Origin: Setoptus koraiensis
Lineage: Eukaryota > Animalia > Arthropoda
Assembly (NCBI GenBank): GCA_048013815.1
Contig: CM106585.1
Location: 4,526,001 to 4,590,000, forward strand
Direction: 5' to 3'
Length of the DNA: 64,000 nucleotides
Part shown: one piece after another, positions 1 to 64,000 of the stretch
How the letters are laid out: each line of letters starts with the position of its first letter
How positions within the stretch are numbered: the stretch's first letter is position 1
Notes under the pieces: generated by a model
Seen by the model: only the letters and a program-made list of their open reading frames with translations
Database searches by the model: none
What the model was told of the DNA's origin: nothing
Program-made: the position numbers and the translations under genes

Positions 1-299
1 GCGCCCGTCTGAAACGTCGACGGGGGCGTCACCGATGTGGGAGTGGACTTATTTGAGGACATGCTGCTAGATGAGGCAGCAGAGGAGACGGACGATGGTG
101 GTGGCGATCGCAATAAATGTGACGCTTTGTTGTTGTTATTGGTGGGTTGTAGTTGTTGCTGCTGCTGCTGTGCCTCGAGCGCCGTCAGCGGCACGGGCGA
201 CACGGATCCGGGACCCTTGCCCAGGTTGTTGTTGGCGTCCATGCCCAGGGGTACCGACAGCGCCAATGTGGTCGACTGGTCAACATTGGACTGTAGAGC
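1..299 (-). CDS. Mef2: Mef2 coding exon 3 (partial, continues beyond window start)
   Basis: Acceptor ccccaccatcAG at 301-300, then an open phase-0 frame ALQSNVDQSTTLALSVPLGMDANNN...SSNKSTPTSVTPPSTFQTG to base 1. The phase matches the preceding exon. LALSVPL resembles the MPVSIPV motif that follows the HJURP_C region in MEF2 proteins. Confidence 0.7.
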
Positions 300-510
300 C
301 TGATGGTGGGGCAACGTTGCGGGGCATTAATAACGTGGGGGCACGAATAACGGGGTACAAAAAAGTTACAATAGGTTAGTTGGTGGTGGTGGGAGACAAG
401 TTGCTTTGAATGCGCTGGCGACGGAAGCGGCAGCTTCCAGGGCGCAGGATAGATGGCGACGCTGGGCCCGAAGGGCACGGCCGGCACGTGTTGCGGGCCG
501 TGCGACCGCT

Positions 511-641
511 CGTCTCGTGCGGCATCCGCGTCTCGTGCGGCATCCGCGTCTTGTGTGCAACTCGTCCAGTTGTGCGCTCGCGCGACACAACTGAACGGCG
601 TTCGAACGCTTCGAATGCTTCGAACGCTTCGAACGCTCCGA
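511..641. repeat. Short tandem repeats in Mef2 intron (18-bp unit x2; 9-bp TTCGAACGC unit x4)
   Basis: cgtctcgtgcggcatccg at 511-528 and 529-546; ttcgaacgc/ttcgaatgc array at 601-641. Confidence 0.9.
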
Positions 642-1629
642 AGCAACAGGCTGCTTGTGGGAGAATGGGCCGCTCGTCGATTGTTCGCCGTTCGCCGGCC
701 GTTCGCCGGGCCTCCGAAGGAACGAATTCTCAAGAAGAAGAATCGACAGTTGCGAATGGACGGCGCCGAATTGGGTCACACAACGGTGATGCTGTCACAG
801 TGATGCAATTCCTTTGGCGTTTGTTGTTGGCGTTGCTGTTATATCATCACTGTTAGCGCAACAGTGATTGTGTTGCCGCATTGTGGGCCCACACAATGGG
901 CGCACTACAAAAAGATGAATGGACGGCGGCTCGCAGCTGGCGCCCGGTCGCAGCCGGACGCCCGTCGCACCGGCGACCAACTTGTCCCGTTGTGCGCTCC
1001 TTCAGCCTCTGTCTCTGCTCGGCCCGCTTCCTTCGGCTCCTCTGCTTCCTTCGCTTCTCTGGCCTCTCGTGCTCGGCTCGCTTCTCTGGCCTCTTGTGCT
1101 CGGCTCGCCTCTCTCTCTCGCCTCTCGCTTCCCCCCAATCGGGAGCTTCCCCCAATCTGGAGCTTCCCCCGAACCTGAAACCGCTCGGCGCGCCGCTCGG
1201 GCCAGTGGTGGGCGCAGCGGCTGTGACACAACACCGGCACCTTGTGCGGCCGACTCAAGGTGCTGCCGCTGCTGCTAATCTGAGACCGCCACCAGCGCCG
1301 ACACTCGCGCGAATATGCCCGGCGCACCGGACGTGAATTGGCGGCGCGTTAAAATTGGGTCAACTTTCGTCGGCGCGGCCCACGGCCACGGCCAAGGAAT
1401 CGCCGTTGCGCGCACATGTAACCAATGTAACATGTACATTTCGTGTGCGTTACCGTATTACCTGGCGGCTTATTATCATGCATCGTAATATATTATTATA
1501 TATTATTGGCTGCCTTGTGATTGGCTGACTGGCTGCGGCGCAACAATTGCGACACTGCCGCAAAACACTGCAAAACACTCCGAGACGCCGCTGGATACCG
1601 CTGGATACTGCTGAATACTGCAGGATACT

Positions 1630-1683
1630 GCCAGCCAATGCCAGCCAATGCCAGCCAATGCCAGCCAATGCCAGCCAATGCCA
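1630..1683. repeat. 10-bp GCCAGCCAAT tandem array x5
   Basis: Directly visible perfect repeats, flanked by degenerate ggatac/actgc repeats. Confidence 0.95.
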
Positions 1684-2185
1684 ACGCCGCCCGACACCGC
1701 CAGAAACTGCCAGAAACTGCGAACGCCGCGCCGATACTCATGAGGCGAACGAGACAAACGGTTTCGATTGCCGGTCGGCGGCTCGCGAACGCCAATGTCA
1801 TTCGGATTTAAATTGCGCAAACAACTATTTAATTTTGTGACATGGCCGCAGCCAGTCAGCTGGCTCTGGCGTGCCGTCGGGCAGCGATACCTATCATTGG
1901 TGTTGGCGCGATCTGCAGCGCTCTGGAAATGGCTCGCTTTTTGGCAAATTATGCCAAAAAGAAAACTGTCAGACTGGCACATTCGCACCTCGTTGCAGCC
2001 AACCGAGCCAACTCGAGCCTGATGGAGCCAACCGAGCCAACGGCGCGATCGCTGCGAAATAAGGGTGACGATATCACTTACGGGCGGCCTGACATGGAGC
2101 ACCTTGACAATGCCGCAGCGGCAGCGTGCCCGACAACAGGTGAGCGCCGTGGTTTCGATGTCGCCAGTTGAAACATTGAAAATTA

Positions 2186-2485
2186 GCGAAAATTGTGAAA
2201 ATTGTGAAAATTGTGAAAATTGTCAAATTTTGCGTGTGCGTCATGACAGAACAAATCAACAGCACAAAACAAACAGGCGACAACTCACGCCGATGAGGTC
2301 CAACTAGGCACGCCGACAGACAAAAGCCACCACATTAGCCAAACATTAGCTCGATATTAGCTGATATTGGCTCGATATTAGCTGATGTTGGCTCGATATT
2401 AGCTAGATGTTGGCTGGATATCGGCTGGATATTGGCTGCATAAAGGCTGCATAAAGGCTGCATAAAGGCTGGATATCGGCTGGAT
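2186..2485. repeat. Tandem arrays GAAAATTGT x4, GCTCGATATT(A/G) variants, ATAAAGGCTGC x3
   Basis: Directly visible in Mef2 intron 2. Confidence 0.85.
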
Positions 2486-2572
2486 GTTGGCTAGGTGTCA
2501 GCTGCACCGCACTGTCTGGGTTTCGAGAGCAGCGAGCTCGAGCGAAAATACAAAAATAGATCATATACTCAC

Positions 2573-2839
2573 TCTGTTGATGGTGATATTGTTGTTGTTG
2601 TTTTGGGCGCCATTTGATGACGCCGTAGACTGTTGCTGTTGTTGCTGTTGTTGTTGTTGGAGAGCAGCCTGTTGCATTAATAGTTTGTTGTATTTCTCTT
2701 GGTGATGATTACGCAATGACTGTACTGTTGATGGCGCGTTGGTTGTCGCTGTCGACGGCGGCAGTAGACTGTACTCGTCGTCAGGGTCTGGACTGTCACA
2801 ACCATTGGCACCGTTTTTGTGCTCCTTCTTATTGAGGGC
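2573..2839 (-). CDS. Mef2: Mef2 coding exon 2
   Basis: Acceptor cattAG at 2841-2840; reads ALNKKEHKNGANGCDSPDPDDEY...QEKYNKLLMQQ...ITINR; donor GTGAGT at 2572. 267 nt, phase 0/0. GCDSPDPD is a conserved MEF2 motif. Confidence 0.88.
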
Positions 2840-3283
2840 CTAATGATGACGACGAGAGTGGTTGACGATTGTCGATGACGCGAGTAGCATCGATTATGAT
2901 GTGAGTGGCGATGATGATGTGTGTAGTGATGATGGGCGATATTGGATAGAATGCAGATAACGATTATGACAGATTTTTATGCCGATAGACTTGGAATTGG
3001 TGCGCGGTGATACGCGCTGATATAAGCGCTAAGATACGGTATAAGGTGGCGATATTCACGCGTGAATATCGACGCACCAGATCGACACGAGCTCGAACAT
3101 GGCTCGATCCCAGAGATGGCTCTGGGGTCGGGTTGTGGTCAGCTCGAACGTGGATTTCAGGTGGGTTTTAGGCGGATTTTGGGTGCGTTTTAGGTGGGTT
3201 TTGGGCGGTTTATGTGTGGTTTAGGAGCATCGTGTGGGATATAAATGCAAATATGAAAATATTGGCGGATATTGGTTTTGTCA

Positions 3284-3577
<294 letters not shown>

Positions 3578-5349
3578 TTATTTTTGGGTGCGTTATTTCT
3601 GGCTCTGCTATTTCTGGCTCTGTTATTTGTGTTGTCGATTTTTTCCACTGTTTTGTTGGTTGTTTGTTACGTTGTGTGTTCGCCGCTTGTTTCGATACTG
3701 TTGCTTATAACTGTTGGTGTGGTGATTATCTCCTTTGCACTGTTAAGTTTGCTGATGCTAGGTGCTCAATTTGTCAACTATCTGGCGCGTGTATTTGGCA
3801 CAATGTGTGTATTGGCACTCGCAATAAAGTCACGCGACGGCATGTAGGCGATTCATGGATTTGCGGTTTTTTGGTTGGTCGAGGAGCGGTTGGTTTTTCG
3901 ATTGGTCAAATTGGTTTTCAAATTGGTTTGGGGTCGGCGTTGCAGTTGCAGTTGGCGTTGCAGTTGCAGTTGGTGTGATGATGACGTAACACGAACGAGA
4001 TTCGGATGAGATTCAGAGATTCAGATAGTGACTCGTTAGTGACAAATGGTCAGCAATGGTGGGCGCAAATCAAAATTATGATTACGCAATGCTGCAAGTG
4101 ACCATGGTCAGCAATGGTGTGCTGTCAATGATGATGATAGGCGGCTCGGTTAATTGGTGCTGCTGCTGTTGCTGCTGTTGTTGCCGCAACCATCACCTGT
4201 CGCACAATGTGGCAAACACAATACGCACACACACTGTGGCAAATTACGCAACTCTGGCTGACAATTATGAAAGCAAATTATTCTCGTCTCAAATTGTAAA
4301 ACTTATAACGAATGATTGTAAGTGACACACTTGACAAACAAACAAACAGACGGGCAAGCGGCGAAATTGCACCGGTCAACTTGTGCTCTGGCTACTCGCT
4401 AATTTAGTTATTATAATTGTCACTTATTACTTGATTGGCTCACTAAAAATATCGTTGTCTTCTCGCTGATTTGCTCTCTTGTTGCGACTATTTTTGCAAA
4501 ATGTGTATGTATTCGATAGAGACTCGACAAGTTAAAAGTTGTAACTAAACCATACAACTACTTTTGCTGCTGGCCACATCGCTGACTCTCGTTGCCTCTC
4601 TCATGAAATTTGCCGCCCCTTGCCGCAGCGCGTCCCCCGCCACTGGAACTGTGTACAGCCGCACTGTTGGCCGCACTGTTGATGTGTGTGCTCGCAGCGC
4701 CACCTATCAGGCAAAAACAAAAGCTTGAACGAAAACACAAAACCATGTCACCGTGTGTGTGTGCATTGATGTGACATTTGTAGCTTTACCTATATTTTGT
4801 TTTTTGCTGCTGCCTCTTTTTTGCTGCTTTTTGATACATGCAAATACATGCTCCTCATGCTTTACAGGTAAATACGGCTACAAAGATAATATATATATGT
4901 ATATGTATGTGTTTATATTTATATATGTTTATATACATTTATGTCGCCACGTACGCCCGCGACGCGCCGCCCAATAATAGAAGCCGAGCAGATATGCTAA
5001 TCTAATTAAACACTCACCTGGGCCGCACTGATTCGTGGCTACGTGGTCGTGTCCATGTGCACTGGCGCTGTCAGTTTGTTTGTTTGTGTTTGCGCAAAAT
5101 GATGATCAATTGTCCGGTGACGCTATCACCTGATCGCCGACTGGATATCCGATCCGATGGGCGATTATAATTAACGCCGCCGCCGTATAACTGGATACTG
5201 GTGCCACCTAGCAACCAATTAGCGCCGCCCTGCTGACCAGCGCCACTCCTTGGCGCAATGCGTTTGTTTGTCGTTGTTTGGGCACGCTAATTGGAATTGA
5301 AATTGGAATTGGCGTCGCTTCGAATGATTAAACTTGAACTTGAAATGTT

Positions 5350-5450
5350 GTCGTTGCTCGTCGTTCGTCGTTCGTCGTTCGTCGTTCGTCGTTCGTCGCT
5401 CGTCGTTCTTCGTTCGTCGCTCGTCGTTCGTCGTTCGTCGTTCGTCGCTA
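5350..5450. repeat. TCGTTCG-type simple repeat
   Basis: A ~100-bp run of tcgttcgtcg units. Confidence 0.9.
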
Positions 5451-7309
5451 TTCGTTCTTCGCTCTTCGTGCCACTTTGACAGTTGTTGTGCCTCTGTTTA
5501 CGCCGATCATCAATTGTACAGCACAAGTATGCCGCCGCGGCCGAACCATAAACTGTCTAGAGCGTGCACAGTGTCAATGTGGGCCGCACATTGACATACG
5601 TGTGTCGTTGTGGTTGCACCACGGCGATTCGTCTTTTTTTGTTTGTTATTTTTTCTTCAACCTTTCGTTACCTATGGCTCGCTATGGTCGCCAGTTCGCG
5701 TCGCTAGTTCTTTCCGCTGGCTCGCTAATTCTTTCGCTCGCTCTCTGTTCTCTGTTCGATCTGTTCGCGGGCTCTCTGTGTCTGTTCGCGGGCTATTCGG
5801 CTCGTTCGCAGGCTATTCGGCTCGTTCGCTCGCTCTCGGCGTGTTCCGCTGGCTGGCTGATCGGATCGGCTCGTTGGCTCGGTTTGGCTCGTCGGCTCGT
5901 TGGCTCGCTGACGACAACAGCAGCATCTTTTTATTAAAGCGACTATTGATTGTGAGTGTGTTCAGCTATTGCTCGAATGCGACACCCAGCGCCCCGTTGG
6001 CCTCCATTCACAGGAGCGCCGATAAACAATCGCAGCGCTGCGATCGCTGCTGCGGTCGCGGTCGCACCGCTCGTCGGGTCAACACACACACACACCGCGC
6101 CGTCTGTGCACATTGTGCACGCTTGGCGTCGAGCGTGCCAACGGGCGCGTTTGCGTCGCCCGAGCATCCGGCGCGGCGGCAGCACCGCCCTGTTACAACA
6201 TAAAACACGCCCAACCGCCCACACCGCGCTCATTGGATCCGGGCCTGGCCAAACGCGCCCGGCCAAACAGGCCAGACGCCTGTTCCGGGGGGCGCTGTTC
6301 CGGTGCGCTCGCCAGCGGCGGCTCGCTCACGATTGTCGGCCGACGGCGGCGGCGGCAAGTGGGTCGTGCCCGGCTCACATTCGGCTTGCCAGGCTCGGCA
6401 GTCGCTGCCTGCAAGAGCTCGTGCCCGGCGCTAGGTGCCCGCTGGCACGAGCGCGAGCATGTGCAGGGGCGCGAGCATGTGCAGGCGCGCGTGTGTGCCG
6501 CCGCAGCGTGTCGTCGCCCGCAGCGACAAGTCAGCGGCGGCCGGGCGGCGCACCGACGCAAGCGCCCGGGCCGAGCGAGCGGCCGGGCCAAGCGAGCTGC
6601 GTGCGCGCGGTCCCGTTTGCCTAGAGACGACGGCCCGCCCAGCGCATTGCGCGTCGCGCGCTCGCGAACAACGGGCGGCATTCGCGCGCTCGCGCGCTCG
6701 CACCAACGCACACGCACGCCACCATGTGCCAGCTAACCTTTAGCCAGCTGGCGGGCGAGCGGATGAGCGGGCTGGCCGGCCGGAATGGGGGCGCAGCAAA
6801 GTGCTGGAACAAGCGGCGCAACGGCGGCGAACTTGTTATGGCTTCGTGCGCGACGTTGTTGTTGTTGTTGGCGTGTTTTCGTCTCGCGACTCGCGAGCGC
6901 CCGCCAGCAGCCCGCTTGCCAGCCAGCCAGCAGCTCGCTTGCCAGCTTGTAAACACGCCAGCGTGCCAGCGAGCTAGCGAGTGCCAGGCAAACGCGCACA
7001 CAATTGGCGGGCGAGCCCGCGAGAGAGAGATTGCGCAATCACAAAGATAAACAGACAGACAGACGGGCAACGGTGCAGCAGCGACGTCGGCGGCGCGCCG
7101 TGACCTTGAATGGGCGCGCGCGGGCTTCACGCAATGCTCGCGTGAAGGGCACCTAGCGCCCTTCGCGACTCGCAATCGCGTATTGCTCGCATGTGTATAC
7201 GTGCACACGATGTGCGCCACAGTCCGCACACGGCCGTATCCGAGCCGAGTTATAGGCAGCCACTCGCTCGCTTGACGGGTGCACCCTCGGCGAGGGCGTA
7301 CGCACACCG

Positions 7310-7322
7310 ACACACGCGCACG

Positions 7323-7360
<38 letters not shown>

Positions 7361-7432
7361 GACACACGCTGCGAAATGGGCCCGGTGATGCTGGCGACGC
7401 GACCGACGCGACCGACGCGACCGACGCGACCG
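7310..7432. repeat. (CA)n microsatellite followed by CGACGCGAC x4
   Basis: Directly visible. Confidence 0.92.
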
Positions 7433-10400
7433 AGGCGGGCACTCACGTGAGCGTGCCGGCACCGGTAATTCGCTCGGCTGGGGCCCCAGCTCGGGGGACA
7501 CGACAGCGCAGTATTTCAAGGTTGGCCACGAGAGACCGCCATGCGCGACAACGGCCACCAGCCGCCGGATAATGCCGCCGCCGCCGCGGATAATGCATGC
7601 CGCTGGCTGTTATATTATTATATTGGCGCCGTTGCCGCCGTGCCTCAACGCCGCTGACGGCCCAATACCTGGGCGGCCAGCCAGGCGCCAGCATTGGAGC
7701 GGTAATATCGTCGCAGTAATGGTCCGCATAGACACGGGCATGGCCCACATTAGCATAGCCAACGGCGCGGCAACGGCGCAACGGGGCCCGTCGTTACGTC
7801 ATTGGCGACCTTGAGGGACAGGGGCTGCAGTTGGGTGGCTCGCGCTGGCTCCATCCGACACTGTCAACGCCGTCGACATACCTGACAGGTGCACATGCAT
7901 ACGCGCGCCAGCCAGCCAGCCAGCCAGCAGGGATATGGGCGGCGATATAGGCGCCCGTGCGGGGCGCCCGTTGAGATTCACGGGCCGACATGCAGGCGGT
8001 CGGGCCGGCGTTATGCGCCACAAGTGCGGACAGACCCTATGTGCGGACAGACTGCGTGTGCGACAGACTACATGTGCGATGGGCGCGCGAATAGACGCGC
8101 GGACAGACCCGCGGATAGACGCGGCATGCATAGATAGACGGGCCAGAAATAGCTCGCCAGGCGAGCGAGGGCCAGCATTGCGGGCCCCAACGAATGTCTG
8201 AATGAAAAAGCTTGTTTGCGGCGTGTCGCTGGTTTGTTGTTGTTTGTCAGCGCGCTGGTCGTTGTTTGCCGCTTACGGCCGCCGTTTACAGCCCGCTAAC
8301 AGGGGCCGTTTGGGGCCCGCTCAAGGGCCGATTGCACTCTGAGCGCACCCCGTGTGCACCCGTCCATACAAAACAAGCCCGCACGAGCGGCGGAGGTGCG
8401 GCTGCGGGCGCGCTCCACGGCGGTACCAGCCTCCGACCGCCGGCCGCCAAGCCAGACTGAGTCGCAATTAAAATCAATAAGACGGCCGGCCAAGAATCGT
8501 CGACCGATAATCCTGCCGGCTCGAGGGGACCTATAGCCCGGACAGATCTGCGCCTGCAACTCCGCGCCAGCGCCCGTGCCAGCGGCCGTGGCAAAGGGGC
8601 GGCCGGCCAGCCAGGTCCCGGCGCGGACTGTGACAAAAAGATTAGTGGGGCCCAAAGTGCCTTTTTAATGGTTTAGAGAGTTTTCACCATAACATCATGG
8701 CCAGTGTCACATTGGCCGATGGCTGAGTCACTCACCGTAGCGGTATATTCTGTTACGTGCTATGCTACGTGTGGCTGCAATTACTCGCCGGACAAACCAT
8801 CGGCTAAAGCGGCCAGGCAAGCGACAGAGAGATAGAGCCAAAATTGCGCAACAGCGGCCATCACATACGCTATATGCGGCCATAAGGGCTAAAAATACTA
8901 GATAAACACAAGATAAACAGGCCGCTAACTCCGCTGACAACAAGCGGGCGACATTTAAATTGACTACTAACTAGCATTAATACGTAATCGGCCTAACAGG
9001 CCCGGCCAACTAGCGATCCCAATGATACAAACTTATAATACATAGTGCCGCTCGGTGTGTGCGCCGCTGGTGCCAGTCGCCCGTAGCCGGCCTACGGGGA
9101 CCCGGCGCGGCTGGCCCCAACACAACGAGAGGCACACAGGCGAGCGAACACGCCGACTAAGTCGCCGAATAAATCTCTAATTATACACTTGACGTCGTAA
9201 GGCAACGCGCCACTGACATTTCACTCGCTTGCCTGCACCCTGACCCGTGTTCCTCGGGCCTCGCGCCTCGCGCCATCGCTATTCATGGCCGTGCGCGTTT
9301 CTGGGCGAGGTTTGTCATCTCACCTGACCAGTTATCAATACGCGCAAACATATTGATTATTGGACATGTATGTATATATATACAAGGCGACTTATATATG
9401 GCGACTGAATAGATAGATTGGGCGAGCGAGCGAGAGAGAGAGAGAGAGAGAGAGCGACACACAATTAGAGCGCCGGCGATTACAGTTCCAGCAAAGAATT
9501 GGCGATCGGGCAAATGCCATCCGTTCACAACATTCGGTTCGTCGCTAATCCGGGCCGCCAGAAGCAACTATAGACAAATTCGTCGTCACTGGTATAATCA
9601 CTTACAATTCAACAAACTATAGATGCACAAACAAGCAATCATAAATTATTATATAACGGTGCACTAGGGCACTGTTGTTCACTTATGACGCCAACGATTA
9701 AACCGGCTCTACGATGCACACATATATGCTAATATTGATTGATCGCTTATTAATCGTATACTCACTCCCATATCCTATATATCACATCATCATTGGCGGG
9801 CCATAACGGCCGCCCGATTGTACCAATGAGATTACGTAACTCCCTTTTCACTAACACACAACATGGTAGCTAGCCGTAAGTGCAAATATCTGTCAAACTT
9901 TTAGTTAGTTCGCCGACGCCTGGCCACAACAACCAGAAGCTGCTCACCGCTACTACTGCTGCTGTTTCTGCCAATGCTCGCCATGTATAATAGCGAAATC
10001 AAATAATAACGGATCTCATTTCAAAATAAATGTTTGCTCGTATGGTCTCGCCACGGTAGCTTCATACGTGCGTAGGGTGTCGAAATTGGGCTTCGAATCG
10101 CCAGCCAATCGCATGTATCGCATGTAAAGGATTGCCCATTGTTCACATAGGTAGACGAGACTTCAATCAATGGCCAATGAATCCCGTCGCAAGCGTCTAT
10201 GCCGAAACCATACCATTTCCATGTTGTCTATGCCATTTGCAAACCACTAGTAGTGTCGATATATCTATTAATTAATATTTCTATTTTTGATATGATCATC
10301 ATGACAGTTATTAGCGGCAATTATTTCATTGTTTATGCTCTCTCCTGATAATGATTGCTGACTGTTCTACTGAGCCGGTTTCACAAGCTCTACCGTTGAG

Positions 10401-11085
10401 TACATCGCATGACGATGATCAAAAACAATTATCATCCAATGACTCTGGCAGTTCCCACTCACTGTCACGTTAATATCCGCTTAATAAGTCCTCACAAACA
10501 CTTGCATCTGCCGTCATATATGCAATTTTAGAACTATTGCTAAACAGATATAATTCACTGCTAGTGCTATGATGAGACTTCATAAATTAATTATCGACGC
10601 AGCATTGCTACTAGTCGTTAGCTCGTAAACTCGTATGCTTCTTATATCGATCAAAAAATCTATCTCAACCATAAACGATACTTAAACCGCTCCATAAACC
10701 AGGCAGCCACTAGACACTCTATATCAAGTTGTACTTTTGGGAAATATAAGTAAATAACTAGTCACCGATACAAAGCCGTTCATTTTCATGCTTGACGCCT
10801 AGTGCCGTGTCGGAGTTTTAAATTAAGGACGACCTTCTTCTAGTCGAGTAGTTGTAATTTATTTGTGGATGCCATGATAGTAGTACATGTAAAAGTTCAA
10901 ACAAAGTCAAAACAATTTCGCGTCTGTTTGGGTAACCATCGTGACGAAATGACAGAAATAGGAAGTAACTTTCAAGTTTTGATTGATCATGATCAAACAC
11001 AAATATGTCAATGAACGGAATATGTAACAAGTCGATTGCAAATCGTTATTGAATAATATAATTTTCAGTATTGCATATGTCACTA

Positions 11086-11961
11086 CTAAAAAGTGGACAA
11101 TTGTGGATTGTTGGTGAAGATCATCTTTAGAACTGAGTAGGCTTTTTTAGCAGCCTCCTCTCGTATTTTATCACTGTGGATTCTGAGACCATTCTCTTGA
11201 GTCATTGCAATTGTTGCTGTCTTATATTTAATGTAGTAGGAATGGGCGGTTTTCTTTTCGTCTTTCAAACCATTCTCGCTCCAGATTACCTTGAGCTTAC
11301 CACAAGATATTTTTTCAAGTTTACCCAATTTTTCATAGATGCTCAAATGTAGATCTTCCATATTTTTGAATTCCTCCCCTATATTTATCTCATGGAATAG
11401 AGTACACAATTCCAGAAAGTCATTCTCGGATCTGTCAATAGATGAAAGTGCCAGGTTTCTGTAACTGTGCTCTATTGAATGATTGCCCTCCTCCGATGGC
11501 TTCTCAGCAGGACTACTACTGCCCAAATTGAGGGCTTTGCTTAATTGCAGCGGCAGTGCCTCTACAGCAGTGTCACCAGTGTCGCCTCGACATGTATTTA
11601 TCGATGGGTTTGGGGTAACTGAGCTAGGTTTTTGGCACGACCTCTCATAGTCTTTGCTCCAACAGGCTGACAAGTTGGTGGCTTCCGAACGCGCCACCAG
11701 CGAAATCGGTTTGTCTGTAGCCTTTACTTTATTCAGCAGAGCCACTGCAGCGTCGTGTTTGGCCTCTTTCTTCTTTTTTTGCGTGCCGGTTCCCTCAGCT
11801 ATTACGCTTCCATCACCGTGGGCCAAATAGGCCCTGACTCTAAATGTTGGGTCGTGAGATGGTCCATTCGTCTCAATTTCCTCAAATTGGGGAGGTGGCA
11901 AGTTGTGCTTAGTAGAAAACTCGAATAGTAATTGGACCGGAGTTTTTGACAAGTAGTTCAT
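11086..11961 (-). CDS. Double-stranded RNA-binding protein, Loquacious/TRBP/PACT-like, intronless
   Basis: N-terminal dsRBD KTPVQLLFEFSTKHNLPPPQFEEIETNGPSHDPTFRVRAYL...GTGTQKKKKEAKHDAAVALL. The C-terminus EAAKKAYSVLKMI resembles the type-B dsRBD3 end of Loqs/TRBP. First ATG at 11961; the ORF track starts at a GTG. Confidence 0.8.
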   Translation of the reverse strand: MNYLSKTPVQLLFEFSTKHNLPPPQFEEIETNGPSHDPTFRVRAYLAHGDGSVIAEGTGTQKKKKEAKHDAAVALLNKVKATDKPISLVARSEATNLSACWSKDYERSCQKPSSVTPNPSINTCRGDTGDTAVEALPLQLSKALNLGSSSPAEKPSEEGNHSIEHSYRNLALSSIDRSENDFLELCTLFHEINIGEEFKNMEDLHLSIYEKLGKLEKISCGKLKVIWSENGLKDEKKTAHSYYIKYKTATIAMTQENGLRIHSDKIREEAAKKAYSVLKMIFTNNPQLSTF

Positions 11962-12566
11962 TATGAGTGTCGGTATCACCTTGATTTACGGGTCGTTATA
12001 ATCGACTATATGATTGTGGTCATCTATTAATGTATCTATCGGAGAGTATTGAAGTTATCACAATAAGTCGGCTTGAATTGTTACATAACACGAAAAAAAA
12101 AATATCCCTTCTAACAAGCGTTGCAGTCGTGATGCATCAACCGTGTTTGAATATGGACGCTATGCTGATTCATCGCCCGGCAAACCGCACGGGAAAATAT
12201 GAAATCCGCGCGGTCATGCTGTTGCGCATCAGCTGATCTGCAAACGCTCGGAAAATACAATAGGCAAACGTTTCACAGTGTAGGCATCAAAATATCAAAA
12301 TATCCATCAGAATAATAAATCACAACATATATGTATTGAATAACCCGCAAATATCTTCGAATCAATAATTGGGCCGTAGTAAATTGGACTAGGGAAGCGA
12401 TATCGAGTCTATTCGTCAGCACTTAATCTGTTGTCAGTCTATTGTTTTTCATTTGCGCCCCAGCCATAATTTTCACCCAACAGGTTTTCGACAATTCGCT
12501 AGCACAGCCCGTCAGATCGGAAGTCACAACAAATCTAAAGGGATCCTACATCTTGAAAATTCAATT

Positions 12567-13781
12567 ATGTCATCGCCCGTATTATTTAGCACCGGTGCAA
12601 CTGCTAGCTCTAGTTCGTCTAGAAATCTGGTGGAATTTCGCGCAGGAAAAATGGAACTCAAAAACAAAATGGTCCATCCGATCAAGCGCCAGGGTTTAGT
12701 TTATCTGCACCAATCGCCTGACGACAGTCTAATGCATTTCTGCTGGAAAGATAGACAATCTGGCTCCATTGAGGACGACCTAATACTGTTCCCAGATGAC
12801 TGTGAATTTAAGAGAGTGCCACAATGTACAACCGGTCGTGTCTATGTTCTCAAAATGAAATCATCAAATAGAAAATTATTCTTTTGGATGCAAGAATCTA
12901 GAACTGATAAAGATGAAGAGTATTGTGTTAAAATCAATGATCTACTCAACAATCCGCCACCGCCACGTCCGAGACACCTGCCTGGCGACATGGGTAGTGC
13001 CGACGGTGACTTGCAAGCACTATTACACAATTTGACTAATGAACAAATGTCACAAATGTTGGGCTCATCTCTAATGCCAGGCGGGGGTCGTGGAAGTATA
13101 CCGCCGGGTGTAGGAAATTTAGCTAGTTTGCTAAGTTCAGCACGTTCCCCATCGACAAATTCAACCAGCGGAACCACGGGTAGTGGAACAACAACAGGGC
13201 CTACAAGCGCCGGCAGTGGTAACTCGATGACTGATATACAGTCTATATTGTCAAGCCTAACAAATAGGGATCTTGCCGAGGCGGCTGCATTAGCAAGTGG
13301 TCAATCCGTTGATGGAAGTGTTACTGATGAAGCTCGCGCTGCTTCGACCACCGAAGGACAACAGCAACAACCACCTATCGACCTTTCATCAGTTGTTAAT
13401 TTGAGCTCATTGGAACGGCTACTCAGCGACAAAGAATTTCTTAACCACATAGAACAGCACCTACCCAATATACGTCAGTTAGACGGCGCAAATTCTGCTC
13501 AACAAACAGTGCCCAACGAGCCCGTGGAAAAACAATTCAGCGACACTGTTAGATCACCTCAATTCAAATCCGCGTTAAGTCAATTTAGCGCCGCCTTACA
13601 ATCCGGACAATTGGGCCCCCTAGTTGCACAATTTGGTCTCAACGAGGCTTGTGTCGTTGCAGCTAATCACGGAAATCTTGAGGCATTTGTCCAGGCTCTG
13701 GAGAGGGAGCAATCATCTTCAGACAGGAAGACCTCCGAAGAAAAGAAATCACCCGATGAGCCATCCGAAAGTTCGAAATAA
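12567..13781 (+). CDS. ADRM1: Proteasomal ubiquitin receptor Rpn13/ADRM1, intronless
   Basis: Pru domain LVEFRAGKM...HFCWKDRQSG..EDDLILFPDDCEFKRVPQCTTGRVYVLK...FFWMQE; C-terminal UCH37-binding SPQFKSALSQFSAALQSGQLGPL. First ATG at 12567. Confidence 0.97.
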   Translation: MSSPVLFSTGATASSSSSRNLVEFRAGKMELKNKMVHPIKRQGLVYLHQSPDDSLMHFCWKDRQSGSIEDDLILFPDDCEFKRVPQCTTGRVYVLKMKSSNRKLFFWMQESRTDKDEEYCVKINDLLNNPPPPRPRHLPGDMGSADGDLQALLHNLTNEQMSQMLGSSLMPGGGRGSIPPGVGNLASLLSSARSPSTNSTSGTTGSGTTTGPTSAGSGNSMTDIQSILSSLTNRDLAEAAALASGQSVDGSVTDEARAASTTEGQQQQPPIDLSSVVNLSSLERLLSDKEFLNHIEQHLPNIRQLDGANSAQQTVPNEPVEKQFSDTVRSPQFKSALSQFSAALQSGQLGPLVAQFGLNEACVVAANHGNLEAFVQALEREQSSSDRKTSEEKKSPDEPSESSK

Positions 13782-14259
13782 CCATACCAAAATTCATGAT
13801 CATCAGCTCATTTATTTTAAATGGTGTGTGATTGGTTCATGATGAGCTCGCAACATGAACGGTCACGAACGTTTGATCCTGTCATACGAAAAGTTGATAT
13901 CTGATTTGGGATATAAGATCGCCTACCTTCGTACTCTCTATTTGTCTAACTGTAACCGCTTAGTGGACACTTATAAACATTGTAGCGCATTTGTATTTCT
14001 CATTGGTGTCTCATATCATCGTTGCAAGGACATGCATCGGAAGTAACTGACTTATCATGAATGAACAATTGCATATGTTTTTCTTGTATTTGGAACATTA
14101 AAGTGCCGCTTGTAACAAGATACTTAGTAGTGTTTTGCAATCCTTTTCACCGGTCTAGCGCGTGCTAATGATAGCTAATCTAGATGGATTTTCTTATGAT
14201 GCTTTGATCTCTTGTTTTGGCTTCCATAGACACGTCATCAGCGTGATGGTGGAAACTTG

Positions 14260-14580
14260 TGCTCGTAATAACCTACTCGCTACTGGTGCTGCTGATATCT
14301 TATCTAATCGTATCACAGCAAGACCTATCTGTAGTTATCTTTATACATATAATACATGCCGAAGGTTGTACGGCATGTATTGAATGTGTGAGACAGCCTT
14401 ATCTGGTCAATCTTTCATTGAAATGACGATCACTATACACGCGGTCATCCTGATGTTGTCATCATTACTTGTCGTGGAGGAAAGTTTTTGTTTTGTTGAG
14501 ATTCAAAACAAAAGATCTTACTTGTTGTTGACATAACAATAGCCTTATTGTCGATAGCCAGGTTTACGAAACTGTGTGTG
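14260..14580 (+). mobile_element. Possible decayed RLE-type (R2/R4/NeSL-like) non-LTR retrotransposon C-terminal remnant
   Basis: Ordered fragments RNNLLAT, CRR...ET, HPDVVII and LLVVDITIA....ARFTK resemble the pre-knuckle, CCHC knuckle and PD-(D/E)xK endonuclease motifs. Stops and atypical spacing are present. Judged by eye only. Confidence 0.3.
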
Positions 14581-16626
14581 ACAACGGAAGATGTTGATTC
14601 AGCTTAGAAGGCCCTCTATTATATTTGCCCTAGTGGCAATCCATTAACAGAATGGCCACTGGACGGTACGGTAACACCTGAGCATCTGAATGATCAGCAA
14701 AAGGACAAGTTTTACGTCTGCCGGTTCATCTACGCAAATATGATGAGAAAAAACTTGTTATCAGGCGTCTGTGTTTTTCTTTCGAGACAGAAACTTTCTT
14801 ACCATGTCGACATCATCGACACCTGAGAAAATTTTTCGTTTGTTTATTTGATTAATGACGCCGACATTGATCGATAATCGATCATTCGGCAGCAGGCTTT
14901 TGATACAAAGTTGAGTCGAGGGAAAAATCCATCCGATTTACACTCATTGTGCCGTACAAAGTTACAATCTGTGCCTACAGTGCCGATTGAGCACAAATAC
15001 CAATGAGTCGAGATGGCTCAAAATCGGCAGTATTTTACCCTGAGCATGTTTCAGCTTAGCGCAGAAAGTTTTGAGACGGAAAGATAACGATCGAAAGTTT
15101 TAGCCTTTCTGTGGAAAATTACACGAAAATCAGCCCTTCGCTACAAAACCCATTCGAAGCTAAATCCAACTCGAGCTGTGCAACTGAAATGGTTAATCTC
15201 CAACTTTCCCCAGCACGATACCACAGTGAAAGGTAAGCAGGCATTATTTTCAATGATTGAAATAGTTGAACGGATCGCGTGATGCGCTCGTCAATCAGTC
15301 ATTCGTTGGGAAAATTCAACATGTGTCCAGGAACAACCTCACAACGCATCCATGGTGGCGAGATTGCACCCATCGAGAAACTCTGCAACGATGAAATGAC
15401 CAATGGAAGCTGTCAGAGTCAATACAATTATCATTCATCTTTCATTGAACGCGATCTGTTGGAAATAATAATCAGTCAACAGCAACACTGTTGCTGTTGA
15501 CCTCAAACCTGTCCATTCGCCATGATTGGACGATATGCTGCACCCCGTTGATGTTAAACTGGTGCATTTGGCAACATGCACTTAACTGACAGTAAGGTTT
15601 GATCGTTATCTCATGTAGAAACTAATTACTTGGATCGCTTGTCGGCGCCCTCATGTTAACCAATTGTGATCGACTTGCACCATACTTACATCCCGATGAA
15701 TGTGATAGTCATTTGCCGTTGCACTATAGATAGCCTGAACCTGTTGATTGGTAGTGAGATTCATGATGTAAAAAGTAGAAAACGATTTGTCAAGTCTAAT
15801 GAAAGCGTAAATCAACTTTTTTCGGCGCGCACAAACATGCAACGATCGGGTAACCCGATTCAGGTTCATTCGCCAGCTTTGTGTCGACCACAGGTGTGGT
15901 GAATGTTATCGGATGACACGTGAACACTCTTTGGTGACAATTTTGATTTGTCTATCATGAAGTGCTTGTTTTTCATTACAACGGGGAATCGAGGGGAAAT
16001 CTATCAACAATTTGACATCGTCTTGCAGTCGTGTTATCCTCATGTCAACTCGTGGTACAGATCAATATCGATAGTGTCAGTGTCAGCAATAGATATTAGA
16101 GTGTTAATGGCTATTTGTTTTCCGTAGAAGGGGGCGAGTAAAAATTTTTCCTTTCATTGATAGCTGCTCATCATCTTTGGTTGCGCTTCAACAACATGCT
16201 CTAAACAACAATAGAAATGATCGTTATCTCTTTGCTGATTTGATACATGTTGTGATTGTCGATGAGACAATTAATCGAGATGCACCGAAGTCTAATCAAA
16301 TCAGAGGTACTCTGATTACGCTAGCCTTGTTCACAGTTTTCTTAAAACCTGTGTAGCCTGTGTAGCCTTTGTAGCGAGGAGAAATAGTTCCAAGAAACTT
16401 CATATAAATAGGAGGCAACCACTCAGTGCCATCATCATTCATCCATCCGACATAATCCGTTCATGTTCTCATACATATCAAACATCCACAACCATCACAA
16501 TTACTCTTGACGACTACAAAGCTAATCACTCGACGAATACAAAGTTAATCAGTTACCACCATAAACCCACAACTTATCATATCAACTTCTTTCAGCCCTA
16601 CTCTCATTAATCAGTGTTTCACGAAT

Positions 16627-17653
16627 ATGGCTGCCATCAATTTAGACAACTATGACCGATTTGTGGACTTTATGGATCGTTATGATACCATCATCACAGA
16701 CTGTGACGGCGTTTTGTATATAAACAACGACGCTATCAACGGAGTCAATAGAGCATTAAACTCAATGAGAAAATTTGGCAAAAAAGTCGTGTTCGCTACT
16801 AACAACAGCACAAAGAACAGAGTTCAATGTTTACAGAAGCTTCAAAAGCTCGGCTACGATGCCCAAATAGACGAAGTCTTCCCCACTAGCTATGCGTAAG
16901 TATTATTCACTTTTCAAGGCCATGAGCCGTTTTAACCATTTCTCTCGTGAGCCTCAATGTATCAACTAACTCAATTTGACTATTATTCAACATTTCAGGT
17001 CAGCCGTGTATCTCAAATCACTCAACTTTAATCGGTCCGTGTACGTGTTGGGAAGTCAAGGAATAGCAGACGAGCTCACAGCGCATGGTATCAAAAACTT
17101 TGGTGTTGGCCCAGACCCAACCCCTCAAGATTGGACGCCAGGACAGGCTAAATTCTCTATAGATCAGAATGTCGGAGCAGTGGTTGTTGGTTTCGACAAC
17201 CAAGTGAGCTTTGTGAAATTAGCCAAGGCCTGTAGTTATGTAAAAAGATCAGACTGTTTGTTTGTTGCATCCAATGCAGATGAAGCCTTTCCGTCGCCAA
17301 AACCTGAAATATTTGTCCCGGGACCTGGGGTCTATGTCGCAGCAATCAAGTGCGCCACCGGAAAAGAACCAATAGTATTGGGCAAGCCTGACACATACTT
17401 TTTCGACATTATCAGAAGTCAGCATCCTGACATTGATCCATCTAGAACAGTGATGATAGGCGACAGGTTGACAACCGATATGCCATTTGGTCACAACAAC
17501 GACTTATCCACCCTCTTCGTTCAGTCAGGTTGTTGCACCAAACAGGAAATGTTACAGTATCAAGCCTCCGGTCATTACGATGATTTACATTGCGTGCCCA
17601 ACTATTACCTACCCTCATTGGCCTCTCTCAACAAACACTTGGCCGAGTATTAA
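16627..17653 (+). CDS. HAD class IIA phosphatase (phosphoglycolate/pyridoxal/4-nitrophenyl phosphatase family); join(16627..16895,16999..17653), 307 aa
   Basis: Motifs TDCDGVL, ATNNS, LGKP and IGDRLTTD. A 103-nt GTAAGT..TTTCAG intron restores the frame (YA|SAVYLK). Confidence 0.93.
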
Positions 17654-17790
17654 GTCTGTCGCCTCGTTATCATCGCAATCATCTTTTTATATCATAACAT
17701 CTCTTCATTGTTAGTATCACACACATATACAAGTTCTTGCTAGGGACAAGCGATCAAACATTGTTTACACAAACAAATAAACTACCAAAT

Positions 17791-19560
17791 TTTCATGCTT
17801 TGACGCACTACCACTCAAACATAATAGCTGCCACTTCATCTCAATCCTACTTTAATCAATTGCCAGACAAATTAATTAGTTAGTCTTATCGATCATTGGA
17901 TCGTATTTAATATGCGGCAGTTTTTGGAACTAAACATTTCAAACTTGGCGCTACTTTATTGACCCTCTCCCAATAAACAAACGCGCTACGCGTCTGTCTT
18001 ATGCGGATGATTACTGTCCACGCGTAAACATACCAGAAGTGAGTGTCGAACTCGTGGGAAATACATGTATCATTTGTTTGATATAGTGTTTGAGATTTCC
18101 AAACGCAGTTTTACATTTATCGACTTCCAAATATGTATAGATTTATCTTCCTTTACAGATGATCTCATACAGTACCGACAACCCCATTCGCTAGTCTATC
18201 CGACCTAACAAAACATCAACTTTTAAATTATTCGGACGAGACGAGCGTCCATCCAGAGCCTCCAGTCAATTACGCAGTAGTTAGAGTGAATAAATCCTAG
18301 GTCAGCAACAGAATGGCCAAGAAGAAATGCAATCCCTATGGGGAGTTTGTCAAGGCTGAATATATTTCACTCAAAAAGTCCAATCCTAAATTCAACAAGC
18401 CGATGGGTGCTATGTTCAGTGATCCGTCCGTAAAAGAAAAATGGGAGAAGAGTGACGAAGAGACGAAGCAAAAATTCAAAGACATCGCCATTAGCAAAAA
18501 TGAAGGAACCTACGTTCATCACCCTTCCCATCGCGATACCCGTCCGACGCCGAGACAGATTGCCAACTCCTCCAATAATACCACCGATCTAGCTCTAAGT
18601 ATAACTAACGATGCTATGGTACCCACTAGAGATAATCAAATCAGCGTGAGGCCAGATATGAGCGTCAAATCAGTAGAGAAACTCGGACTGCCAGGCATAC
18701 CCAACTCCAAGAAAATGATGGCTCAGGCAAGAGAGTCTGGCAAGGGATTTCTACTGCCAGATGAAATGCAATACGAATTCATGGCAAGCTTCCGATTATT
18801 TAATCGTTGCAAAGATATTATCCATTCCAAAACTCACGAGGAACTGCTAGAGGCGCCACTTTATTCATTTAGTTGCAATGTTATGTGTGCAGAAAATGGA
18901 CCTGAAGATCTCTACATACCATTGGAAATTGCAATTTATGCTTATACAATCAAGAACGGTGTACCTAAAGACAAGCCTGCCTACCTGACATTCGTCAATC
19001 CTGGAGCGCCACCAGTAGGCAAAATGAATGAAGCTAAACAACATTACGAAGAGACAAGGCATAAAGTACCATTTGAGCCCTTGTCGCCTTTCCTGGAATA
19101 TGCTAGAACAGACTATCGCGAAATCTATAAAGAGATCCTAGAATATGTTGGAGAAGAAAGAATTTTATTGTGCCAGCATGCTGATTATCTTCAACAAATT
19201 CATGGAGTCCTCAAATGGCTGGCCAAAAAGGCTAATGAAAAAACCGAAAAGAAGACCACTGGCCTAATTAGACCACGAGCGGCAGCTAGTGAACAATTGC
19301 CTGCCGCCGATAGCTGGACCGTTTTCGATATTAAAGATTATGTTTATATTCTTGGAAAGCGTCTTTATTCCACTCTACCTAGCGACGTTTACATAGAAAT
19401 GCTCTTGGGCGATGAGAAATTTGCTTATATAGAGGACTATAACTGCTTATGGCATAACGAAGCCGATAACGAGTCAAAATGGTGTGCGAAATCATGCGCT
19501 AAAAGAACAATAAATAACTTGGCCGAATTATTAGAATGGTTTTATAATAATTACACAGCT
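17791..19560 (+). repeat. Segmental duplication unit 1 (Maelstrom gene plus ~520 bp upstream); paralogous to 44291-45870
   Basis: Upstream blocks (tttcatgctttga..., gatcattgga, gtgagtgtcgaactcgtgg, catccagagcctccagtcaatt) and the CDS align colinearly with copy 2. Both copies carry a 120-nt 5'UTR intron (18039-18158 and 44532-44651). Confidence 0.92.
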
Positions 19561-19632
19561 CAACAGTCAAATGCACAGTCTGATACAGTACCGCTACAAT
19601 CCTTACCAGTCGGACCAAGCGGAATTGCCTGA
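18313..19632 (+). CDS. mael: Maelstrom-like protein, copy 1 (HMG-box-like N-terminus + MAEL domain), 439 aa
   Basis: N-terminal HMG-like segment; MAEL core YSFSCNVMC...YIPLEIAIYAYTIKNG...FVNPG.PP.G...AKQH...HKVP; C-terminal C-x-W-H...W-C-A completing the ECHC motif. Confidence 0.88.
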   Translation: MAKKKCNPYGEFVKAEYISLKKSNPKFNKPMGAMFSDPSVKEKWEKSDEETKQKFKDIAISKNEGTYVHHPSHRDTRPTPRQIANSSNNTTDLALSITNDAMVPTRDNQISVRPDMSVKSVEKLGLPGIPNSKKMMAQARESGKGFLLPDEMQYEFMASFRLFNRCKDIIHSKTHEELLEAPLYSFSCNVMCAENGPEDLYIPLEIAIYAYTIKNGVPKDKPAYLTFVNPGAPPVGKMNEAKQHYEETRHKVPFEPLSPFLEYARTDYREIYKEILEYVGEERILLCQHADYLQQIHGVLKWLAKKANEKTEKKTTGLIRPRAAASEQLPAADSWTVFDIKDYVYILGKRLYSTLPSDVYIEMLLGDEKFAYIEDYNCLWHNEADNESKWCAKSCAKRTINNLAELLEWFYNNYTAQQSNAQSDTVPLQSLPVGPSGIA

Positions 19633-20868
19633 ATCTCTGACATCAACAATATTTCCATTCTACTTACCTTCTTTGATTGAATAGCGCACAAGTGACGTCA
19701 TCCAGCGTACACGTGATAGCCATTGGTGATGTTGATAGCAATTGTTTATGGCATCAATAAATCGCATTTCCCTGCTACATGACAAATTTATCTTCACTCA
19801 AATCATGGCCAGTTTATATTTTGATATCTTGTTTCCATTATCGTAGTACTTTATATCATTGTTTCCATCTTTAGGATAACTGCGCATCGCTCAAGAGAGC
19901 AGCGGAAATTCGGTATCCTATCGCCTCGATTCATTAGAATACTTCGATTGGGTTAAAAAATGGACGCCTGGAGTTCTGTCGTGACATTGGTTCATTACCA
20001 TGTTGGCTTTACCTCATGGTTGTGGAAAAAATGAGAGAATGATGCAAAGAATCTCCAAAGCGAAAGAATTAAGTCCTCAGAGACAGATACGTAGATTGCA
20101 ACGACAATGTCCAACAATCTCATAACTATGTTGGTCTTGGGCCAAAATAACAAAGCAGCCTACCATTCCATAATCAGAGAAATAAGTAATGGTTTTCGGA
20201 CAATCATGACACCAAGCAATGCCTTTGTGGTCTAATCAAACAGCGTCATCCGTTTACATCACACACGCAACATTCAAACAGGAATTTGTTATTTCTACCA
20301 CGATTCTTGTGCATGTGGCTGATCAACTGATGCCTATGATAATCAAGTTACATGATTACACAATCTTTAGAGAGAGGGATCAATAAGAAGTTGATGGCTG
20401 TCACATAAGTGTCTGAACGGAACAGGCTACTACTTCAAGTTGACTTATTATCCAGACAGATTGATCTAGCGTGTAAACTCATGGTGAGAAATAGACATCT
20501 CATAATCAGAGACTCTTCTTATCTGATCGACTCAGCAAGAGTTTGAGAGGTTGTTTCGCTTTCACTTGCTTCCCTTCCACTCTACTTATCTCTGGACAAT
20601 CTTGATTCAGTCTAACGACAGCTTCAGCGAGAGTTTTTTAAAGTGTCAACTAGTTATTTTATTTCTAGATACCTACACTATATTTCTAAACTGGACTGTT
20701 ACAAAGGTTTACATGTCTTGCTATAGATCAGCAGGTTAAATTTATTTGTATGCCTAAGCGCAATCAAAAAAGCTAACACCTGTTGTATCACTTGAGAAGA
20801 ACCATAATTACGGAATGTTTTTATTGGGTAAAACAAAGTTTAGCCAACATATACGCAACCATATCCTA

Positions 20869-22857
20869 TCATATATTCTGTATGAATTTCTGTGATTTCA
20901 AGTCCGTTGTTTCAGGCTTGAGGTTTTCATTGTTGTTGTCGCTGTTGTTATTGTTATTGTTGTTACTGTTGCTGATATTATTGATAGGGCTGGTTACGAC
21001 ATGGGAGTTGGTTGAGTTCAGGTTTATTGTAGCTGTCGATAAAGTCACTGGGGCATTGATGCTTGAAGCTATAACTGTACCCAAATTCGATGCAGAAGCC
21101 CTCTTAGAAGTTACAAATGCCGGCTTAGCAGGTATTTGTGGCTTGTTGGCAGGTATAGGCGGTGGCACTGAGCGCTGATGAGAATTATTTCCGGAGGACG
21201 CTGCCATCGATTTGGAACGAGACGATTGCGATATAGGTGACTTGACGTATGGAGAACCGGACTGCACCCGTACGTTATTGCTGTCTGAACTAGGCACTGA
21301 CGAGACTCTAGATGCCAAAGACGATGATGATCTTGAGCCAGTAAGCGGAGGTGCTACAGCCGGTCGAATAATTGTGGACGTGTTGGCTGACGTACCGTTA
21401 TTTGTGGCTGCGTTTGAAGGAGATCGCTGAATCGTTGATGTTGAACGAGTCGGGGAAGATACTTTGCCGGATGATATAACCTGATGCACAGAAGTTCCTC
21501 TAGAGAAATTCATTGCACTTTGACCGCTTCCGGACGATTGTCCAGATTTTGTTGCTCTATTGACAGGTGAAGCACGAACGGTTTCATTATTTGAAACAGT
21601 TGATTTTGCACTCGAGATCAACAACTGTTGTTGCTCCAATTGAATTGCCAATTCTACATTACGAGCCTCCGCCAGGGCCAACTTTTCTTTGAGTTCGTTT
21701 CGTTCGCGCTCGAATTGTTCAGCTTGTCGTTTGAGTTCTAGTCCTAAAGTCTCAAGCTCGGCTTCCATTATTAATGAACGCTCGGTCTCGCCTTTTAAAC
21801 CTTCCACAACCTGATTTTGAAGGATTAGAGCTTTGGCGACCTCACCGCGCTTTTCACGTTCATCCAACAGTTCATTGATTAAAGTCAGTACTATCTTTTG
21901 TTTCGTTGATTTTTCTTCTTCCAATGCATTCTTGAACCTCTCCACTTGATGGAGCAAAGATGATCTTTCAGATAGAAAGAAACGGTTTGTCTCCTCATCT
22001 ATCTTTCTCTTGCGCTCTTTCTCTAGTTCTCTGGTCAAGTTGAAGCACAATTTTTCAGATTTTCCTAGCCGATCGTTCATGTACAAGCGATACCGCTTGT
22101 GTTGGTCGATTAAATCTTCTAGGTGGTGTATTTTAAAATTTAAATAATTTTTTGTAGACTGCACATCACATCTGTCATAATCGTATATATATACTGTGTC
22201 CTTTGATAATGCAAGGAGTGGGTTTTGTTCTATCATCTCTAAAGTTGCATTGTATGTGAGAAATTCATCTTCTTTGGTATATTCATTTGTATACTTTGAT
22301 TGGTTAATTGAGCAGTCATCTACGGCGTTCACTTGTTCATTGTTTTTGGCTGAAGATACACTATTTGGATCACAAGATCCGACAGAGGAACCGTCGTTGT
22401 TTCTAGGATCATTTGAGGTCTTTTGGAATTCGCTTAATTTATTGTACCTTTTTAAAATACTTGCTCTGCTTATCTGGATAGGGCGTGTGAGACGTTTTAG
22501 CTGCTCACATCTCAGTACAGCCAATGCTATATCTTTGGCTTGAATTTCTCCTTCGAGCATAGCCATTAATTGAAGGAGATCATTTTTGCTCAATTGTATT
22601 CTACCCTTCCCCTCAAAAATAATAGGGCCCTCTGATAATCCATGCGTTTCTTCCGGTACTTCAGTTTCTTCTGTCCCTTCAGCATATTCAACATCGTCAG
22701 TATCTGGTGTCTGTTGCATATCACTGTAACCTTGTCTGTTGTAATCGGACAACTGATTGCCCTCTTCAGATTTTAGTCGTTGTCCGATTTGTTTAGTAGA
22801 CAAAGAGAGTCTGGGCCGCATTGTTACAGTTGATGTAGCACGATTTTTGGTGTCCAT
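20869..22857 (-). CDS. CTTNBP2NL: Cortactin-binding protein 2 N-terminal-like (CTTNBP2NL/Nausicaa family), intronless
   Basis: CortBP2 domain LSKNDLLQLMAMLEGEIQAKDIALAVLR, NPLLALSKD, long coiled coil, S/T-rich tail with PPPIPANKP. Confidence 0.85.
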   Translation of the reverse strand: MDTKNRATSTVTMRPRLSLSTKQIGQRLKSEEGNQLSDYNRQGYSDMQQTPDTDDVEYAEGTEETEVPEETHGLSEGPIIFEGKGRIQLSKNDLLQLMAMLEGEIQAKDIALAVLRCEQLKRLTRPIQISRASILKRYNKLSEFQKTSNDPRNNDGSSVGSCDPNSVSSAKNNEQVNAVDDCSINQSKYTNEYTKEDEFLTYNATLEMIEQNPLLALSKDTVYIYDYDRCDVQSTKNYLNFKIHHLEDLIDQHKRYRLYMNDRLGKSEKLCFNLTRELEKERKRKIDEETNRFFLSERSSLLHQVERFKNALEEEKSTKQKIVLTLINELLDEREKRGEVAKALILQNQVVEGLKGETERSLIMEAELETLGLELKRQAEQFERERNELKEKLALAEARNVELAIQLEQQQLLISSAKSTVSNNETVRASPVNRATKSGQSSGSGQSAMNFSRGTSVHQVISSGKVSSPTRSTSTIQRSPSNAATNNGTSANTSTIIRPAVAPPLTGSRSSSSLASRVSSVPSSDSNNVRVQSGSPYVKSPISQSSRSKSMAASSGNNSHQRSVPPPIPANKPQIPAKPAFVTSKRASASNLGTVIASSINAPVTLSTATINLNSTNSHVVTSPINNISNSNNNNNNNSDNNNENLKPETTDLKSQKFIQNI

Positions 22858-24299
22858 AGTTTTTGTTTTTTAATCGATAGCAATAATTCAATAAGAGAGT
22901 TGTCTGCCCACCCCAGGAACCAGTGACTTTGTTTGTTTTGAAAGAAGTAAACCAAAATGAGATAAAATAAACCAATATGTTCAATGTCCAAGTCGCTGGA
23001 TTAATTGTGCGATGTGTACTTTGTGTTATTATGTTTTCATGTTATGCTGTAGAATAATTTAAATACAATATACAAAGTTACTGAGGTATTTGTGATTTTC
23101 AGTCATGGAATTGGCTGATTAAAAGCTACAGTCTTGATAATTCTGATTGATTGTCCAAATTACTAATTGGATAAAACGATTGCCTAAAATAAATTATTAT
23201 TATTAATACTCATAGAGTAGTTTCATTTCTCTCGATTGGGGCTGTTGATATAAATTTTGATGTAACCCTCTGTTATTACTGTTTTGTTGCAATTCTTGCA
23301 TTGTTCCAATTGTATCATTGAGAATAGAGAGTATAAATAAGTATATGGCCGGGTTGTCACAAGTCCGAAGGGTGCTGCTCGCGTGACGATTACAATACCA
23401 ACAATAATATAATAATAAATATTGACGATTCCCCGTGGTTAAACAAAAATTACAAGTAATGTATACGCGGCCATTAGCTCAAAATGTTTATCGAGGATGT
23501 TTCAGAGGCTTTTATAAACGGAAAAATTGATGAGGGGAACATGGCGTCGCCAGATAAATGATGATAAAGCTATCAAATGTGAAATACATCGAGAGGTAAG
23601 AAGAAAAAGAAGAAAATAAATTTGTTTTCTTATGGGGCTTGTTTAAGTTGTCCACGTATAATGTGTGCAGGTGATTCATTGGAGAATAGTTACCCTAGAT
23701 GGATTTGCATTAAAACACGACGACAGCACTGGCTCCCTGTGCCATTTATAACTTGCAGCTTGTAGGTCACGTTCCGGCCTCGCATCAACTCTATTGGACT
23801 GCACTAGTACAAGTGCATCATTGTTCACTCTTGTACACGCAAATGCCAGTGCACTCTGGGCTTATTTTGATGCATTTTTGCGCCATCTGTATTCTTTAGG
23901 CTAGCGCAACACCAAACACACTGGACAGCCGTGCGATTTGAAGTGCGAAAATATTTTTATCGACTTGAATCGCGCGCCTTCACATGACACAATACTTGTA
24001 AACACACTTGCATAACATTATTTTCGGAGAGCAGACTTTCGTTATTTCTCGGCCAAACGACACGGAGATCTACGTTCGTAACTCCTCTAGGATCTAATGA
24101 GACTCGGTAAATTCTCAGCAACTTACATGTGTTTGTCTTTCATGATAAACAACCATTTCCATAGGTCACTTCAAGTCCAGACAATGAGACACACGCTTAG
24201 GATGAGCAAAGGCTGGTAGGCATGGCTGATTCTTGTTAGTGTCACACACGTGCTCTTGTATCAACATTTCGCCAGGATTGCCAAGACTATCCAATCTGC

Positions 24300-24780
24300 T
24301 TGTTAGTTGGCTGAAATAGGTTTCACCATTGATTTTCCCTAATAGCTGTAGTAGTTGATAGCTGGTGAAAAATTCGATCGATCTAAATACGTTTTGCGAT
24401 TGTCAGTTCAGAGAGCTACCATTGGATCACAGACAAGCACTAGACAGTGTGATAGTTCCACATCATTCATACAGGAGTTGATGGTGATGTCATAACATGG
24501 ACTGTCGGTAGATGGAAGCCGCCATTTGCAGCAATAGTACACCATCAATGAGAACACTTCTAACTATACCCACTTGAAATCAAGATTTAATAATCAGTCC
24601 TGATAAGCAGATTCTCTCACAGCTGTCAGTAATAATATCTACAAATACAGCTGTCATTGCAACCACAAGGACACTCAATGGAGATTAACAATAATTTCAC
24701 ACAGTGTTTCTATTTGCGCAACAAAATATACCAGGCGTATCAAATTTGCTGCGCTTTTTAACGTGTCAAGTCCGATAACA
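24300..24780 (-). mobile_element. Possible decayed Ty3/Gypsy pol remnant (protease end to RT start)
   Basis: Ordered, frameshifted fragments on the minus strand: VIGLDTLK (~ILGxDxL), GTITLSS, LVLV, NGS, TDNRK (~VDYRK) and LLGKINGETYFSQL (~LLDKLxGAxYFSKL). Many stops. Confidence 0.35.
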
Positions 24781-24978
24781 CACCCTAGGTGACGATACAT
24801 GTGTATTTCCCAGACAGTAGTTGAGCAGTAACTATTCACACCCACCAATACTGTCGATTTGTAGCTTCATTCATTTTGGCAAACTTGCAAACTTTTATAT
24901 GCTGCTTGCAGTAACTGGATGATTTATTTTAAGGTCTGCACAAAATAGGAAGGTTTGTCGTAGAAAAATCATTCCAAG

Positions 24979-26830
24979 ATGTTTAAACAGGTGAAAACAC
25001 TGACCTCTAAATTGGGTTACAAGCAACCAGCCACGGAAAACATCGCAAAATTTATCCTGGATGGTCTAGAAAAAAATAAAAACGAGACACTTATAGTAAG
25101 TGACCGGCTACATCTAGAAATTACTCTTTCTCACTCATCGCATAAACTATTTCTAATTTATTATATTTATCATTCAAACAACAGATTGATGCTGACAGTG
25201 GACGTCGCTGGACTGGTTCTGTATTGAAAAAGGCCGTCATACAATTGGCTAACTTCCTGACAAACGAATGTCAAATCAAGAAAGGAGATGTCTGCAGTCT
25301 CTTCCATACGCCTGATGATCGAGTCGCAATATGTATTCTCGGTATCACATTGGCCGGAGGCGTTACAAATTATCTCAGTGACAGCAACACCGCAAGTAAG
25401 CCATACCGAATACTGTATGACGAAACTGGTTGATTAACAATAATCGCAACACATAATGATCAATTTCTATTTTGCATTTCTATTTTGTCATCATAGGAGA
25501 ACTGCACGACACTGCAGTTGTTCTCAAGTCAAAGTTTCTGATTAGTGATCATGATACCTTGATCAGAGCTCATCCCAATTTGACTGATATCGAGAAGAAT
25601 TTATGTGTCATATCCACTAGTGAACCGGTCACGTCAAAGTTCACTAAGCTTGGTATATCCATACAGAAAATCCTCCAAAAACAATCAGAGGAACCCCACG
25701 AGCTGACTGATGGACTGAAGACTAGGATAAACGCAATCCAGCCTGATGACTTCGCCATAATTCAATTTTCTAGTGGAACTACGGGAAAACCAAAACCAAT
25801 ACCACGAACTAGCAAAAATCTAGTTCATCTTGTAAATTCAGTGGATCACAAAGAGATGATGGATCTGCACAGTGGAGCTGTGATAACAGGTTCATTGCCT
25901 ATAACTCATAGGCCTGGGCTGTGGGCTTTGTTGGCATCTGTCCATTGCGGAAGTACATTTGTGATTTGGAGCCATCTGTCTGACGTTGAGTCTGCACTGG
26001 CTACCATTGAAAAGTTCAAAGTTACCATATTTTCTTCCTCTCTACCATTCCTATCAATGTTAGGTAATGTGCCTGACAAAATTTTCGCAAAATACAATCT
26101 TTCCAGTTTGAAGCATGTAATCACCTCAGGAGCTAAGATCGTGCACGAGAATTTACCCAAAAAGCTCATGGTCCAATTCAATCTAGACAGTCTCAGACAA
26201 TGTTTTGGAATGACAGAATCTGGTTGGGTATTCCTTATTGAACAAACTTTGGCTAAGAATAACTATCTCTCAGTTGGACATGTTTGTCCTGGTATGGAAG
26301 CTAGGGTGGTTGATAGGAAGACCGGCGAAAGTGTTCCAGCCAATGAAAGAGGCGAAATTGCTTTGAAAGGTCCGCAAATATTCCCGGGTTATCTCACAGA
26401 TGTACCTGGAAAATTGAATAGAAATGATTTCGATGATGATGGGTGGTTCCGCATTGGAGATCAAGGTTACTTTAATGACGAGGAGTTAGTTTTCATTGAG
26501 GGTCGCTATAAGGAGAGCATGATCTTGGCAAATAATTACTTGGTGTTCCCTACAGAAATCGAGGCACTTATCAGTGAGCATCCAGCAGTGGAGGGTGTAT
26601 GTGTTGTTAAAAAGGAAGTGAAAAAGGATTTTGTGTATGATGTAGCGAAGGCATGTATCACACTAAAACACGATAGAAAAACTACAGAAGCAGAGATCAT
26701 TGAATTTTTGGCCAAAAGAGATTCGCAAGCGATCCTCATGGGCGGTGTTGAAATTCTTGATAAATTCCCCAGGCTAGGTAATGGAAAAGTGGACAAGCAA
26801 ACTCTAGCCAAATCCATCAAACATGATTGA
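24979..26830 (+). CDS. Luciferase/4-coumarate-CoA-ligase-like acyl-CoA synthetase; join(24979..25095,25185..25395,25497..26830), 553 aa
   Basis: Adenylation motifs FSSGTTGKPK, FGMTE, GEIALKGPQIFPGY, GWFRIGD, GRYKE and NGKVDK. Two GT-AG introns (89 and 101 nt) with consistent phases. The C-terminus is SIKHD, with no PTS1. Confidence 0.93.
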
Positions 26831-27370
26831 GATGTGTGTCAGCATTCGTACATGTCGACTCCTGCTGACGAAATGCGCGATATCTCGAGTTCTATTCTGC
26901 CAATTTTGGCGAACCATATAAAAACGATTTGAACAGACTGAAGTGCTCGTTAGATTAAAACGAAAACAAATTTGAAAAATTATCATGTTTTTGACACGTA
27001 CTCCCCCCCCCCCTTCCCCTAGATATACGATAGTCTTTCACCTAAAGTAATAGCTATTTTACTACATTTGTTTCAACAAGAAAATTTTGAAATGAAATTT
27101 ATTTTTTTTCTACCAATTGATCGGTCTAGTCGCATGGTCTCTAGCAGAATCTGCAGAAGTCTTGGTGCTTTAGAAATCTTGCTCAAAAAAAATATTTCAT
27201 GTTCAGCCTTCAAAGTTCCTGTTTCGGAGATTGTGGAATAATTGTAGTCTGCGAGTTACAGTTTGCTTGGAGATAAACAATTGAATTTAGTTGTACTTCA
27301 ACGTGTAAATAAATCTCAATATTTTATCAACCAGTTTGTCTAACGGGGTTTTAAGTGCCAAGTGGACGAA
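26488..27370 (+). repeat. Direct repeat copy 1 (~883 bp): ACS 3' end + convergent spacer + NRF-6-like 3' end
   Basis: Aligns end to end with 38105-38988 at roughly 95-96% identity by eye. There are 5 substitutions in the 343-bp ACS portion and more in the spacer. Confidence 0.97.
27287..27370 (-). pseudogene. Orphan 3' fragment (28 codons) of the NRF-6-like gene
   Basis: FVHLALKTPLDKLVDKILRFIYTLKYN* versus FVHLALKAPLDKLVDKILRFIYTLKYN* in the intact gene. Homology stops abruptly at 27370. Confidence 0.9.
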
Positions 27371-27904
27371 AACAGCAGCCGCATAATCTACATTGCGCCA
27401 CCCTCCCGATTTCAACTGGAAATATGAGTTCTGGATAATCGATGTTCATTGAGATAGCTCCAGTAGATGTAGGACTCATATTTTGAGTTATTGAGCCTGA
27501 GATTTGATGTGAATTGACCGTGGATAAGTACAGTAACTAACATAAATAAATTTGTGTGCATTTCCGCACGAGACCCGAAATACTGGAAGACCGCTAACTT
27601 TTCTCTTGTAGGAACAACTCCGATAGATTTTAACGAGCAATTTGGCCTAGCCTGGTCGTCGGCAAATAAACAAACTCATTGATTGCAAAGTATTGTAAGG
27701 TATTTATTTGTGTTGGAGTGTTAAGTGTTGGATGAAAGGCAATTTTTGGGTTCCATACTTAATCCAGTGAAATGCCTGGTGTTGGTTAGCAAAGGATGGA
27801 AATTGATCCCCGCGGATATTGAGAGATTGCCGAAATGCATGCCAGTGCTATCGCCGCATCAATTAATGATCAATATGGCGATCGCAAACATAAATAACGA
27901 GATC

Positions 27905-30900
27905 TCACATAACTTTATTTATAATGTTGACAATAGCTTCGGCGTTGTTCGCGAGAAAACTCTCGTGATTTCCAGGAAACTTGTACAAATCTATCCTTCC
28001 ATTGATTGACTGAATGAAATAGTGTAAACAAAGAAGTCAACGATTGTGGTTAGTATGATAGCTGAAGTCACTCAAAGTTATGAGATGATGAGACTCGCTC
28101 CTGATATAAAAAAAAAATTTCTCACCTTGGATAGCGAATAGTCATCGGCTGTTTTAACTCCATCCATATTAGCGATAACATCCTTTTGTGCCCTTATCAG
28201 TGTTGCATCACCAACGTAAGTCTTACTCGGCTTGTAGCTCAACAAGACTTGGGTCCGCCTATAATATCCCTCAATCGCGTCTAAAATATCATTCTGCTTT
28301 GATTTGTCGGTTATATTCAAAGAATGAGAGAGAATCTTGCAAGCTTCCTCAAATTTATCATTGAGGCCAGTCTTAATGGATGATAATTTTTTTAACACCT
28401 CCGCTTGATCGCAGGATCCTTTTGAATGATGCACCACGTATTCCTGGAGAAACTCATTCTCTCTTGATTCCAGCGCGGAACCTGAGAGCTTACCGAGCGA
28501 TTCCGCGACCCAAGGCGACATATCCAGCAGTATGTAGCGGCCTGGAACCAAATTCGTGCGACCCTCTCTTCGTCGATCTTGAATTAAAACTAATAGTTCA
28601 AATGCTATCGCACCACCATACGAATATCCAACAAGATCAACAACTCGAACATTGCTGGGATCCCTCATCTTCTGGTCACTCTTCAGTGTGGTCCAATTGA
28701 GATTTTCTAAATATTCAAAATAATATTCAGCGACTTCTGCGAACGACTTCAGCTTATTCAGCTTGTTTGTATAGTTGAGTCCAACGCATGGTCTAGAAAC
28801 ATTCTTACCAATCGTTTCCAATGGATCAAAAGTAGTATGCAGATGAGTGAGCACAAATACTGGCCGTGCAGTGGATGATATGGGTCGATCGTTCAGCATG
28901 AAGCAGTCTAATTTCGGCAGTTCGATTGGTGGATTAAATGCTGATTGTGTTCCGATCGATATTGAGAAGTTTGCCGCCTTGAGTGTTTCTACTTTCTTAA
29001 GAATCTCCGCATCATCCCCTCGTTTCTTGTTTCCAGAAGTTTTTTCTGTTTCTTCACTAGCGCCAATTTCTCTTATCCTATCGATAGTCAGAGCTCGTAC
29101 CTCTTGGGCCGTGAGAGATTGGCCAAACTCGCGCTCGATATATTGTCTTATCTCGACGGCCATGAGAGAATCTAAACCTAGCTCACCTAGTGTTGTTCCT
29201 CCATCCACCTTGCTGGCGTCTTTCACGCCCAGCACATGCAACACGGCCGCAACGAGATCTCCTCTAGTTGAGCCGCCAGACTTTTTATCTAGCAAAACAA
29301 GACTGGAACATATCGCAAATGGCGAACACAAGAGCTTAGCCAATGTAGAAAAGCACGATGGCATCCTTTGTGGAATGGTTCCACCAATAATTATGTCATT
29401 GCCGCCGAGGGTCTCGAATGCTATCCCGACGTCTCCAATGGCGCCCCATTGAATAGCAAGACCGTGTAGATTGTCTTGGCGACGTTGCTCGCAAACACGT
29501 TCCATGACTGAGTTGGCGTAACCGTAATTGGCTTGGCCTCCGTTGCCCTTGCCACAAGATACGGACGAAAAGGCTACAAACAAGGACATTTCGGGTGCAA
29601 CCTTTCGCGATATCTCGTCTAAGAACACGCACGCATCGGCCTTGGGCTTACAAACAAGATCGAAATCTTCGCTTGATATGTTCTCAAGTAGATTGTCCTT
29701 TAAAACGACGGCCAAGTGAAACAGACCACCGATTTCGCCATTTGGCGCTTGTTTCTTTGCCAATTTGAACAATTTCTCGATACCATCTCGTGTTGTTCCA
29801 TCTGCCATAGTTTTATCGACCACCAATAGTTTGCATTGTTTATTTTCCTCCAATCTCGACAAAACAACTTTCTGGTATCCAGTGCGTGCGCCCGACCGCG
29901 ATGTCACAACAAAATATCGACCACCAACTGATGCAAGCCATTTGATGAGTTCTAGTCCGAAACCACCAAGACCGCCTGTAATGATGTATGTCTTCGATGG
30001 ATCAAGCTCAAATCTAGGTATGGCTCGTAGGCCTCTTTTTGGCACTGATGAATTGGCAGAATGAGCATTCGGTTGTTTTTCTGGCTCGATTTCCACTAGA
30101 ATTTTCCCCATGTGTTTTCCTGTTGCCATGAATCTAAATGCCTCCTCAATTTTCTCTTTAGGAAAACAATGTTGCGGCAACGGCTTGATGTAGCCACTTT
30201 TTAGTCCATCTTGAAATACAGCCAGCCCTTGATCCAATTGTCGCATGAAATTGGGTGTCACTGTATCATAATCAAATACTTTGTCCAAGTGAACAGAATG
30301 GAATGTCTTGTTAATATCCAACATAGTCAATTCCAGTTTTGCATTCATAGCTTGATCGTATTTGCCTATTTCCAAGAATCGACCATTCTTCGCCAGACAT
30401 CTAACACTTGCTTGAAGTTTATCGTCCGCCAATGAATTGAGAACGAGATCAACACCACGACCTGACGTAGCCTCCATGATTTTCTGCTCAAATGAGCAAT
30501 CACGCGAGTTAAATATCTGGGCCTCACTCAGTCCGTCAGGATATTTTTGCAACAGAAATTGACGTTTCTCTTTGCTACCAACTGTGGTGAATACTTTCAA
30601 TTTATGATGCAGAGCCAACGTGATCGCTGCCTGACCAACGCCACCGGAGCCGGCGTGGATCAATATGGATTCGCCTTTTTGTATCTTGCCTCTAACGATT
30701 AGGGCCGCGATAACTGTCATGTAAGTGACAGGTAAAGTGGCTGCATCTTTTAGACTCATGCTGTCAGGAATTTCGAGCAATAGTGACGTTTTTTCGGGAC
30801 ATATAATCTCCGTGGCTATACATCTGCTTGGGATCATACCACACACTCGCTTTCCACTTGTGACATCAATTCCGGAAAATTCGAATCCTAACAAACAATC

Positions 30901-33900
30901 TTCGAGGGCTAATCTAATAGGTAAGGCATCCAGCGGCAATCGCCCAGTTGCCAACATAATATCTCTGAAATTGAGAGCCGAATAGTTAACTTTCACCAAT
31001 CGTTGTTTTTCGCCATCTACTGGATATGCCGTTGGCGTCTGATACCATTTGAAACTTGACAGGTCGCCCAGAGTTGACACATTTGCATAGGCTCTATGGG
31101 TTTCAATCAATTGTGATTCCCCACTTTCACACTTGTCGTCTGTATCGAAATAATCGTCCAATGTGATGTGCATAAATGATCCCCATTGTCCATCAGAGTT
31201 GATACAGTTCCAGAAAAGATCTTTTTTCAGTGCAACTTGGAAATTCGCGCTCTCTCTTATTGTCTCGATCGTCACGTCTTTCTCAAACTTTGTCTTGAAC
31301 GAATGACAGTCGAAAAAGCAGCGCAGATTGGCCAGGGTACCCACCTCTCTTTTGAGACATTGCACCAATCCCACGATACCGTTGAATGGGTTATTTTTCG
31401 TGGCGACACCGCAGAGCCATATAGTTTCCAATTCCTTCTTTTTTCCTTTGTCTGTTTCCTCCTGCTTTAACTCATCCTTCAATTGATTCAGCCAATTAGT
31501 ATAATTGCCATGCTGAACATGTATCAATTTATAAGCTTTGTTACCACAACTTCCTGATTGCTTCTTAGAATAAGTATCATTCTCTTTTAAACTAGAATCA
31601 ACCCCACAACCATTTCTATACAAATATAACGCACATCCGGTGGTGTCCATCTTTTTTCCTATCAATTCAAATTTGTATCGTCTCGCTTCGATCTCTAATA
31701 GCCGATTTCTGGCCTCACATGAACTTTGCGCCTGTTGCATTGCCTTGATGATATGATCATCAATTTCTTTTGATGGAACACTAGTTTGATTGGAGGAGTT
31801 GGTCTTAGCAACATGCTTCAATGCCAGTATAAATCTTTCTGCGAGGCTCAATTTGTATCGTGACATTACCAAGAGAAATCCGCCTTTTCTGATTACCCTC
31901 GCTAAATTGTTGAGTGTCGGAGATAGCTCATACGAATCTTCTTCGTTGATCGTGGTCGCATGACAACTTGTGTCGGATAAACAGACTGCATCGATGGGGC
32001 GATCTCTATTAATCAATGATAAAAGAGATGATTCACTTTCATGGCCGATGTCTTTCAGGATGTGCAATTTGACATTGTCATTTAGATTTTTAAAGTCATT
32101 TGGAGTCGGATGAGATAAAGTGTAGCTGAGTTTCGTTTGTGATGAAATGCTACTTATGAGTTTTTCCAAGTGTCCATAATGAATTGTATTGCCACTATTG
32201 ATTTCTAGTAGACGCAAATCACTTGTAAATTGGCAGCAGTTCTGAACGATTGTTTCTAGCATTGGTCTGGTGAAACGTTCAGTGCTAAAAGTAGAGAGTA
32301 TCATATCTTCACTGAAAATTTTTTCGTGTTTAATCATGGACTGAATCGTAAACGATATCAATGGTTCATTCTTGGTTTTTTCCAGAGAAGATTTCGATGA
32401 ATGGCTCAGCATCGAATCAAGCAATGACAGGAGCGTAAATGGCGAATTCTTGGCCAACTCCTCTGCTTTAGAATTGTCCGGTTGTGATTGTTGTTGACCA
32501 TTTTCTGTCGTTGTTGCTTTGTTCAATTCCTCATGACGAACAATTAAATGATCGCTGAGATATTGCTCTATCTCTTCGCTCTCTACATACTTAATGCCAT
32601 TGCGACTAATAGATTTAAGCAACCCGTTTGTGTCGGCTAACCTCGAGACAATGTTGTTACAAATCTGTTCATATCGCTCTCTGGATTGATTTTTGCTTAA
32701 TTCTAGATCTTTTACGGGTTCCTCGATGTCCAACAAAAATTTATAACTCTCCAATGTTGGCTCAGTCAACTCTCTTCTATTGACTGGCATGGCTTTTATT
32801 CCTCTCATCTCTATCCCATCAGTGATGACAATGCCTAGGATTGGATCGCAATAAGTATCAAAGATGCATTCTACTGATCGCTCTTCCTGATTGGATTGAT
32901 TGTTTTCATTATCGGTCGGTTCAATAGTGCTCTCTTTTGATGATTCTGTCACTATATAATCAACCTCGTTCTTACCAAAAAATTCTTTCACTTTCACGCC
33001 TGACTCGTGTATTTTACCAAGTATCACATCAGGATTGAATCTGATATAATCAAATCCAGTTGGTAAAAATAGAGCACCTTGAGTTGCGTGTGCGCAAATG
33101 GACAAAAATATTGATTGCAAGATGTTGTCAGTCAGAGCTACGAGTTGTCCGTTAAATTTGACCTTGACATGACGTCCGTTGCTCGAAGCCGATTGAATAC
33201 AACGGAATGTTTCACCATAGTCATATCCGTGCACCCTGAATTGTTTGTAGACATCATCATGACTCAGCGATTGTTCATTGTTTTCGTTGCTCAAACTATG
33301 AGCTATATCATCATACAAAAGACCCTTTGGATTGACTTCCGGAGATTTGGCGAAGCCATCAACTACAACTTGGCCACCCTCAGATACCACGAAATAGTCT
33401 GTCGCTGGCTCAAAAATTACAGATAGATCCACTGTTTTTTCTCCTAATATCACTGCTCTATGCAATCTAACATCTCGGAATTCGATAGGTTCATATGGTA
33501 TGACTAATTCACCGTCTTCTCCCCTTCTTTCGGTGAAGCTTATATCATGCATTCCTCGTTTGTTACATGAGAATACATACCACACAACGCATAAATATCC
33601 AGTTGCAGGATTCAGTACTCGGCCCTCCAGTGTATGACCTGAAAGGTATTTTTGGTTTTCATCTAGAAGATTGATGGGTTGTACCACGCGATTTGATTTA
33701 TCTGAAAAATAGTCAGGATATCTTGGAACACAGAACGGAATTGAGTGGTCCCATTTCATTAAAGAACTGATAGATGGCACCTGTTTTCTGACTGGTAATT
33801 TGATTTTCGGATAAAATGAACTCAATGTTGGATTAATGCCCATTTGAAACAGCTTGCCTATTGTGATGAAGAAATTCAGTAAGGGATTCTGGTCATTCTT

Positions 33901-36841
33901 TTTCATCAGTTTCGCATAAGATAATGGCTGATTGCTCGGTATGACTGTTCTGACAGTCGACTCAAATATTGCGTGGGGCCCAATTTCGATGACCACCTGG
34001 TCTGCATGCTGGATTCTTTCAACAGCCTGTCTAAAGTTGACTCTTTCGCACAAATTAGTTGCATAGTATTCTGCATTCGCCATTTTTAGAATTACTGAAT
34101 CATGGTCCTGACAGACACTAGAAAACCATTTATGTTCATTCCTGCTGTAGTCTGTGCCCGGATGCAACAATTTTCGTAAGTTTGCTATCAATTTGTTTTT
34201 GATATCGTCACGCATTATATGGGGATTGTGGAGTGCAAAATCAATGTTCAAGTCGGTGCACTGAATGCTTCCGCTATAATGCTTGCCAAGATATTGCAGA
34301 AACTCTCTGACGTGTTGTTTAGTGCCCGAAACTGTGACAGATTCTGGCCCGTTATCGCACGAAATGCATACAGTTGATGACGATTTTTGCTTCTTTTTTT
34401 CTTCAATGTAATTGTCTATGTTTTTTTGCGCTTCGTCAAAACCTAAACTAATCGCTACCATTGAACCTTCAATGAGATGCGCATTGTCTTTGAGCGTCGA
34501 AGCAATATGGTAGGCTAAAAGAATTGTTTCACGTTCGTCGAAAATTCCATCCGCATAAGCACACGCAAACTCTCCTACTGAATGACCAAGGATTCCACCT
34601 GAGGGTAAGATGTTTAGATGTGATTTTAAGATGTTGGTAAAAGCTATCTGAATAGCGGTTATTCCGACAAACGCATCAATTATTGCGAAGGTGTCGCCAT
34701 TTGCCGTTTCCAGTGATCGTATGAGATCGTATTCGAATGGCTTCAGTATTTCTTGTAATCTTTCAATTGTAGACCAAAACTGACTGAAATCTCGCATGCC
34801 TAACCCCATGCCTTGCCACTGCGAGCCCAAGCCCGGGTACACAAAGTAGCAAGCTACCGGTGCGCTATCTTGCAGATGGTGCTCAGCTCGACCAATATCC
34901 AACTTGTTGTGATCGGAATGACTGTTCGGCGAACTCAACTTACATTCGCAAATAGATCTATAGATTTCTGTTTGGGTTTTCAGGTCCAGTATGACAAAAC
35001 CACGCGCTCTCATCAATCTATCAATTTTGCCACTGCAAAGCGAATCTGTCAGGGCAAAAAAATCTCTTGTCAATGCTTTTTCTTTGACTCCTTCGGACAT
35101 GATAGAGTTGAAGAATGTCTCTAAACCCTGTTCGTGCCTGCCGAACATGAGAACTAAGCGATGACGTTCATTTGTCGCACTAAAATCAACGGTGCCGTCG
35201 TCTTTGAATGGCTCCACGATTGGCCTGTGATTTGAACGCAATATGGCATGCACGTTGGCCCCACCAAAACCATAACAGCTCAATGGTATGATGTGGGTAT
35301 TCAATTTTCGTTTCTCTGTTACAATCTGCACGCGTCCATCAGCAAGCGCTTCAATGTTAGGATTTGGCTTGTTAAAATTTAAACTTTTGTATATCATTTC
35401 ATTGTCGAGCATGAGAGCAACTTTTGCCAATGCACATAAACCACTTGCTACCTCCGAGTGACCCATATTCGTTTTGATGCTAGTGAGTGATAGCGGTCCA
35501 ATAGTTCTTTCGTTCGATGCATCTTTCGGACAATAAACACTCGATATGGCCTCGCACTCTATGGGATCACCGGCGGGTGTTCCAGTTCCGTGGGCCTCAA
35601 TTACTTCAACGTGATTTGAATGTAATCCGACTAGTGAATTTTTTGTTTCTCTTATCAGTGCTCCCTGTGTAATGGCCGCTGGAAAGGTGATGCCTTCTTT
35701 CTTGTAACCGTCCGCGTTCATTCTTGTAGCTAAAACCGTGCCGTATACTCTAAGAGCGGCATGCTTGCGTTGTAGAAAAACCGAAACACAAGCCTCGGAT
35801 TTGCAATATCCATCCACATCAGCGTCACCAAAACGAGTATAGCCAGTGGGTGATAACATTTTTAGTTTTGCGAATACTATGGTATTTTTAGGATCCAACG
35901 CTAAATTAACAGCGCAGACAATGGCCTGGTCAAGTTTACCGTGTTGGAAACTCAAAACTGCCTGTTGAAAGGCTCCGAAACCAGAGGCGCAGGCTAGATC
36001 GTATGCACAGGCTGGGCCTCGAAAGTCGTAGTACCTAGCGATTGCAGTTGCAAATTGAACGCTATATCCGCCTCCATCAAAATGGAGATCGTCACGCATT
36101 GCCTGCTCGGTTTCGCTCGTGAGAAAACTCAAAAAAATTCCAGTTTTAGTCCCTCGCAGGGAGGCGGGATTGACACCTGATAGGGGATTGGAATTGTTTG
36201 TTAGATTCGAACTCTTAGATTCGTTGCAGATTGAAGTACTCGGCTGCGCCTCAAGTTTGCATGCGAGAGTCTAAACTAGTTATCATAGTTCATTCAAACC
36301 TGCTGAGATTGAGATTTTTAGAATCAAACAGAGACGATTACTCACCTGAGTCCAAAATGGATTCGTAGACTCTCTCATATAACAATCTCAACTGGGGGTC
36401 AACAATTCTGTCCGCTCCGTAACCAAAAAATTCTCCATCAAATCGCCATACATCCTTCATGCGACCAGCCCTCGGTGGTAAATCCCACACTTGACGGGGA
36501 AAGCGAACCTCATCATTCTCAGTGCACATATCGCAGTTGTCGGTTAATAATTGTTTCAGTTCATCCATATTATCGGCGTTAGGGAAATAACCAGCCAACC
36601 CTGAAATTACAACATCGGTATCTGGAATGCTAAAAGGATCAACTATTTTCTCCGCTGCTTTTTTTGCTGATTTCATTGTAGTTGTTACAGTTTCAGAATA
36701 TTGCTGATTTTTCTCATAACTGGAACCATTTTCAGAGTGCGCCATTTCAAAGCCATCAATGGCATTCTCTGTGGTGTCCATTGAATTGTCGATCGGGTTA
36801 CTCTCACCCAACTGTTGAAGGTCTGTCGATAAAACAGGCAT
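27905..36841 (-). CDS. FASN: Type I fatty acid synthase-family megasynthase (KS-MAT-DH-pseudoMT-ER-KR-ACP-TE); complement(join(27905..28009,28126..36176,36346..36841)), 2883 aa; atypical MAT
   Basis: KS DLAC/EAHGTGT/NMGHSE; MAT GHSVG; DH HTLEGRVLNP and D in TDNILQ; ER HAGSGGVG; KR GGLGGFG and GQANY; ACP GLDSL; TE GYSYG, LLD and GNH in the last exon. Introns of 169 and 116 nt with matching phases. Confidence 0.95.
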
Positions 36842-38104
36842 TATCGATGTGTGATATGCTCTACTGTTGGTTGTGTTTATTTCTTTAGAGTTTATTTTTG
36901 TAATTGTTCTCTATTAGGAGAGCTCTTCCATGAAAATCTCGAGACACTTTCGTTATATACAACTCACTGTATAAGTATTGAATTTAGCTTGTCGTATTCA
37001 TCCAGTGGTGGGTTTCAAAATAAGATGCATCTACTTATAGACAATCATTGATGAATACAGCAACAAAATACAAATAATCAGAGTGAAACGGCCGAGTGAA
37101 AGATCTAAACATGGACAACATAATCGAAGTGTGAGCACGAGTTAAAAAAAAGTTCACCCTTAAAAGGCGAAGTCTGCCTCGAATTTCCGAATGGAAAAAT
37201 TTATCTCTATCTTGAAGAGGCGCCTCAGTCTCCGTTATCATTGTCAATCTCCAATTATAAAGCGACTAAAACTATTTTGCTTCCAATCCCTCGTCTTGCC
37301 ATCAAGCAACAGTCACTCCGAAATATCAGACTATTTTTTATTTCAATGTGCTGCACTAGAGTTTACTTAGTCAATGATTTCGGAGTAACGAGGGGAGCAT
37401 TTCATCGGATTCGATCGTGTCCGAAAAAAATTCAAAATTTAAGCGATAATATTGGTACGTATGAGAATAATCCATGCAAGCAGAGCATGGATTTTGCGTG
37501 ATGCTTACTCGTCGAATGTCTTTAACAGCGCCCATACAATTTAATGTAATACTCGATTGAGCCATCAAACCGGTTAGTGTGGAAATCTCAACTTGAGATA
37601 AATATCTTGATTGCTTTATCCGATTCTTATGATCATCTTTGCTAGTGACAGGTTCGGCATTTCTGACGTAATGTCTGCGTACTGTCTGGAAAATAGATTT
37701 TTTCTGGTTCTTTTCATAGGAAGTATGCGTTTTTTTTGAGTGGATCACCATATTTTCACCATTGCCATTTTACATTCTATGTAACAAGAGGTACATTTCA
37801 CCAGATCATATCGGTATTCGACAATCTCTGGTGTAATGTATACCAAGATAAATTTTATGTTGTCAAAATATAAAAAATGATTCTGTCTGACGGTTACTTT
37901 GTTGATATCGTGCTCATTCCCAATTCTGTTTGACGAACTCATTAACATCCTCCTCAGTAGTAGTGATATTATGAAACCGGTTAGAGTGAATCTGATTTCG
38001 TAACATATCATTAACGATAATGATATTAAGCGTTTAATTTGACACTCTTTTACAGATATTGCCTATTGGTCCAATAAGTAGCTAATACATCTTATAATTA
38101 GTTC

Positions 38105-38447
38105 AGTTTTCATTGAGGGTCGCTATAAGGAGAGCATGATCTTGGCAAATAATTACTTGGTGTTCCCTACAGAAATCGAGGCACTTATCAGCGAGCATCC
38201 AGCAGTGGAGGGTGTATGTGTTGTTAAAAAGGAAGTGAAAAAGGATTTTGTGTATGATGTAGCGAAGGCATGTGTCACACTAAAACACGATAGAAAAACT
38301 ACAGAAGCAGAGATCATTGAATTTTTGGCCAAAAGAGATTCGCAAGCGATCCTCATGGGCGGTGTTGAGATTCTTGATAAATTCCCCAGGCTAAGTAATG
38401 GGAAAGTGGACAAGCAAACTCTAGCCAAATCCATCAAACATGATTGA
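38105..38447 (+). pseudogene. 5'-truncated duplicate of the acyl-CoA synthetase (C-terminal subdomain only)
   Basis: Matches the last ~113 codons of the ACS with only I>V and G>S changes. The frame and stop are intact, with an in-frame ATG at 38136. Confidence 0.85.
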
Positions 38448-38988
38448 GATGTGTGTCAGTATTCGTACATGTCGACTCCCGCTGACGAAATGCGCGATAT
38501 CTCGAGTTCTATTATACCAATTTCGGCGAACCATATAAAAATGATATGAACAGACTGAAGTGCTCGTTAGATTAAAACGAAAACAAATTTGAAAAATTAT
38601 CATGTTTTTGACACGTACTCCACTCCCCTTCCCTTAAATATACGATAATCTTTCAGCTAAAGTAATAACTATTTTACTACATTTGTTTCAACACGAAAAT
38701 TTTAAAATGGAATTTATTTTTTTTTTCTATCAATTGATCGGTCTAGTCGCATGGTCTCTAGCAGAATCTGCAGAAGTCTTGGTGCTTTAGAAATCTTGCT
38801 CAAAAAAAAACATTTCATGTTCAGCCTCCAGAGTTCCTGTTTCGGAGATTGTGGAATAATTGTAGTCTGCGAGTTACAGTTTGCTTAGAGATAAACAATT
38901 GAATTTAGTTGTACTTCAACGTGTAAATAAATCTCAATATTTTATCAACCAGTTTGTCTAACGGGGCTTTAAGTGCCAAGTGGACGAA
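38105..38988 (+). repeat. Direct repeat copy 2 (~884 bp)
   Basis: Counterpart of 26488-27370; its right end is the true 3' end of the NRF-6-like gene. Confidence 0.97.
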
Positions 38989-41978
38989 CAACGATAGTGC
39001 CAATACTGTCGGCGCAGCGGCGCAAGCTTCTTTCGACATCTTCATAAGACTAAAAGGACCAAGGCCGTGGTAATCGCTAAAGACAAAAAAATAAATAACC
39101 TCCCATTGAATCAAATACACACAATAGGTGATGCGACTACACACAATCCAGAGTTTATGTCTTAGCCATCGTGACTGTTTGGCAACGTCTGTAGATAAAC
39201 GTATTATCACAATTAGGTTGCAGAATATCCAAGCGACTATCATGCATGGCAATTGTAACGACACAATAAATTTTCTCAGATTTTCATATTCATTATCAAT
39301 GCCCATGATACTATCGTAGAAATCAGTTGCGATGACTATCAATCCCGGCATAGCAAATATAGGCAGGTGTGCCCAAAGAGCCAATTTGAACCAATTGCCT
39401 CGCATCCAACGGGGCCAATAGTTTTTGTTTTTCTGCGCTGATTTCACATTTAACAGCTTTCCTCCGATCCTTTTTGTCTCATCATCCTGTTTTAACTGCT
39501 GCCCTTGAAAAGTGTTATACTCATAGATAATGATGCCTGCTAAAACTCCGGCCAATGCCTGTGGCAACCTGAAGAATAGGTCGCGAAGAATAGCAATGTC
39601 ATAGTACTTGGCATCCCTAACAAGTGTGCATCACGAATATGACAGGTGACAGGTAATTGTTAAGGTTAATTGTTATCGTCTGTGGCATTGAGTGTTTAAT
39701 TTGATCAGTTTAAGCTCTAGTTTACTTACACTGCTATTGCTATTAGGAAGTACCTTTGGAATGCACGACTGTCGCCAGCGGAACTGTTGTACATCCACTC
39801 GAACGTCAGGTAAAACGAAACTGACATAAATAGGGCCACCAGGGCCACTCTAAAACGTCGGAATCTTTTCACATAATTGATTTGATGGTCATTTATTGAT
39901 AGATGGATTGTTGTTAGATGGAAGAATAGATAATATATGATTATAATATAATGTAATTGGGCCGGTTTAGATTGACATAACATGTTTACTTACCTCAGCA
40001 TGAGGTAGGTGAGGGGCGGTAGTAGAAGGAATACTCTGAGTAATGCTTCCAGGAACCAGGCTTCGACTTTGCATGGCAGAATGATGTGGTGCTTAAATTG
40101 ATTGAAGGGCAATATATAATGATACCATTCGCTGGTTTGTCTGCACGCTCCCCGGAACGAATGTCTATTAGTCCCGTAGTCCCACGAAGGTCCACTCCCT
40201 AACAGGGGTGCCAAAGAATAACTGAACCAGTACAGTATCATGTAAACGGGGCACATCTTCAAGAACAAGTTTACCTGAATTGCCAAATAAGCTAATGGAT
40301 TGACAAGATACCTATAGTGCCTCTGTGCATTGTTCAATATTCTCATAACAGTAAATCCGAACATTACGCCCGCAACAATGAAGAATGTATCCAATATCAG
40401 TGGAAACGATTCTAGAATGAAAATCATTCTTGATGACAACAAACCAATCATCAGACCGGGTGTCGTTATTTTGAAAGTGTTTAGAAGAATGGTGTGGCCA
40501 AAAATTAACGAATAAGCACAAACAACTTTGATCATGTTGATTGGCACCAAATTAACGTGTTCCGTTCGATCAATTATATTGTCGACAGACACAAGCTCTC
40601 GGAAGCTCTGCTGAAGTGAAAATATTCCAATCAATTGGTCTATGAAATCACTTTTATAATTTGTCTTCAGCTGGCTCTTAGTCTCATCGATAGGCCGATT
40701 ATTGCCACGATTATCCACCCCGGCCTCATTAGGGGCGACAAATTTTTCCATTTCAGTCAATGGCAACATCCCCCTAGGATCGTAGTTGTCTATTCCAACA
40801 ATATCACTCTCAACGCGATCTTGTTGTTTATACGCCGTTTGTTGTTGTTGCTCAAAAGCGACAACAAGTTTTTCAGGTTTAGGCTGCCGAATAAAACAGT
40901 CATAAATAGTGACCGAGAAAACAATCGATAGCCACACAACGCCGAAACCAATGAGCGCCCATCCGGCTGGCTGCAACTGACGTAACGGGCTACTCTCATC
41001 TGGCAGACAATATAATTCAACCATTTTGTACCTGTCTTTTAAGTGTTCGGGAAAATTCATTAGCAGTAGCTTCTCCATGATCTCGCCATTTGGGCCTCCA
41101 TTAGCTGTTGCTGTTGACCAAGATTGGGTATCGCATGTCTCGGGCAAACACATTCCCGCCAATATTCTTGGCTTTGGCACGAATGTGTCGTTCGTCGGCC
41201 AACTGACAGACACCAATTTGCCATAACAATAACGAGTCTTGATTATATTTGTGGCTTTGTTTGTTTCGCCTCCATGGCTCACCGGCTCATCATCCAACCG
41301 ACTGTTGTTGTCGTTTTGAATATCAGTAAGATCGAATTGGAATCTGAGACATTGCTCATAAGATCCGAACCACATTGATTTTCCCAGATAAGAGGCAGCC
41401 TCGGGACGACCGAATGAGTCGATATAATTGGACAGGTTGAATTGAATTTCACCGTTGCTAAACATCAATTTAGTGTTGCTTTCGGGCTCGTTGCTTGTAA
41501 GTTGCTTAAGTAGCCATTGCAAATGTTGCCGGCACAGCAAATTGTTGACTGGTAACCCACCCGACACTGCTAGATCCTCTGGAGATGAATAAGTGAATGG
41601 GTCAGTAGCATAAAAACTAAAATACTCGAATGATCTCAAAGCGTGATACTGCAACAATTCACCCTGTTTCAGCTTAGTGGGGCCAATTGCCATTCTCACT
41701 AGATCATGTGGATTGATGTATTCTTCCATTCGTATCAGACTATTTGATGTTTTATTCCACAGGAATGGAAATCTTTTGATCTTTTCATCTTGATTCCCGA
41801 AAATGTGTCGCTTATATCTGTGGAAACTTTTGTTGTCTATTAAGTTGTCAGTTGATACTGTTCTTGCTGCTTCCTCTTGGCTTCTTGAATCAACTTGTGG
41901 CGACTTTGACGAACAAAGATTCGCCTCTATCACTAACAAGGTGATTGAAATAAACGTTAATCCGCGTAGAAATGACAT
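38905..41978 (-). CDS. Nose-resistant-to-fluoxetine-6-like protein (signal peptide + NRF domain + acyltransferase-3 membrane domain); complement(join(38905..39616,39730..39864,39994..41978)), ~943 aa
   Basis: Signal peptide; NRF domain IDSFGRPEA...WFGSYEQC and GMCLPETC; AT3 K-x10-H, DTFF and SRITYCVYL. GTAAGT donors at 39993 and 39729, all phase 2. An alternative in-phase acceptor would start exon 3 at 39568. Confidence 0.88.
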
Positions 41979-42301
41979 TTTCTTCTTATCGCATCAATCG
42001 AATTTTGGTACTTATTAAAACTAATGAAAAGCTGGCCGGCTTGATAACATGACGGTATCTGGAAAGGTAACAATAGCAACAGAATGGGTGATACTTATGC
42101 TAACTCTGGAGTAGTTAAATCTTTATTTCCCGTGGTCTGAGCTTTTCGAATTAAATGTATCGACCATAGATGATGCCCAGATTCACTGCGCATATTGCAT
42201 GCTTTCCCATGCTTCTTTATGTTGAATAAAATGTTAAAAATCGCTAACTACTAGAGATATTGCTTATAAGAAGACAAATTTTCCATCTGCTTAATTGAAC
42301 G

Positions 42302-42990
42302 AAAAAACTCAATGAGAGGCAACGCAATCTAGACAATGTTTCTTTTTTTGACACATTGTGATAATTTTGATAGATATGCCTCCCGATTGCGACGAAGAAT
42401 TTATTGATTAGGTTGCTCAATGTAGCTTTAGATGCCGTTGGTTTTACTCGTCTTCAGAAAGAATCTTTCTTGTGTCTGGTCGCTGTTGTGGGCTCTCCTA
42501 TGCTGATAGGATCGAACGCGTCGTTAGAGACATAAAAACCACGGATAACGCGTACAAAACATGCTGCAGAATGAAAACAAGTTGTCGCCAAGCAATCACG
42601 ATATTTACATTGATAATCGATCGCCCGGGTCGAAAAAAAAAATACGCGACACAAGCGATTTGTTGACTGCCTTGGTGTCATATTTGTTATTACAATTAGT
42701 GGACAAAAAAAACTCACTGAGAGTCTCTCAGTGAGAGGGTGAAGCAATCAAGAAAACATTTTTTTATACATTGCAATGAAGACATGCTTTTTGATTGCGA
42801 CGAAGAATTCATTGATTGGCTTCTTTCTCGTGTTTGAGATCGTTATTGCAGGCTCCTGTGCTGTTAAGATCGACGTTTCAGCGACATAGAAAGCCACGGA
42901 TAACGCGTACACAAAAATTGCAGAATGAAAACAGGTTTTAGCCGACGAATCGCGATATTCACATTGATAATTGATCGACCCGAGTGGTAC
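42302..42990. repeat. Degenerate tandem duplication (~400-bp unit: 42302-42704 and 42705-~42990)
   Basis: Shared blocks gattgcgacgaagaatt, ccacggataacgcgtac, tgcagaatgaaaaca and atatt(t/c)acattgataat. Confidence 0.8.
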
Positions 42991-44209
42991 ACAAGCTTTC
43001 GTTGCTGATTTTTTTCCGAGTGTTAGAACTGGTCGACAATAACTGGTTGCATGATATAACATACTGATCTCGGATTGGTTCGATGGAATGTAATTTACTA
43101 CTAGTCGGCGCTTCCGATTCTTTTTGGCTAAGCTCATACATGTATGTGATGGATGCCTTTCCTTGATGGTAAATTACATTGTATCGAATTCAGATGACAA
43201 ATACGCCTTTCTTTGACATTAGCCAGAGCACCATGTACTCTGTGGAAATTTTCCGATACCTTCAGTACTCTGGCGTCGTCGTTGTTGTTGTCGTTGTGGT
43301 AGCAGACTGATCACTCGATGAGCTTGGTTCTGATGAGGCAGAGCCCGACTAGGTGATGGCAAACGAAGATCTAGGGACACCGCTACCATCCAGATATCTG
43401 TGACGATGACATGATTGTGACGTTGGCACGTTATGGGCCGACGCTCGAATCGTCGTTAAACGACAAGTCAGGCGACAATAGATGCTCGAGATTTGCGCAA
43501 TAATACTCCTAGCTACATACATGTACTGGAATTTAAATAGAAATCAGAACAGTTTGATCCTTGATAGATGACGCAGGCAACTACACACCTTCACTGATTG
43601 TCGATTACTTTTCTCTCTTATACACATCACATGACATGCCAGTGACAAATCAGATGCGAATTTATGTCACTGATGTTGCATAGATGTCATGGGACTCCGT
43701 GCAACATCCCTTGGAACTGCTTCCCAATTTTGAGTAGGAGGACTGTCGGCGGTCTCTCGATGTGATAATGTAGAGCAAAGCGCTGCGGATGACACAAACA
43801 TTTAATTGGTGAGTCAAATGACGGGGTTCAATCGTACGTTCTGGAGTTGCTGCGACTCCTCTTCATTGATACTATTCTCGTTACGTGTTGATAGCCTGTT
43901 GATTAGACTTGTATACATAGTTGAAAAATCTTTGCACGAATGCCCCATGTACCGTAAGGGCCATCTCTAATTGATTTAATCATGCTTTTCTTCTCCTTGG
44001 CATAGTGTTTCTTTTGAGACCCTCCAACAACTTCGAGCCACCTCTTCAACTTAGAACTTATTGTGTGCAATCAAATCAGCCGTTATACTATCAGATAATT
44101 CGCCCACTCTAGTTTGGTTGACGTATATATGAGGCTCGTCCAGTTTGGGCCACTCGAATAGCTTGCAATCGATTTCATCGTCATCATCTCTCGTGAACTT
44201 TGTGGACAT
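42959..44209 (-). pseudogene. Probable decayed protein-coding gene of unknown family
   Basis: ATG at 44209 opens MSTKFTRDDDDEIDCKLFEWPKLDEPHIYVNQ...HNKF*VEEVARSCWR. A long S/T-rich frame from ~43500 to 42959 has only scattered stops. No family was recognised. Confidence 0.35.
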
Positions 44210-44290
44210 TTTAAAACGAATCGCTTTCTCTTGAGTTCCGCCACGCCATGTCTCTTGCGCCTAACACGTGACGAAAATTGAAAAGTTGAA

Positions 44291-45870
44291 TTTCATGCTT
44301 TGAAGCACCACTCAAATATGATAGCTGCCACTTCATCTCAATCCCACTTTAATCAATTGTCAGTTGACAAATTAATTAGCTGATCTTATCGATCATTGGA
44401 TCGCATATAATATGCGGTAGTTTTTGAAACTAAACATTTCAAAGTTGGCGCTACTTTATTGAGCCTCAAAAAATAAACAAACGCATCTGTTCCATGCGGA
44501 TGATGCCAGTCCACGCGTAAACACACCAGAAGTGAGTGTCGAACTCGTGGAAAATACATGTATCATTTGTTTGATACAGTATTTGAGATTTCCTTATGCA
44601 ATTTTACAATTACAGACTTCTAAATATGTATAGACTTATCCTCCTTTGCAGATGATCTTATACACTAGCAATACTCCACAATTGATTCGCGAGCCTAAGC
44701 GACCTAACGAAACATCAACTTTTAAATTATTCGGACGAGACAAACGCCCATCCAGAGCCTCCAGTCAATTAGGCAGTAGTTGGAGCGAATAAATCAAAGA
44801 TCGCCAATCATCAACAAAATGGCCAAGAGGAAATACAATCCCTATGGGGAGTTTGTCAGGGCCGAATATCTTTCACTCAAAAAGTCCAATCCTAAATTCA
44901 ACAAGCCCATGAGTGCTATGTTCGGTAATCCGGCGATAAGAGAAAAATGGAAGAGCAGTGACGAAGAGACAAAGCAAAAGTTCAGAGACATTTCCGTGAG
45001 CAAAAATGAAGGAACCTACGTCTATCACACTTCCCATCAGAATAAGGGCCAGGGATTCCAACAGCCAGACGAAATGAGAAACGATTTCATGGCAAGCCAG
45101 AAATTATTCAATCGTTGCGAAGATATCATTCACTCCAAAACTTACGAGGAACTGCTTGAGGCACCACTTTATTCATTTAGTTGCAATGTTATGTGCGCAG
45201 AAAATGAATCCGAAGAACTCTACATACCACTGGAAATCGCAATTTATGCATATACACTCAAGAACGGTGCACCTAAAGACAAGCCTGTCTACCTGACATT
45301 CATCAATCCAGGGGAGCCACCAGTAGGCAAAATGAATGAAGCTAAAAAACATTACGAAGATACAAGGCATAAAGTACCATTTGAGCCCTTGGCGCCTTTC
45401 TTGCCATATGCTAGGACAGACTATCGCGAAATCTATAAAGAGATCCTAGAATATGTTGGAGAGGAAAGAATTTTATTGTGCCAGCATGCTGATTATATTC
45501 AACAAATTTATGGCGTCCTCAAATGGCTGGCCAAAAAGGCTAATGAAAAACCCTTCACAAGTACCATTGGTCTAATCCGACCTCAGACAGCTAATGAATT
45601 GCCTGCCGCCGATAGCTGGCGTATATGTGATATCTCGGAGTACGCCTTCCAAATGGGCAAACGTCTCGGTTCGCCTTTGCCGGCATCCGTGTGTATTGAG
45701 ATGCTCTTGGAAAACATGAGACTAGCTTATGCAAATCATTTAAATTGCGAGTGGCATAGTTTGCCCCAAAATGAAACACAATGGTGCGCTAAGTCTTGTT
45801 CAGTACGAACTATTGTTAATCTGGAAAACCTATTCGATTGGTTCAAGGATACTTACTCGAAAAAAGAAAG
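44291..45870 (+). repeat. Segmental duplication unit 2 (Maelstrom gene plus upstream)
   Basis: Colinear with 17791-19560 in the same orientation, ~26.5 kb apart. Confidence 0.92.
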
Positions 45871-45892
45871 AGCCACAACAACCTGCCATTAA
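44819..45892 (+). CDS. mael: Maelstrom-like protein, copy 2, 357 aa
   Basis: Same HMG-like and MAEL motifs, including YIPLEIA and CEWH...WCA. ATG at 44819 is homologous to copy 1; the ORF track starts at an upstream TTG. Confidence 0.88.
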   Translation: MAKRKYNPYGEFVRAEYLSLKKSNPKFNKPMSAMFGNPAIREKWKSSDEETKQKFRDISVSKNEGTYVYHTSHQNKGQGFQQPDEMRNDFMASQKLFNRCEDIIHSKTYEELLEAPLYSFSCNVMCAENESEELYIPLEIAIYAYTLKNGAPKDKPVYLTFINPGEPPVGKMNEAKKHYEDTRHKVPFEPLAPFLPYARTDYREIYKEILEYVGEERILLCQHADYIQQIYGVLKWLAKKANEKPFTSTIGLIRPQTANELPAADSWRICDISEYAFQMGKRLGSPLPASVCIEMLLENMRLAYANHLNCEWHSLPQNETQWCAKSCSVRTIVNLENLFDWFKDTYSKKERATTTCH

Positions 45893-46085
45893 TAAAGACG
45901 ATCTGAGATATATCAATTAATTTATCATTAGCAAAGTTATTGGTAGCAAGCGGTGAAAATAGGTTTCCATGACAACCGCCAGTTATGTGCGAGATTAAAG
46001 CACAACCTTAATTTGTCCCGACTCGAACATGTCCACACTAGGCTCATGACTTTTCACTGAAACTAATCGATTCAATTTACAATCA

Positions 46086-49000
46086 ATGATGTCATTGTTC
46101 AAGACAAACGAATATTGGTCCGTCTTTTGTCGCGATCTTTTTGATGGCATCTCCACAACTGAAACGCTAGATTTAGCTCGCAACACTGACGGTAATATAA
46201 AGTCAAGCAACACATTCGAGAAGGAGGACGAACATCACGATGGTGAATACGTGACAATAATCGGACAATTCGACACAATTGGCACCCATGATATTATCAT
46301 CATCGGTGATTTGCAAGGTAACATCTGCATTGTCAATCCGCCCAATATTAGTGGATTCCATGCAGAGGATACCCTTCAAGAAATATCGGGCGAGGCTCAA
46401 GTTAAAATCAGCCCCCGATTGCCGGTAACAAATATTGTTCTTGCTCGTCATAGTATTGGTATACCAATCGTGGATTTGGCAGTGGGACATTTCGCGTCCG
46501 CTCTCAAGAACACCCTGGCTGTTCTGCATACCGACAAGTTGTCCATTTATCAAGTCAACGAGGCCAGTTGTGACCTGTTAGGCAACACAGAACCGCAACT
46601 GAAGTCGGCCGAGCACAACATAGGAACAATTCAGCAATCATTGTATGAACTAAATAAATTCTACCAGTTTGATTTGGCGAAAAATGAGATAGCTCTTCAA
46701 CTGACCGTTGTGGAAAGATCCAACGAAAAATCTTCGCCGCAGAGGGACATAATCTGTGTGAGGTATCTAGATCAGAGATACATATCACTGTTCGATAATA
46801 AGCAGGCAATTGCTCATTTGAGTTTATGGACCGACATAGAGGAGCCGAATGGAGATGACAAAACTGGCGACAAAACAATGAACGATAATTTTCACAAATC
46901 AGAGAGGCCAGCAATTGCGAGTGTCAATTTGACGCCAGTGGCACATGTTAGAAAAACAAATTCATTAATATTGAGTTTGACCAATTACAAAATATACAGC
47001 ATATCGCTAGAGTATATATCAGTTCATTCGAAGCAATCAACTTTGGCCAGGGTGGCGAAAAGTCTCACTAGTGGCCTAAAATTTGACACAAAGGTCGGTG
47101 GTCATGCCGCAATGGACATGGGTAGGACAGGTGAAAATTTTAATTTACTGTTGGAATCTGTCAGTGATTTGCAGTCAGGTGACCATCACTCTATTCAGTT
47201 TATTCCCGTTAAATTGATAGACGCTTACGACTGGTGTTTTGAGGTTCCCTATTGTGTAATAGATATTCAAGTAGTCAATGTGCCATTGGATGCTTCAGCG
47301 GTCTCGAATAAGAAGTATTCGTCGTTCATTGTGACAATGTCGAGATACCATCTGGACATTTACAATTATCTGGGTCAGCAGTGTTACTCGAAAAGATTCG
47401 AGCATCCATTGATTTGTATGAATAGCTATCATTTGGACAGAGAGGGCAACGATGTCAGAAAGAACAGGCCTGTTGATCCGGACAGCGGCGCCGACAAGAG
47501 TGTTGTCGTTGATGAGACGTGGCAAAATAATCTGATGATTATGGTGGCGACAGACTTGGGAAAAACGTCCAATTTATTAGTTCTGAAAGGCGGTTTAACG
47601 GCCTGGTCGGCCATATTGCCCAGCAAACCTGTCAGTTTGTTCAGAGCCGATCTAAAAGTAATGCGAGGCATGATTGTGATGCTTAGTCAGCTTATGCAAA
47701 GTATAAGTGTCCTCTATTTTGGCACTTGCAAACAATCCAGCCTACACGATACGGATGACACAACAAGTGACTCGAATCTGCAAGACCCAATTGATCATTG
47801 TGATGACCTGGATGATTTGTCCGATCTAAACCTCAACTTCGACTCATATGCTGGCTCTAATTCATTACAGACAGAAGAAACGAAGGATTTAAGGATTTCT
47901 GTCTACCCATTAGCACAAGCATCATCATCATCAGCAGTTGGCCAGCGCAATTGTAATAATCATTCATCAGAATCAAGCCCAACTGTCAACGATTGTGTCT
48001 CATATAGAGTAGTTATTAATTCCGAACAAGTTGCCTATCAAGCAAATTTTACAATATTTTGTGATGATTCAATAGATTATCAAATTTCGCTCTTAGATGA
48101 TGGTAGTGTAAAATCATCATCAGCCACTGCTGGAGCGGAGAGCCTATCAAAACAGACACAGCCGTTGGGTGATTCTAGTGAGCGAAATATTGATGAAAAA
48201 TGCTCCTACGATCTAGGCGATATTTGGCCGGATCAAGGCTCGCTGAATTTAAGATTGTCGTTTTTTAAATCGCGACCAACGACAAGCAACAATATCAACT
48301 TGAATGGCATGACACTCGAAAATGATTTTGGCATGCAATATGACTCATTTCGACTCGCAATAGCTAAATCATTGAAAGTTTTATTGATTGTCAGGTATTT
48401 TAACCATGCTCGTAGATCTTTGATACAAGAGGAGAGACTTCTTTTGCCCATGAGCCTGTTCACTAGACTAGCCCAGATAGACTATTCGAGCGATAGTCTC
48501 AACCTCGTGGACATACAGTCAAACCTGCTAGGCTACAAAAGAAACTCTCATCTTCGATTGCTGACAGGCAACCACAGCAGCAACAATATAGACGAAGAAC
48601 CGTTGAAACAGGCCATTAACACCAAGCCAATGAGCGAGACGGCAGGCGCAAAGAGCCTCGATCATCCTTATCTGATGACAGATATAATAATAAACAATCT
48701 GCCCTTCTTAGAGGTGATAAATTTCATTCTTGATTTGGATTTTAGCCAATGTAATAATCGCTGTGATATCAAGCTGGCCACGTCACTGGGCCATCATTCG
48801 AACGCACATACTAAAGTAGCGAAAGGGGCACCAGTCAATATTGATGACGCGCAGTCATCTTCTGCACTCGAGGGTATAGTTAAGCGCAAGATAAGCGAAT
48901 TGGATAGATCGTTGGAATTCAATAAGGAAATTATTTCCATAATGGGTGGTCAAGTTGAATTGGACGAGCTGAGAACGGTCAAAGATGATCAATCAAAGTT

Positions 49001-50111
49001 GTTGTCAAAGGAAGACGATGACGGCGATATTCATGATGATGACCAACAACAATATTCAGCTATGGTTACACTGAGCATGGAACTGGGATTGACATTAGAC
49101 AATTTGTTGAATTTATCTGAGAAATATCTGGCCGATGAAGTCGGATTGACGAGTCTGGACGAATTATCAGCAAGCCACGAGCGCATGAGAATCGATGACA
49201 ACGGTGCAAGAAACACATCGTCAGATTCAACTGTCTGGATCCATATAACTGACTTAACAAGATCATCATGTAAGTTAGTTAATCAGATAAAAGAGGAGCA
49301 CAGAGGCGAATGGGTCGAAATAAAGTCATTAGTTGATCACATAAATCATTTGATTGAAATACCAGTCGCGCCGCATGCAAAACATGGAATCGTTGACGGT
49401 GGGCAAGACCAGCACAAGAGCAAACAATCCAACCATCATAATCAGCATCGTCATCAGAATAACCTAGAGAAAATTAATGGGAAATCCTGCCCAAATAATG
49501 GTCTTGTCATGATATCTATTGAATGCGACCAATTAATACCGATCCTATTTGTTGCCCAGCACCTACAAGATCGCTTGAATTCGTGCCATAAACTAAATTT
49601 GGCCCCAACAACAACAAATAGAAACAAAGTATCTGCATCTGTTGACGATAAACAAATGAAAGAATCTCTTGATGAAACAGGTAATATATTTTCGACAACA
49701 ACAATAATCAATTGTCTGATGAATGAAAGACTATCTACAATGGCACTGGCTTGGGACGAAAAACTGCTCAAAGTAGTGAAAAAAGAGAGGGCAAATCTAG
49801 ATCGTTCTACAAACAAATTACGAATGTTGCAATCGGTTATATTGTCCATGCTACCAAACTTGTGTCACTCTGTTCAAGAGGAAATGCTCGCTTTTGAGCA
49901 ACTAAACCAATTAATGGCCTCGTTGGAGATGCGAGCAATGGCAGAAATTTCCAAGCTACACCAGTTGAGATGTGTCGATCTTCGACTCCAGAGCCTACCG
50001 CGACCACAATCACTGTTTTATCTTCTGGGACCTGATCATCAACTAACTGCTTGGCGTGGCTTTGAGACAACTTTTTACGATTCGGACAACGACACCGACT
50101 TGATGAACTAG
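46086..50111 (+). CDS. BBS9: BBSome core subunit PTHB1/BBS9-like, intronless ORF of 1341 aa
   Basis: N-terminus MSLFKTNEYWS (BBS9 MSLFKxxxWWS); IIIGDLQG, TAWSAIL, GMIVMLS and LYFGT match the BBS9 beta-propeller landmarks. The C-terminal half is divergent. Confidence 0.8.
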   Translation: MMSLFKTNEYWSVFCRDLFDGISTTETLDLARNTDGNIKSSNTFEKEDEHHDGEYVTIIGQFDTIGTHDIIIIGDLQGNICIVNPPNISGFHAEDTLQEISGEAQVKISPRLPVTNIVLARHSIGIPIVDLAVGHFASALKNTLAVLHTDKLSIYQVNEASCDLLGNTEPQLKSAEHNIGTIQQSLYELNKFYQFDLAKNEIALQLTVVERSNEKSSPQRDIICVRYLDQRYISLFDNKQAIAHLSLWTDIEEPNGDDKTGDKTMNDNFHKSERPAIASVNLTPVAHVRKTNSLILSLTNYKIYSISLEYISVHSKQSTLARVAKSLTSGLKFDTKVGGHAAMDMGRTGENFNLLLESVSDLQSGDHHSIQFIPVKLIDAYDWCFEVPYCVIDIQVVNVPLDASAVSNKKYSSFIVTMSRYHLDIYNYLGQQCYSKRFEHPLICMNSYHLDREGNDVRKNRPVDPDSGADKSVVVDETWQNNLMIMVATDLGKTSNLLVLKGGLTAWSAILPSKPVSLFRADLKVMRGMIVMLSQLMQSISVLYFGTCKQSSLHDTDDTTSDSNLQDPIDHCDDLDDLSDLNLNFDSYAGSNSLQTEETKDLRISVYPLAQASSSSAVGQRNCNNHSSESSPTVNDCVSYRVVINSEQVAYQANFTIFCDDSIDYQISLLDDGSVKSSSATAGAESLSKQTQPLGDSSERNIDEKCSYDLGDIWPDQGSLNLRLSFFKSRPTTSNNINLNGMTLENDFGMQYDSFRLAIAKSLKVLLIVRYFNHARRSLIQEERLLLPMSLFTRLAQIDYSSDSLNLVDIQSNLLGYKRNSHLRLLTGNHSSNNIDEEPLKQAINTKPMSETAGAKSLDHPYLMTDIIINNLPFLEVINFILDLDFSQCNNRCDIKLATSLGHHSNAHTKVAKGAPVNIDDAQSSSALEGIVKRKISELDRSLEFNKEIISIMGGQVELDELRTVKDDQSKLLSKEDDDGDIHDDDQQQYSAMVTLSMELGLTLDNLLNLSEKYLADEVGLTSLDELSASHERMRIDDNGARNTSSDSTVWIHITDLTRSSCKLVNQIKEEHRGEWVEIKSLVDHINHLIEIPVAPHAKHGIVDGGQDQHKSKQSNHHNQHRHQNNLEKINGKSCPNNGLVMISIECDQLIPILFVAQHLQDRLNSCHKLNLAPTTTNRNKVSASVDDKQMKESLDETGNIFSTTTIINCLMNERLSTMALAWDEKLLKVVKKERANLDRSTNKLRMLQSVILSMLPNLCHSVQEEMLAFEQLNQLMASLEMRAMAEISKLHQLRCVDLRLQSLPRPQSLFYLLGPDHQLTAWRGFETTFYDSDNDTDLMN

Positions 50112-53100
50112 AATTTTCGAATAACAATTATATCGAGACTCGACCTGAAAAAAAAGAACCTCATTACATCCTCATCAGCGCCACGAATGGATCTGTATTC
50201 TTCCGTATGCTTTGTCTGTGCCATATGAAATCGATCAAGTGCACGCTGATGTCATCGATTTGTATTCTATATTCACCGAGCTGGACCTTGTAAATACAAC
50301 CTCATCATCGCATATCAACAGTTCCAACTCACCGGATGCTCCGATGGCTCGGGTCAGACGATTGTATTGACATTATGCCCGAAAATACCCAAAACAGCCG
50401 AATTGGGCGCGGCTACTGTTCGCTACCATAACCAGAACTGGCATGGATCCTACTGATGACTGATTGGACTGCTCACATCCGCATTGATCGGATCGCTCAT
50501 GTTTGCTGTTACCGGAATTATGGTTGATGGTTTCAATCTTTCCGTATCTTTTCGCTCCTAGATCCAACCCTCTGATGATAGCTTGACCCTCTGATGATGG
50601 GGCTATTTTATAACACATGGGTCAATTGGGCGCCAGAATCGGTTGCATCGTCGCGCATCAAAGCATTTTAAGAGATACGAAATAAAAAATGCTGCGTTGC
50701 TGTTTCGTCTCGTTTCGGCGAAATTTTCATCGGAGAAAAACAGTTTCTGAGCGAAAAACAGAGTCTAGTCTAAAGCCAATCCAGTCGCTAAGTCATTTTC
50801 CGTTCTTGATTTGTAAGCATTTTTCATATTGTTTGAAACTCAATCCATCAAATTTCCATGACCCCGGGACGGCGATCTCACATACTGAAATACTCCGTAG
50901 TTTTGAATTGGGAGCTCTTTGTCCATCTAGGATCTCCTATTTGTTTGGCTGGTGAGTTTTTTCCGACTCACTACTGTCTGTCACTAGAGTGTAGGCCAGG
51001 CGTCAGGCAATAAAGATCCAACTTTCGGAGCACGCCAGGCTCGAGAGATGTGAAAAAGCAGCTATCTTGTCAAAGATGAAAATGTACACGCGCCATGTAC
51101 GGAGCAAAGTATGATCTTTCGCGTGGATTGATCGCCTTCTCACTAACTAATTAGTTTAGCCAGCCGCTTGAGTGGGAGCGTTCATCTGGCGATAAATCGA
51201 CGGCCTCTTAACAATGACTTTACTCTTACAATTTGCTGACGACAATTCAGGTTGGGTCAAGTTTGTCGAAATGAAACGGCCAAACAATTGTAGGCGCCAT
51301 ATATTATACAGCGGCACACGTTGAGCGGCAAATTGTTGTCGCTTTTTGTTTTTTCGAGCAAAATCTAGGTCAGACAGAAGAGTAGAGAAAGTATGTCGCC
51401 CGTTGCAAGTGATGAAAGTGGTCACCAAGGAGCAGAGAAAGAGAGAATCGCGATTAGTATAATATGTCACCTCTGGATGGCATGTTAAATGAAGCATGGC
51501 TCCTCAATTGAGCACTTGGCAACATTGTCTGTTCGGCTGGTTGGCCAAATTCTAGACCAGTTCAAAGCGATTGGAAGTAGTGCAACTCTATTGCATTATC
51601 TTGTCTCTCGTCTTTCTTTAATGATTCGAGCGCATAAATTGGAGTCACTCGAGCAACCAACTGCACCAACTCGTTGCACCACTTGTGCCCCAGATGCCGT
51701 CTGAGCCATGCAAGTCGGTTATGTCTATCTGGCGAGCTAGTTTTAGTTGGACGAGGCCCCATACGATATACAAGAGAGTGAGGCGGCAGTTATCATCAGT
51801 ATATATTATTATGGTTAATGGACAATATTTTTATTATTACTCTACTTTTCTGTCTATTTCTCGTTATGAAGTTATTTCTCTCTCTCTCTCTCACTCTCTT
51901 TCTTTGCTCGTTGTTGATACACCCTTGTATATCGTCGACTGTTCGCTGTAGGCACGCACTACCAACACTGAGCCACTTAAACTCAACTCGAGTCACTCAC
52001 GTGAAAGTTTTTCGGTTAGTCTCAAACAAGCCGGAAAGAGGTCGACTCAATTCAAATATAATAACGCGCGCACATACAGGACATTGTGGGCCGTGATTAG
52101 TTCAGTGTGGCTCGGAGAGGCTCTCGCTAAAAATAGATTCCGTAATTGATTGCACCGGCTGAGTTTTCTCTTGGATTCCTTTGGTTCATTCAGATTTTTC
52201 AAGCACCCTGACCGCGGCCCCAAAAAAAAAACAGAAACAGAAGCAACTCGAAACAGAATATTCCGAGGATAGGATTATTATTTGTTATTGTCCGCGTTAT
52301 TTGTTGCCCAAACATATCCATGCTACCTGCCCAGTGGCCCCTGTTACACTTGCTGCCTCGACACACGTCGATCCATTGCGCTGTACGATTATCTGGCTGG
52401 ATAAATCACTGATTGATCTCTGTGATGGCGAGGATGGCCAAACAGCTTACAGTCAATGGGTGAGTGTACAATTCACAATTGGCGCCTGCGTGATGATGAT
52501 CGCGAACCGATAAACAAAGTGAACAGATAAAATTTTGTAAGTTTGTCTCGATAAGCGGCTTTCTCTGGCCTCTCTTCGCGCGGGCAAAGAGATAGGCGAG
52601 AGCTGCCTTTCTAACGGGAGAACGGCTCGGGATAGTTGATAGCAGATTGCCGCTAGAGGCCCAAAGATACCTAATCGAGTCTCTGGGGCTGCAACTTGCC
52701 CTCAATAGCCGCTCGAAGCCACTGGATTGCGGGCCCAGCCAGAGATTTTCTGCAAGCTTAAGCACCAAAATAGATAGGGAGTTTTGATGGCGGCGCCGGC
52801 GCTGCGCATATTTTTCATCAATAACAACTGCTGGCTCAATTGGAAATTTGCATAAATCGCCGGCGTTCGTTTATCTCGTCGTCGGCGTTTTAAGCGCCTC
52901 GCACACAACAACAAACAACGCCGAGAAGAAGATTATGCCGAGTATATATGTACGTGGCGAGCACATTTGAATATGCGAGCAAGAGAGAATTGGGGCCAGC
53001 TCGCTCGGATATTCTGCGCGATATCTTATCTCTTGGAAGCCTGGCTCGGCTCGGCTCGGCTGGCTCTGCGGCGCAGCTCGGCCCCCGAGAGCTTACGACG

Positions 53101-53428
53101 CGCAAGTTGGGAGAAAGAATCGCGCCGATGGATCAATTTCGTCTCGGCTCACCTTGGCCCAGTGTGCGCCCAGTGATGCCGAAACCTTTTATTATCACCA
53201 TGTAATTACATTTACACAACTTGTATCACCGACGAGTGTATTCACTGCCATTGTCCCTACAACGGGCGACTGAGCCAGCGAAAACTGTCATCGCCACAAT
53301 GAGTCCGATGAGTTTATTCCGCGCAACGCCAGACCCGGCGCCACCGACCGGGGCCCCAAATCTGATCAGTGTGCGTCCGATTTAATTTGATCGCTTGATC
53401 AACGTATCACGACCGACCTACGGCGCAA

Positions 53429-56400
53429 CTAGAGCTCGCTTGTGTCCCGGCGATTGTATGAATTGCCCGACGAGTAGTGATGCGATCGAAACGAGTGCAT
53501 CTGACTTCCGCGACGATAATGGCCGCCGCCCGTCGAATGTTGACCCGATCCGCCGCTCGAGTGGTGCCCGCCAAACAAACTGTGACTGGTTGTGTGGCCG
53601 CTAGTGCCGAAGGCGCCCGAGTACGAGGCTCGCGACGACAGGGCGCCCCCTCCCGATCCGTGATGGTGATGGCTCTTGGAATAGTAGTTGCTTCCGCTGC
53701 GACTGCCGCCCCCGCCAGACCGGCCGTGACCCGGCCCGTCCAGTCCGCCGCCCCCGCCGCCGTGATGGTGGTGCGACGACGACCATCCGCCCGAGCTGTG
53801 TCCGCCGCCGCCACCCGACCCGATGCCCCCGCCTCCGCTTGAGAAACCGCCGAAGCCGCCGCCGCCGCTGCTCGCGTGATGATGATGATGCGAGGAGCCG
53901 CTCGAATGATGATTGTCCTGATAGGCGACAGACTTTTTGTGATGGCCCGCCAGCACCGAATAGAAGGGCCCGCCGAAGCCGCCGCCCACCGACATTGAGT
54001 GGCGGCCCGCGTCAAACGAGCCCGCACCGCCGCCCGACGACCCGAGCGCGCCCGATATGAGGCCGCCGCCCGCCGAATGGTGGTTGCCCAGGCCGCCCGC
54101 GCCCGTCGAGCCCAGCGATGAGCCCAGCGACGTTTCCTTTTGCCTGTGCGCATTGTACAAATTCAGGCCGGGTATTATGTGTATGCGCAAATTTCCGTGC
54201 TCATCAACGTCCAATTGTCGCCTCAAAATGGGCCCCTTCCGCTGAAAGGTAACGTGCGATTTGCAGCAACAATAATAAAAGAGTTTGTTGAAGGCCTCGC
54301 GAAAGTCCCTATTGGTGAGCGCGTACACGTAACTGTACGAGCAGCAATTTAGCGCACTGATCCACCAGACGCCGTCGCGTAACTCTTGCGTAATTTGGTG
54401 TCTTGGTATGATGCAAGCTATGACAATTAGTGGTAGCCACATAATTAAATTGAAAGCGTACACAATGATGTTTGATTTTAATAATTGATCGTCGCACATG
54501 TAGGCATAGGTGCACAGGGTGGCGACCGTCTGATGTTGTTGCGGTTGCTGTTTCTGGTGCTGCTGCTGACCGGCAGAGGGCACTGACTGACTTCCGGTTG
54601 TCAGTTGATTGTTGTTTGGGCTTGGGTTTGTTTGCGACAACGGTTGCATAGCGACCACCACTGACGACGGTCCAAGCAGAGCGTTGGATTGGGCCGCATT
54701 GCCGCCAGTGGCGCCCCTATCGGCGCCTCGCTCCGTGTAAGTGCGGTTGTCAGTGTTGCGGGTTCCCGCGACGGGGGCCGACACTGTGACGCACGCCTCT
54801 TTGCGGTCCTTGGCAGAGCCCGACAACATTGATGATTGATCTGGTAGCTGCTGTTGATTAGATTGGTCGTTTTTGTTGTTGTTGAGCGTTTGCGCGTTTG
54901 CAATGGACGGCGCCGACTGCTGCTTCTCGGTGCCCGTCGCCGGCATTGGGCCGAACCTGCGCCTACCCCCGCTTCCGCTACGGACCGGTGCCGCCATGTG
55001 AGCGCCATTGACGGTTGTCGGGTTGCCGGCGGCCGATCTGGCCGTCGCGCCGGCCGTATCGGCGCCCGTTTGCGGCTCGCCGCCGCCGGGCCTCATGCAA
55101 GCGGCCTCTTGCGCGTAGTGAAGCTTGCGGCTTGAGGCCACCGTTTGGGGTCGCACTTGCTCGTGCTCAACCTGAAAAAACTGCCCATTTGCAGCGTCTT
55201 CTGAGTCGTGGTACAAACGCGACGATCTCGGCAACGACTGGTGACGTTCTAGGTGAAGCATGCGCATTTGGTGCTCCAATTGGTGTTGTTGTTGTTGCTG
55301 TTGCTGATAGTGATTGAGCCAGTCGGCCTGATTAGGCTGGCAATTGATGTCGTAGTAAGGCTGTTGTTGTTGGTTGTAGTGCTGCTGTTGTTGCATGTTG
55401 TTGTTGTTCATTGTGTTGGTTGCGCCGGCCATATTGTTGCAGGCCGGTTGTTGCAGGGATAAAACGTTTTGCGTGGGCGGCAGCGTGGCCGACGGCGGAG
55501 CCGAGAAAGAGGGCGCCCTCCGAAGGAACAGGCCGCTTTGCAAATCTTGCGCTGCCATGCCCAATTGCCTGGCGTCGCTGGCCCTATTGTTAGCGGATAA
55601 ACTCATTCGCAGTTGCTGCTCCAAATTGGAGCGCTCTTGCTGGCTGATGGGGCCCAGTCGGTTCGTGTTGATGGGCGCGGGCGGGTTCCTGGGCTGGCCG
55701 GCCGTCGACGTTGTCAGCTGGTTGCTCAAATGTTGCTGATACTGGAGGCTCGTTGCCGGTTGACCGGGCGTCATTGTTGTCGGCGTGGCTGTTGTCTGTT
55801 GTTGTTGTTGTTGTTGTTGTTGTAGCTGTTGTTGTTGTTGTTGCTGTTGTAGCTGTTGTTGTTGTTGCTGTTGTTGAGCTGCAGTGATAGGCGGCGCCAT
55901 TCTGGGGGCGCCGCCGTTGCTGTGACTTATCTTGTTTGCATTATTAAAATAATTATTTTTGTTGCTATTAATTATTATACTATTGCTCGGCTCGGCCGCG
56001 ACAGGTAGCTGCTGCTCACCTGACGCGCCGACCGAGTTAATTGTGTGCAGCTCGGCGGCATTACTGGCCAGCTCATTGTTGTTGCAAGCGGTTGCTGTTG
56101 GCGGCAATGGCTGGCCATCAGCAACCGCCGAGCCAACCGCCTGATTGATGGATGTTACAATGCTTGAGCTGATGGTTGTGGTGGGCGCTGCGGGGGCCCC
56201 GGTTGCCATGGTTGCGGCCGCCCCCGTCGATGGCTTCATGTCTAAAATTTGGTTTGCTGCTGCTGCCACTGCTGCCACTGCTGGCTGCTGCTGGGCCGCC
56301 ACGCCGGGCCCCTTTGTCGCTGTTGGCGGATAATTGAGCTTACCTGTCATGCTGCCTGTGGCACTGCTCGTGGTGACCTGTGCAAGATGGAGCGTGTTGT

Positions 56401-58783
56401 CCAACGTTGTCAGCTCTGGCAATGACAGTGGCACGGGCAATGGCGAGCCGCCCGAATGACTGGCTATTGGCGTATAGGGGCGCATTTTGAAATGTTTCAT
56501 CTTGATATAGGCCCGTGCAAATAGTAGAAAAGTCAACACATTTGGTATGATAATGGCACATATGAGAATGCTCAGATGATACTCAAGCCAGATTTGATTA
56601 TCTTGTTCATAGGTATTGGAGGAATTTCGTTGTTGTTGTTGTTGTTGTTGCTGCTGTTGTAGTTGATGTTGTTGTGTTGCTTGCAGTGATTTATTGTGCT
56701 TTTGGAATTTGTTGAGCTGCTGACTGGCGCCGCTGTCCGTCGTGGCCGACACCTGCTGGCCGGAGGCCGCAACTAGGCTCGGCCAAGACACAACTGTCTT
56801 GGTGGCTCGCCTCGTCCGTTCGCTGCTCGCTTCGACAGGTGAGCCGACGTGTGGCCGGCCAATTGTGCTGGCGGTCACTGGAAGGGGCCGCCAAGACGAA
56901 AGAAATAACAAATTGTCGCCATTGTTATCCGCTATCATCCGTCTGTCAGTGTGATGGAGGTGCCTGGCGGTTCGCATGTTGCGATTGTTTGTGCCGGCCA
57001 GTGGGGCCTGCGTGCTCGTTTGTTGTGCGGCCAGCCTTGCTGCGGGGGCCCCATTTGGGCTGTTTGCCATGGCATTTAGAAGCGATAAGCTGCTGACACT
57101 GTTGTTGTTGTTGTGACGGGCCCTGTGTGCCGACGAGTTAGCCCACGCCGACGACAAAGACGTGGACAGTGTGGGCGACAGGTGAGGGCAAAAGTTGGGC
57201 CCGTAGTTTTGTTTGTGTTGTTGCATGGTGAACAGTGTGGCAAATATCCAAATGAGACTGATGAAAAGCACCACTCGACCCCTGGAGCAGCACCAGCTAT
57301 AGTGCAAACAAAAACAGCAACACGGATAGGTGTTTTTGTGCGTGGTCACCACCGTGTTGTTTGTTGTATTGGTCAGTTTGTCCGCCAGAGTGGCGGCCAT
57401 TTCGGCGGCCTTGGCGCTGACTATTTGCTGTTGTTCGCCATTTTGCTTGCTCTGCGATGGCTGCTGCAGCTGCTGCTTGCTGCTGCCACTTCCGGTTTGC
57501 AACGCGTCGGGCCCCAACGAAGAGTAGGTGTTGGCGCTGGCGGCGGTGGTGGTGGTGGTCGTAGTCGTAGTGGTGGTGGACTGAACTACAGAATGGTAGC
57601 CGAGAAAATTGTCGGCCGCAATCATAAAAAATGATAATTGGGTCACTATAAGACTGAACTGGAATATGAGCCACTGATAATGGCAGATCATGTGCGAATT
57701 AATACTATCACCGGCCATTATTTGCAATGCACTTGTTGGTATAACAAACAATGTGACACACAAATGGCCTATGGCCAGGCTAACCAAATAACAGTTGCCC
57801 CTCGTTTGCAGGCTCTCTATGACTGTCAAGGCGCTAATTATAAATATGGTGCCCACGCAACCGCCAATGGATATAATGGATAATAATAGCAATTGGAATA
57901 GGCCGTTCACCGATTGCGAATTGATGGCCACGTAAACGGGCTTCTTGTTCTTGTGCTGCTGGTACGGATTGCCTGCTGATTGCTGCCCCTGCTGCTGTTG
58001 TTGTAGTTGTTGTTGCTGGTGGTGCAGTTGTTGCTGGTGGTGCTGCAGTTGCAGCTGATGAATGCTGTTGGTTGTTGTTGTTGTTGGGGCCGACAACGGC
58101 GACAAGCTGTTATGCAACACAGCGGCGTTGTCGCCGCCAGCAAGTTGTTGTTGTTGCTGTTGTTGTGGCTGCTGGTCGGCGACGAATGCGAGCGGCGACT
58201 CGCGAGTCAGCGACCACACGGACGCGCCCAACACTGATTGCGTGTGCTCCGGGCCCAAATGGGGCCCCGGCTCGACCAAATCGTGATTGTACGGCCCGTA
58301 CGTGATGCCGCCGATGCTGTCGTGGGGCTGTTGATACTGGTCGGCGTAATAGAGCGAGCCGCTCGAGTTGGCCGGGCCGGTCTCAGAATCGGCGGACTCG
58401 TCGGGCTTGTCGGACTCGTCCGAGCGGGACTCGGAATTTACAAAACCATTGGTCGCCTCATTGAGCGGTGCTGAGGCCGAGGCTTGGGCGAGCTCGCCGT
58501 CGGCACCGTTTGTCGCCTTGTGCCTCGTTGCTCGCAGCTGCCGCCCTGGGCCGGGCCGCTGCCGGACGGCAAACAGGGGTGTGTCGTACCCGGCTTGTTG
58601 GGCCGGGCCAGCCACAGCGGGCAAGATAAATCGCAGCTGATGTTGCGGGCCGGCCAAATACGACTGGCCGCCGGCGTCGCCGCTGCCGCCAGTCATACAT
58701 ACCGTCAGCAAAGACGATCCCGCTAGCAGACAGGCCGCGGTTAGGGCGGCCGGTGCCCCGGTCGGCCCCAAAGGGCTCCTCAT
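53429..58783 (-). CDS. Orphan rhodopsin-like (class A) GPCR with very long low-complexity loops, 1784-aa single ORF
   Basis: Seven hydrophobic segments in class A order: TM1 LLLLSIISIGGCVG, TM2 RGNCYLVSLAIGHL, TM3 CHYQ...IAADNF, TM4 LIWIF, TM5 IIIPNVLTF, TM6 NLIMWLP and TM7/H8 YVYALTNRDFREAF. Confidence 0.85.
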   Translation of the reverse strand: MRSPLGPTGAPAALTAACLLAGSSLLTVCMTGGSGDAGGQSYLAGPQHQLRFILPAVAGPAQQAGYDTPLFAVRQRPGPGRQLRATRHKATNGADGELAQASASAPLNEATNGFVNSESRSDESDKPDESADSETGPANSSGSLYYADQYQQPHDSIGGITYGPYNHDLVEPGPHLGPEHTQSVLGASVWSLTRESPLAFVADQQPQQQQQQQLAGGDNAAVLHNSLSPLSAPTTTTTNSIHQLQLQHHQQQLHHQQQQLQQQQQGQQSAGNPYQQHKNKKPVYVAINSQSVNGLFQLLLLSIISIGGCVGTIFIISALTVIESLQTRGNCYLVSLAIGHLCVTLFVIPTSALQIMAGDSINSHMICHYQWLIFQFSLIVTQLSFFMIAADNFLGYHSVVQSTTTTTTTTTTTAASANTYSSLGPDALQTGSGSSKQQLQQPSQSKQNGEQQQIVSAKAAEMAATLADKLTNTTNNTVVTTHKNTYPCCCFCLHYSWCCSRGRVVLFISLIWIFATLFTMQQHKQNYGPNFCPHLSPTLSTSLSSAWANSSAHRARHNNNNSVSSLSLLNAMANSPNGAPAARLAAQQTSTQAPLAGTNNRNMRTARHLHHTDRRMIADNNGDNLLFLSSWRPLPVTASTIGRPHVGSPVEASSERTRRATKTVVSWPSLVAASGQQVSATTDSGASQQLNKFQKHNKSLQATQQHQLQQQQQQQQQQRNSSNTYEQDNQIWLEYHLSILICAIIIPNVLTFLLFARAYIKMKHFKMRPYTPIASHSGGSPLPVPLSLPELTTLDNTLHLAQVTTSSATGSMTGKLNYPPTATKGPGVAAQQQPAVAAVAAAANQILDMKPSTGAAATMATGAPAAPTTTISSSIVTSINQAVGSAVADGQPLPPTATACNNNELASNAAELHTINSVGASGEQQLPVAAEPSNSIIINSNKNNYFNNANKISHSNGGAPRMAPPITAAQQQQQQQQLQQQQQQQQLQQQQQQQQQTTATPTTMTPGQPATSLQYQQHLSNQLTTSTAGQPRNPPAPINTNRLGPISQQERSNLEQQLRMSLSANNRASDARQLGMAAQDLQSGLFLRRAPSFSAPPSATLPPTQNVLSLQQPACNNMAGATNTMNNNNMQQQQHYNQQQQPYYDINCQPNQADWLNHYQQQQQQQHQLEHQMRMLHLERHQSLPRSSRLYHDSEDAANGQFFQVEHEQVRPQTVASSRKLHYAQEAACMRPGGGEPQTGADTAGATARSAAGNPTTVNGAHMAAPVRSGSGGRRRFGPMPATGTEKQQSAPSIANAQTLNNNKNDQSNQQQLPDQSSMLSGSAKDRKEACVTVSAPVAGTRNTDNRTYTERGADRGATGGNAAQSNALLGPSSVVVAMQPLSQTNPSPNNNQLTTGSQSVPSAGQQQHQKQQPQQHQTVATLCTYAYMCDDQLLKSNIIVYAFNLIMWLPLIVIACIIPRHQITQELRDGVWWISALNCCSYSYVYALTNRDFREAFNKLFYYCCCKSHVTFQRKGPILRRQLDVDEHGNLRIHIIPGLNLYNAHRQKETSLGSSLGSTGAGGLGNHHSAGGGLISGALGSSGGGAGSFDAGRHSMSVGGGFGGPFYSVLAGHHKKSVAYQDNHHSSGSSHHHHHASSGGGGFGGFSSGGGGIGSGGGGGHSSGGWSSSHHHHGGGGGGLDGPGHGRSGGGGSRSGSNYYSKSHHHHGSGGGALSSRASYSGAFGTSGHTTSHSLFGGHHSSGGSGQHSTGGGHYRRGSQMHSFRSHHYSSGNSYNRRDTSEL

Positions 58784-58948
58784 TTTTTTTTATTCTGTTG
58801 TGTTGGCCTGTCGAAGGGCGTATTTGAGCGTTTTCGCGCGCGGGCAATGGGCTATTTTCTGCTTGTTTCACAAGCGCTGTCGTCGAGCATGCCCCGGTTT
58901 TTCTTTTTTCTTTCGAGCCAATTGCCGGAGCGGCAGAGAGCTGCCTGG

Positions 58949-58995
58949 CAGCGAGATTCTTCGGGCGCCCACTTCAGCGAGATTCTTCGGGCGCC
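58949..58995. repeat. 21-bp direct repeat CAGCGAGATTCTTCGGGCGCC x2 upstream of the GPCR start
   Basis: Perfect copies at 58949-58969 and 58975-58995. Confidence 0.9.
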
Positions 58996-61900
58996 GATTT
59001 CAACGAGTTCAGGTTTCAGGAAACAATTTTTTCTCGCTCGCAACCACAGCAACAACAACGGCAGCAGCGGCAAAAACGGCAACAACGGCAACAACAACGG
59101 CAACAACGGCGCTCTGTCCTGATTGCTGTGGGCCAATCTTATTTTCTTGATTATTGCTGCTTCGTTCTTTCGCTCTCTGTTCGTGCTGCTTGATCTCGTG
59201 ATATTTTGACTATTAATAATGGCCTCGCAACAACTCTGACATTATGTCGTTTCTTTCTTCGGAATGACTGAGGCGCTCCCCATTTACTGCCAATAGAGGC
59301 CATTATAAATCATGGCTCAACACTGGAAATATCACACACACAACCAATGATGTATTATTTTGTCTGTCTAGGCTACTGGTGCTCGCTGGCTAGTGCTTGG
59401 CTGCTGGTAGTGATACTGAGCTGCAATTGGTTGCAGTAACAAAATGCCGGCGCCGCCGCTGAAATGTCTCTACTATTGCTAGATTTGCTGGTTGGTGGAC
59501 TGCCGAAAATTCACTGTTATTGCCCAATGCGAGCGATCAGGCGATTGCCGTCAAGAGAATCTTTTTGCGCGCCCTTCGGCACCAATTATTTCCATTTTGT
59601 GAGCACAAGTTCATTTTGTTTGTCTGTTTCTATTATCTTTGTTGTTTCGGTGGCATTGATTGGTGGCTGGCCGCAAAATACGTCAAAAACGAAGTAAGTT
59701 GCGAGCACGACATTGGTGTTGTTGTTCGTCGGACTCTAATAAGCGCACTGCGTTATGTTTTGTTTGACGGCCTGAATACGTTTCGTTTTGGCGATTTTCT
59801 TCGTTATTCGTTCTTCGTTCTTCGTTCGTGTTCGTCACTGATGCGATGAGTGAATCTCGTTCGATTCGGGCGACATCTGGATGCTGATAAAGCGGAGCAG
59901 ATATTTCTTGTTGTTGCTGCTGCTGCTGGCCAGCCTGGCTAATTTGCTAATATTACCTTGCTAGTGTTGCACTAATGCTGCTGGCCGCAGTTATGCCGGT
60001 GCGCCGCTCTCTTCCGGTTTAAAATGCGCACCGAATTAGAACACACACACACGAGCCCCAAATACAGAGCTGGCCGGATTGTCGAGCGCCGGCGCCACTA
60101 TAACACTTTTGTGTGTGCTGTGTCGGTGTGTCGGCGGCACATAATGAACAATAATGCACAATGTTGACAATTCAAGCTGATCTGATTTGATCTATTTTCA
60201 CCTGGCCCCGTTGGGCGCCTCATCGGATTATCCGTCTGGCGTGCTCAAAGCCAATATATTAGCTGGACGTTAATTTTCGCCATTCGCTCGCATTTCTCGA
60301 TGTGTGCTCGCTATCTCTCAATAAATACGGTATGGTCGGCTGGCAACAATCTTTCAAACTGGTCCACTGTGTGGTGCTCTAGTCACTAATGTCATTATGC
60401 AGCGATCACCCGTCTTTCGGCATGCGTATATATATATTGTTTTCTCACCCTCGCGCTCTCTATCTCTGCTGGCATGTAACGAATTTGGGCACGCACATCA
60501 ATGGCATCACAATATTTGGCGCTTATTATCTCGTACTGCGTGCTCGTGGCTCGTGATGAAAACGTGATTTGTCGTCTGTTGCGCTGTTCGCTTCTTTCGC
60601 CCATCTGATGCCCACTCATTGCCGGCCGCGATTTCTGTTGCCGCAATCGCTTTCCCGTTCGCCCCAAAACAGATTGCGCCAGCGCATCAAATTGGGCACA
60701 AACAGGCACATAACAGGCTGCATATAGCGCCATCGGCGAGCTCGCTATCGCGCAATCGCCAAGCTCATCAACGTCATTGTTGTGCCCGCGTCGGTATATT
60801 GTTAGTGAGCATGCCATGCGTAACTGGCGCTGCTGTTTTCGGCTCTAGCTGGCTACAATCACTCAATTCAATCGCTTATTCGGAAATAGAATGAGCAAAT
60901 TCAAATGAATGGCCGAAAGCGCTTCAGCAATTGGCCTGCCCAACTAACAAGCTAGTGGCCAGCCTGACATTGCTGCATGGCTCGTGTATCACACGACTCG
61001 TATGGAGTGTTGTGATTTCTATTTTAATCTGATTGTATTTGCAGCTCAAATCGAGCTGAAATAATTGTGTAAGTGTGAACACTCATCAGCACACCGCTCA
61101 ATGCCGATTTCGGGTTGCAACGAGACACTTGTTCGGGCCAAACTGCCACGGAGCACAACGCGAAACTTGTTCGCAACTGTCTCTTAGAGTTTATTGGCGT
61201 TTTATCGCTCTTGCCAGGCTATCGCATTCTTCTTTTTCAGCCGAAAACTGCATATGAGCGACAACAAACGAAATAAGACCATTCTACAGCATTCAAAAAT
61301 TACACTCCGATTGCAGGAAAAAAAAACATCGTTTGGGAAAAAAATGAAAAATTGTAAAAATGAATTTACAATGTCGCCCACTTGGAATTTTGAAGTTTCA
61401 AGTCGGAAATTCAACAACAACGACCTTAGCGCCCATTCTCACCTGCCTGTCATGCTATTCTGTCGTTGCACCATTAAAAGTGGCTATAATCAAAGCCCCT
61501 TTTAATGAGTAGGCCTCTTATAAAGATAAACTCTTGCTCGCTCCAGAGAAGGCGCCCGATTCAACCAAAAGAGCCACCCTTTTAACATGCACTCACAGCG
61601 CTTTGTGAAAGTGCCCCAGTTAGCTAGTTTATAGAAGCAGCATGGCACAATTGAATAACCAGAATAGATAGAGAAATAGAATATAATAGAAGGTGGCTGA
61701 AAGGAAAACGCATTCGGTGAGTTCGGGAGTTACCAACAGCAGCCATATTTTGGCTGGTTGCGCGCACACATAGATAATGTGTGCAAGTAGAATTGTACAG
61801 ACAGGTACAATAATTTAATTAGGCCAATCGCAACAACTATCACACGAAATAAGTTCGTGCCGAGATTCTTGTTCTCTCAATGATGTGCTGTTGTGAAAAC

Positions 61901-64000
61901 AGTGAAAAGAACGCTTCGGGCTCGACGGCGAAATAATTCCGAAATAAAATGCAGACGCTATTTGGTAATCTGCTTTCGTTGTTGACTTTTCTCTGTTCGT
62001 GCATGCATTTCTAGTTAGCATTCCATGTCGCCCACTGTCTCGCTATGTCGCCTCAACAACCTGAGCACTCGACTCTCGTCGTGAGCTTGACAGTTATCTG
62101 TTAAAGTCACTCGACACTAGCCGAAATGTCTATCTCAGGTACGTCGCGTTTGCAATTGGAATTTTTTCATGTTGCGCTGTACCTTTTTGGGAAGACCATG
62201 CCACACAAACAACAGCTACCATTTCTCATCGATATTGACCCATTTATTAGTCGGATTTTATGATGCCTTCACGCGAATATTTTCCAATTTGAGCTTCTGG
62301 GTGTCAACCCAAAGACCTTGCAAGAAGCAACTGATTGATTTTGTGGCACATTTGTGAATTTAGGTTTCTTGTTGACAAGCTCTCTCTCTCTCTCTTTCCT
62401 TTCTGACATAGATATTTTGTGTTTGACAAGTTTGCAATTGACCACCGAGCACTGGTTGCAGCTTGTCTCTTGTTGACGACTGCCCAGAATACAAATTGCC
62501 CAGAATACAAACTGCAAGAGGTCGCACAATTGATCTGCGAGCGCCATCCAGATGCCGATGTTCCCGCTATCGGTCAGCCAGAAAAAGAAAATCTTTGTTT
62601 TGGGATTGCAGATTGGTCGCGCGCTGAATAACGCAGCCGATCATTTGAAGCGCTAGTATTTCTCAGAAGAGAAGCTAGCGATGAGTCGCTCGGCATTCAA
62701 ATCTCTGCTGATTCTGACTTGTGAGGCCTTCAAATCGCACACAATTTTTCTTTTTGGCTTTGAACATTTTTTCCCGCTCAAAATTAGATGGTCATTCTCT
62801 GCCATTGGTACCACCGAAGGTCCTCCACTGAAGACTGTTGACCCTGCCGAAGGTCAGAAAAAATGCTAACCCGAATCGTCTGATCACGATATGTTCACGA
62901 GAGCGATATTTCGAAGAATTTCCGTGGTCATCCAGACTTGAGTTTTTGCGACACAGAGGGAAAAATTTATTCACTAGCGGCCAGATGCTGCACTGGGTGC
63001 TATGTCTGCGCTCAATGCGTTCAGCAATGCCATCGTTATCAATGTTTATGATGGAATTATGAATATTGAACATGGGCCAGTTGCATTCAATTAATCGGGC
63101 CGAAAAAATAGGAGGATAATCGAAGCATGCGGCGAATGTGGCCCTGAATTAGATCCGAATTGTTTCGTGCGTATTGGCGTACACAACTATTGTCGACCTA
63201 ATGACGCCCCCATGATATATTGATTCATATCTCTTGCTTGTTTGTGTTAGTTTGATCCATGCGAGACACATGTACGCTACTTATAGCTGCTTATCGTCGT
63301 TGTTTGTCGTTGTTGTTGTTGTTGTTGTTGCTGTCTATTCTTTATGGGATCGCGAATTATCTAATACCGACACGGACGTATCATGAATCATATATTCATT
63401 CATCGCATATAAATATATAAATAAATACGAATTGAACTTTCATTTCTGTTCCATGTTTACAAATTGCTTTGTGCCAATCACCGAGTGTGCTCCCCCACTC
63501 ACTATTTGCGTTCGGCGCCGCCGCTGCCCCCAATGTAATGCCCCGCTCCGTCTAACGGCAACGTCTGCGCCCCGTTGCCTCGAACGGAATTAATCCCTTT
63601 CGAAATTCCAATCGATCGACTACATGTATTCCATAATTCTTCACTGGCGCGCACTTATAATGCCGTTATACCGTTAGCGAAGAGTAATTTGTTTAACAGC
63701 AACGCCAATGGCAGCCAGTGCAATGCGAGTGGGGGAGCAACTTTTCTAACGGCTCTCTTATTGTTGTTATTGCACCGTTTCTGTTGGCGTGGCTGCTTTG
63801 GGGGGCCCTATCGAGCCATAGATCAGCGGCAAGAGCAGCAGTTCAGCAGCAACTAAGCCCACGACCAGCGCACGACTAAAACAACGCACCTGAACACAAA
63901 TGATAAGCTAATTTCGGTGCAAAGCCAGCCCTGGGCCCTAACTGCTGGCACGACGCGCCAGTTAGATTAGAAATGACTAGCCGGTGTGTGTGTCCTCTTT

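Follow-up and report, generated by a model that had tools for sequence, protein, structure and literature searches.

Three consecutive genes in the window, a stretch of 64,000 nucleotides from the genome of Setoptus koraiensis, encode an acyl-CoA ligase, a FAS-like megasynthase and a membrane protein of the NRF-6/acyltransferase-3 (AT3) type, and pose the question of whether they constitute an evolved biosynthetic cluster or a chance neighbourhood. The original prediction had assigned them successive roles in the activation, extension and tailoring of a product.

All three genes exist in intact form, and their proposed order and identities were borne out by exon models, Pfam searches and RNA contigs. 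The ligase gene (24979..26830, forward strand; exons 24979-25095, 25185-25395 and 25497-26830) contains GT-AG introns and no stop within its frame, and codes for a protein of 553 residues with AMP-binding (4e-47) and AMP-binding_C domains. Its motifs SSGTTGKPK and GMTE and a C-terminal GK are those of 4CL/luciferase-like members of the ANL superfamily, with luciferases, 4CL2 and Drosophila CG6178 as the nearest solved structures. As predicted, the protein carries no PTS1, its C-terminus being SIKHD, and the signal is equally absent from every mite ortholog. The synthase gene (27905..36841, reverse strand), which codes for 2883 residues, had been described as a single ORF but consists of three exons (36841-36346, 36176-28126 and 28009-27905), the short last of which encodes the TE His that would otherwise be missed. 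Its reading frame is open over 8.6 kb and correctly spliced, with intron 1 skipped exactly in an RNA contig of run X7. The encoded protein displays the domain order KS-MAT-DH-(psiKR)-ER-KR-ACP-TE, as defined by Pfam matches to KS, KAsynt_C_assoc, Acyl_transf_1, PS-DH, FAS_pseudo-KR, ADH_zinc_N, KR and PP-binding. Although the Pfam match of the TE is weak, its Ser/Asp/His triad is retained, and motif mapping located the catalytic residues of KS, MAT (Ser/His), DH, ER, KR, ACP and TE, confirming the complete KS-MAT-DH-ER-KR-ACP-TE architecture that had been claimed. The NRF gene (38905..41978, reverse strand; exons 41978-39994, 39864-39729 and 39615-38905), both introns of which are skipped exactly in RNA contig 27 of run X7, encodes 943 residues with a signal peptide, about ten hydrophobic segments and the N-terminal domain PF20146 (E = 1.1e-8; 35.9 bits at a cutoff of 27). 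Pfam detects no Acyl_transf_3 domain (PF01757) in its exons, whereas both the ortholog P0241, at 52% identity, and the relative P0242 score above its threshold. The protein aligns over the AT3 region of its orthologs and retains the GH of TM1 and the DTFFxxxG motif, which points to a putative AT3 domain.

The organization of the locus points to a recent rearrangement. The synthase is the sole gene of a 10.7-kb cassette (27371..38104, reverse strand), which extends ~0.5 kb downstream and ~1.26 kb upstream of it, and in which neither terminal inverted repeats nor a tRNA or Rfam match was found. This cassette is bracketed by a direct repeat of ~883 bp, both copies of which contain, in identical order, the 3' end of the ligase gene, a stretch of intergenic DNA and the 3' end of the NRF gene. 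Copy 1 (26488..27370) combines the genuine end of the ligase gene (to 26830) with an 84-bp pseudo-copy of the NRF end (27287-27370), and copy 2 (38105..38988) a pseudo-copy of the ligase end (38105-38447) with the genuine end of the NRF gene (from 38905). The copies are 96.3% identical (28 mismatches and 5 gap columns in 886 aligned columns), with a divergence of 1.2-1.5% in the two coding parts and of 4.8% plus indels in the intergenic part. Since the repeat is a composite of the ends of both neighbours, its placement around the cassette indicates a recent insertion of the synthase between two convergent genes. Ancestrally, the ligase (+) and NRF (-) genes would have faced each other with ~456 bp between their stop codons, before a 10.7-kb segment carrying one intron-containing gene was presumably inserted between them and the 883-bp target stretch duplicated, as staggered breaks followed by fill-in would give. 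Such a duplication explains why both neighbours are intact and why a dead piece of the opposite neighbour remains in each copy of the repeat. Staggered-break duplications flank rearrangement breakpoints, as in Drosophila inversions, which resemble the mite locus in a target duplication of hundreds of bp beside the relocated segment and in the integrity of the neighbouring genes, whereas the mite copies lie in direct orientation on either side of an inserted segment with a single gene, not of an inversion. The empty site, with ligase beside NRF, was not found in any other genome examined, where the closest relative shares only ~50% amino acid identity.

A similar picture might arise from an artefact of the assembly or from a rare structural haplotype, and no single short-read contig spans the entire repeat, which is a consequence of short-read contigs collapsing both copies. 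Against this explanation, DNA contigs of runs X1, X2 and X4, derived from three samples of three studies, fork precisely at positions 38105 and 38988. The loose contig ends at these points lead into the ligase and into the far end of the cassette, and both junction types are found in all three runs. Contigs placed on copy 2 show copy-1 letters at about twice the depth of the flank. The depth of the cassette matches that of the NRF gene and the depth of the repeat is about twice as high, which identifies the cassette as single-copy and not as a minor haplotype. With the repeat copies also differing at 28 positions, as would real paralogous DNA, we regard an artefact or a rare haplotype as extremely improbable.

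The synteny check that had been proposed for related mites gave no indication of a conserved linkage. In the 12 contexts examined (six for the synthase, four for the ligase and two for NRF), none of the three genes adjoins another. The synthase relatives P0019, P0004, P0001, P0006 and P0002 of clade C and P0024 of clade B (both defined below) have neighbours that include Gpi16, Ada3, OBG, EamA and importin, and no AMP-binding, NRF or AT3 gene was found adjoining any of the six. The ligase orthologs P0129, P0121, P0131 and P0126 are located next to different genes, and two of the four face a convergent PIG-U gene. In two organisms, synthase and ligase orthologs reside on separate contigs of 20-110 kb; FAS-B, FAS-C and ligase occupy three different contigs of assembly ERZ761561 at 600-690x coverage, and FAS-C and ligase a 109-kb and a 40-kb contig of assembly ERZ27241733. 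In the sample of the closest relative, the 4.4 kb of sequence upstream of the synthase lack an NRF gene, and the NRF gene is followed by 710 bp in which no ligase was found.

The phylogeny of the synthase, determined from 81 sequences and 2611 columns with SH-aLRT support, agrees with the proposal that it is atypical. It groups with P0001 within a clade C of 23 members, whose sister is a clade B of 18 members including A0A6G1SKN2 of Aceria, and both are separated from a canonical clade A of 14 members including Aceria A0A6G1SJY0, by branches with 100% SH-aLRT. Clade C is characterized by long branches, as a fast-evolving lineage of mite paralogs. Both clade B and clade C are positioned next to the canonical FAS of acariform mites, which suggests a lineage-specific origin. 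As judged from this tree, the synthase is a specialised FAS paralog distinct from the housekeeping enzyme.

The claim of a non-canonical MAT is equally substantiated by the residues lining its active site (34228..34581, reverse strand), where the catalytic Ser698 (34581-34579) is preserved, Ile723 (34506-34504) takes the position of Arg606, and His815 (34230-34228) is embedded in ALHN instead of AFHS. In FAS, R606 contacts the carboxylate of the extender (PMC6954729). This position is occupied by Arg in 38 of 38 canonical FAS and by Leu, Met or Ile in all 41 members of clades B and C, and its loss in these clades is accompanied by M499L, replacement of W605 by a polar residue, S684N and V740C, while Ser581 and His683 are retained. 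In the synthase itself, the pocket differs from that of canonical animal FAS by R606I, M499L, W605H, F682L, S684N and V740C. That the same substitutions are kept in 41 sequences of two clades is a sign of purifying selection acting on an altered function. With the carboxylate anchor missing throughout both clades, an altered loading specificity is expected, and the acyltransferase would either prefer non-carboxylated acyl-CoA primers or bind the extender differently. Our literature search found no published report of a MAT lacking Arg606 throughout two FAS clades.

Comparison with known systems underlines the position of this paralog. Canonical animal FAS (human, pig and mouse FASN; PDB 3hhd, 2vz8 and 5my0) comprise its best PDB match and share its seven-domain architecture, the Cys-His-His of KS, the His of DH, the NADPH motifs of ER and KR, the Ser of ACP and the Ser-Asp-His of TE, but the synthase is not orthologous to them in the tree and is ~370 residues longer. 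In the KS-MAT region, it matches human FAS at 441 bits compared to 939 bits for canonical mite FAS. The mollusc AFPKs EcPKS1 and EcPKS2 (PDB 9cq1 and 9ctk) likewise are divergent FAS-like synthases of animals, yet the synthase matches them at only 358 and 346 bits, versus 441 for FAS. Since canonical mite FAS matches EcPKS1 at 807 bits and is thus closer to it than the synthase is to any FAS, the divergence of the synthase was independent of that of the mollusc AFPKs. A further parallel is provided by arthropod AFPKs and FAS paralogs (Lin et al. 2024, PMC10764717), which resemble the synthase in the FAS domain order with TE, in being lineage-specific paralogs outside the canonical clade, in their reduced similarity to canonical FAS and in the specialised lipid role that we presume for the synthase. 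Among them, LmFAS1 and LmFAS3 of Locusta (AFPK ar-clades 2-3) are implicated in cuticular hydrocarbons (PMC10764717). The AFPK feature of a FAS-like architecture outside the canonical FAS clade (Lin et al. 2024) is shown by the synthase in our 81-sequence tree, and its lower match to human FAS (441 versus 939 bits) serves as a proxy for the intermediate FAS HMM score, which makes it a candidate AFPK. Different from these proteins, it belongs to an acariform mite lineage that is not mentioned in PMC10764717, and every member of mite clades B and C lacks the MAT Arg606.

Could the synthase nevertheless be an ordinary housekeeping FAS producing C16/C18 fatty acids, as the complete canonical domain order including TE might suggest, given that our searches located no other FAS in this genome? 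The fully supported branches separating clade C from the canonical clade, the presence in the eriophyoid Aceria tosichella of a canonical clade-A FAS besides its clade-B paralog, a similarity to human FAS of half that of canonical mite FAS and the absence of Arg606 make this highly improbable. A decaying or catalytically crippled paralog, which would load no malonyl and make no product, and whose position would be irrelevant, is also improbable, though somewhat less so. The loss of the carboxylate anchor (PMC6954729), the long branches of clade C and the related Tetranychus protein P0114, which lacks the acyltransferase Ser and His altogether, are in line with such a pseudo-enzyme, but this is hard to reconcile with the open and correctly spliced frame, the retention of every catalytic residue and the recurrence of the same pocket substitutions across two clades.

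The remaining alternative is a young, functional cluster, in which selection favoured the relocation of the synthase to a site beside the ligase and AT3 genes. In this case, the ligase would make a non-carboxylated acyl-CoA primer, which the Arg-less acyltransferase would load for extension and reduction by the synthase, before transfer or export of the product by the NRF/AT3 protein. At the locus, complementary enzyme classes are indeed adjacent, both neighbours were precisely preserved by the insertion, and the pocket without malonyl anchor is of the kind to be expected if a ligase-made acyl-CoA primes the synthase. By rough estimate, the chance for one gene to acquire two lipid-related neighbours is as low as ~1%. 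The synthase and NRF genes are transcribed, as spliced contigs of similar depth (~16-21x and ~17x) in X7, the one RNA run from which expression was read, where the ligase 3' end reaches ~4x, is ambiguous between the repeat copies and shows copy-1 letters at only three of five diagnostic sites. This run may contain transcripts of the entire trio. Because a cluster can be young, the lack of synteny in relatives at ~50% amino acid identity leaves room for a newly assembled functional unit. Conversely, co-localisation is neither conserved nor recurrent in the 12 related contexts, and the ligase, like the clade-C synthase, is ancient and broadly conserved among these mites, with the two unlinked elsewhere, so that any partnership between them would need no linkage. 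The loss of Arg606, being common to 41 of 41 members of clades B and C, is far older than the adjacency, the gene orientations leave no common promoter, and we know of no demonstrated part of NRF-6 proteins in the tailoring of FAS products. We thus consider a young cluster unlikely.

The proposed activate/extend/tailor cluster is therefore not upheld, and the adjacency is more likely a chance neighbourhood, because the synthase was inserted recently and no related species keeps the genes together. The combination of adenylating ligase, megasynthase and acyltransferase-family membrane protein is reminiscent of microbial ligase-PKS-acyltransferase clusters and of the nematode nemamide pathway (PKS-1/NRPS-1 and ACS enzymes), but the mite co-localisation is unconserved and the product of a recent insertion. 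The nematode nemamide genes are themselves not known to be clustered. We find it reasonably probable that three genuine genes have been brought together as a young, lineage-specific by-product of rearrangement, with the synthase a specialised paralog and no evolved biosynthetic cluster at the locus.

If the relocation had created a newborn animal metabolic cluster, in which a cytosolic 4CL-like ligase feeds an Arg-less synthase whose product is handed on by the NRF-6/AT3 protein, the locus would represent a cluster in the very process of being assembled through relocation of a gene, in which the 883-bp duplication of the target can still be recognised, but we give this a small chance, slightly below that of a selected cluster in general. 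Irrespective of its present neighbours, the synthase would carry out its role independently as a fully reducing, TE-releasing enzyme, whose saturated acyl product probably serves a specialised use, for example as a cuticular or secreted lipid. The conserved change in the MAT pocket of this mite lineage is a more interesting result than the adjacency of the genes.

The three genes that the original prediction had combined into a biosynthetic cluster, in which a ligase would activate an acid, a synthase extend it and an NRF-6/AT3-type membrane protein transfer or export the product, are all real. They are located in a stretch of animal genome with compact and intron-poor genes, next to genes coding for Rpn13, two Maelstrom paralogs, PTHB1 and a GPCR-like protein, and their nearest named relatives are in each case found in the eriophyoid mites Aceria tosichella and Fragariocoptes setiger. 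The Maelstrom-domain paralogs (18313-19632 and 44780-45892, both on the plus strand) are 71-75% identical, located 26 kb apart and flank a block consisting of a CortBP2-like gene, the ligase, the synthase and the NRF gene, which is a further sign of local duplication activity. Regions 1-2000, 6001-10000 and 52001-60000 of the window show a G+C content of 53-67% compared to a background of about 40%; a 1784-aa ORF with low-complexity repeats and only a weak 7tm_1 match coincides with the third of them.

The ligase gene (plus strand, exons 24979-25095, 25185-25395 and 25497-26830) codes for a protein of 553 residues with AMP-binding and AMP-binding_C domains, an SSGTTGKPK loop and a C-terminal GK. 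It aligns end-to-end with intronless orthologs at 55-61% identity, and its best relatives of known structure are luciferases, plant 4CL2 and Drosophila CG6178. As originally described, it carries no peroxisomal PTS1: the protein terminates in SIKHD and a PTS1 ending is found in none of about 39 mite orthologs, and a cytosolic location would thus be a trait of the family. The synthase gene (minus strand, exons 36841-36346, 36176-28126 and 28009-27905) codes for 2883 residues and contains three exons instead of one, with the short last exon encoding the thioesterase (TE) histidine within a GNH motif; in the long ORF devoid of this exon, the TE appears degenerate. The NRF gene (minus strand, exons 41978-39994, 39864-39729 and 39615-38905) codes for 943 residues encompassing an NRF N-terminal domain, about ten hydrophobic segments and the AT3-type motifs GH and DTFFxxxG. 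Its own exons do not match the Pfam AT3 profile even at E = 1, and its orthologs exceed the Pfam threshold for this domain. The ligase gene is convergent with the synthase gene, and the NRF gene is located 2 kb upstream of the latter on the same strand. Just upstream of the NRF gene, short direct repeats in the region 42372-43137 (spacing 354-408 bp, 81-84% identity) extend over the minus-strand ORFs 42454-42747 and 42748-43137, which possibly constitute a tandemly duplicated small gene and neither of which has a Pfam match. The read run X7 behaves as RNA, with contigs that omit exactly the regions 36345-36177, 39993-39865 and 39728-39616, and therefore confirms one intron of the synthase and both introns of the NRF gene. 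Its depth is similar over the exons of both genes (about 17-21).

The arrangement of the three genes is accompanied by a pair of direct repeats (26488-27370 and 38105-38988) that are 96.3% identical over 886 aligned columns, with 28 mismatches and five gap columns. The order of elements is identical in the two copies: the terminal 343 bp of the ligase coding sequence, about 456 bp of intergenic sequence and, on the opposite strand, the terminal 84 bp of the NRF coding sequence. The ligase portion is live in copy 1 and the NRF portion in copy 2. Between the two copies, a segment of 10,734 bp (27371-38104) contains the synthase as its sole gene, together with 0.5 kb of downstream and 1.26 kb of upstream sequence. 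That both repeat copies join the ends of both genes contiguously is accounted for by a single order of events, in which the ligase and NRF genes were ancestrally convergent neighbours and this segment was then inserted between them with a duplication of 883 bp of the target. The two introns of the synthase rule out an origin as retro-copy, and the segment thus moved as DNA. Carriage by a transposon was considered and rejected, as we find neither inverted repeats of at least 40 bp nor any tRNA or Rfam feature. A second copy of the segment's flanks is absent within the window, and small ORFs in its upstream part contain no Pfam domain. A segmental duplication, which had been suspected from two ORFs of 662 residues each (20869-22857 and 39990-41978), was dismissed since the two ORFs are unrelated.

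An artefact of the assembly is ruled out by the DNA runs X1, X2 and X4, which originate from three samples of three studies. Their contigs branch exactly at positions 38105 and 38988, with loose ends that continue on one side as ligase sequence and on the other as the far end of the inserted segment. The repeat is covered at about twice the depth of its flanks (115 vs 65, 201 vs 106 and 27.5 vs about 9), the depth of the inserted segment is close to that of the NRF gene, and the variant letters observed in DNA reads on the repeat are all those of copy 1. A low-depth contig of the RNA run X7 that extends across the repeat carries copy-1 letters at three of five diagnostic sites and probably corresponds to the 3' end of the ligase. 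In X1, X2 and X4, another loose end is found at position 37645 (in the region 37413-37730), where the contig departs into unrelated letters (ATATTTTGAATACG...) that are absent elsewhere in the window; in X2 the depth drops to about 6 at 37400-37599, from about 100 in the surrounding sequence. The pattern resembles that of a structural polymorphism or an alternative haplotype in the upstream region of the synthase. As the repeat copies differ by 4.8% in their intergenic and by 1.2-1.5% in their coding parts, we consider the insertion to be recent when set against a protein divergence of roughly 50% from the closest species available for comparison; if the repeats underwent gene conversion, its true age could be higher than it seems.

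The linkage of the three genes, which had been suggested as a subject for comparison with related mites, is not found in twelve related gene contexts, mostly metagenome or SRA contigs, in none of which any two of the three genes are adjacent. Among the synthases closest in phylogeny (clade C, see below), P0019 has a DEAD helicase, Gpi16 and reprolysin as neighbours on a 109-kb contig, P0004 adjoins Ada3, P0006 adjoins OBG and L17, P0002 adjoins EamA, and P0001 is preceded by 4.4 kb devoid of any recognisable gene, while the clade-B synthase P0024 is flanked by an ABC transporter and an importin. The ligase orthologs P0129 (Spaetzle, UPF0172), P0121 (PDZ-arfaptin, P450s) as well as P0131 and P0126 (both PIG-U) reside in other neighbourhoods, and the comparison further included the contexts of the NRF relatives P0241 and P0242. 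In the assembly ERZ761561, a clade-B synthase, a clade-C synthase and the ligase are located on separate contigs (110, 45 and 20 kb), which we assign to one organism due to their shared coverage of 600-690x, and in ERZ27241733 a clade-C synthase and the ligase occupy contigs of 109 and 40 kb, respectively. The sample of the closest relative (SRR33593474) contains its best synthase (48%) and NRF (52%) matches on different contigs, and there is no NRF gene within 4.4 kb upstream of the synthase and no ligase within 710 bp downstream of the NRF gene. In two related species (L011:7778-9085 and L016:11853-13160) the ligase ortholog is convergent with PIG-U, and a PDZ-arfaptin gene is found near it in contexts L010 and L016. 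The window does not retain this microsynteny; there, the NRF gene was the neighbour of the ligase prior to the insertion. The convergence with PIG-U suggests that the adjacency of ligase and NRF gene is itself derived in the lineage of the window.

To place the synthase within its family, 81 FAS sequences (2611 columns) were subjected to maximum likelihood analysis (LG+G4, quick search, without insect AFPK reference sequences). The resulting tree contains three clades of eriophyoid-type FAS, with B and C as sisters and every grouping at 100% SH-aLRT. The short-branched, canonical clade A (14 members, including Aceria A0A6G1SJY0) is located beside canonical FAS sequences from other acariform mites. 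The 18 members of clade B include Aceria A0A6G1SKN2 and two Fragariocoptes proteins, and the long-branched clade C (23 members) includes P0001 and the synthase of the window, which is thus a non-canonical paralog, in line with its original description as atypical. Clades A and B co-occur in Aceria (by name) and B and C in ERZ761561 (by coverage). In the KS-MAT region, the synthase scores 441 bits against human FAS compared to 939 for the canonical Aceria protein, a gap that is somewhat overstated since some 95 N-terminal KS residues are missing from the query. The mollusc AFPKs EcPKS1 and EcPKS2 match less well than FAS (358 and 346 bits), which argues for a divergence independent of these proteins. 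In a study that makes no mention of mites, the term AFPK was applied to FAS-like enzymes that share the FAS architecture but fall outside the canonical clade; they are frequent in arthropods and have been associated with cuticular hydrocarbons and pheromones (Lin et al., 2024; PMC10764717). By this working definition, the synthase is classified from its sequence as an AFPK-grade FAS paralog. Our literature searches on mite or eriophyoid FAS-like genes returned nothing relevant.

The proposed non-canonical character of the acyltransferase (MAT) is manifested at position 606 (animal FAS numbering), which is occupied by Arg in each of the 38 canonical sequences, including clade A, and by Leu, Met or Ile in all 41 members of clades B and C (Ile723 in the window). 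In animal FAS, R606 binds the carboxylate of the extender unit and its removal changes specificity (PMC6954729). Further replacements in both clades concern Met 499 (Leu, with V/M/Y/I in nine of 23 clade-C members), Trp 605 (His/Arg/Gln/Lys/Asn/Tyr), Ser 684 (Asn) and Val 740 (Cys), and in clade C also Phe 682 (Leu). The catalytic Ser581 and His683 are retained, and in the protein of the window the KS residues Cys228, His361 and His405, the DH His1013, the ACP Ser2502, the TE triad Ser2684, Asp2717 and His2864 and the nucleotide motifs of ER and KR are intact. A pocket rebuilt alike in 41 sequences, with catalysis otherwise maintained, points to a function that has changed but remains under selection rather than to decay. 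Non-carboxylated acyl-CoA primers may be the preferred substrates of the synthase, with the extender being acquired in another way; alternatively, carboxylate binding may have passed to the polar or cationic residue at position 605 together with Asn684. A complete FAS devoid of the residue that permits its animal counterparts to load malonyl raises the question of how the extender is loaded, or what is loaded instead. Two long-branched proteins, P0114 from Tetranychus urticae ('fatty acid synthase isoform X2') and P0116 from Oppia nitens, branch off below B and C and are likewise devoid of Arg606; P0114 has in addition lost the acyltransferase Ser (GIDYIGE) and His (VTVTND). This suggests that the Arg-less lineage may be older than eriophyoids, with a placement that is unreliable and may reflect long-branch attraction.

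A functional cluster would find support in the complementarity of the enzyme classes, in the transcription of at least the synthase and NRF genes, in an Arg-less acyltransferase that suits the use of an acyl-CoA primer and in the improbable coincidence of a single gene being inserted between two lipid-related ones. Such coincidences are, however, expected among the very many windows scanned, and the three genes have no promoter in common. Their adjacency is recent, looks mechanical in origin and is not conserved elsewhere, with ligase and clade-C synthase coexisting unlinked in other species. The loss of Arg606 is far older than the present neighbourhood and thus no adaptation to the adjacent ligase. 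The activate, extend and tailor scheme deduced from adjacency is therefore not upheld; we regard a functional biosynthetic cluster as improbable and lean towards a chance neighbourhood.

The flanking repeat reveals how this neighbourhood came about and offers a clean natural case of the relocation of a single gene with a long target-site duplication. It also cautions against deducing a pathway from complementary enzyme classes that are neighbours in an animal genome as compact and heavily rearranged as this one. Finally, in plant-parasitic mites, whose lipids are chemically almost uncharted, the conserved and mite-wide clades B and C add to the range of FAS-like synthases recorded from animals.

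What the first reader, a model, noticed from the sequence alone, without database searches (positions are those of the whole stretch)
26488..38988. The synthase is a 10.7-kb cassette bracketed by ~883-bp direct repeats built from the ends of its neighbours
Seen: the order is [intact ACS, spacer, 28-codon NRF-6 tail] - 10,734 bp with the intron-containing FAS and ~1.26 kb upstream - [ACS tail, spacer, intact NRF-6]. Inference: ACS and NRF-6 were originally adjacent convergent genes, and the FAS entered by a DNA-level event (template switching or single-crossover integration of a circle). The retained introns argue against retroposition. One crossover between the repeats would excise an ~11.6-kb FAS circle and leave both neighbours intact, while unequal exchange would amplify FAS. 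This predicts presence/absence or copy-number variation. The ~4-5% repeat divergence implies recent assembly.
Basis: partly seen in the sequence, partly recalled or inferred. Interest (0 to 1): 0.75.

Follow-up and report, generated by a model that had tools for sequence, protein, structure and literature searches.

The report
FAS gene copy pasted between neighbours
In a tiny gall-mite genome, a 10.7-kb piece carrying a whole fatty-acid-synthase-like gene was copied from a site about 225-236 kb away and pasted between two tail-to-tail genes, re-copying 883 bases of the landing site; this is a clean germline example of a known repair error, and it recurs in this genome.

Summary
R1 (26488-27370) and R2 (38105-38988) are sharp-edged direct repeats, 96% identical, with only two copies in the genome. 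Each holds the ACS 3' end, a spacer and the NRF-6 3' end.

New here: the whole 10,734-bp interior is a 94% inverted copy of a locus about 225-236 kb away. It carries a 159-bp relic of that locus's Rubicon-like neighbour, so the direction is donor to window. The three junctions show 3 bp, 2 bp and about 0-4 bp (plus one orphan base) of microhomology. There are no TE ends, and the intron and promoter are retained.

The best reading is one templated-insertion "cycle": template switching during repair or replication that re-copied 883 bp of host. Integration of a circle by homologous crossover is not supported, because the donor has no R.

Both FAS copies are intact (dS 0.075, dN/dS 0.58, symmetric rates). 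The ACS-FAS-NRF6 neighbourhood is therefore young, not an ancestral cluster.

The scan noted the same architecture at other places in this genome. I verified three of those places and found a new one beside the donor. Repeat identity is a poor clock. Excision and copy-number predictions remain untested. The mechanism class is known.

The parts
24979..26830 (+). Intact acyl-CoA synthetase / 4-coumarate-CoA-ligase-like gene (ACS). ORF pieces are 24979-25227 and 25472-26830; the exact splice sites were not determined.
   Evidence: Pfam AMP-binding 4e-47 plus AMP-binding_C. Single copy in the genome, next paralogue 34%. Orthologue-like hits in eriophyoid mites at 50-65%.
26488..27370 (.). R1, left copy of the duplicated host segment: functional ACS tail 26488-26830, spacer 26831-27286, relic NRF-6 tail 27287-27370 (minus strand, 28 codons).
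27368..27370 (.). Junction J1 (host R1 to donor template 1): 3-bp microhomology GAA, within a 7/9 imperfect match.
   Evidence: Three-way comparison of window, R2 and donor.
27371..27520 (-). Template 1: relic of the 3' coding end of the donor's Rubicon-like neighbour. The homology block is 27362-27520, 159 bp, 95-96% identical to G000:C1:4801679-4801837 and to its local duplicate at 4806489-4806647.
   Evidence: RH_dom / RUBC_PIKBD in the donor gene
27519..27520 (.). Junction J3 (template 1 to template 2): 2-bp microhomology CG. It skips 2,386 bp of donor sequence (the Rubicon-like gene body).
27521..38104 (-). Template 2: inverted copy of G000:C1:4788718-4799292. It comprises the FAS 3' flank, the FAS gene and 1.26 kb of 5' non-coding DNA.
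   Evidence: blastn 94.3% over 9.6 kb plus 80-90% blocks upstream. Partitioned divergences.
28078..36841 (-). Type-I FAS-like gene: exon 2 at 28078-36176, intron at 36177-36345, exon 1 at 36346-36841. Domains are KS-AT-DH-pseudoKR-ER-KR-ACP plus a weak thioesterase-like C-terminus.
   Evidence: Pfam. Start codon, GT..AG intron and open frames are conserved with the donor copy. 92% aa identity to the donor copy. dS 0.075, dN/dS 0.58. Symmetric rates, 46 vs 44.
38101..38104 (.). Junction J2 (template 2 back to host R2): donor match ends in GTT, then one orphan C (38104), then host sequence. The host has AGTT just upstream of its breakpoint, so microhomology is 0-4 bp depending on how the orphan base is placed.
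38105..38988 (.). R2, right copy of the duplicated host segment: relic ACS tail 38105-38447 (still an open frame, 2 aa differences), spacer 38448-38904, functional NRF-6 tail 38905-38988.
   Evidence: (AMP-binding_C in ORF 38136-38447)
38905..41978 (-). Intact NRF-6-like gene. ORF pieces are 38905-39567, 39726-39983 and 39990-41978.
   Evidence: Pfam NRF N-terminal domain 1e-8. Nearest paralogue 57% on the other contig.

Best explanation
The FAS-like gene between the repeats is a duplicative insertion. ACS (+) and NRF-6 (-) were once adjacent tail-to-tail genes. During repair of a break or a collapsed fork in their shared 3' region, a growing DNA end left the host at 27370. It primed on 3 bp of microhomology at a locus ~225-236 kb away on the same chromosome, in inverted orientation, and copied 159 bp of a Rubicon-like gene's tail. 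It then jumped 2.4 kb ahead on that template (2-bp microhomology) and copied 10.6 kb containing the complete FAS gene, with its promoter region and intron. Finally it returned to the host 883 bp behind the point of departure. Re-copying those 883 bp produced R1 and R2. This topology is a 'cycle of templated insertions', equivalent to an 883-bp tandem duplication with a long templated insert at its junction. Because the duplicated host segment spans both gene tails, both neighbours stayed intact and the two spare tails have no promoter. Shown: the donor, the direction, the junction sequences, the intactness of all three genes, and that the event was DNA-level. Inferred: that all three junctions arose in one event (the 2.4-kb skip could be a later deletion), and that synthesis-based template switching, not another joining route, made them.
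For: The repeats are real, sharp-edged and unique to this locus. The whole interior 27362-38103 matches G000:C1:4788718-4799292 and 4801679-4801837 in inverted orientation at 94%. The FAS proteins are 92% identical. The insert carries a 159-bp fragment of the donor's neighbour, whose intact gene sits at the donor locus. The donor locus has no ACS or NRF-6 sequence. The junctions have 3 bp, 2 bp and 0-4 bp (+1 nt) of microhomology. There are no terminal inverted repeats (longest 5 bp) and only two copies genome-wide. Intron, start codon and 1.26 kb of upstream DNA were co-duplicated. Neutral-type divergences are of the same order: R spacer 0.050, FAS dS 0.075, cassette non-coding 0.043-0.090. 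[quoted passage not shown] Microhomology plus iterative template switches are the FoSTeS/MMBIR signature (PMC5120786). Tandem duplications of ~1 kb with microhomology and templated inserts arise from end-joining of failed SDSA intermediates in C. elegans (PMC8654963). The same architecture recurs in this genome with the same junction signature.
Against: R is less diverged than the insert's non-coding DNA. Whole R is 28/881 against 142/1864 (P=3e-6), and the spacer alone gives P=0.04. A strictly simultaneous origin therefore needs later gene conversion between R1 and R2, or constraint on R. The 2.4-kb skip may be a later deletion, which would remove the 'two templates' argument. Microhomologies of 2-3 bp are only modestly above chance. 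By the standard expectation P(m)=(m+1)(1/4)^m(3/4)^2, P(>=3) is ~0.05 and P(>=2) is ~0.16. No reads, population data or sister-species synteny could be examined. Distant ACS homologues (58-64%) in metagenome contigs show no NRF-6 nearby, so the ancestral adjacency is inferred from this genome alone.
Confidence: 0.75

Rival explanations
1. Staggered-break capture. Two single-strand nicks 883 bp apart on opposite strands opened the ACS/NRF-6 3' region. The long overhangs were filled in, duplicating the 883 bp. A free double-stranded copy of the FAS region was then ligated between them by microhomology-mediated end joining.
For: It gives the same final topology. Staggered breaks with fill-in are the accepted explanation for kb-scale duplications at Drosophila inversion breakpoints (PMC1885836). 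Short junction microhomology is compatible.
Against: The donor is retained, so a free extra copy of a 13-kb region must be postulated. That fragment would already have to be chimeric (159 bp + 10.6 kb), or a later deletion is needed. Unwinding 883 bp is a recognised difficulty of the model (PMC1885836).
Confidence: 0.15
2. Circle integration. An extrachromosomal circle carrying FAS integrated by one homologous crossover within R, creating the flanking direct repeats.
For: A single crossover between a circle carrying R and the chromosomal R would give R-insert-R. The reverse reaction (excision of an 11.6-kb circle) is geometrically possible.
Against: The circle would need to contain R, but R exists only at this locus and the donor locus has none. 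The R/insert boundaries are illegitimate junctions with 0-4 bp of homology, not crossover products inside homology.
Confidence: 0.03
3. Ancestral ACS-FAS-NRF6 order. A local tandem duplication and later deletions produced the repeats, and the copy at 4.79 Mb is the derived one.
For: None was found. Only the lack of sister-species synteny leaves it formally open.
Against: The window copy carries a fragment of the other locus's neighbour gene. The host duplication flanks the window copy. No arrangement of tandem duplication plus deletion puts the NRF-6 tail to the left and the ACS tail to the right of FAS with identical contiguous R units (reasoning).
Confidence: 0.02
4. Assembly artefact (haplotype merge or chimeric join) in a pooled-population long-read assembly.
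For: If this is the published Setoptus koraiensis assembly, it was built from more than 100,000 pooled wild mites with noisy CLR reads and Flye.
Against: R1 and R2 differ by 3.2-5%, against a reported heterozygosity of ~1.1%. The insert differs from its donor by 5.6% and keeps an intact 2,800-codon gene under selection. The junctions are precise. A 30-kb read library spans the 12.5-kb structure. The same architecture occurs at several independent loci.
Confidence: 0.04

Closest known systems
Cycles of templated insertions (somatic structural-variant class defined in human cancer genomes; Li et al. 2020, PMC7025897)
   Same: Copies of one or more distant templates are strung together and inserted. 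The string returns to the host and re-replicates a host segment, so the insert is flanked by a host duplication. Donors are retained. Small (<1 kb) templates are often linked to larger ones.
   Different: This case is a germline event carried in a mite reference assembly (fixed or common). It has a whole functional gene as cargo, is ~5-9% diverged, and has both neighbour genes preserved. It is not a somatic tumour event.
FoSTeS/MMBIR complex chromosomal insertions (Gu et al. 2016, PMC5120786; Lee 2007 and Hastings 2009 as cited there)
   Same: Duplicative insertion at a non-adjacent locus, often inverted. Junctions show 1-5 bp of microhomology or 1-3 nt insertions. Iterative template switches occur, with small copy-number changes at the insertion site.
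   Different: The human cases are large (tens of kb to Mb) pathogenic rearrangements. This one is gene-sized and apparently neutral or beneficial.
Pol-theta-dependent tandem duplications from failed SDSA in C. elegans helq-1 mutants (Kamp et al. 2021, PMC8654963)
   Same: Tandem duplications of ~100 bp-10 kb (median ~1 kb). The junction between the two repeats shows microhomology and sometimes templated inserts. The 883-bp host duplication fits that size class.
   Different: The reported inserts are short patchworks from flanking DNA, not a 10.7-kb copy from ~225-236 kb away. No genetic dependence could be tested here.
Staggered-break duplications at Drosophila inversion breakpoints (Ranz et al. 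2007, PMC1885836)
   Same: kb-scale duplication of unique, often genic, sequence flanking a rearranged segment, without transposons.
   Different: Those duplications are inverted and flank inversions. Here they are direct and flank a duplicative insertion.
Transposon target-site duplication / gene capture by transposable elements
   Same: An insert flanked by a direct duplication of the target.
   Different: TSDs are short and of fixed length. Here the duplication is 883 bp, with no terminal repeats, no transposase and only two copies.

Membership tests
Cycle of templated insertions / template-switch duplicative insertion | The inserted DNA is a copy of a template elsewhere, and the template is retained. 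| tested here: met
   The donor at G000:C1:4788718-4799292 is intact and 94% identical.
Cycle of templated insertions / template-switch duplicative insertion | The string returns to the host upstream of the departure point, so a host segment is duplicated on both sides of the insert. | tested here: met
   R1 and R2 are 883/884 bp with sharp ends and are unique to this locus.
Cycle of templated insertions / template-switch duplicative insertion | Junctions show microhomology or a few untemplated bases, not long homology. | tested here: met
   J1 3 bp, J3 2 bp, J2 0-4 bp plus 1 orphan base.
Cycle of templated insertions / template-switch duplicative insertion | Two or more templates strung together in one event. 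| tested here: inconclusive
   159 bp and 10.6 kb come from positions 2.4 kb apart in the donor. A later deletion in the copy would look the same.
Cycle of templated insertions / template-switch duplicative insertion | All junctions arose concurrently. | tested here: inconclusive
   Divergences are of the same order, but R is lower than the insert. Gene conversion could explain this. An intermediate allele could not be sought.
Retroposed gene copy | Loss of introns, no promoter co-duplication, poly(A) tail. | tested here: not met
   The 169-bp intron, 1.26 kb of upstream DNA and 0.56 kb of downstream DNA were co-duplicated.
Transposable-element-mediated insertion | Terminal repeats or other element ends, multiple copies, short fixed-length TSD. 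| tested here: not met
   No inverted repeats. Two copies only. The target duplication is 883 bp.
Homologous (NAHR / circle) integration | The incoming molecule shares the repeat sequence with the target. | tested here: not met
   R is absent from the donor and from the rest of the genome.
Conserved animal biosynthetic gene cluster (ACS + FAS/PKS-like + membrane acyltransferase) | Co-localisation is old, or shared by the paralogous/orthologous locus. | tested here: not met
   The adjacency was created by this insertion (dS ~0.075). The donor copy's neighbours are a Rubicon-like gene and unrelated ORFs. ACS homologues in other eriophyoids lack FAS or NRF-6 within 10 kb.
Conserved animal biosynthetic gene cluster (ACS + FAS/PKS-like + membrane acyltransferase) | Co-expression or a shared product. 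| not testable with these tools
   No expression or chemistry data are available.

The most novel reading that the evidence does not exclude
The FAS cassette would be one instance of a genome-wide habit. In this eriophyoid mite, gene duplication and relocation would proceed mainly by transposon-free templated-insertion cycles. These land preferentially in the shared 3' regions of convergent genes and re-copy 0.03-1.6 kb of host. The resulting R-gene-R cassettes would have flanks later homogenised by gene conversion, and the cassettes could hop again. The donor FAS is itself bracketed by a decayed 82-bp repeat that is unique to its locus. A repair-gene background could underlie this: a POLQ-type locus is present, and no second POLQ/HELQ-type helicase was detected in this assembly.
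Probability: 0.3. Interest if true: 0.7.

Novelty: new member of a known kind. Interest (0 to 1): 0.45.

Why it matters
First, it is an unusually complete natural record of a templated-insertion cycle in an animal germline. Donor, host, all three junctions and a whole functional gene as cargo are all visible. This class is mostly known from tumours and patients.

Second, it dates and explains the ACS-FAS-NRF6 neighbourhood. The apparent "biosynthetic cluster" was assembled by one recent rearrangement, so co-localisation here is not evidence of an old functional unit. It could still be a cluster in the making.

Third, the same architecture recurs in this 49-Mb genome, mostly at tail-to-tail gene pairs. 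This points to a systematic, transposon-independent route of gene duplication and relocation that could be quantified.

Fourth, the R-FAS-R geometry predicts excision and copy-number polymorphism of a lipid-synthesis gene. That is testable in populations of a plant-feeding mite.

Tried and rejected
Synteny in relatives:
- The one metagenome scan returned ACS homologues of only 58-64% identity, with no NRF-6, FAS, CortBP2 or Maelstrom within 10 kb. This says nothing about the ancestral order.
- The word searches found no relative closer than 65% for ACS or 48% for FAS, although a 91% relative exists for POLQ. The duplication could therefore not be dated against a speciation.

Unbiased survey for R-X-R structures:
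I did not try to get around it.

Smaller tests:
- TE hypothesis: no inverted repeats or terminal repeats.
- Is the 82-bp repeat flanking the donor FAS a gene-head duplication? Protein comparison of the two ORFs was weak. It is nonetheless unique to that locus.
- Asymmetric evolution of the new copy: rejected, 46 vs 44 polarised changes.
- Clustering of R mismatches into conversion tracts: the longest-tract test was not significant (P=0.61). The coding tails are, however, less diverged than the spacer (P=0.004).
- HELQ loss as the cause: only a lead. One POLQ_helical locus and no full-length paralogue were found. The status of HELQ in mites is unclear, since T. urticae has a POLQ-like 'helq' (PMC13571142).

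Not done:
- The big representative-protein search and structure prediction were not used, because no claim needed them.
- Exons were searched separately by reference.


Full report
**Observation.** The repeat pair is real. The repeat finder reports four collinear blocks with one spacing. A global alignment with 300-bp flanks shows identity jumping from background to ~96-100% exactly at 26488/38105 and falling back after 27370/38988. The two units are 883 and 884 bp, with 28 substitutions and 5 indel columns. The 49-Mb genome contains only these two copies. The window is G000:C1:4526001-4590000.

**Organism.** It is an eriophyoid (gall/rust) mite. The best named hits of the neighbour genes are Fragariocoptes setiger and Aceria tosichella. 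The assembly has two chromosomes, and the second is 24,533,333 bp. That equals the N50 of 24.53 Mb reported for Setoptus koraiensis. I treat this identification as probable, not proven, because the published total (47 Mb) differs from 48.76 Mb.

**Anatomy.**
- Left of the structure lies an AMP-binding acyl-CoA-synthetase/4CL-like gene on the plus strand, ending at 26830. It is single-copy in the genome.
- Right of it lies an NRF-6-like gene on the minus strand, ending at 38905.
- Each repeat unit contains the last 343 bp of ACS coding sequence, a 456-bp spacer and the last 28 codons of NRF-6.
- R1 completes ACS and R2 completes NRF-6. The other two tails are relics without upstream exons or promoters, and both still read open.
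- Between the repeats lie 10,734 bp with a type-I FAS-like gene on the minus strand. Domains are KS, AT, DH, pseudo-KR, ER, KR, ACP and a weak thioesterase-like C-terminus.
- It has two coding exons separated by a 169-bp GT..AG intron (36177-36345). The start codon is at 36841, and ~1.26 kb of upstream DNA follows.
- I searched the exons separately by reference and did not build or search a joined spliced model.

**Where the insert came from.** A six-frame search of the genome finds a second FAS copy, 92% identical in protein, at C1:4790690-4798732 on the opposite strand. The FAS genes lie ~236 kb apart, and the insert and donor edges ~225 kb apart. I fetched 50 kb around it. blastn shows that the entire interior of the cassette is homologous to that locus and nothing else is:
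- Window 27519-37092 matches 4799292-4789717 at 94.3%.
- Window 37099-38103 continues to 4788718 at 80-90%.
- Window 27362-27520 matches 4801679-4801837 at 96%.

The last 159 bp are the 3' coding end of a Rubicon-like gene (RUBC_PIKBD and RH domains) that lies intact just downstream of the donor FAS. Three facts fix the direction as donor (4.79 Mb) to window (4.55 Mb). The window copy carries a fragment of the other locus's neighbour. The other locus has no ACS or NRF-6 sequence. The host duplication flanks the window copy.

**Junctions.** Three-way comparisons (window, other R copy, donor) resolve all junctions.
- J1: host sequence runs to 27370 and donor sequence starts at 27368. The overlap is GAA, 3 bp, inside a 7/9 imperfect match.
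- J3: the Rubicon-tail piece joins the FAS 3' flank through a shared CG (27519-27520). This skips 2,386 bp of donor, the Rubicon-like gene body.
- J2: the donor match ends in GTT at 38103, one orphan C follows, and host sequence resumes at 38105. The host has AGTT immediately upstream of its breakpoint, so microhomology is 0-4 bp depending on how the orphan base is read.
- The first and last 100 bp of the insert share no inverted repeat longer than 5 bp. The insert sequences exist in two copies only, so a transposable element is excluded.

**Age and selection.**
- Jukes-Cantor divergence in R is 0.050 in the spacer, 0.015 in the ACS tail, 0.012 in the NRF-6 tail and 0.033 overall.
- Between insert and donor it is 0.073 (3' flank), 0.043 (intron), 0.090 (5' non-coding) and 0.056 overall.
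- For the large FAS exon, dS is 0.075, dN is 0.043 and dN/dS is 0.58. Windows near or above 1 fall in the DH region and the C-terminal 300 residues.
- With the next paralogue (C2:16.19 Mb, 52-58%) as outgroup, 46 changes fall on the window copy and 44 on the donor copy. Both copies are intact and evolve alike.
- R is less diverged than the insert's non-coding DNA: spacer P=0.04, whole R P=3e-6. The coding tails are less diverged than the spacer (P=0.004). One functional copy in each tail pair explains part of this. Gene conversion between R1 and R2 is the likely remainder.
- R identity is therefore an unreliable clock. 'Recent' should be read as dS ~0.05-0.09. That is far younger than the split from any relative in the databases (at most 65% aa for ACS, at most 48% for FAS).

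**Rival histories.**
- Retroposition is excluded by the retained intron and flanks.
- Homologous integration of a circle needs R on the incoming molecule. R occurs nowhere else, and the boundaries are illegitimate junctions.
- No series of tandem duplications and deletions from an ancestral ACS-FAS-NRF6 order yields two contiguous, identical tail-spacer-tail units on either side of FAS. That order also would not explain the Rubicon relic.
- An assembly artefact is unlikely. The copies differ by 3-6% against ~1.1% heterozygosity, the junctions are precise, the gene is intact, the library insert (30 kb) exceeds the structure, and independent loci show the same design. I could not inspect reads.

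**Recurrence.**
1. In the donor locus itself, the Rubicon-like gene (+) and an SGTA-like TPR gene (-) form a convergent pair. It is split by a 4.06-kb insert (C1:4802406-4806461) between direct repeats made of the Rubicon tail, a spacer and an SGTA fragment. The Rubicon-tail block is 98.5% identical and the other two blocks (spacer, SGTA fragment) 91%.
   - That insert is a mosaic of pieces from C1:1.897 Mb (87%), a multicopy family (~75%) and C2:5.608 Mb (92%).
   - Its right junction has a 5-bp microhomology and its left junction has ~24 bp of filler.
2. The donor FAS is bracketed by an 82-bp direct repeat (84% identity) that occurs nowhere else in the genome. The donor copy may itself be an older insertion of this kind.
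3. Earlier notes of this scan list look-alikes elsewhere in the genome. I fetched four and confirmed three:
   - a TBK1 gene between 968-bp repeats (97.6%) made from a Tctex-1 gene (+) and a WD40 gene tail (-);
   - an ACSL-like gene between repeats made from a carboxypeptidase tail (+) and the region beside a CDC50 gene (-);

   The fourth place showed only a 188-bp, 87% pair.
4. Four of my five verified cases sit in convergent gene pairs. The binomial P is 0.016 against an expected quarter, and ascertainment bias is possible.
5. In the TBK1 case the nearest paralogue of the insert is only 71-75% identical, and the Gpdh1 insert has no second copy at all, yet their repeats are ~98% identical. 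This again points to conversion of the repeats, loss of donors, or both.

**Mechanism and what is known.**
- The topology matches the published class 'cycles of templated insertions'. These are strings of copied templates that return to the host and re-replicate a host segment, often with a small template linked to a large one (PMC7025897).
- The junction signature matches FoSTeS/MMBIR-type insertions (PMC5120786).
- A DSB-repair version is documented in C. elegans. When SDSA fails, Pol-theta joining of over-extended ends gives tandem duplications of ~0.1-10 kb (median ~1 kb) with microhomology and occasional templated inserts (PMC8654963).
- The staggered-break model of Ranz et al. (PMC1885836) gives the same host duplication. 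It needs a free, already chimeric copy of the donor, so I rank it second.
- Why convergent gene ends? A duplication spanning two gene tails leaves both genes whole and the spare tails promoter-less, so such events should survive selection best. A mechanistic bias, such as fork or transcription conflicts at convergent 3' ends, is possible but untested. Both are inference.

**A lead, not a result.**
- The genome has one POLQ-type locus. The helicase-like domain and the Pol A domain lie within 5 kb at C1:19.99 Mb.
- There is no second helicase of the POLQ/HELQ type. Only short helicase-motif matches to other SF2 helicases were found.
- This resembles the helq-1 situation that produces tandem duplications in worms.
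- The assembly is ~89% BUSCO-complete. The status of HELQ across mites is unclear, since T. urticae has a POLQ-like 'helq' (PMC13571142). No causal claim is made.

**Consequences.**
- The ACS-FAS-NRF6 neighbourhood that another first-stage note reads as a biosynthetic cluster was created by this single insertion. The donor copy has unrelated neighbours. Co-localisation is therefore young and, by itself, no evidence of joint function.
- One crossover between R1 and R2 would restore the ACS/NRF-6 pair and release an 11,617-bp circle. Unequal exchange would amplify FAS. The longest perfect tract is 94 bp, so such events are possible but probably infrequent. They remain predictions.

**Limits.** The large representative search and structure tools were not needed. 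No contig looked human, and no step had to be referred.

Noticed in passing
L018:1652-7973 (= G000:C1:4801652-4807973): A second insert of the same design sits next to the donor FAS. A Rubicon-like gene (+) and an SGTA-like gene (-) are split by a 4.06-kb mosaic insert made of pieces from three other loci. It lies between direct repeats built from their ends, with a 5-bp microhomology at one junction and ~24 bp of filler at the other.
   Followed up: partly
L016:8228-8309 and L017:9482-9562 (= G000:C1:4788228-4788309 / 4799482-4799562): An 82-bp direct repeat (84% identity), unique in the genome, brackets the donor FAS segment. It may be the decayed host duplication of an older FAS insertion.
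   Followed up: partly
window 17791-19317 and 44291-45619: Two Maelstrom-domain genes (ORFs 18313-19632 and 44780-45892) share 85-88% nucleotide identity over ~1.3-1.5 kb. They have the same orientation, lie 26.5 kb apart, and flank the whole CortBP2-ACS-FAS-NRF6 block. This is an older duplication of unknown mechanism.
   Followed up: no
window 28078-36132 (FAS exon 2), codons ~800-1200 and ~2400-2684: dN/dS between the two FAS copies is ~1.0-1.2 in the dehydratase region and the thioesterase-like C-terminus, against 0.1-0.4 elsewhere. Changes are shared equally by both copies.
   Followed up: partly
window 53429-58783 (-): A GC-rich (53-56% against ~40% background) single ORF of 1,784 codons, with only a weak rhodopsin-type 7TM match near its N-terminus.
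   Followed up: no
window 5500-7500: The most GC-rich stretch of the window (67% in 6001-8000). It has overlapping long ORFs on both strands, no Pfam match and no tandem repeat.
   Followed up: no
L053/L051 (G000:C1:19991302-19996301): A compact POLQ-type locus: the helicase-like domain ORF and the Pol A domain ORF lie ~1.4 kb apart. No second POLQ/HELQ-type helicase was detected in the genome. Eriophyoid database proteins of this family are ~870 aa and lack the polymerase domain.
   Followed up: partly
L045:3458-6595 (G000:C1:9640158-9643295): Two almost complete SRPRB reading frames (98% identical) flank a single-copy 358-codon ORF that has no other copy in the genome. Either a relocation followed by donor loss, or repeats kept alike by conversion.
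   Followed up: partly
L029:3-3715: In a metagenome contig of another eriophyoid-like mite, two ACS homologues lie in tandem, whereas this genome has one.
   Followed up: no

What the first reader, a model, noticed from the sequence alone, without database searches (positions are those of the whole stretch)
34228..34581. FAS MAT domain lacks the malonyl-binding arginine (R to I) and has ALHN instead of AFHS
Seen: the catalytic Ser (GHSVG, codon 34581-34579) is followed exactly 25 codons later by ATT/Ile (34506-34504) in ...ILLAYHIAS. This aligns without gaps to mammalian ...VLAAYWRGQ, where the Arg is R606. The second motif reads DFALHN (Leu 34233-34231, His 34230-34228) versus mammalian MAFHS. 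Known: this Arg (FabD R117, mammalian FAS R606) binds the malonyl carboxylate. Replacing it sharply reduces malonyl transfer and favours non-carboxylated acyl groups, and PKS starter-loading ATs often lack it. The residue before the His shapes extender selectivity. KS, DH, ER, KR, ACP and TE catalytic residues all look intact, so this is not general decay. Inference: the MAT is a starter-loading AT, so extender must come in trans (another FAS subunit or a stand-alone malonyl transferase), or it uses a different extender chemistry.
Basis: partly seen in the sequence, partly recalled or inferred. Interest (0 to 1): 0.8.

Follow-up and report, generated by a model that had tools for sequence, protein, structure and literature searches.

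The report
Mite fatty-acid synthases lacking malonyl-binding arginine
A mite fatty-acid-synthase gene really does carry isoleucine where all other animal versions have the arginine that grips the malonyl building block, and this is an old, inherited trait of a whole group of plant-feeding mites rather than an error or a dying gene.

Summary
The gene has three exons on the minus strand and encodes 2883 aa. Its MAT domain has Ser698, then Ile723 exactly 25 residues later, aligned without gaps to human FAS R606. It reads FALHN where human FAS reads MAFHS.

The change is not private to this gene. All 13 members of one well-supported clade have I, L or M there. The named members are the eriophyoid mites Aceria and Fragariocoptes. 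All 46 other animal FAS-like proteins in the comparison alignment keep Arg-Gly. The clade's sister group is the Arg-bearing FAS of sarcoptiform mites. No Arg-bearing eriophyoid FAS turned up.

The gene is intact. All catalytic motifs of KS, DH, ER, KR, ACP and TE are present. Two public runs hold contigs with intron 1 removed exactly as predicted.

Within the clade the MAT has diverged about 1.4 times more than the KS; in ordinary FASs the ratio is 1.0. No replacement basic residue is conserved across the clade.

My best reading is a loader biased towards uncharged primers that is still the enzyme's only acyltransferase.

The parts
36346..36841 (-). Exon 1: start codon, 70-aa N-terminal extension and first part of the KS domain
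   Evidence: ORF and Pfam ketoacyl-synt hit. GT donor at 36345. The splice is seen in contigs of runs X7 and X8.
36177..36345 (-). Intron 1 (169 nt, GT..AG)
   Evidence: Predicted from the sequence. Contigs of X7 and X8 skip exactly 169 nt, 36173->36343 with 'cut +3'.
28126..36176 (-). Exon 2 (8051 nt): rest of KS, MAT, DH, pseudo-ME/pseudo-KR, ER, KR, ACP and most of TE
   Evidence: Single 2684-codon ORF. Pfam domains. Catalytic motifs intact.
28010..28125 (-). Intron 2 (116 nt, GT..AG), predicted only
   Evidence: Donor gtgaga after ...LSK and acceptor ttcattcag. It was not covered by the reads call.
27905..28009 (-). Exon 3: end of TE with the catalytic His (GNHESF), plus the stop codon
   Evidence: Translation aligns with GDHRTL / GNHESF of other FASs.
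33832..34845 (-). MAT (malonyl/acetyl transferase) domain, residues 610-947 of the 2883-aa protein
   Evidence: Pfam Acyl_transf_1, E 2.7e-40. AlphaFold model pLDDT 84, pTM 0.87. Best structural matches are mouse and human FAS MAT, TM 0.80-0.84.
34579..34581 (-). Catalytic Ser698 (GHSVG), equivalent to human S581
   Evidence: Invariant in the clade.
34504..34509 (-). His722-Ile723, equivalent to human W605-R606. This is the lost carboxylate anchor.
   Evidence: The column is I/L/M in 13 of 13 clade members and R in 46 of 46 others.
34225..34239 (-). F812-A-L814-H815-N816, equivalent to human M680-A-F682-H683-S684
   Evidence: The catalytic His is invariant. S684N (or H) is clade-wide. F682L occurs only in the window gene and its nearest relatives.
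34042..34044 (-). Arg877 at the position of human P742, a candidate (unproven) substitute basic residue lining the acyl tunnel
   Evidence: It is K in P0001 and P0253, Q in P0003, P in most others and in 38 of 46 canonical sequences. The tunnel role of P742 comes from PMC6954729.
26488..27370 (+). Left copy of an ~883-bp direct repeat flanking the synthase; contains the 3' end of the acyl-CoA ligase gene (context only)
   Evidence: the repeat finder families D1-D3, 90-98% identity, spacing about 11617.
38105..38988 (+). Right copy of the direct repeat; holds a dead copy of the ligase 3' end (38136-38447) (context only)

Best explanation
Shown. The Ile is an inherited hallmark of a mite FAS lineage whose named members are eriophyoid. 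The malonyl-anchoring Arg was replaced by I/L/M before the lineage split into at least two paralog groups. The same lineage shares other MAT changes (human numbering): S497P, M499L, W605 to a polar residue, S684N and V740C (the last in 12 of 13 members). The window gene is an intact, spliced and transcribed member on one of the longer branches of the faster-evolving paralog group. It sits at a new locus between 883-bp direct repeats. Its MAT keeps the fold and the Ser-His dyad. It has no basic residue that is conserved across the clade as a replacement. In this clade the MAT has diverged about 1.4 times faster relative to the KS than in ordinary FASs.

Inferred. The MAT is still the enzyme's only loader. 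Without the salt bridge it should favour uncharged acyl-CoA primers, as yeast FAS AT with Ile306 and the rat R606A mutant do. It would pass malonyl more slowly, perhaps helped by polar pocket residues (His722, Asn816, Arg877). That raises the primer-to-extender ratio. The synthase would then most likely extend preformed or unusual primers by a few cycles, or make shorter chains, rather than produce bulk palmitate.
For: Alignment to human FAS. Clade-wide I/L/M against R in 46 of 46 others. Monophyly at 100% support, with the Arg-bearing sarcoptiform mite FAS as sister. In the exhaustive profile search the four best single-AT representatives all lack Arg, and the 25 lower-ranked single-AT hits checked all keep it. 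All catalytic motifs are intact. Only one acyltransferase domain is present. Spliced contigs show transcription. Clade-specific switched sites, with no clade-wide gained K/R. The MAT/KS distance ratio has a median of 1.37 in the clade and 1.00 in canonical FASs, and MAT identity is below KS identity in 5 of 5 independent clade pairs. The model fits mouse and human MAT at TM 0.8. Literature: R606 holds the extender carboxylate and its loss alters specificity (PMC6954729). Yeast AT Ile306 is the counterpart of the Arg, and weakening malonyl binding shifts products to short chains (PMC5353594).
Against: There is no biochemical evidence. Murine R606A lost rather than gained octanoyl transfer (PMC6954729), so Arg loss does not by itself make a good primer loader. 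The faster MAT evolution could also mean reduced importance of the domain. The differences listed between public runs and the window give 14 synonymous to 22 non-synonymous codons. This is a truncated sample, mostly from the non-catalytic middle region, but it suggests fairly weak constraint on this particular paralog. If they do, malonyl transfer may be normal. I could not scan the whole genome for an Arg-bearing FAS or a stand-alone malonyl transferase.
Confidence: 0.5

Rival explanations
1. Compensated pocket. The MAT still loads malonyl (or methylmalonyl) efficiently. The carboxylate is held by neutral or alternative donors such as the polar residue at 605, Asn/His at 684 and, in this gene, Arg877. 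On this view these enzymes are the ordinary housekeeping FASs of eriophyoid mites.
For: The clade branches where the eriophyoid orthologue of the acariform FAS would be expected, and no Arg-bearing eriophyoid FAS was found. Paralog group B has short branches and highly conserved KS, ER, KR and ACP domains, as a housekeeping enzyme would. Position 605 is H/R/N/Q/Y and position 684 is N/H across the clade, all hydrogen-bond donors. The extension machinery is complete.
Against: Every Arg-less acyltransferase I found described, or recall, is a loader of uncharged acyl groups, for example yeast AT Ile306 (PMC5353594). Arg mutants lose most malonyl transfer (PMC6954729 and work cited there). No replacement basic residue is conserved. 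The MAT is the least constrained catalytic domain in the clade, which is odd for a precisely re-engineered pocket.
Confidence: 0.25
2. The MAT loads starters only, and malonyl reaches the ACP in trans, from another FAS subunit in a heterodimer or from a stand-alone malonyl-CoA:ACP transacylase such as the mitochondrial type.
For: Ile at the Arg position is what the acetyl-only yeast AT has (PMC5353594). An acyl-CoA ligase gene lies next door. This genome holds at least two more FAS genes according to unchecked scan notes.
Against: No precedent is known to me for trans loading of an animal type I FAS. The one other FAS of this genome with a note on this residue is also reported as Arg-less (s1-359747, unchecked). 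No Arg-bearing eriophyoid FAS was seen. The ligase adjacency is recent, judged by the 97-98% identical flanking repeats. It is absent at the loci of relatives P0001, P0003, P0004 and P0253.
Confidence: 0.17
3. Relaxed selection or incipient pseudogene. This recently relocated duplicate is drifting, and the MAT changes have no adaptive meaning in this copy.
For: One of the longer terminal branches in the clade (0.68-0.69; P0007 is similar at 0.71-0.76). 14 synonymous to 22 non-synonymous differences among the listed variants. New locus between young direct repeats.
Against: The 2883-codon reading frame is unbroken and every catalytic motif is kept. The mRNA is spliced. A second, about 88-92% identical copy or haplotype differs by a net 12-nt in-frame deletion, not a frameshift. 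The Arg loss itself long predates this duplicate.
Confidence: 0.07
4. Sequencing or assembly error at the codon.
For: None found. The only gap is that the reads table was truncated, so the codon itself was not printed.
Against: ATT is two changes from any Arg codon. Independent runs cover the site with very few differences. All relatives share the trait.
Confidence: 0.01

Closest known systems
Metazoan type I FAS malonyl/acetyl transferase (human 3HHD/2JFD, mouse 5MY0/6ROP)
   Same: Same fold (TM 0.80-0.84, about 30% identity). Same position in a KS-MAT-DH-ER-KR-ACP-TE synthase. Same Ser-His dyad, the Gln of GSQW and Phe553.
   Different: R606 becomes Ile and G607 becomes Ala. Further changes are S497P, M499L, W605H, F682L, S684N, V740C and P742R. 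The MAT evolves faster than the rest of the enzyme.
Yeast FAS acetyl transferase (AT) domain, Ile306
   Same: It is a natural transferase of the same superfamily with Ile at the position of the malonyl-binding Arg, and it loads acetyl only (PMC5353594).
   Different: Yeast FAS has a second transferase (MPT, Arg1834) for malonyl. The mite enzyme has a single transferase domain.
Engineered R606A/K mutants of rat and mouse FAS
   Same: They remove the same side chain. Specificity is altered and malonyl handling is weakened (PMC6954729, citing Rangan and Smith 1997).
   Different: They are laboratory point mutants in an otherwise unchanged pocket. Here the change is ancient and comes with about ten other lineage-wide substitutions.
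Animal FAS-like polyketide synthases (AFPKs; EcPKS1/2, PDB 9CTL, 9CQ1)
   Same: They are animal FAS relatives with specialised products and are widespread in arthropods (PMC10764717). Their structural similarity to the model equals that of FAS.
   Different: EcPKS2 keeps the Arg (Ser605, Arg630) and has a dead ER (PMC11831141). The mite enzyme keeps its ER and TE motifs and branches with mite FASs.
Starter-loading acyltransferases of modular PKSs (for example the avermectin loading AT, PDB 4RL1)
   Same: They lack the carboxylate-binding Arg and load uncharged acyl-CoAs. This is from my own knowledge. 4RL1 is a distant sequence hit.
   Different: They sit in dedicated loading modules beside separate extender ATs. 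Sequence similarity is far lower than to animal MAT.

Membership tests
Metazoan type I fatty acid synthase | Domain order KS-MAT-DH-(pseudoME/pseudoKR)-ER-KR-ACP-TE on one polypeptide | tested here: met
   Pfam hits in this order. The TE motifs GYSYG, LLDMSP and GNHESF were found by alignment.
Metazoan type I fatty acid synthase | Catalytic residues of KS (Cys, His, His, Lys), DH (His), ER and KR (NADPH motifs; Ser, Tyr, Asn), ACP (Ser) and TE (Ser, Asp, His) | tested here: met
   All are present in the window protein and in nearly all clade members.
Metazoan type I fatty acid synthase | MAT with a Ser-His dyad plus the malonyl-binding Arg (human R606) followed by Gly | tested here: not met
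   Ser and His are present. The Arg is Ile and the Gly is Ala. All 46 other animal sequences in the alignment have R-G.
Metazoan type I fatty acid synthase | Phylogenetic placement inside the animal FAS clade | tested here: met
   The clade is sister to sarcoptiform mite FAS, inside arthropod FAS, with fungal PKS as outgroup.
Metazoan type I fatty acid synthase | Makes palmitate from acetyl-CoA, malonyl-CoA and NADPH | not testable with these tools
   This needs an enzyme assay.
Animal FAS-like polyketide synthase (AFPK) | KS that branches apart from the animal FAS clade, or scores between the FAS and PKS models (PMC10764717) | tested here: inconclusive
   There is a long stem branch (0.45-0.46), but it lies within the mite FAS lineage. 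The paper's HMM scoring was not reproduced, and it reports a FAS-AFPK continuum in arthropods.
Animal FAS-like polyketide synthase (AFPK) | Selective or missing reduction steps (for example an inactive ER) giving non-fatty-acid products | tested here: not met
   The ER NADPH motif and the KR and DH residues are intact.
Starter-only loading acyltransferase (yeast FAS AT, PKS loading AT) | No carboxylate-binding Arg in the pocket | tested here: met
   Ile723. No clade-conserved substitute K/R.
Starter-only loading acyltransferase (yeast FAS AT, PKS loading AT) | Works beside a second, extender-loading acyltransferase in the same synthase | tested here: not met
   There is only one Acyl_transf_1 domain in the 2883 aa.
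Starter-only loading acyltransferase (yeast FAS AT, PKS loading AT) | Transfers uncharged acyl groups and not malonyl | not testable with these tools
   This needs transacylation kinetics.

The most novel reading that the evidence does not exclude
Eriophyoid mites have no FAS with the 'invariant' arginine at all. Their only cytosolic FAS lineage has worked without it since before the group diversified. If so, either an acyltransferase recognises malonyl by a new, uncharged mechanism, or an animal type I FAS receives its extender by a route not yet described. The faster-evolving MAT would then be diversifying primer choice among paralogs.
Probability: 0.3. Interest if true: 0.8.

Novelty: new variant of a known kind. 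Interest (0 to 1): 0.6.

Why it matters
The Arg at this position is treated as a universal feature of malonyl-transferring acyltransferases, from bacterial FabD to human FAS. It is the main handle used to engineer loading specificity. A natural, long-lived animal lineage that dropped it, while keeping every other part of the synthase, is a ready-made experiment on two questions: how far a MAT can be retuned, and what a FAS does when extender loading is weakened. The lineage comprises economically important plant-parasitic mites. A lineage-specific pocket in what may be their only fatty acid synthase could also interest mite lipid biology.

Tried and rejected
- I searched the word-indexed protein database with a 332-aa MAT piece, hoping for near-identical fragments from the public runs to compute dN/dS. 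Only distant hits came back.
- The cluster look-up gave no organism names for the unnamed relatives. Only Aceria and Fragariocoptes anchor the clade taxonomically.
- At first I took P0010 and P0012 (Arg-bearing) for the canonical eriophyoid FAS. The wider tree places them inside Sarcoptiformes, with Oppia, Dermatophagoides and Sarcoptes, so I dropped that idea.
- Read laying allows one call and its difference table was truncated (189 rows hidden). I could neither print the codon in other runs nor compute a proper dN/dS.
- The exhaustive profile search ranks by whole-protein score, so multi-AT bacterial PKSs filled most of the 150 rows. I used only the single-AT hits.
- The structure tool returns no coordinates, so the question of a compensating Arg in the pocket stays open.
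- The gene-cluster idea (ligase + synthase + acyltransferase) is not supported by synteny. Four relatives have other neighbours, and two of them share an EamA transporter gene.
- Literature searches found nothing on eriophyoid FAS, and the AFPK survey does not mention the Arg or mites.
- Rfam found nothing in the window.
Full report
**Observation.** The minus strand between 28078 and 36132 is one open frame of 2684 codons. Pfam finds KS, KS C-terminal extension, acyltransferase, DH, FAS pseudo-KR, ER, KR and ACP along it, in that order. They are TCA Ser at 34581-34579, ATT Ile at 34506-34504, CTC Leu at 34233-34231 and CAC His at 34230-34228. phmmer against all PDB chains gives human FAS KS-MAT (3HHD) as best hit, E 4e-60. 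The stretch from the GHS motif to the Ile aligns without a gap. Window AYHIAS lies on human AYWRGQ, and window FALHN lies on human MAFHS. The 3HHD chain index runs two ahead of native numbering, so the aligned human residues are S581, R606 and H683. ATT is two substitutions from every Arg codon, so a single miscalled base cannot be the cause.

**Gene model.** An upstream ORF (36841-36346) starts with Met and carries the first part of the KS. It joins the large exon through a GT..AG intron of 169 nt. A short third exon (28009-27905) supplies the TE histidine (GNHESF) and the stop codon. The product is 2883 aa. In that numbering the nucleophile is Ser698 and the substituted residue is Ile723. 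Contigs of public runs X7 and X8, which are 95-99% identical to the window, skip exactly those 169 nt. The gene is therefore transcribed and spliced as predicted. Contigs of X3, X4 and X7 cover the Ser and Ile codons with 2, 7 and 2 differences in 765, 997 and 273 nt. The difference table was cut, so the codon itself was not printed. This is the one gap in the direct check.

**The trait belongs to a lineage, not to this gene.** A word-indexed search with the MAT region found its best relatives at only 33-39% identity. The named ones are from the eriophyoid mites Aceria tosichella and Fragariocoptes setiger. An earlier scan note says the genome is a mite, which agrees. In an alignment, every one of these relatives has Leu, Ile or Met at the Arg column and Asn or His after the catalytic His. 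In a larger alignment the column is I/L/M in 13 of 13 clade members and R in 46 of 46 other animal FAS-like proteins. The next residue is Gly in 46 of 46 others but Ala in 8 of 13 clade members.

An exhaustive HMMER search of 1.84 billion cluster representatives used a profile of the clade's MAT. The four best single-acyltransferase hits all lack Arg (L, L, I, M). The 25 lower-ranked single-acyltransferase hits I checked all keep it.

KS-MAT trees recover the 13 sequences as one clade with 100% SH-aLRT support on a long stem (0.45-0.46). The clade divides into two groups.
- Group A holds the window gene, P0253, P0003, P0001 and P0007, on long branches.
- Group B holds Aceria, both Fragariocoptes proteins and others, on short branches.

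The sister group is the FAS of sarcoptiform mites (Oppia, Dermatophagoides, Sarcoptes and a set of metagenomic relatives), all with Arg. The clade therefore sits where the eriophyoid orthologue of the ordinary mite FAS should be. No Arg-bearing protein attributable to an eriophyoid mite appeared in any search. This is suggestive rather than proof, because I could not scan whole genomes.

Unchecked scan notes report two further FAS genes in this genome, one of them also described as Arg-less. Losses of the Arg occur sporadically elsewhere in arthropod FAS-like paralogs: Ile in a Vanessa protein, and Cys or Met in three others. The change is rare but not unique.

**State of the gene.** All the following motifs are present in the window protein and in nearly all clade members.
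- KS: Cys, both His and the Lys
- DH: His
- ER and KR: nucleotide-binding motifs
- KR: Ser, Tyr and Asn
- ACP: Ser
- TE: Ser, Asp and His

The ACP motif is almost invariant across the clade. The MAT keeps the GHSxG elbow, the catalytic His and the Gln of GSQW. An AlphaFold model of the window MAT (pLDDT 84, pTM 0.87) superposes on mouse and human FAS MAT and on the sacoglossan AFPKs with TM 0.80-0.84. General decay is therefore excluded.

Two observations do point to weaker constraint.
- The variants listed between the window and other runs fall in 36 codons, 14 synonymous and 22 non-synonymous. This is a truncated sample, mostly from the non-catalytic middle region.
- The window gene's terminal branch (0.68-0.69) is long, though P0007's (0.71-0.76) is similar.

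The reads also show a second copy or haplotype at about 88-92% identity. It differs by a net 12-nt, frame-preserving deletion.

**What changed in the pocket.** Besides R606, several MAT sites are fixed to a different residue in the clade than in other animals. In human numbering they are F496L, S497P, M499L (an oxyanion-hole residue), I513F, A517W, C523L, C593L/I, D647E, S684N, S731N and A762G. In addition, W605 is replaced by H/R/N/Q/Y and V740 by Cys.

No column shows a Lys or Arg gained across the whole clade. The window protein has its own Arg877 at the position of human P742. Its nearest relatives have K, K, Q and P there. A published mouse structure places P742 in the wall of the tunnel that holds the Ser-bound acyl chain (PMC6954729). 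This makes Arg877 a candidate substitute, but the structure tool gives no coordinates, so I could not test it.

A further result is that the MAT is the least conserved catalytic domain in this clade. The MAT/KS distance ratio has a median of 1.37 in the clade and 1.00 among canonical FASs. MAT identity is below KS identity by 11-32 points in five independent clade pairs. Among canonical pairs the gap ranges from -4 to +11 points.

[quoted passage not shown] In yeast FAS the acetyl-only transferase has Ile306 as the counterpart of this Arg. Weakening malonyl binding in the malonyl/palmitoyl transferase (R1834K) shifts products to short chains (PMC5353594). The characterised animal FAS-like PKS EcPKS2 keeps the Arg (Ser605, Arg630), close to the malonyl carboxylate (PMC11831141).

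The synthase, however, has only one acyltransferase domain. Its KS is built for decarboxylative condensation and its reducing domains are intact. It must therefore receive a carboxylated extender, and no Arg-bearing partner has been found in the lineage. I therefore favour a single MAT that is biased towards uncharged primers and still passes malonyl at a reduced rate. The likely outcome is primer extension by a few cycles or shorter products (confidence about 0.5).

The rivals are as follows.
- A fully compensated pocket, with these enzymes acting as ordinary housekeeping FASs (0.25). The phylogenetic position and the tight conservation of group B make this a serious option.
- Drift of a young duplicate (0.07).
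- Sequencing or assembly error (0.01).

The murine R606A result, which lost octanoyl transfer, warns that Arg loss alone does not make a good primer loader (PMC6954729).

**Genomic context.** An acyl-CoA ligase gene (AMP-binding, 25472-26830, plus strand) lies on one side. An NRF-domain membrane protein gene (39990-41978, minus strand) lies on the other. The synthase sits between two copies of an ~883-bp repeat, 90-98% identical (97-98% over most of its length): 26488-27370 and 38105-38988. The repeat includes a dead copy of the ligase 3' end, so the adjacency looks recent. The loci of relatives P0001, P0003, P0004 and P0253 have no ligase or NRF gene. P0001 and P0253 share an EamA transporter gene downstream instead. 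The neighbourhood therefore gives little support for a dedicated starter-supplying cluster.

**Comparison and novelty.** By architecture, fold and phylogeny this is an animal type I FAS. It fails one defining feature of that family's MAT, the Arg-Gly pair. It does not fit the starter-only acyltransferases either, because those work beside a second transferase. I found no paper describing an animal FAS lineage without this Arg. The arthropod AFPK survey mentions neither mites nor the residue. I rate it a new variant of a known kind, of moderate to high interest. If eriophyoid mites truly have no Arg-bearing FAS, the finding would be considerably more striking.

Noticed in passing
window 26488-27370 and 38105-38988: An ~883-bp direct repeat (90-98% identical over three blocks, spacing about 11.6 kb) brackets the synthase. 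The right copy holds a dead duplicate of the last 103 codons of the acyl-CoA ligase (38136-38447). It looks like a recent insertion or duplication that placed the synthase between two convergent genes.
   Followed up: partly
window 30450-36400 in runs X3, X4, X8: Public runs hold a second version of this gene at about 88-92% identity, at roughly half the depth. It has a net 12-nt in-frame deletion at 33498-33535 and a 1-nt deletion plus 1-nt insertion at 35633/35638. It could be a recent paralog or a divergent haplotype; it could not be retrieved.
   Followed up: no
L004 (P0001) 10837-12762 and L005 (P0253) 10950-13190: Two group-A relatives share an EamA-domain transporter gene just downstream of the synthase. 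The window gene does not, which suggests that it is the relocated copy.
   Followed up: partly
proteins P0001-P0011, P0246, P0253 (whole clade): The ACP core motif is nearly invariant, and ER and KR are highly conserved across the clade. The MAT and TE are the fastest-evolving domains. P0007 has lost the TE Ser and His.
   Followed up: partly
P0019 (Vanessa cardui FAS-like), P0032, P0040, P0122: Independent losses of the same Arg (to Ile, Cys, Met and Cys) occur in a few other arthropod FAS-like paralogs. The Vanessa protein also has the PGLG variant of the SGMG motif.
   Followed up: no
window 1-2000, 6000-10000 and 52000-60000: These blocks have much higher G+C (0.53-0.67) than the roughly 0.40 of the rest of the window. 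There were no Rfam hits anywhere in the window.
   Followed up: no
window 24979-26830: The acyl-CoA ligase appears to be split over at least three short exons or ORFs (24979-25227, 25224-25433, 25472-26830). Only the last was checked against Pfam.
   Followed up: no
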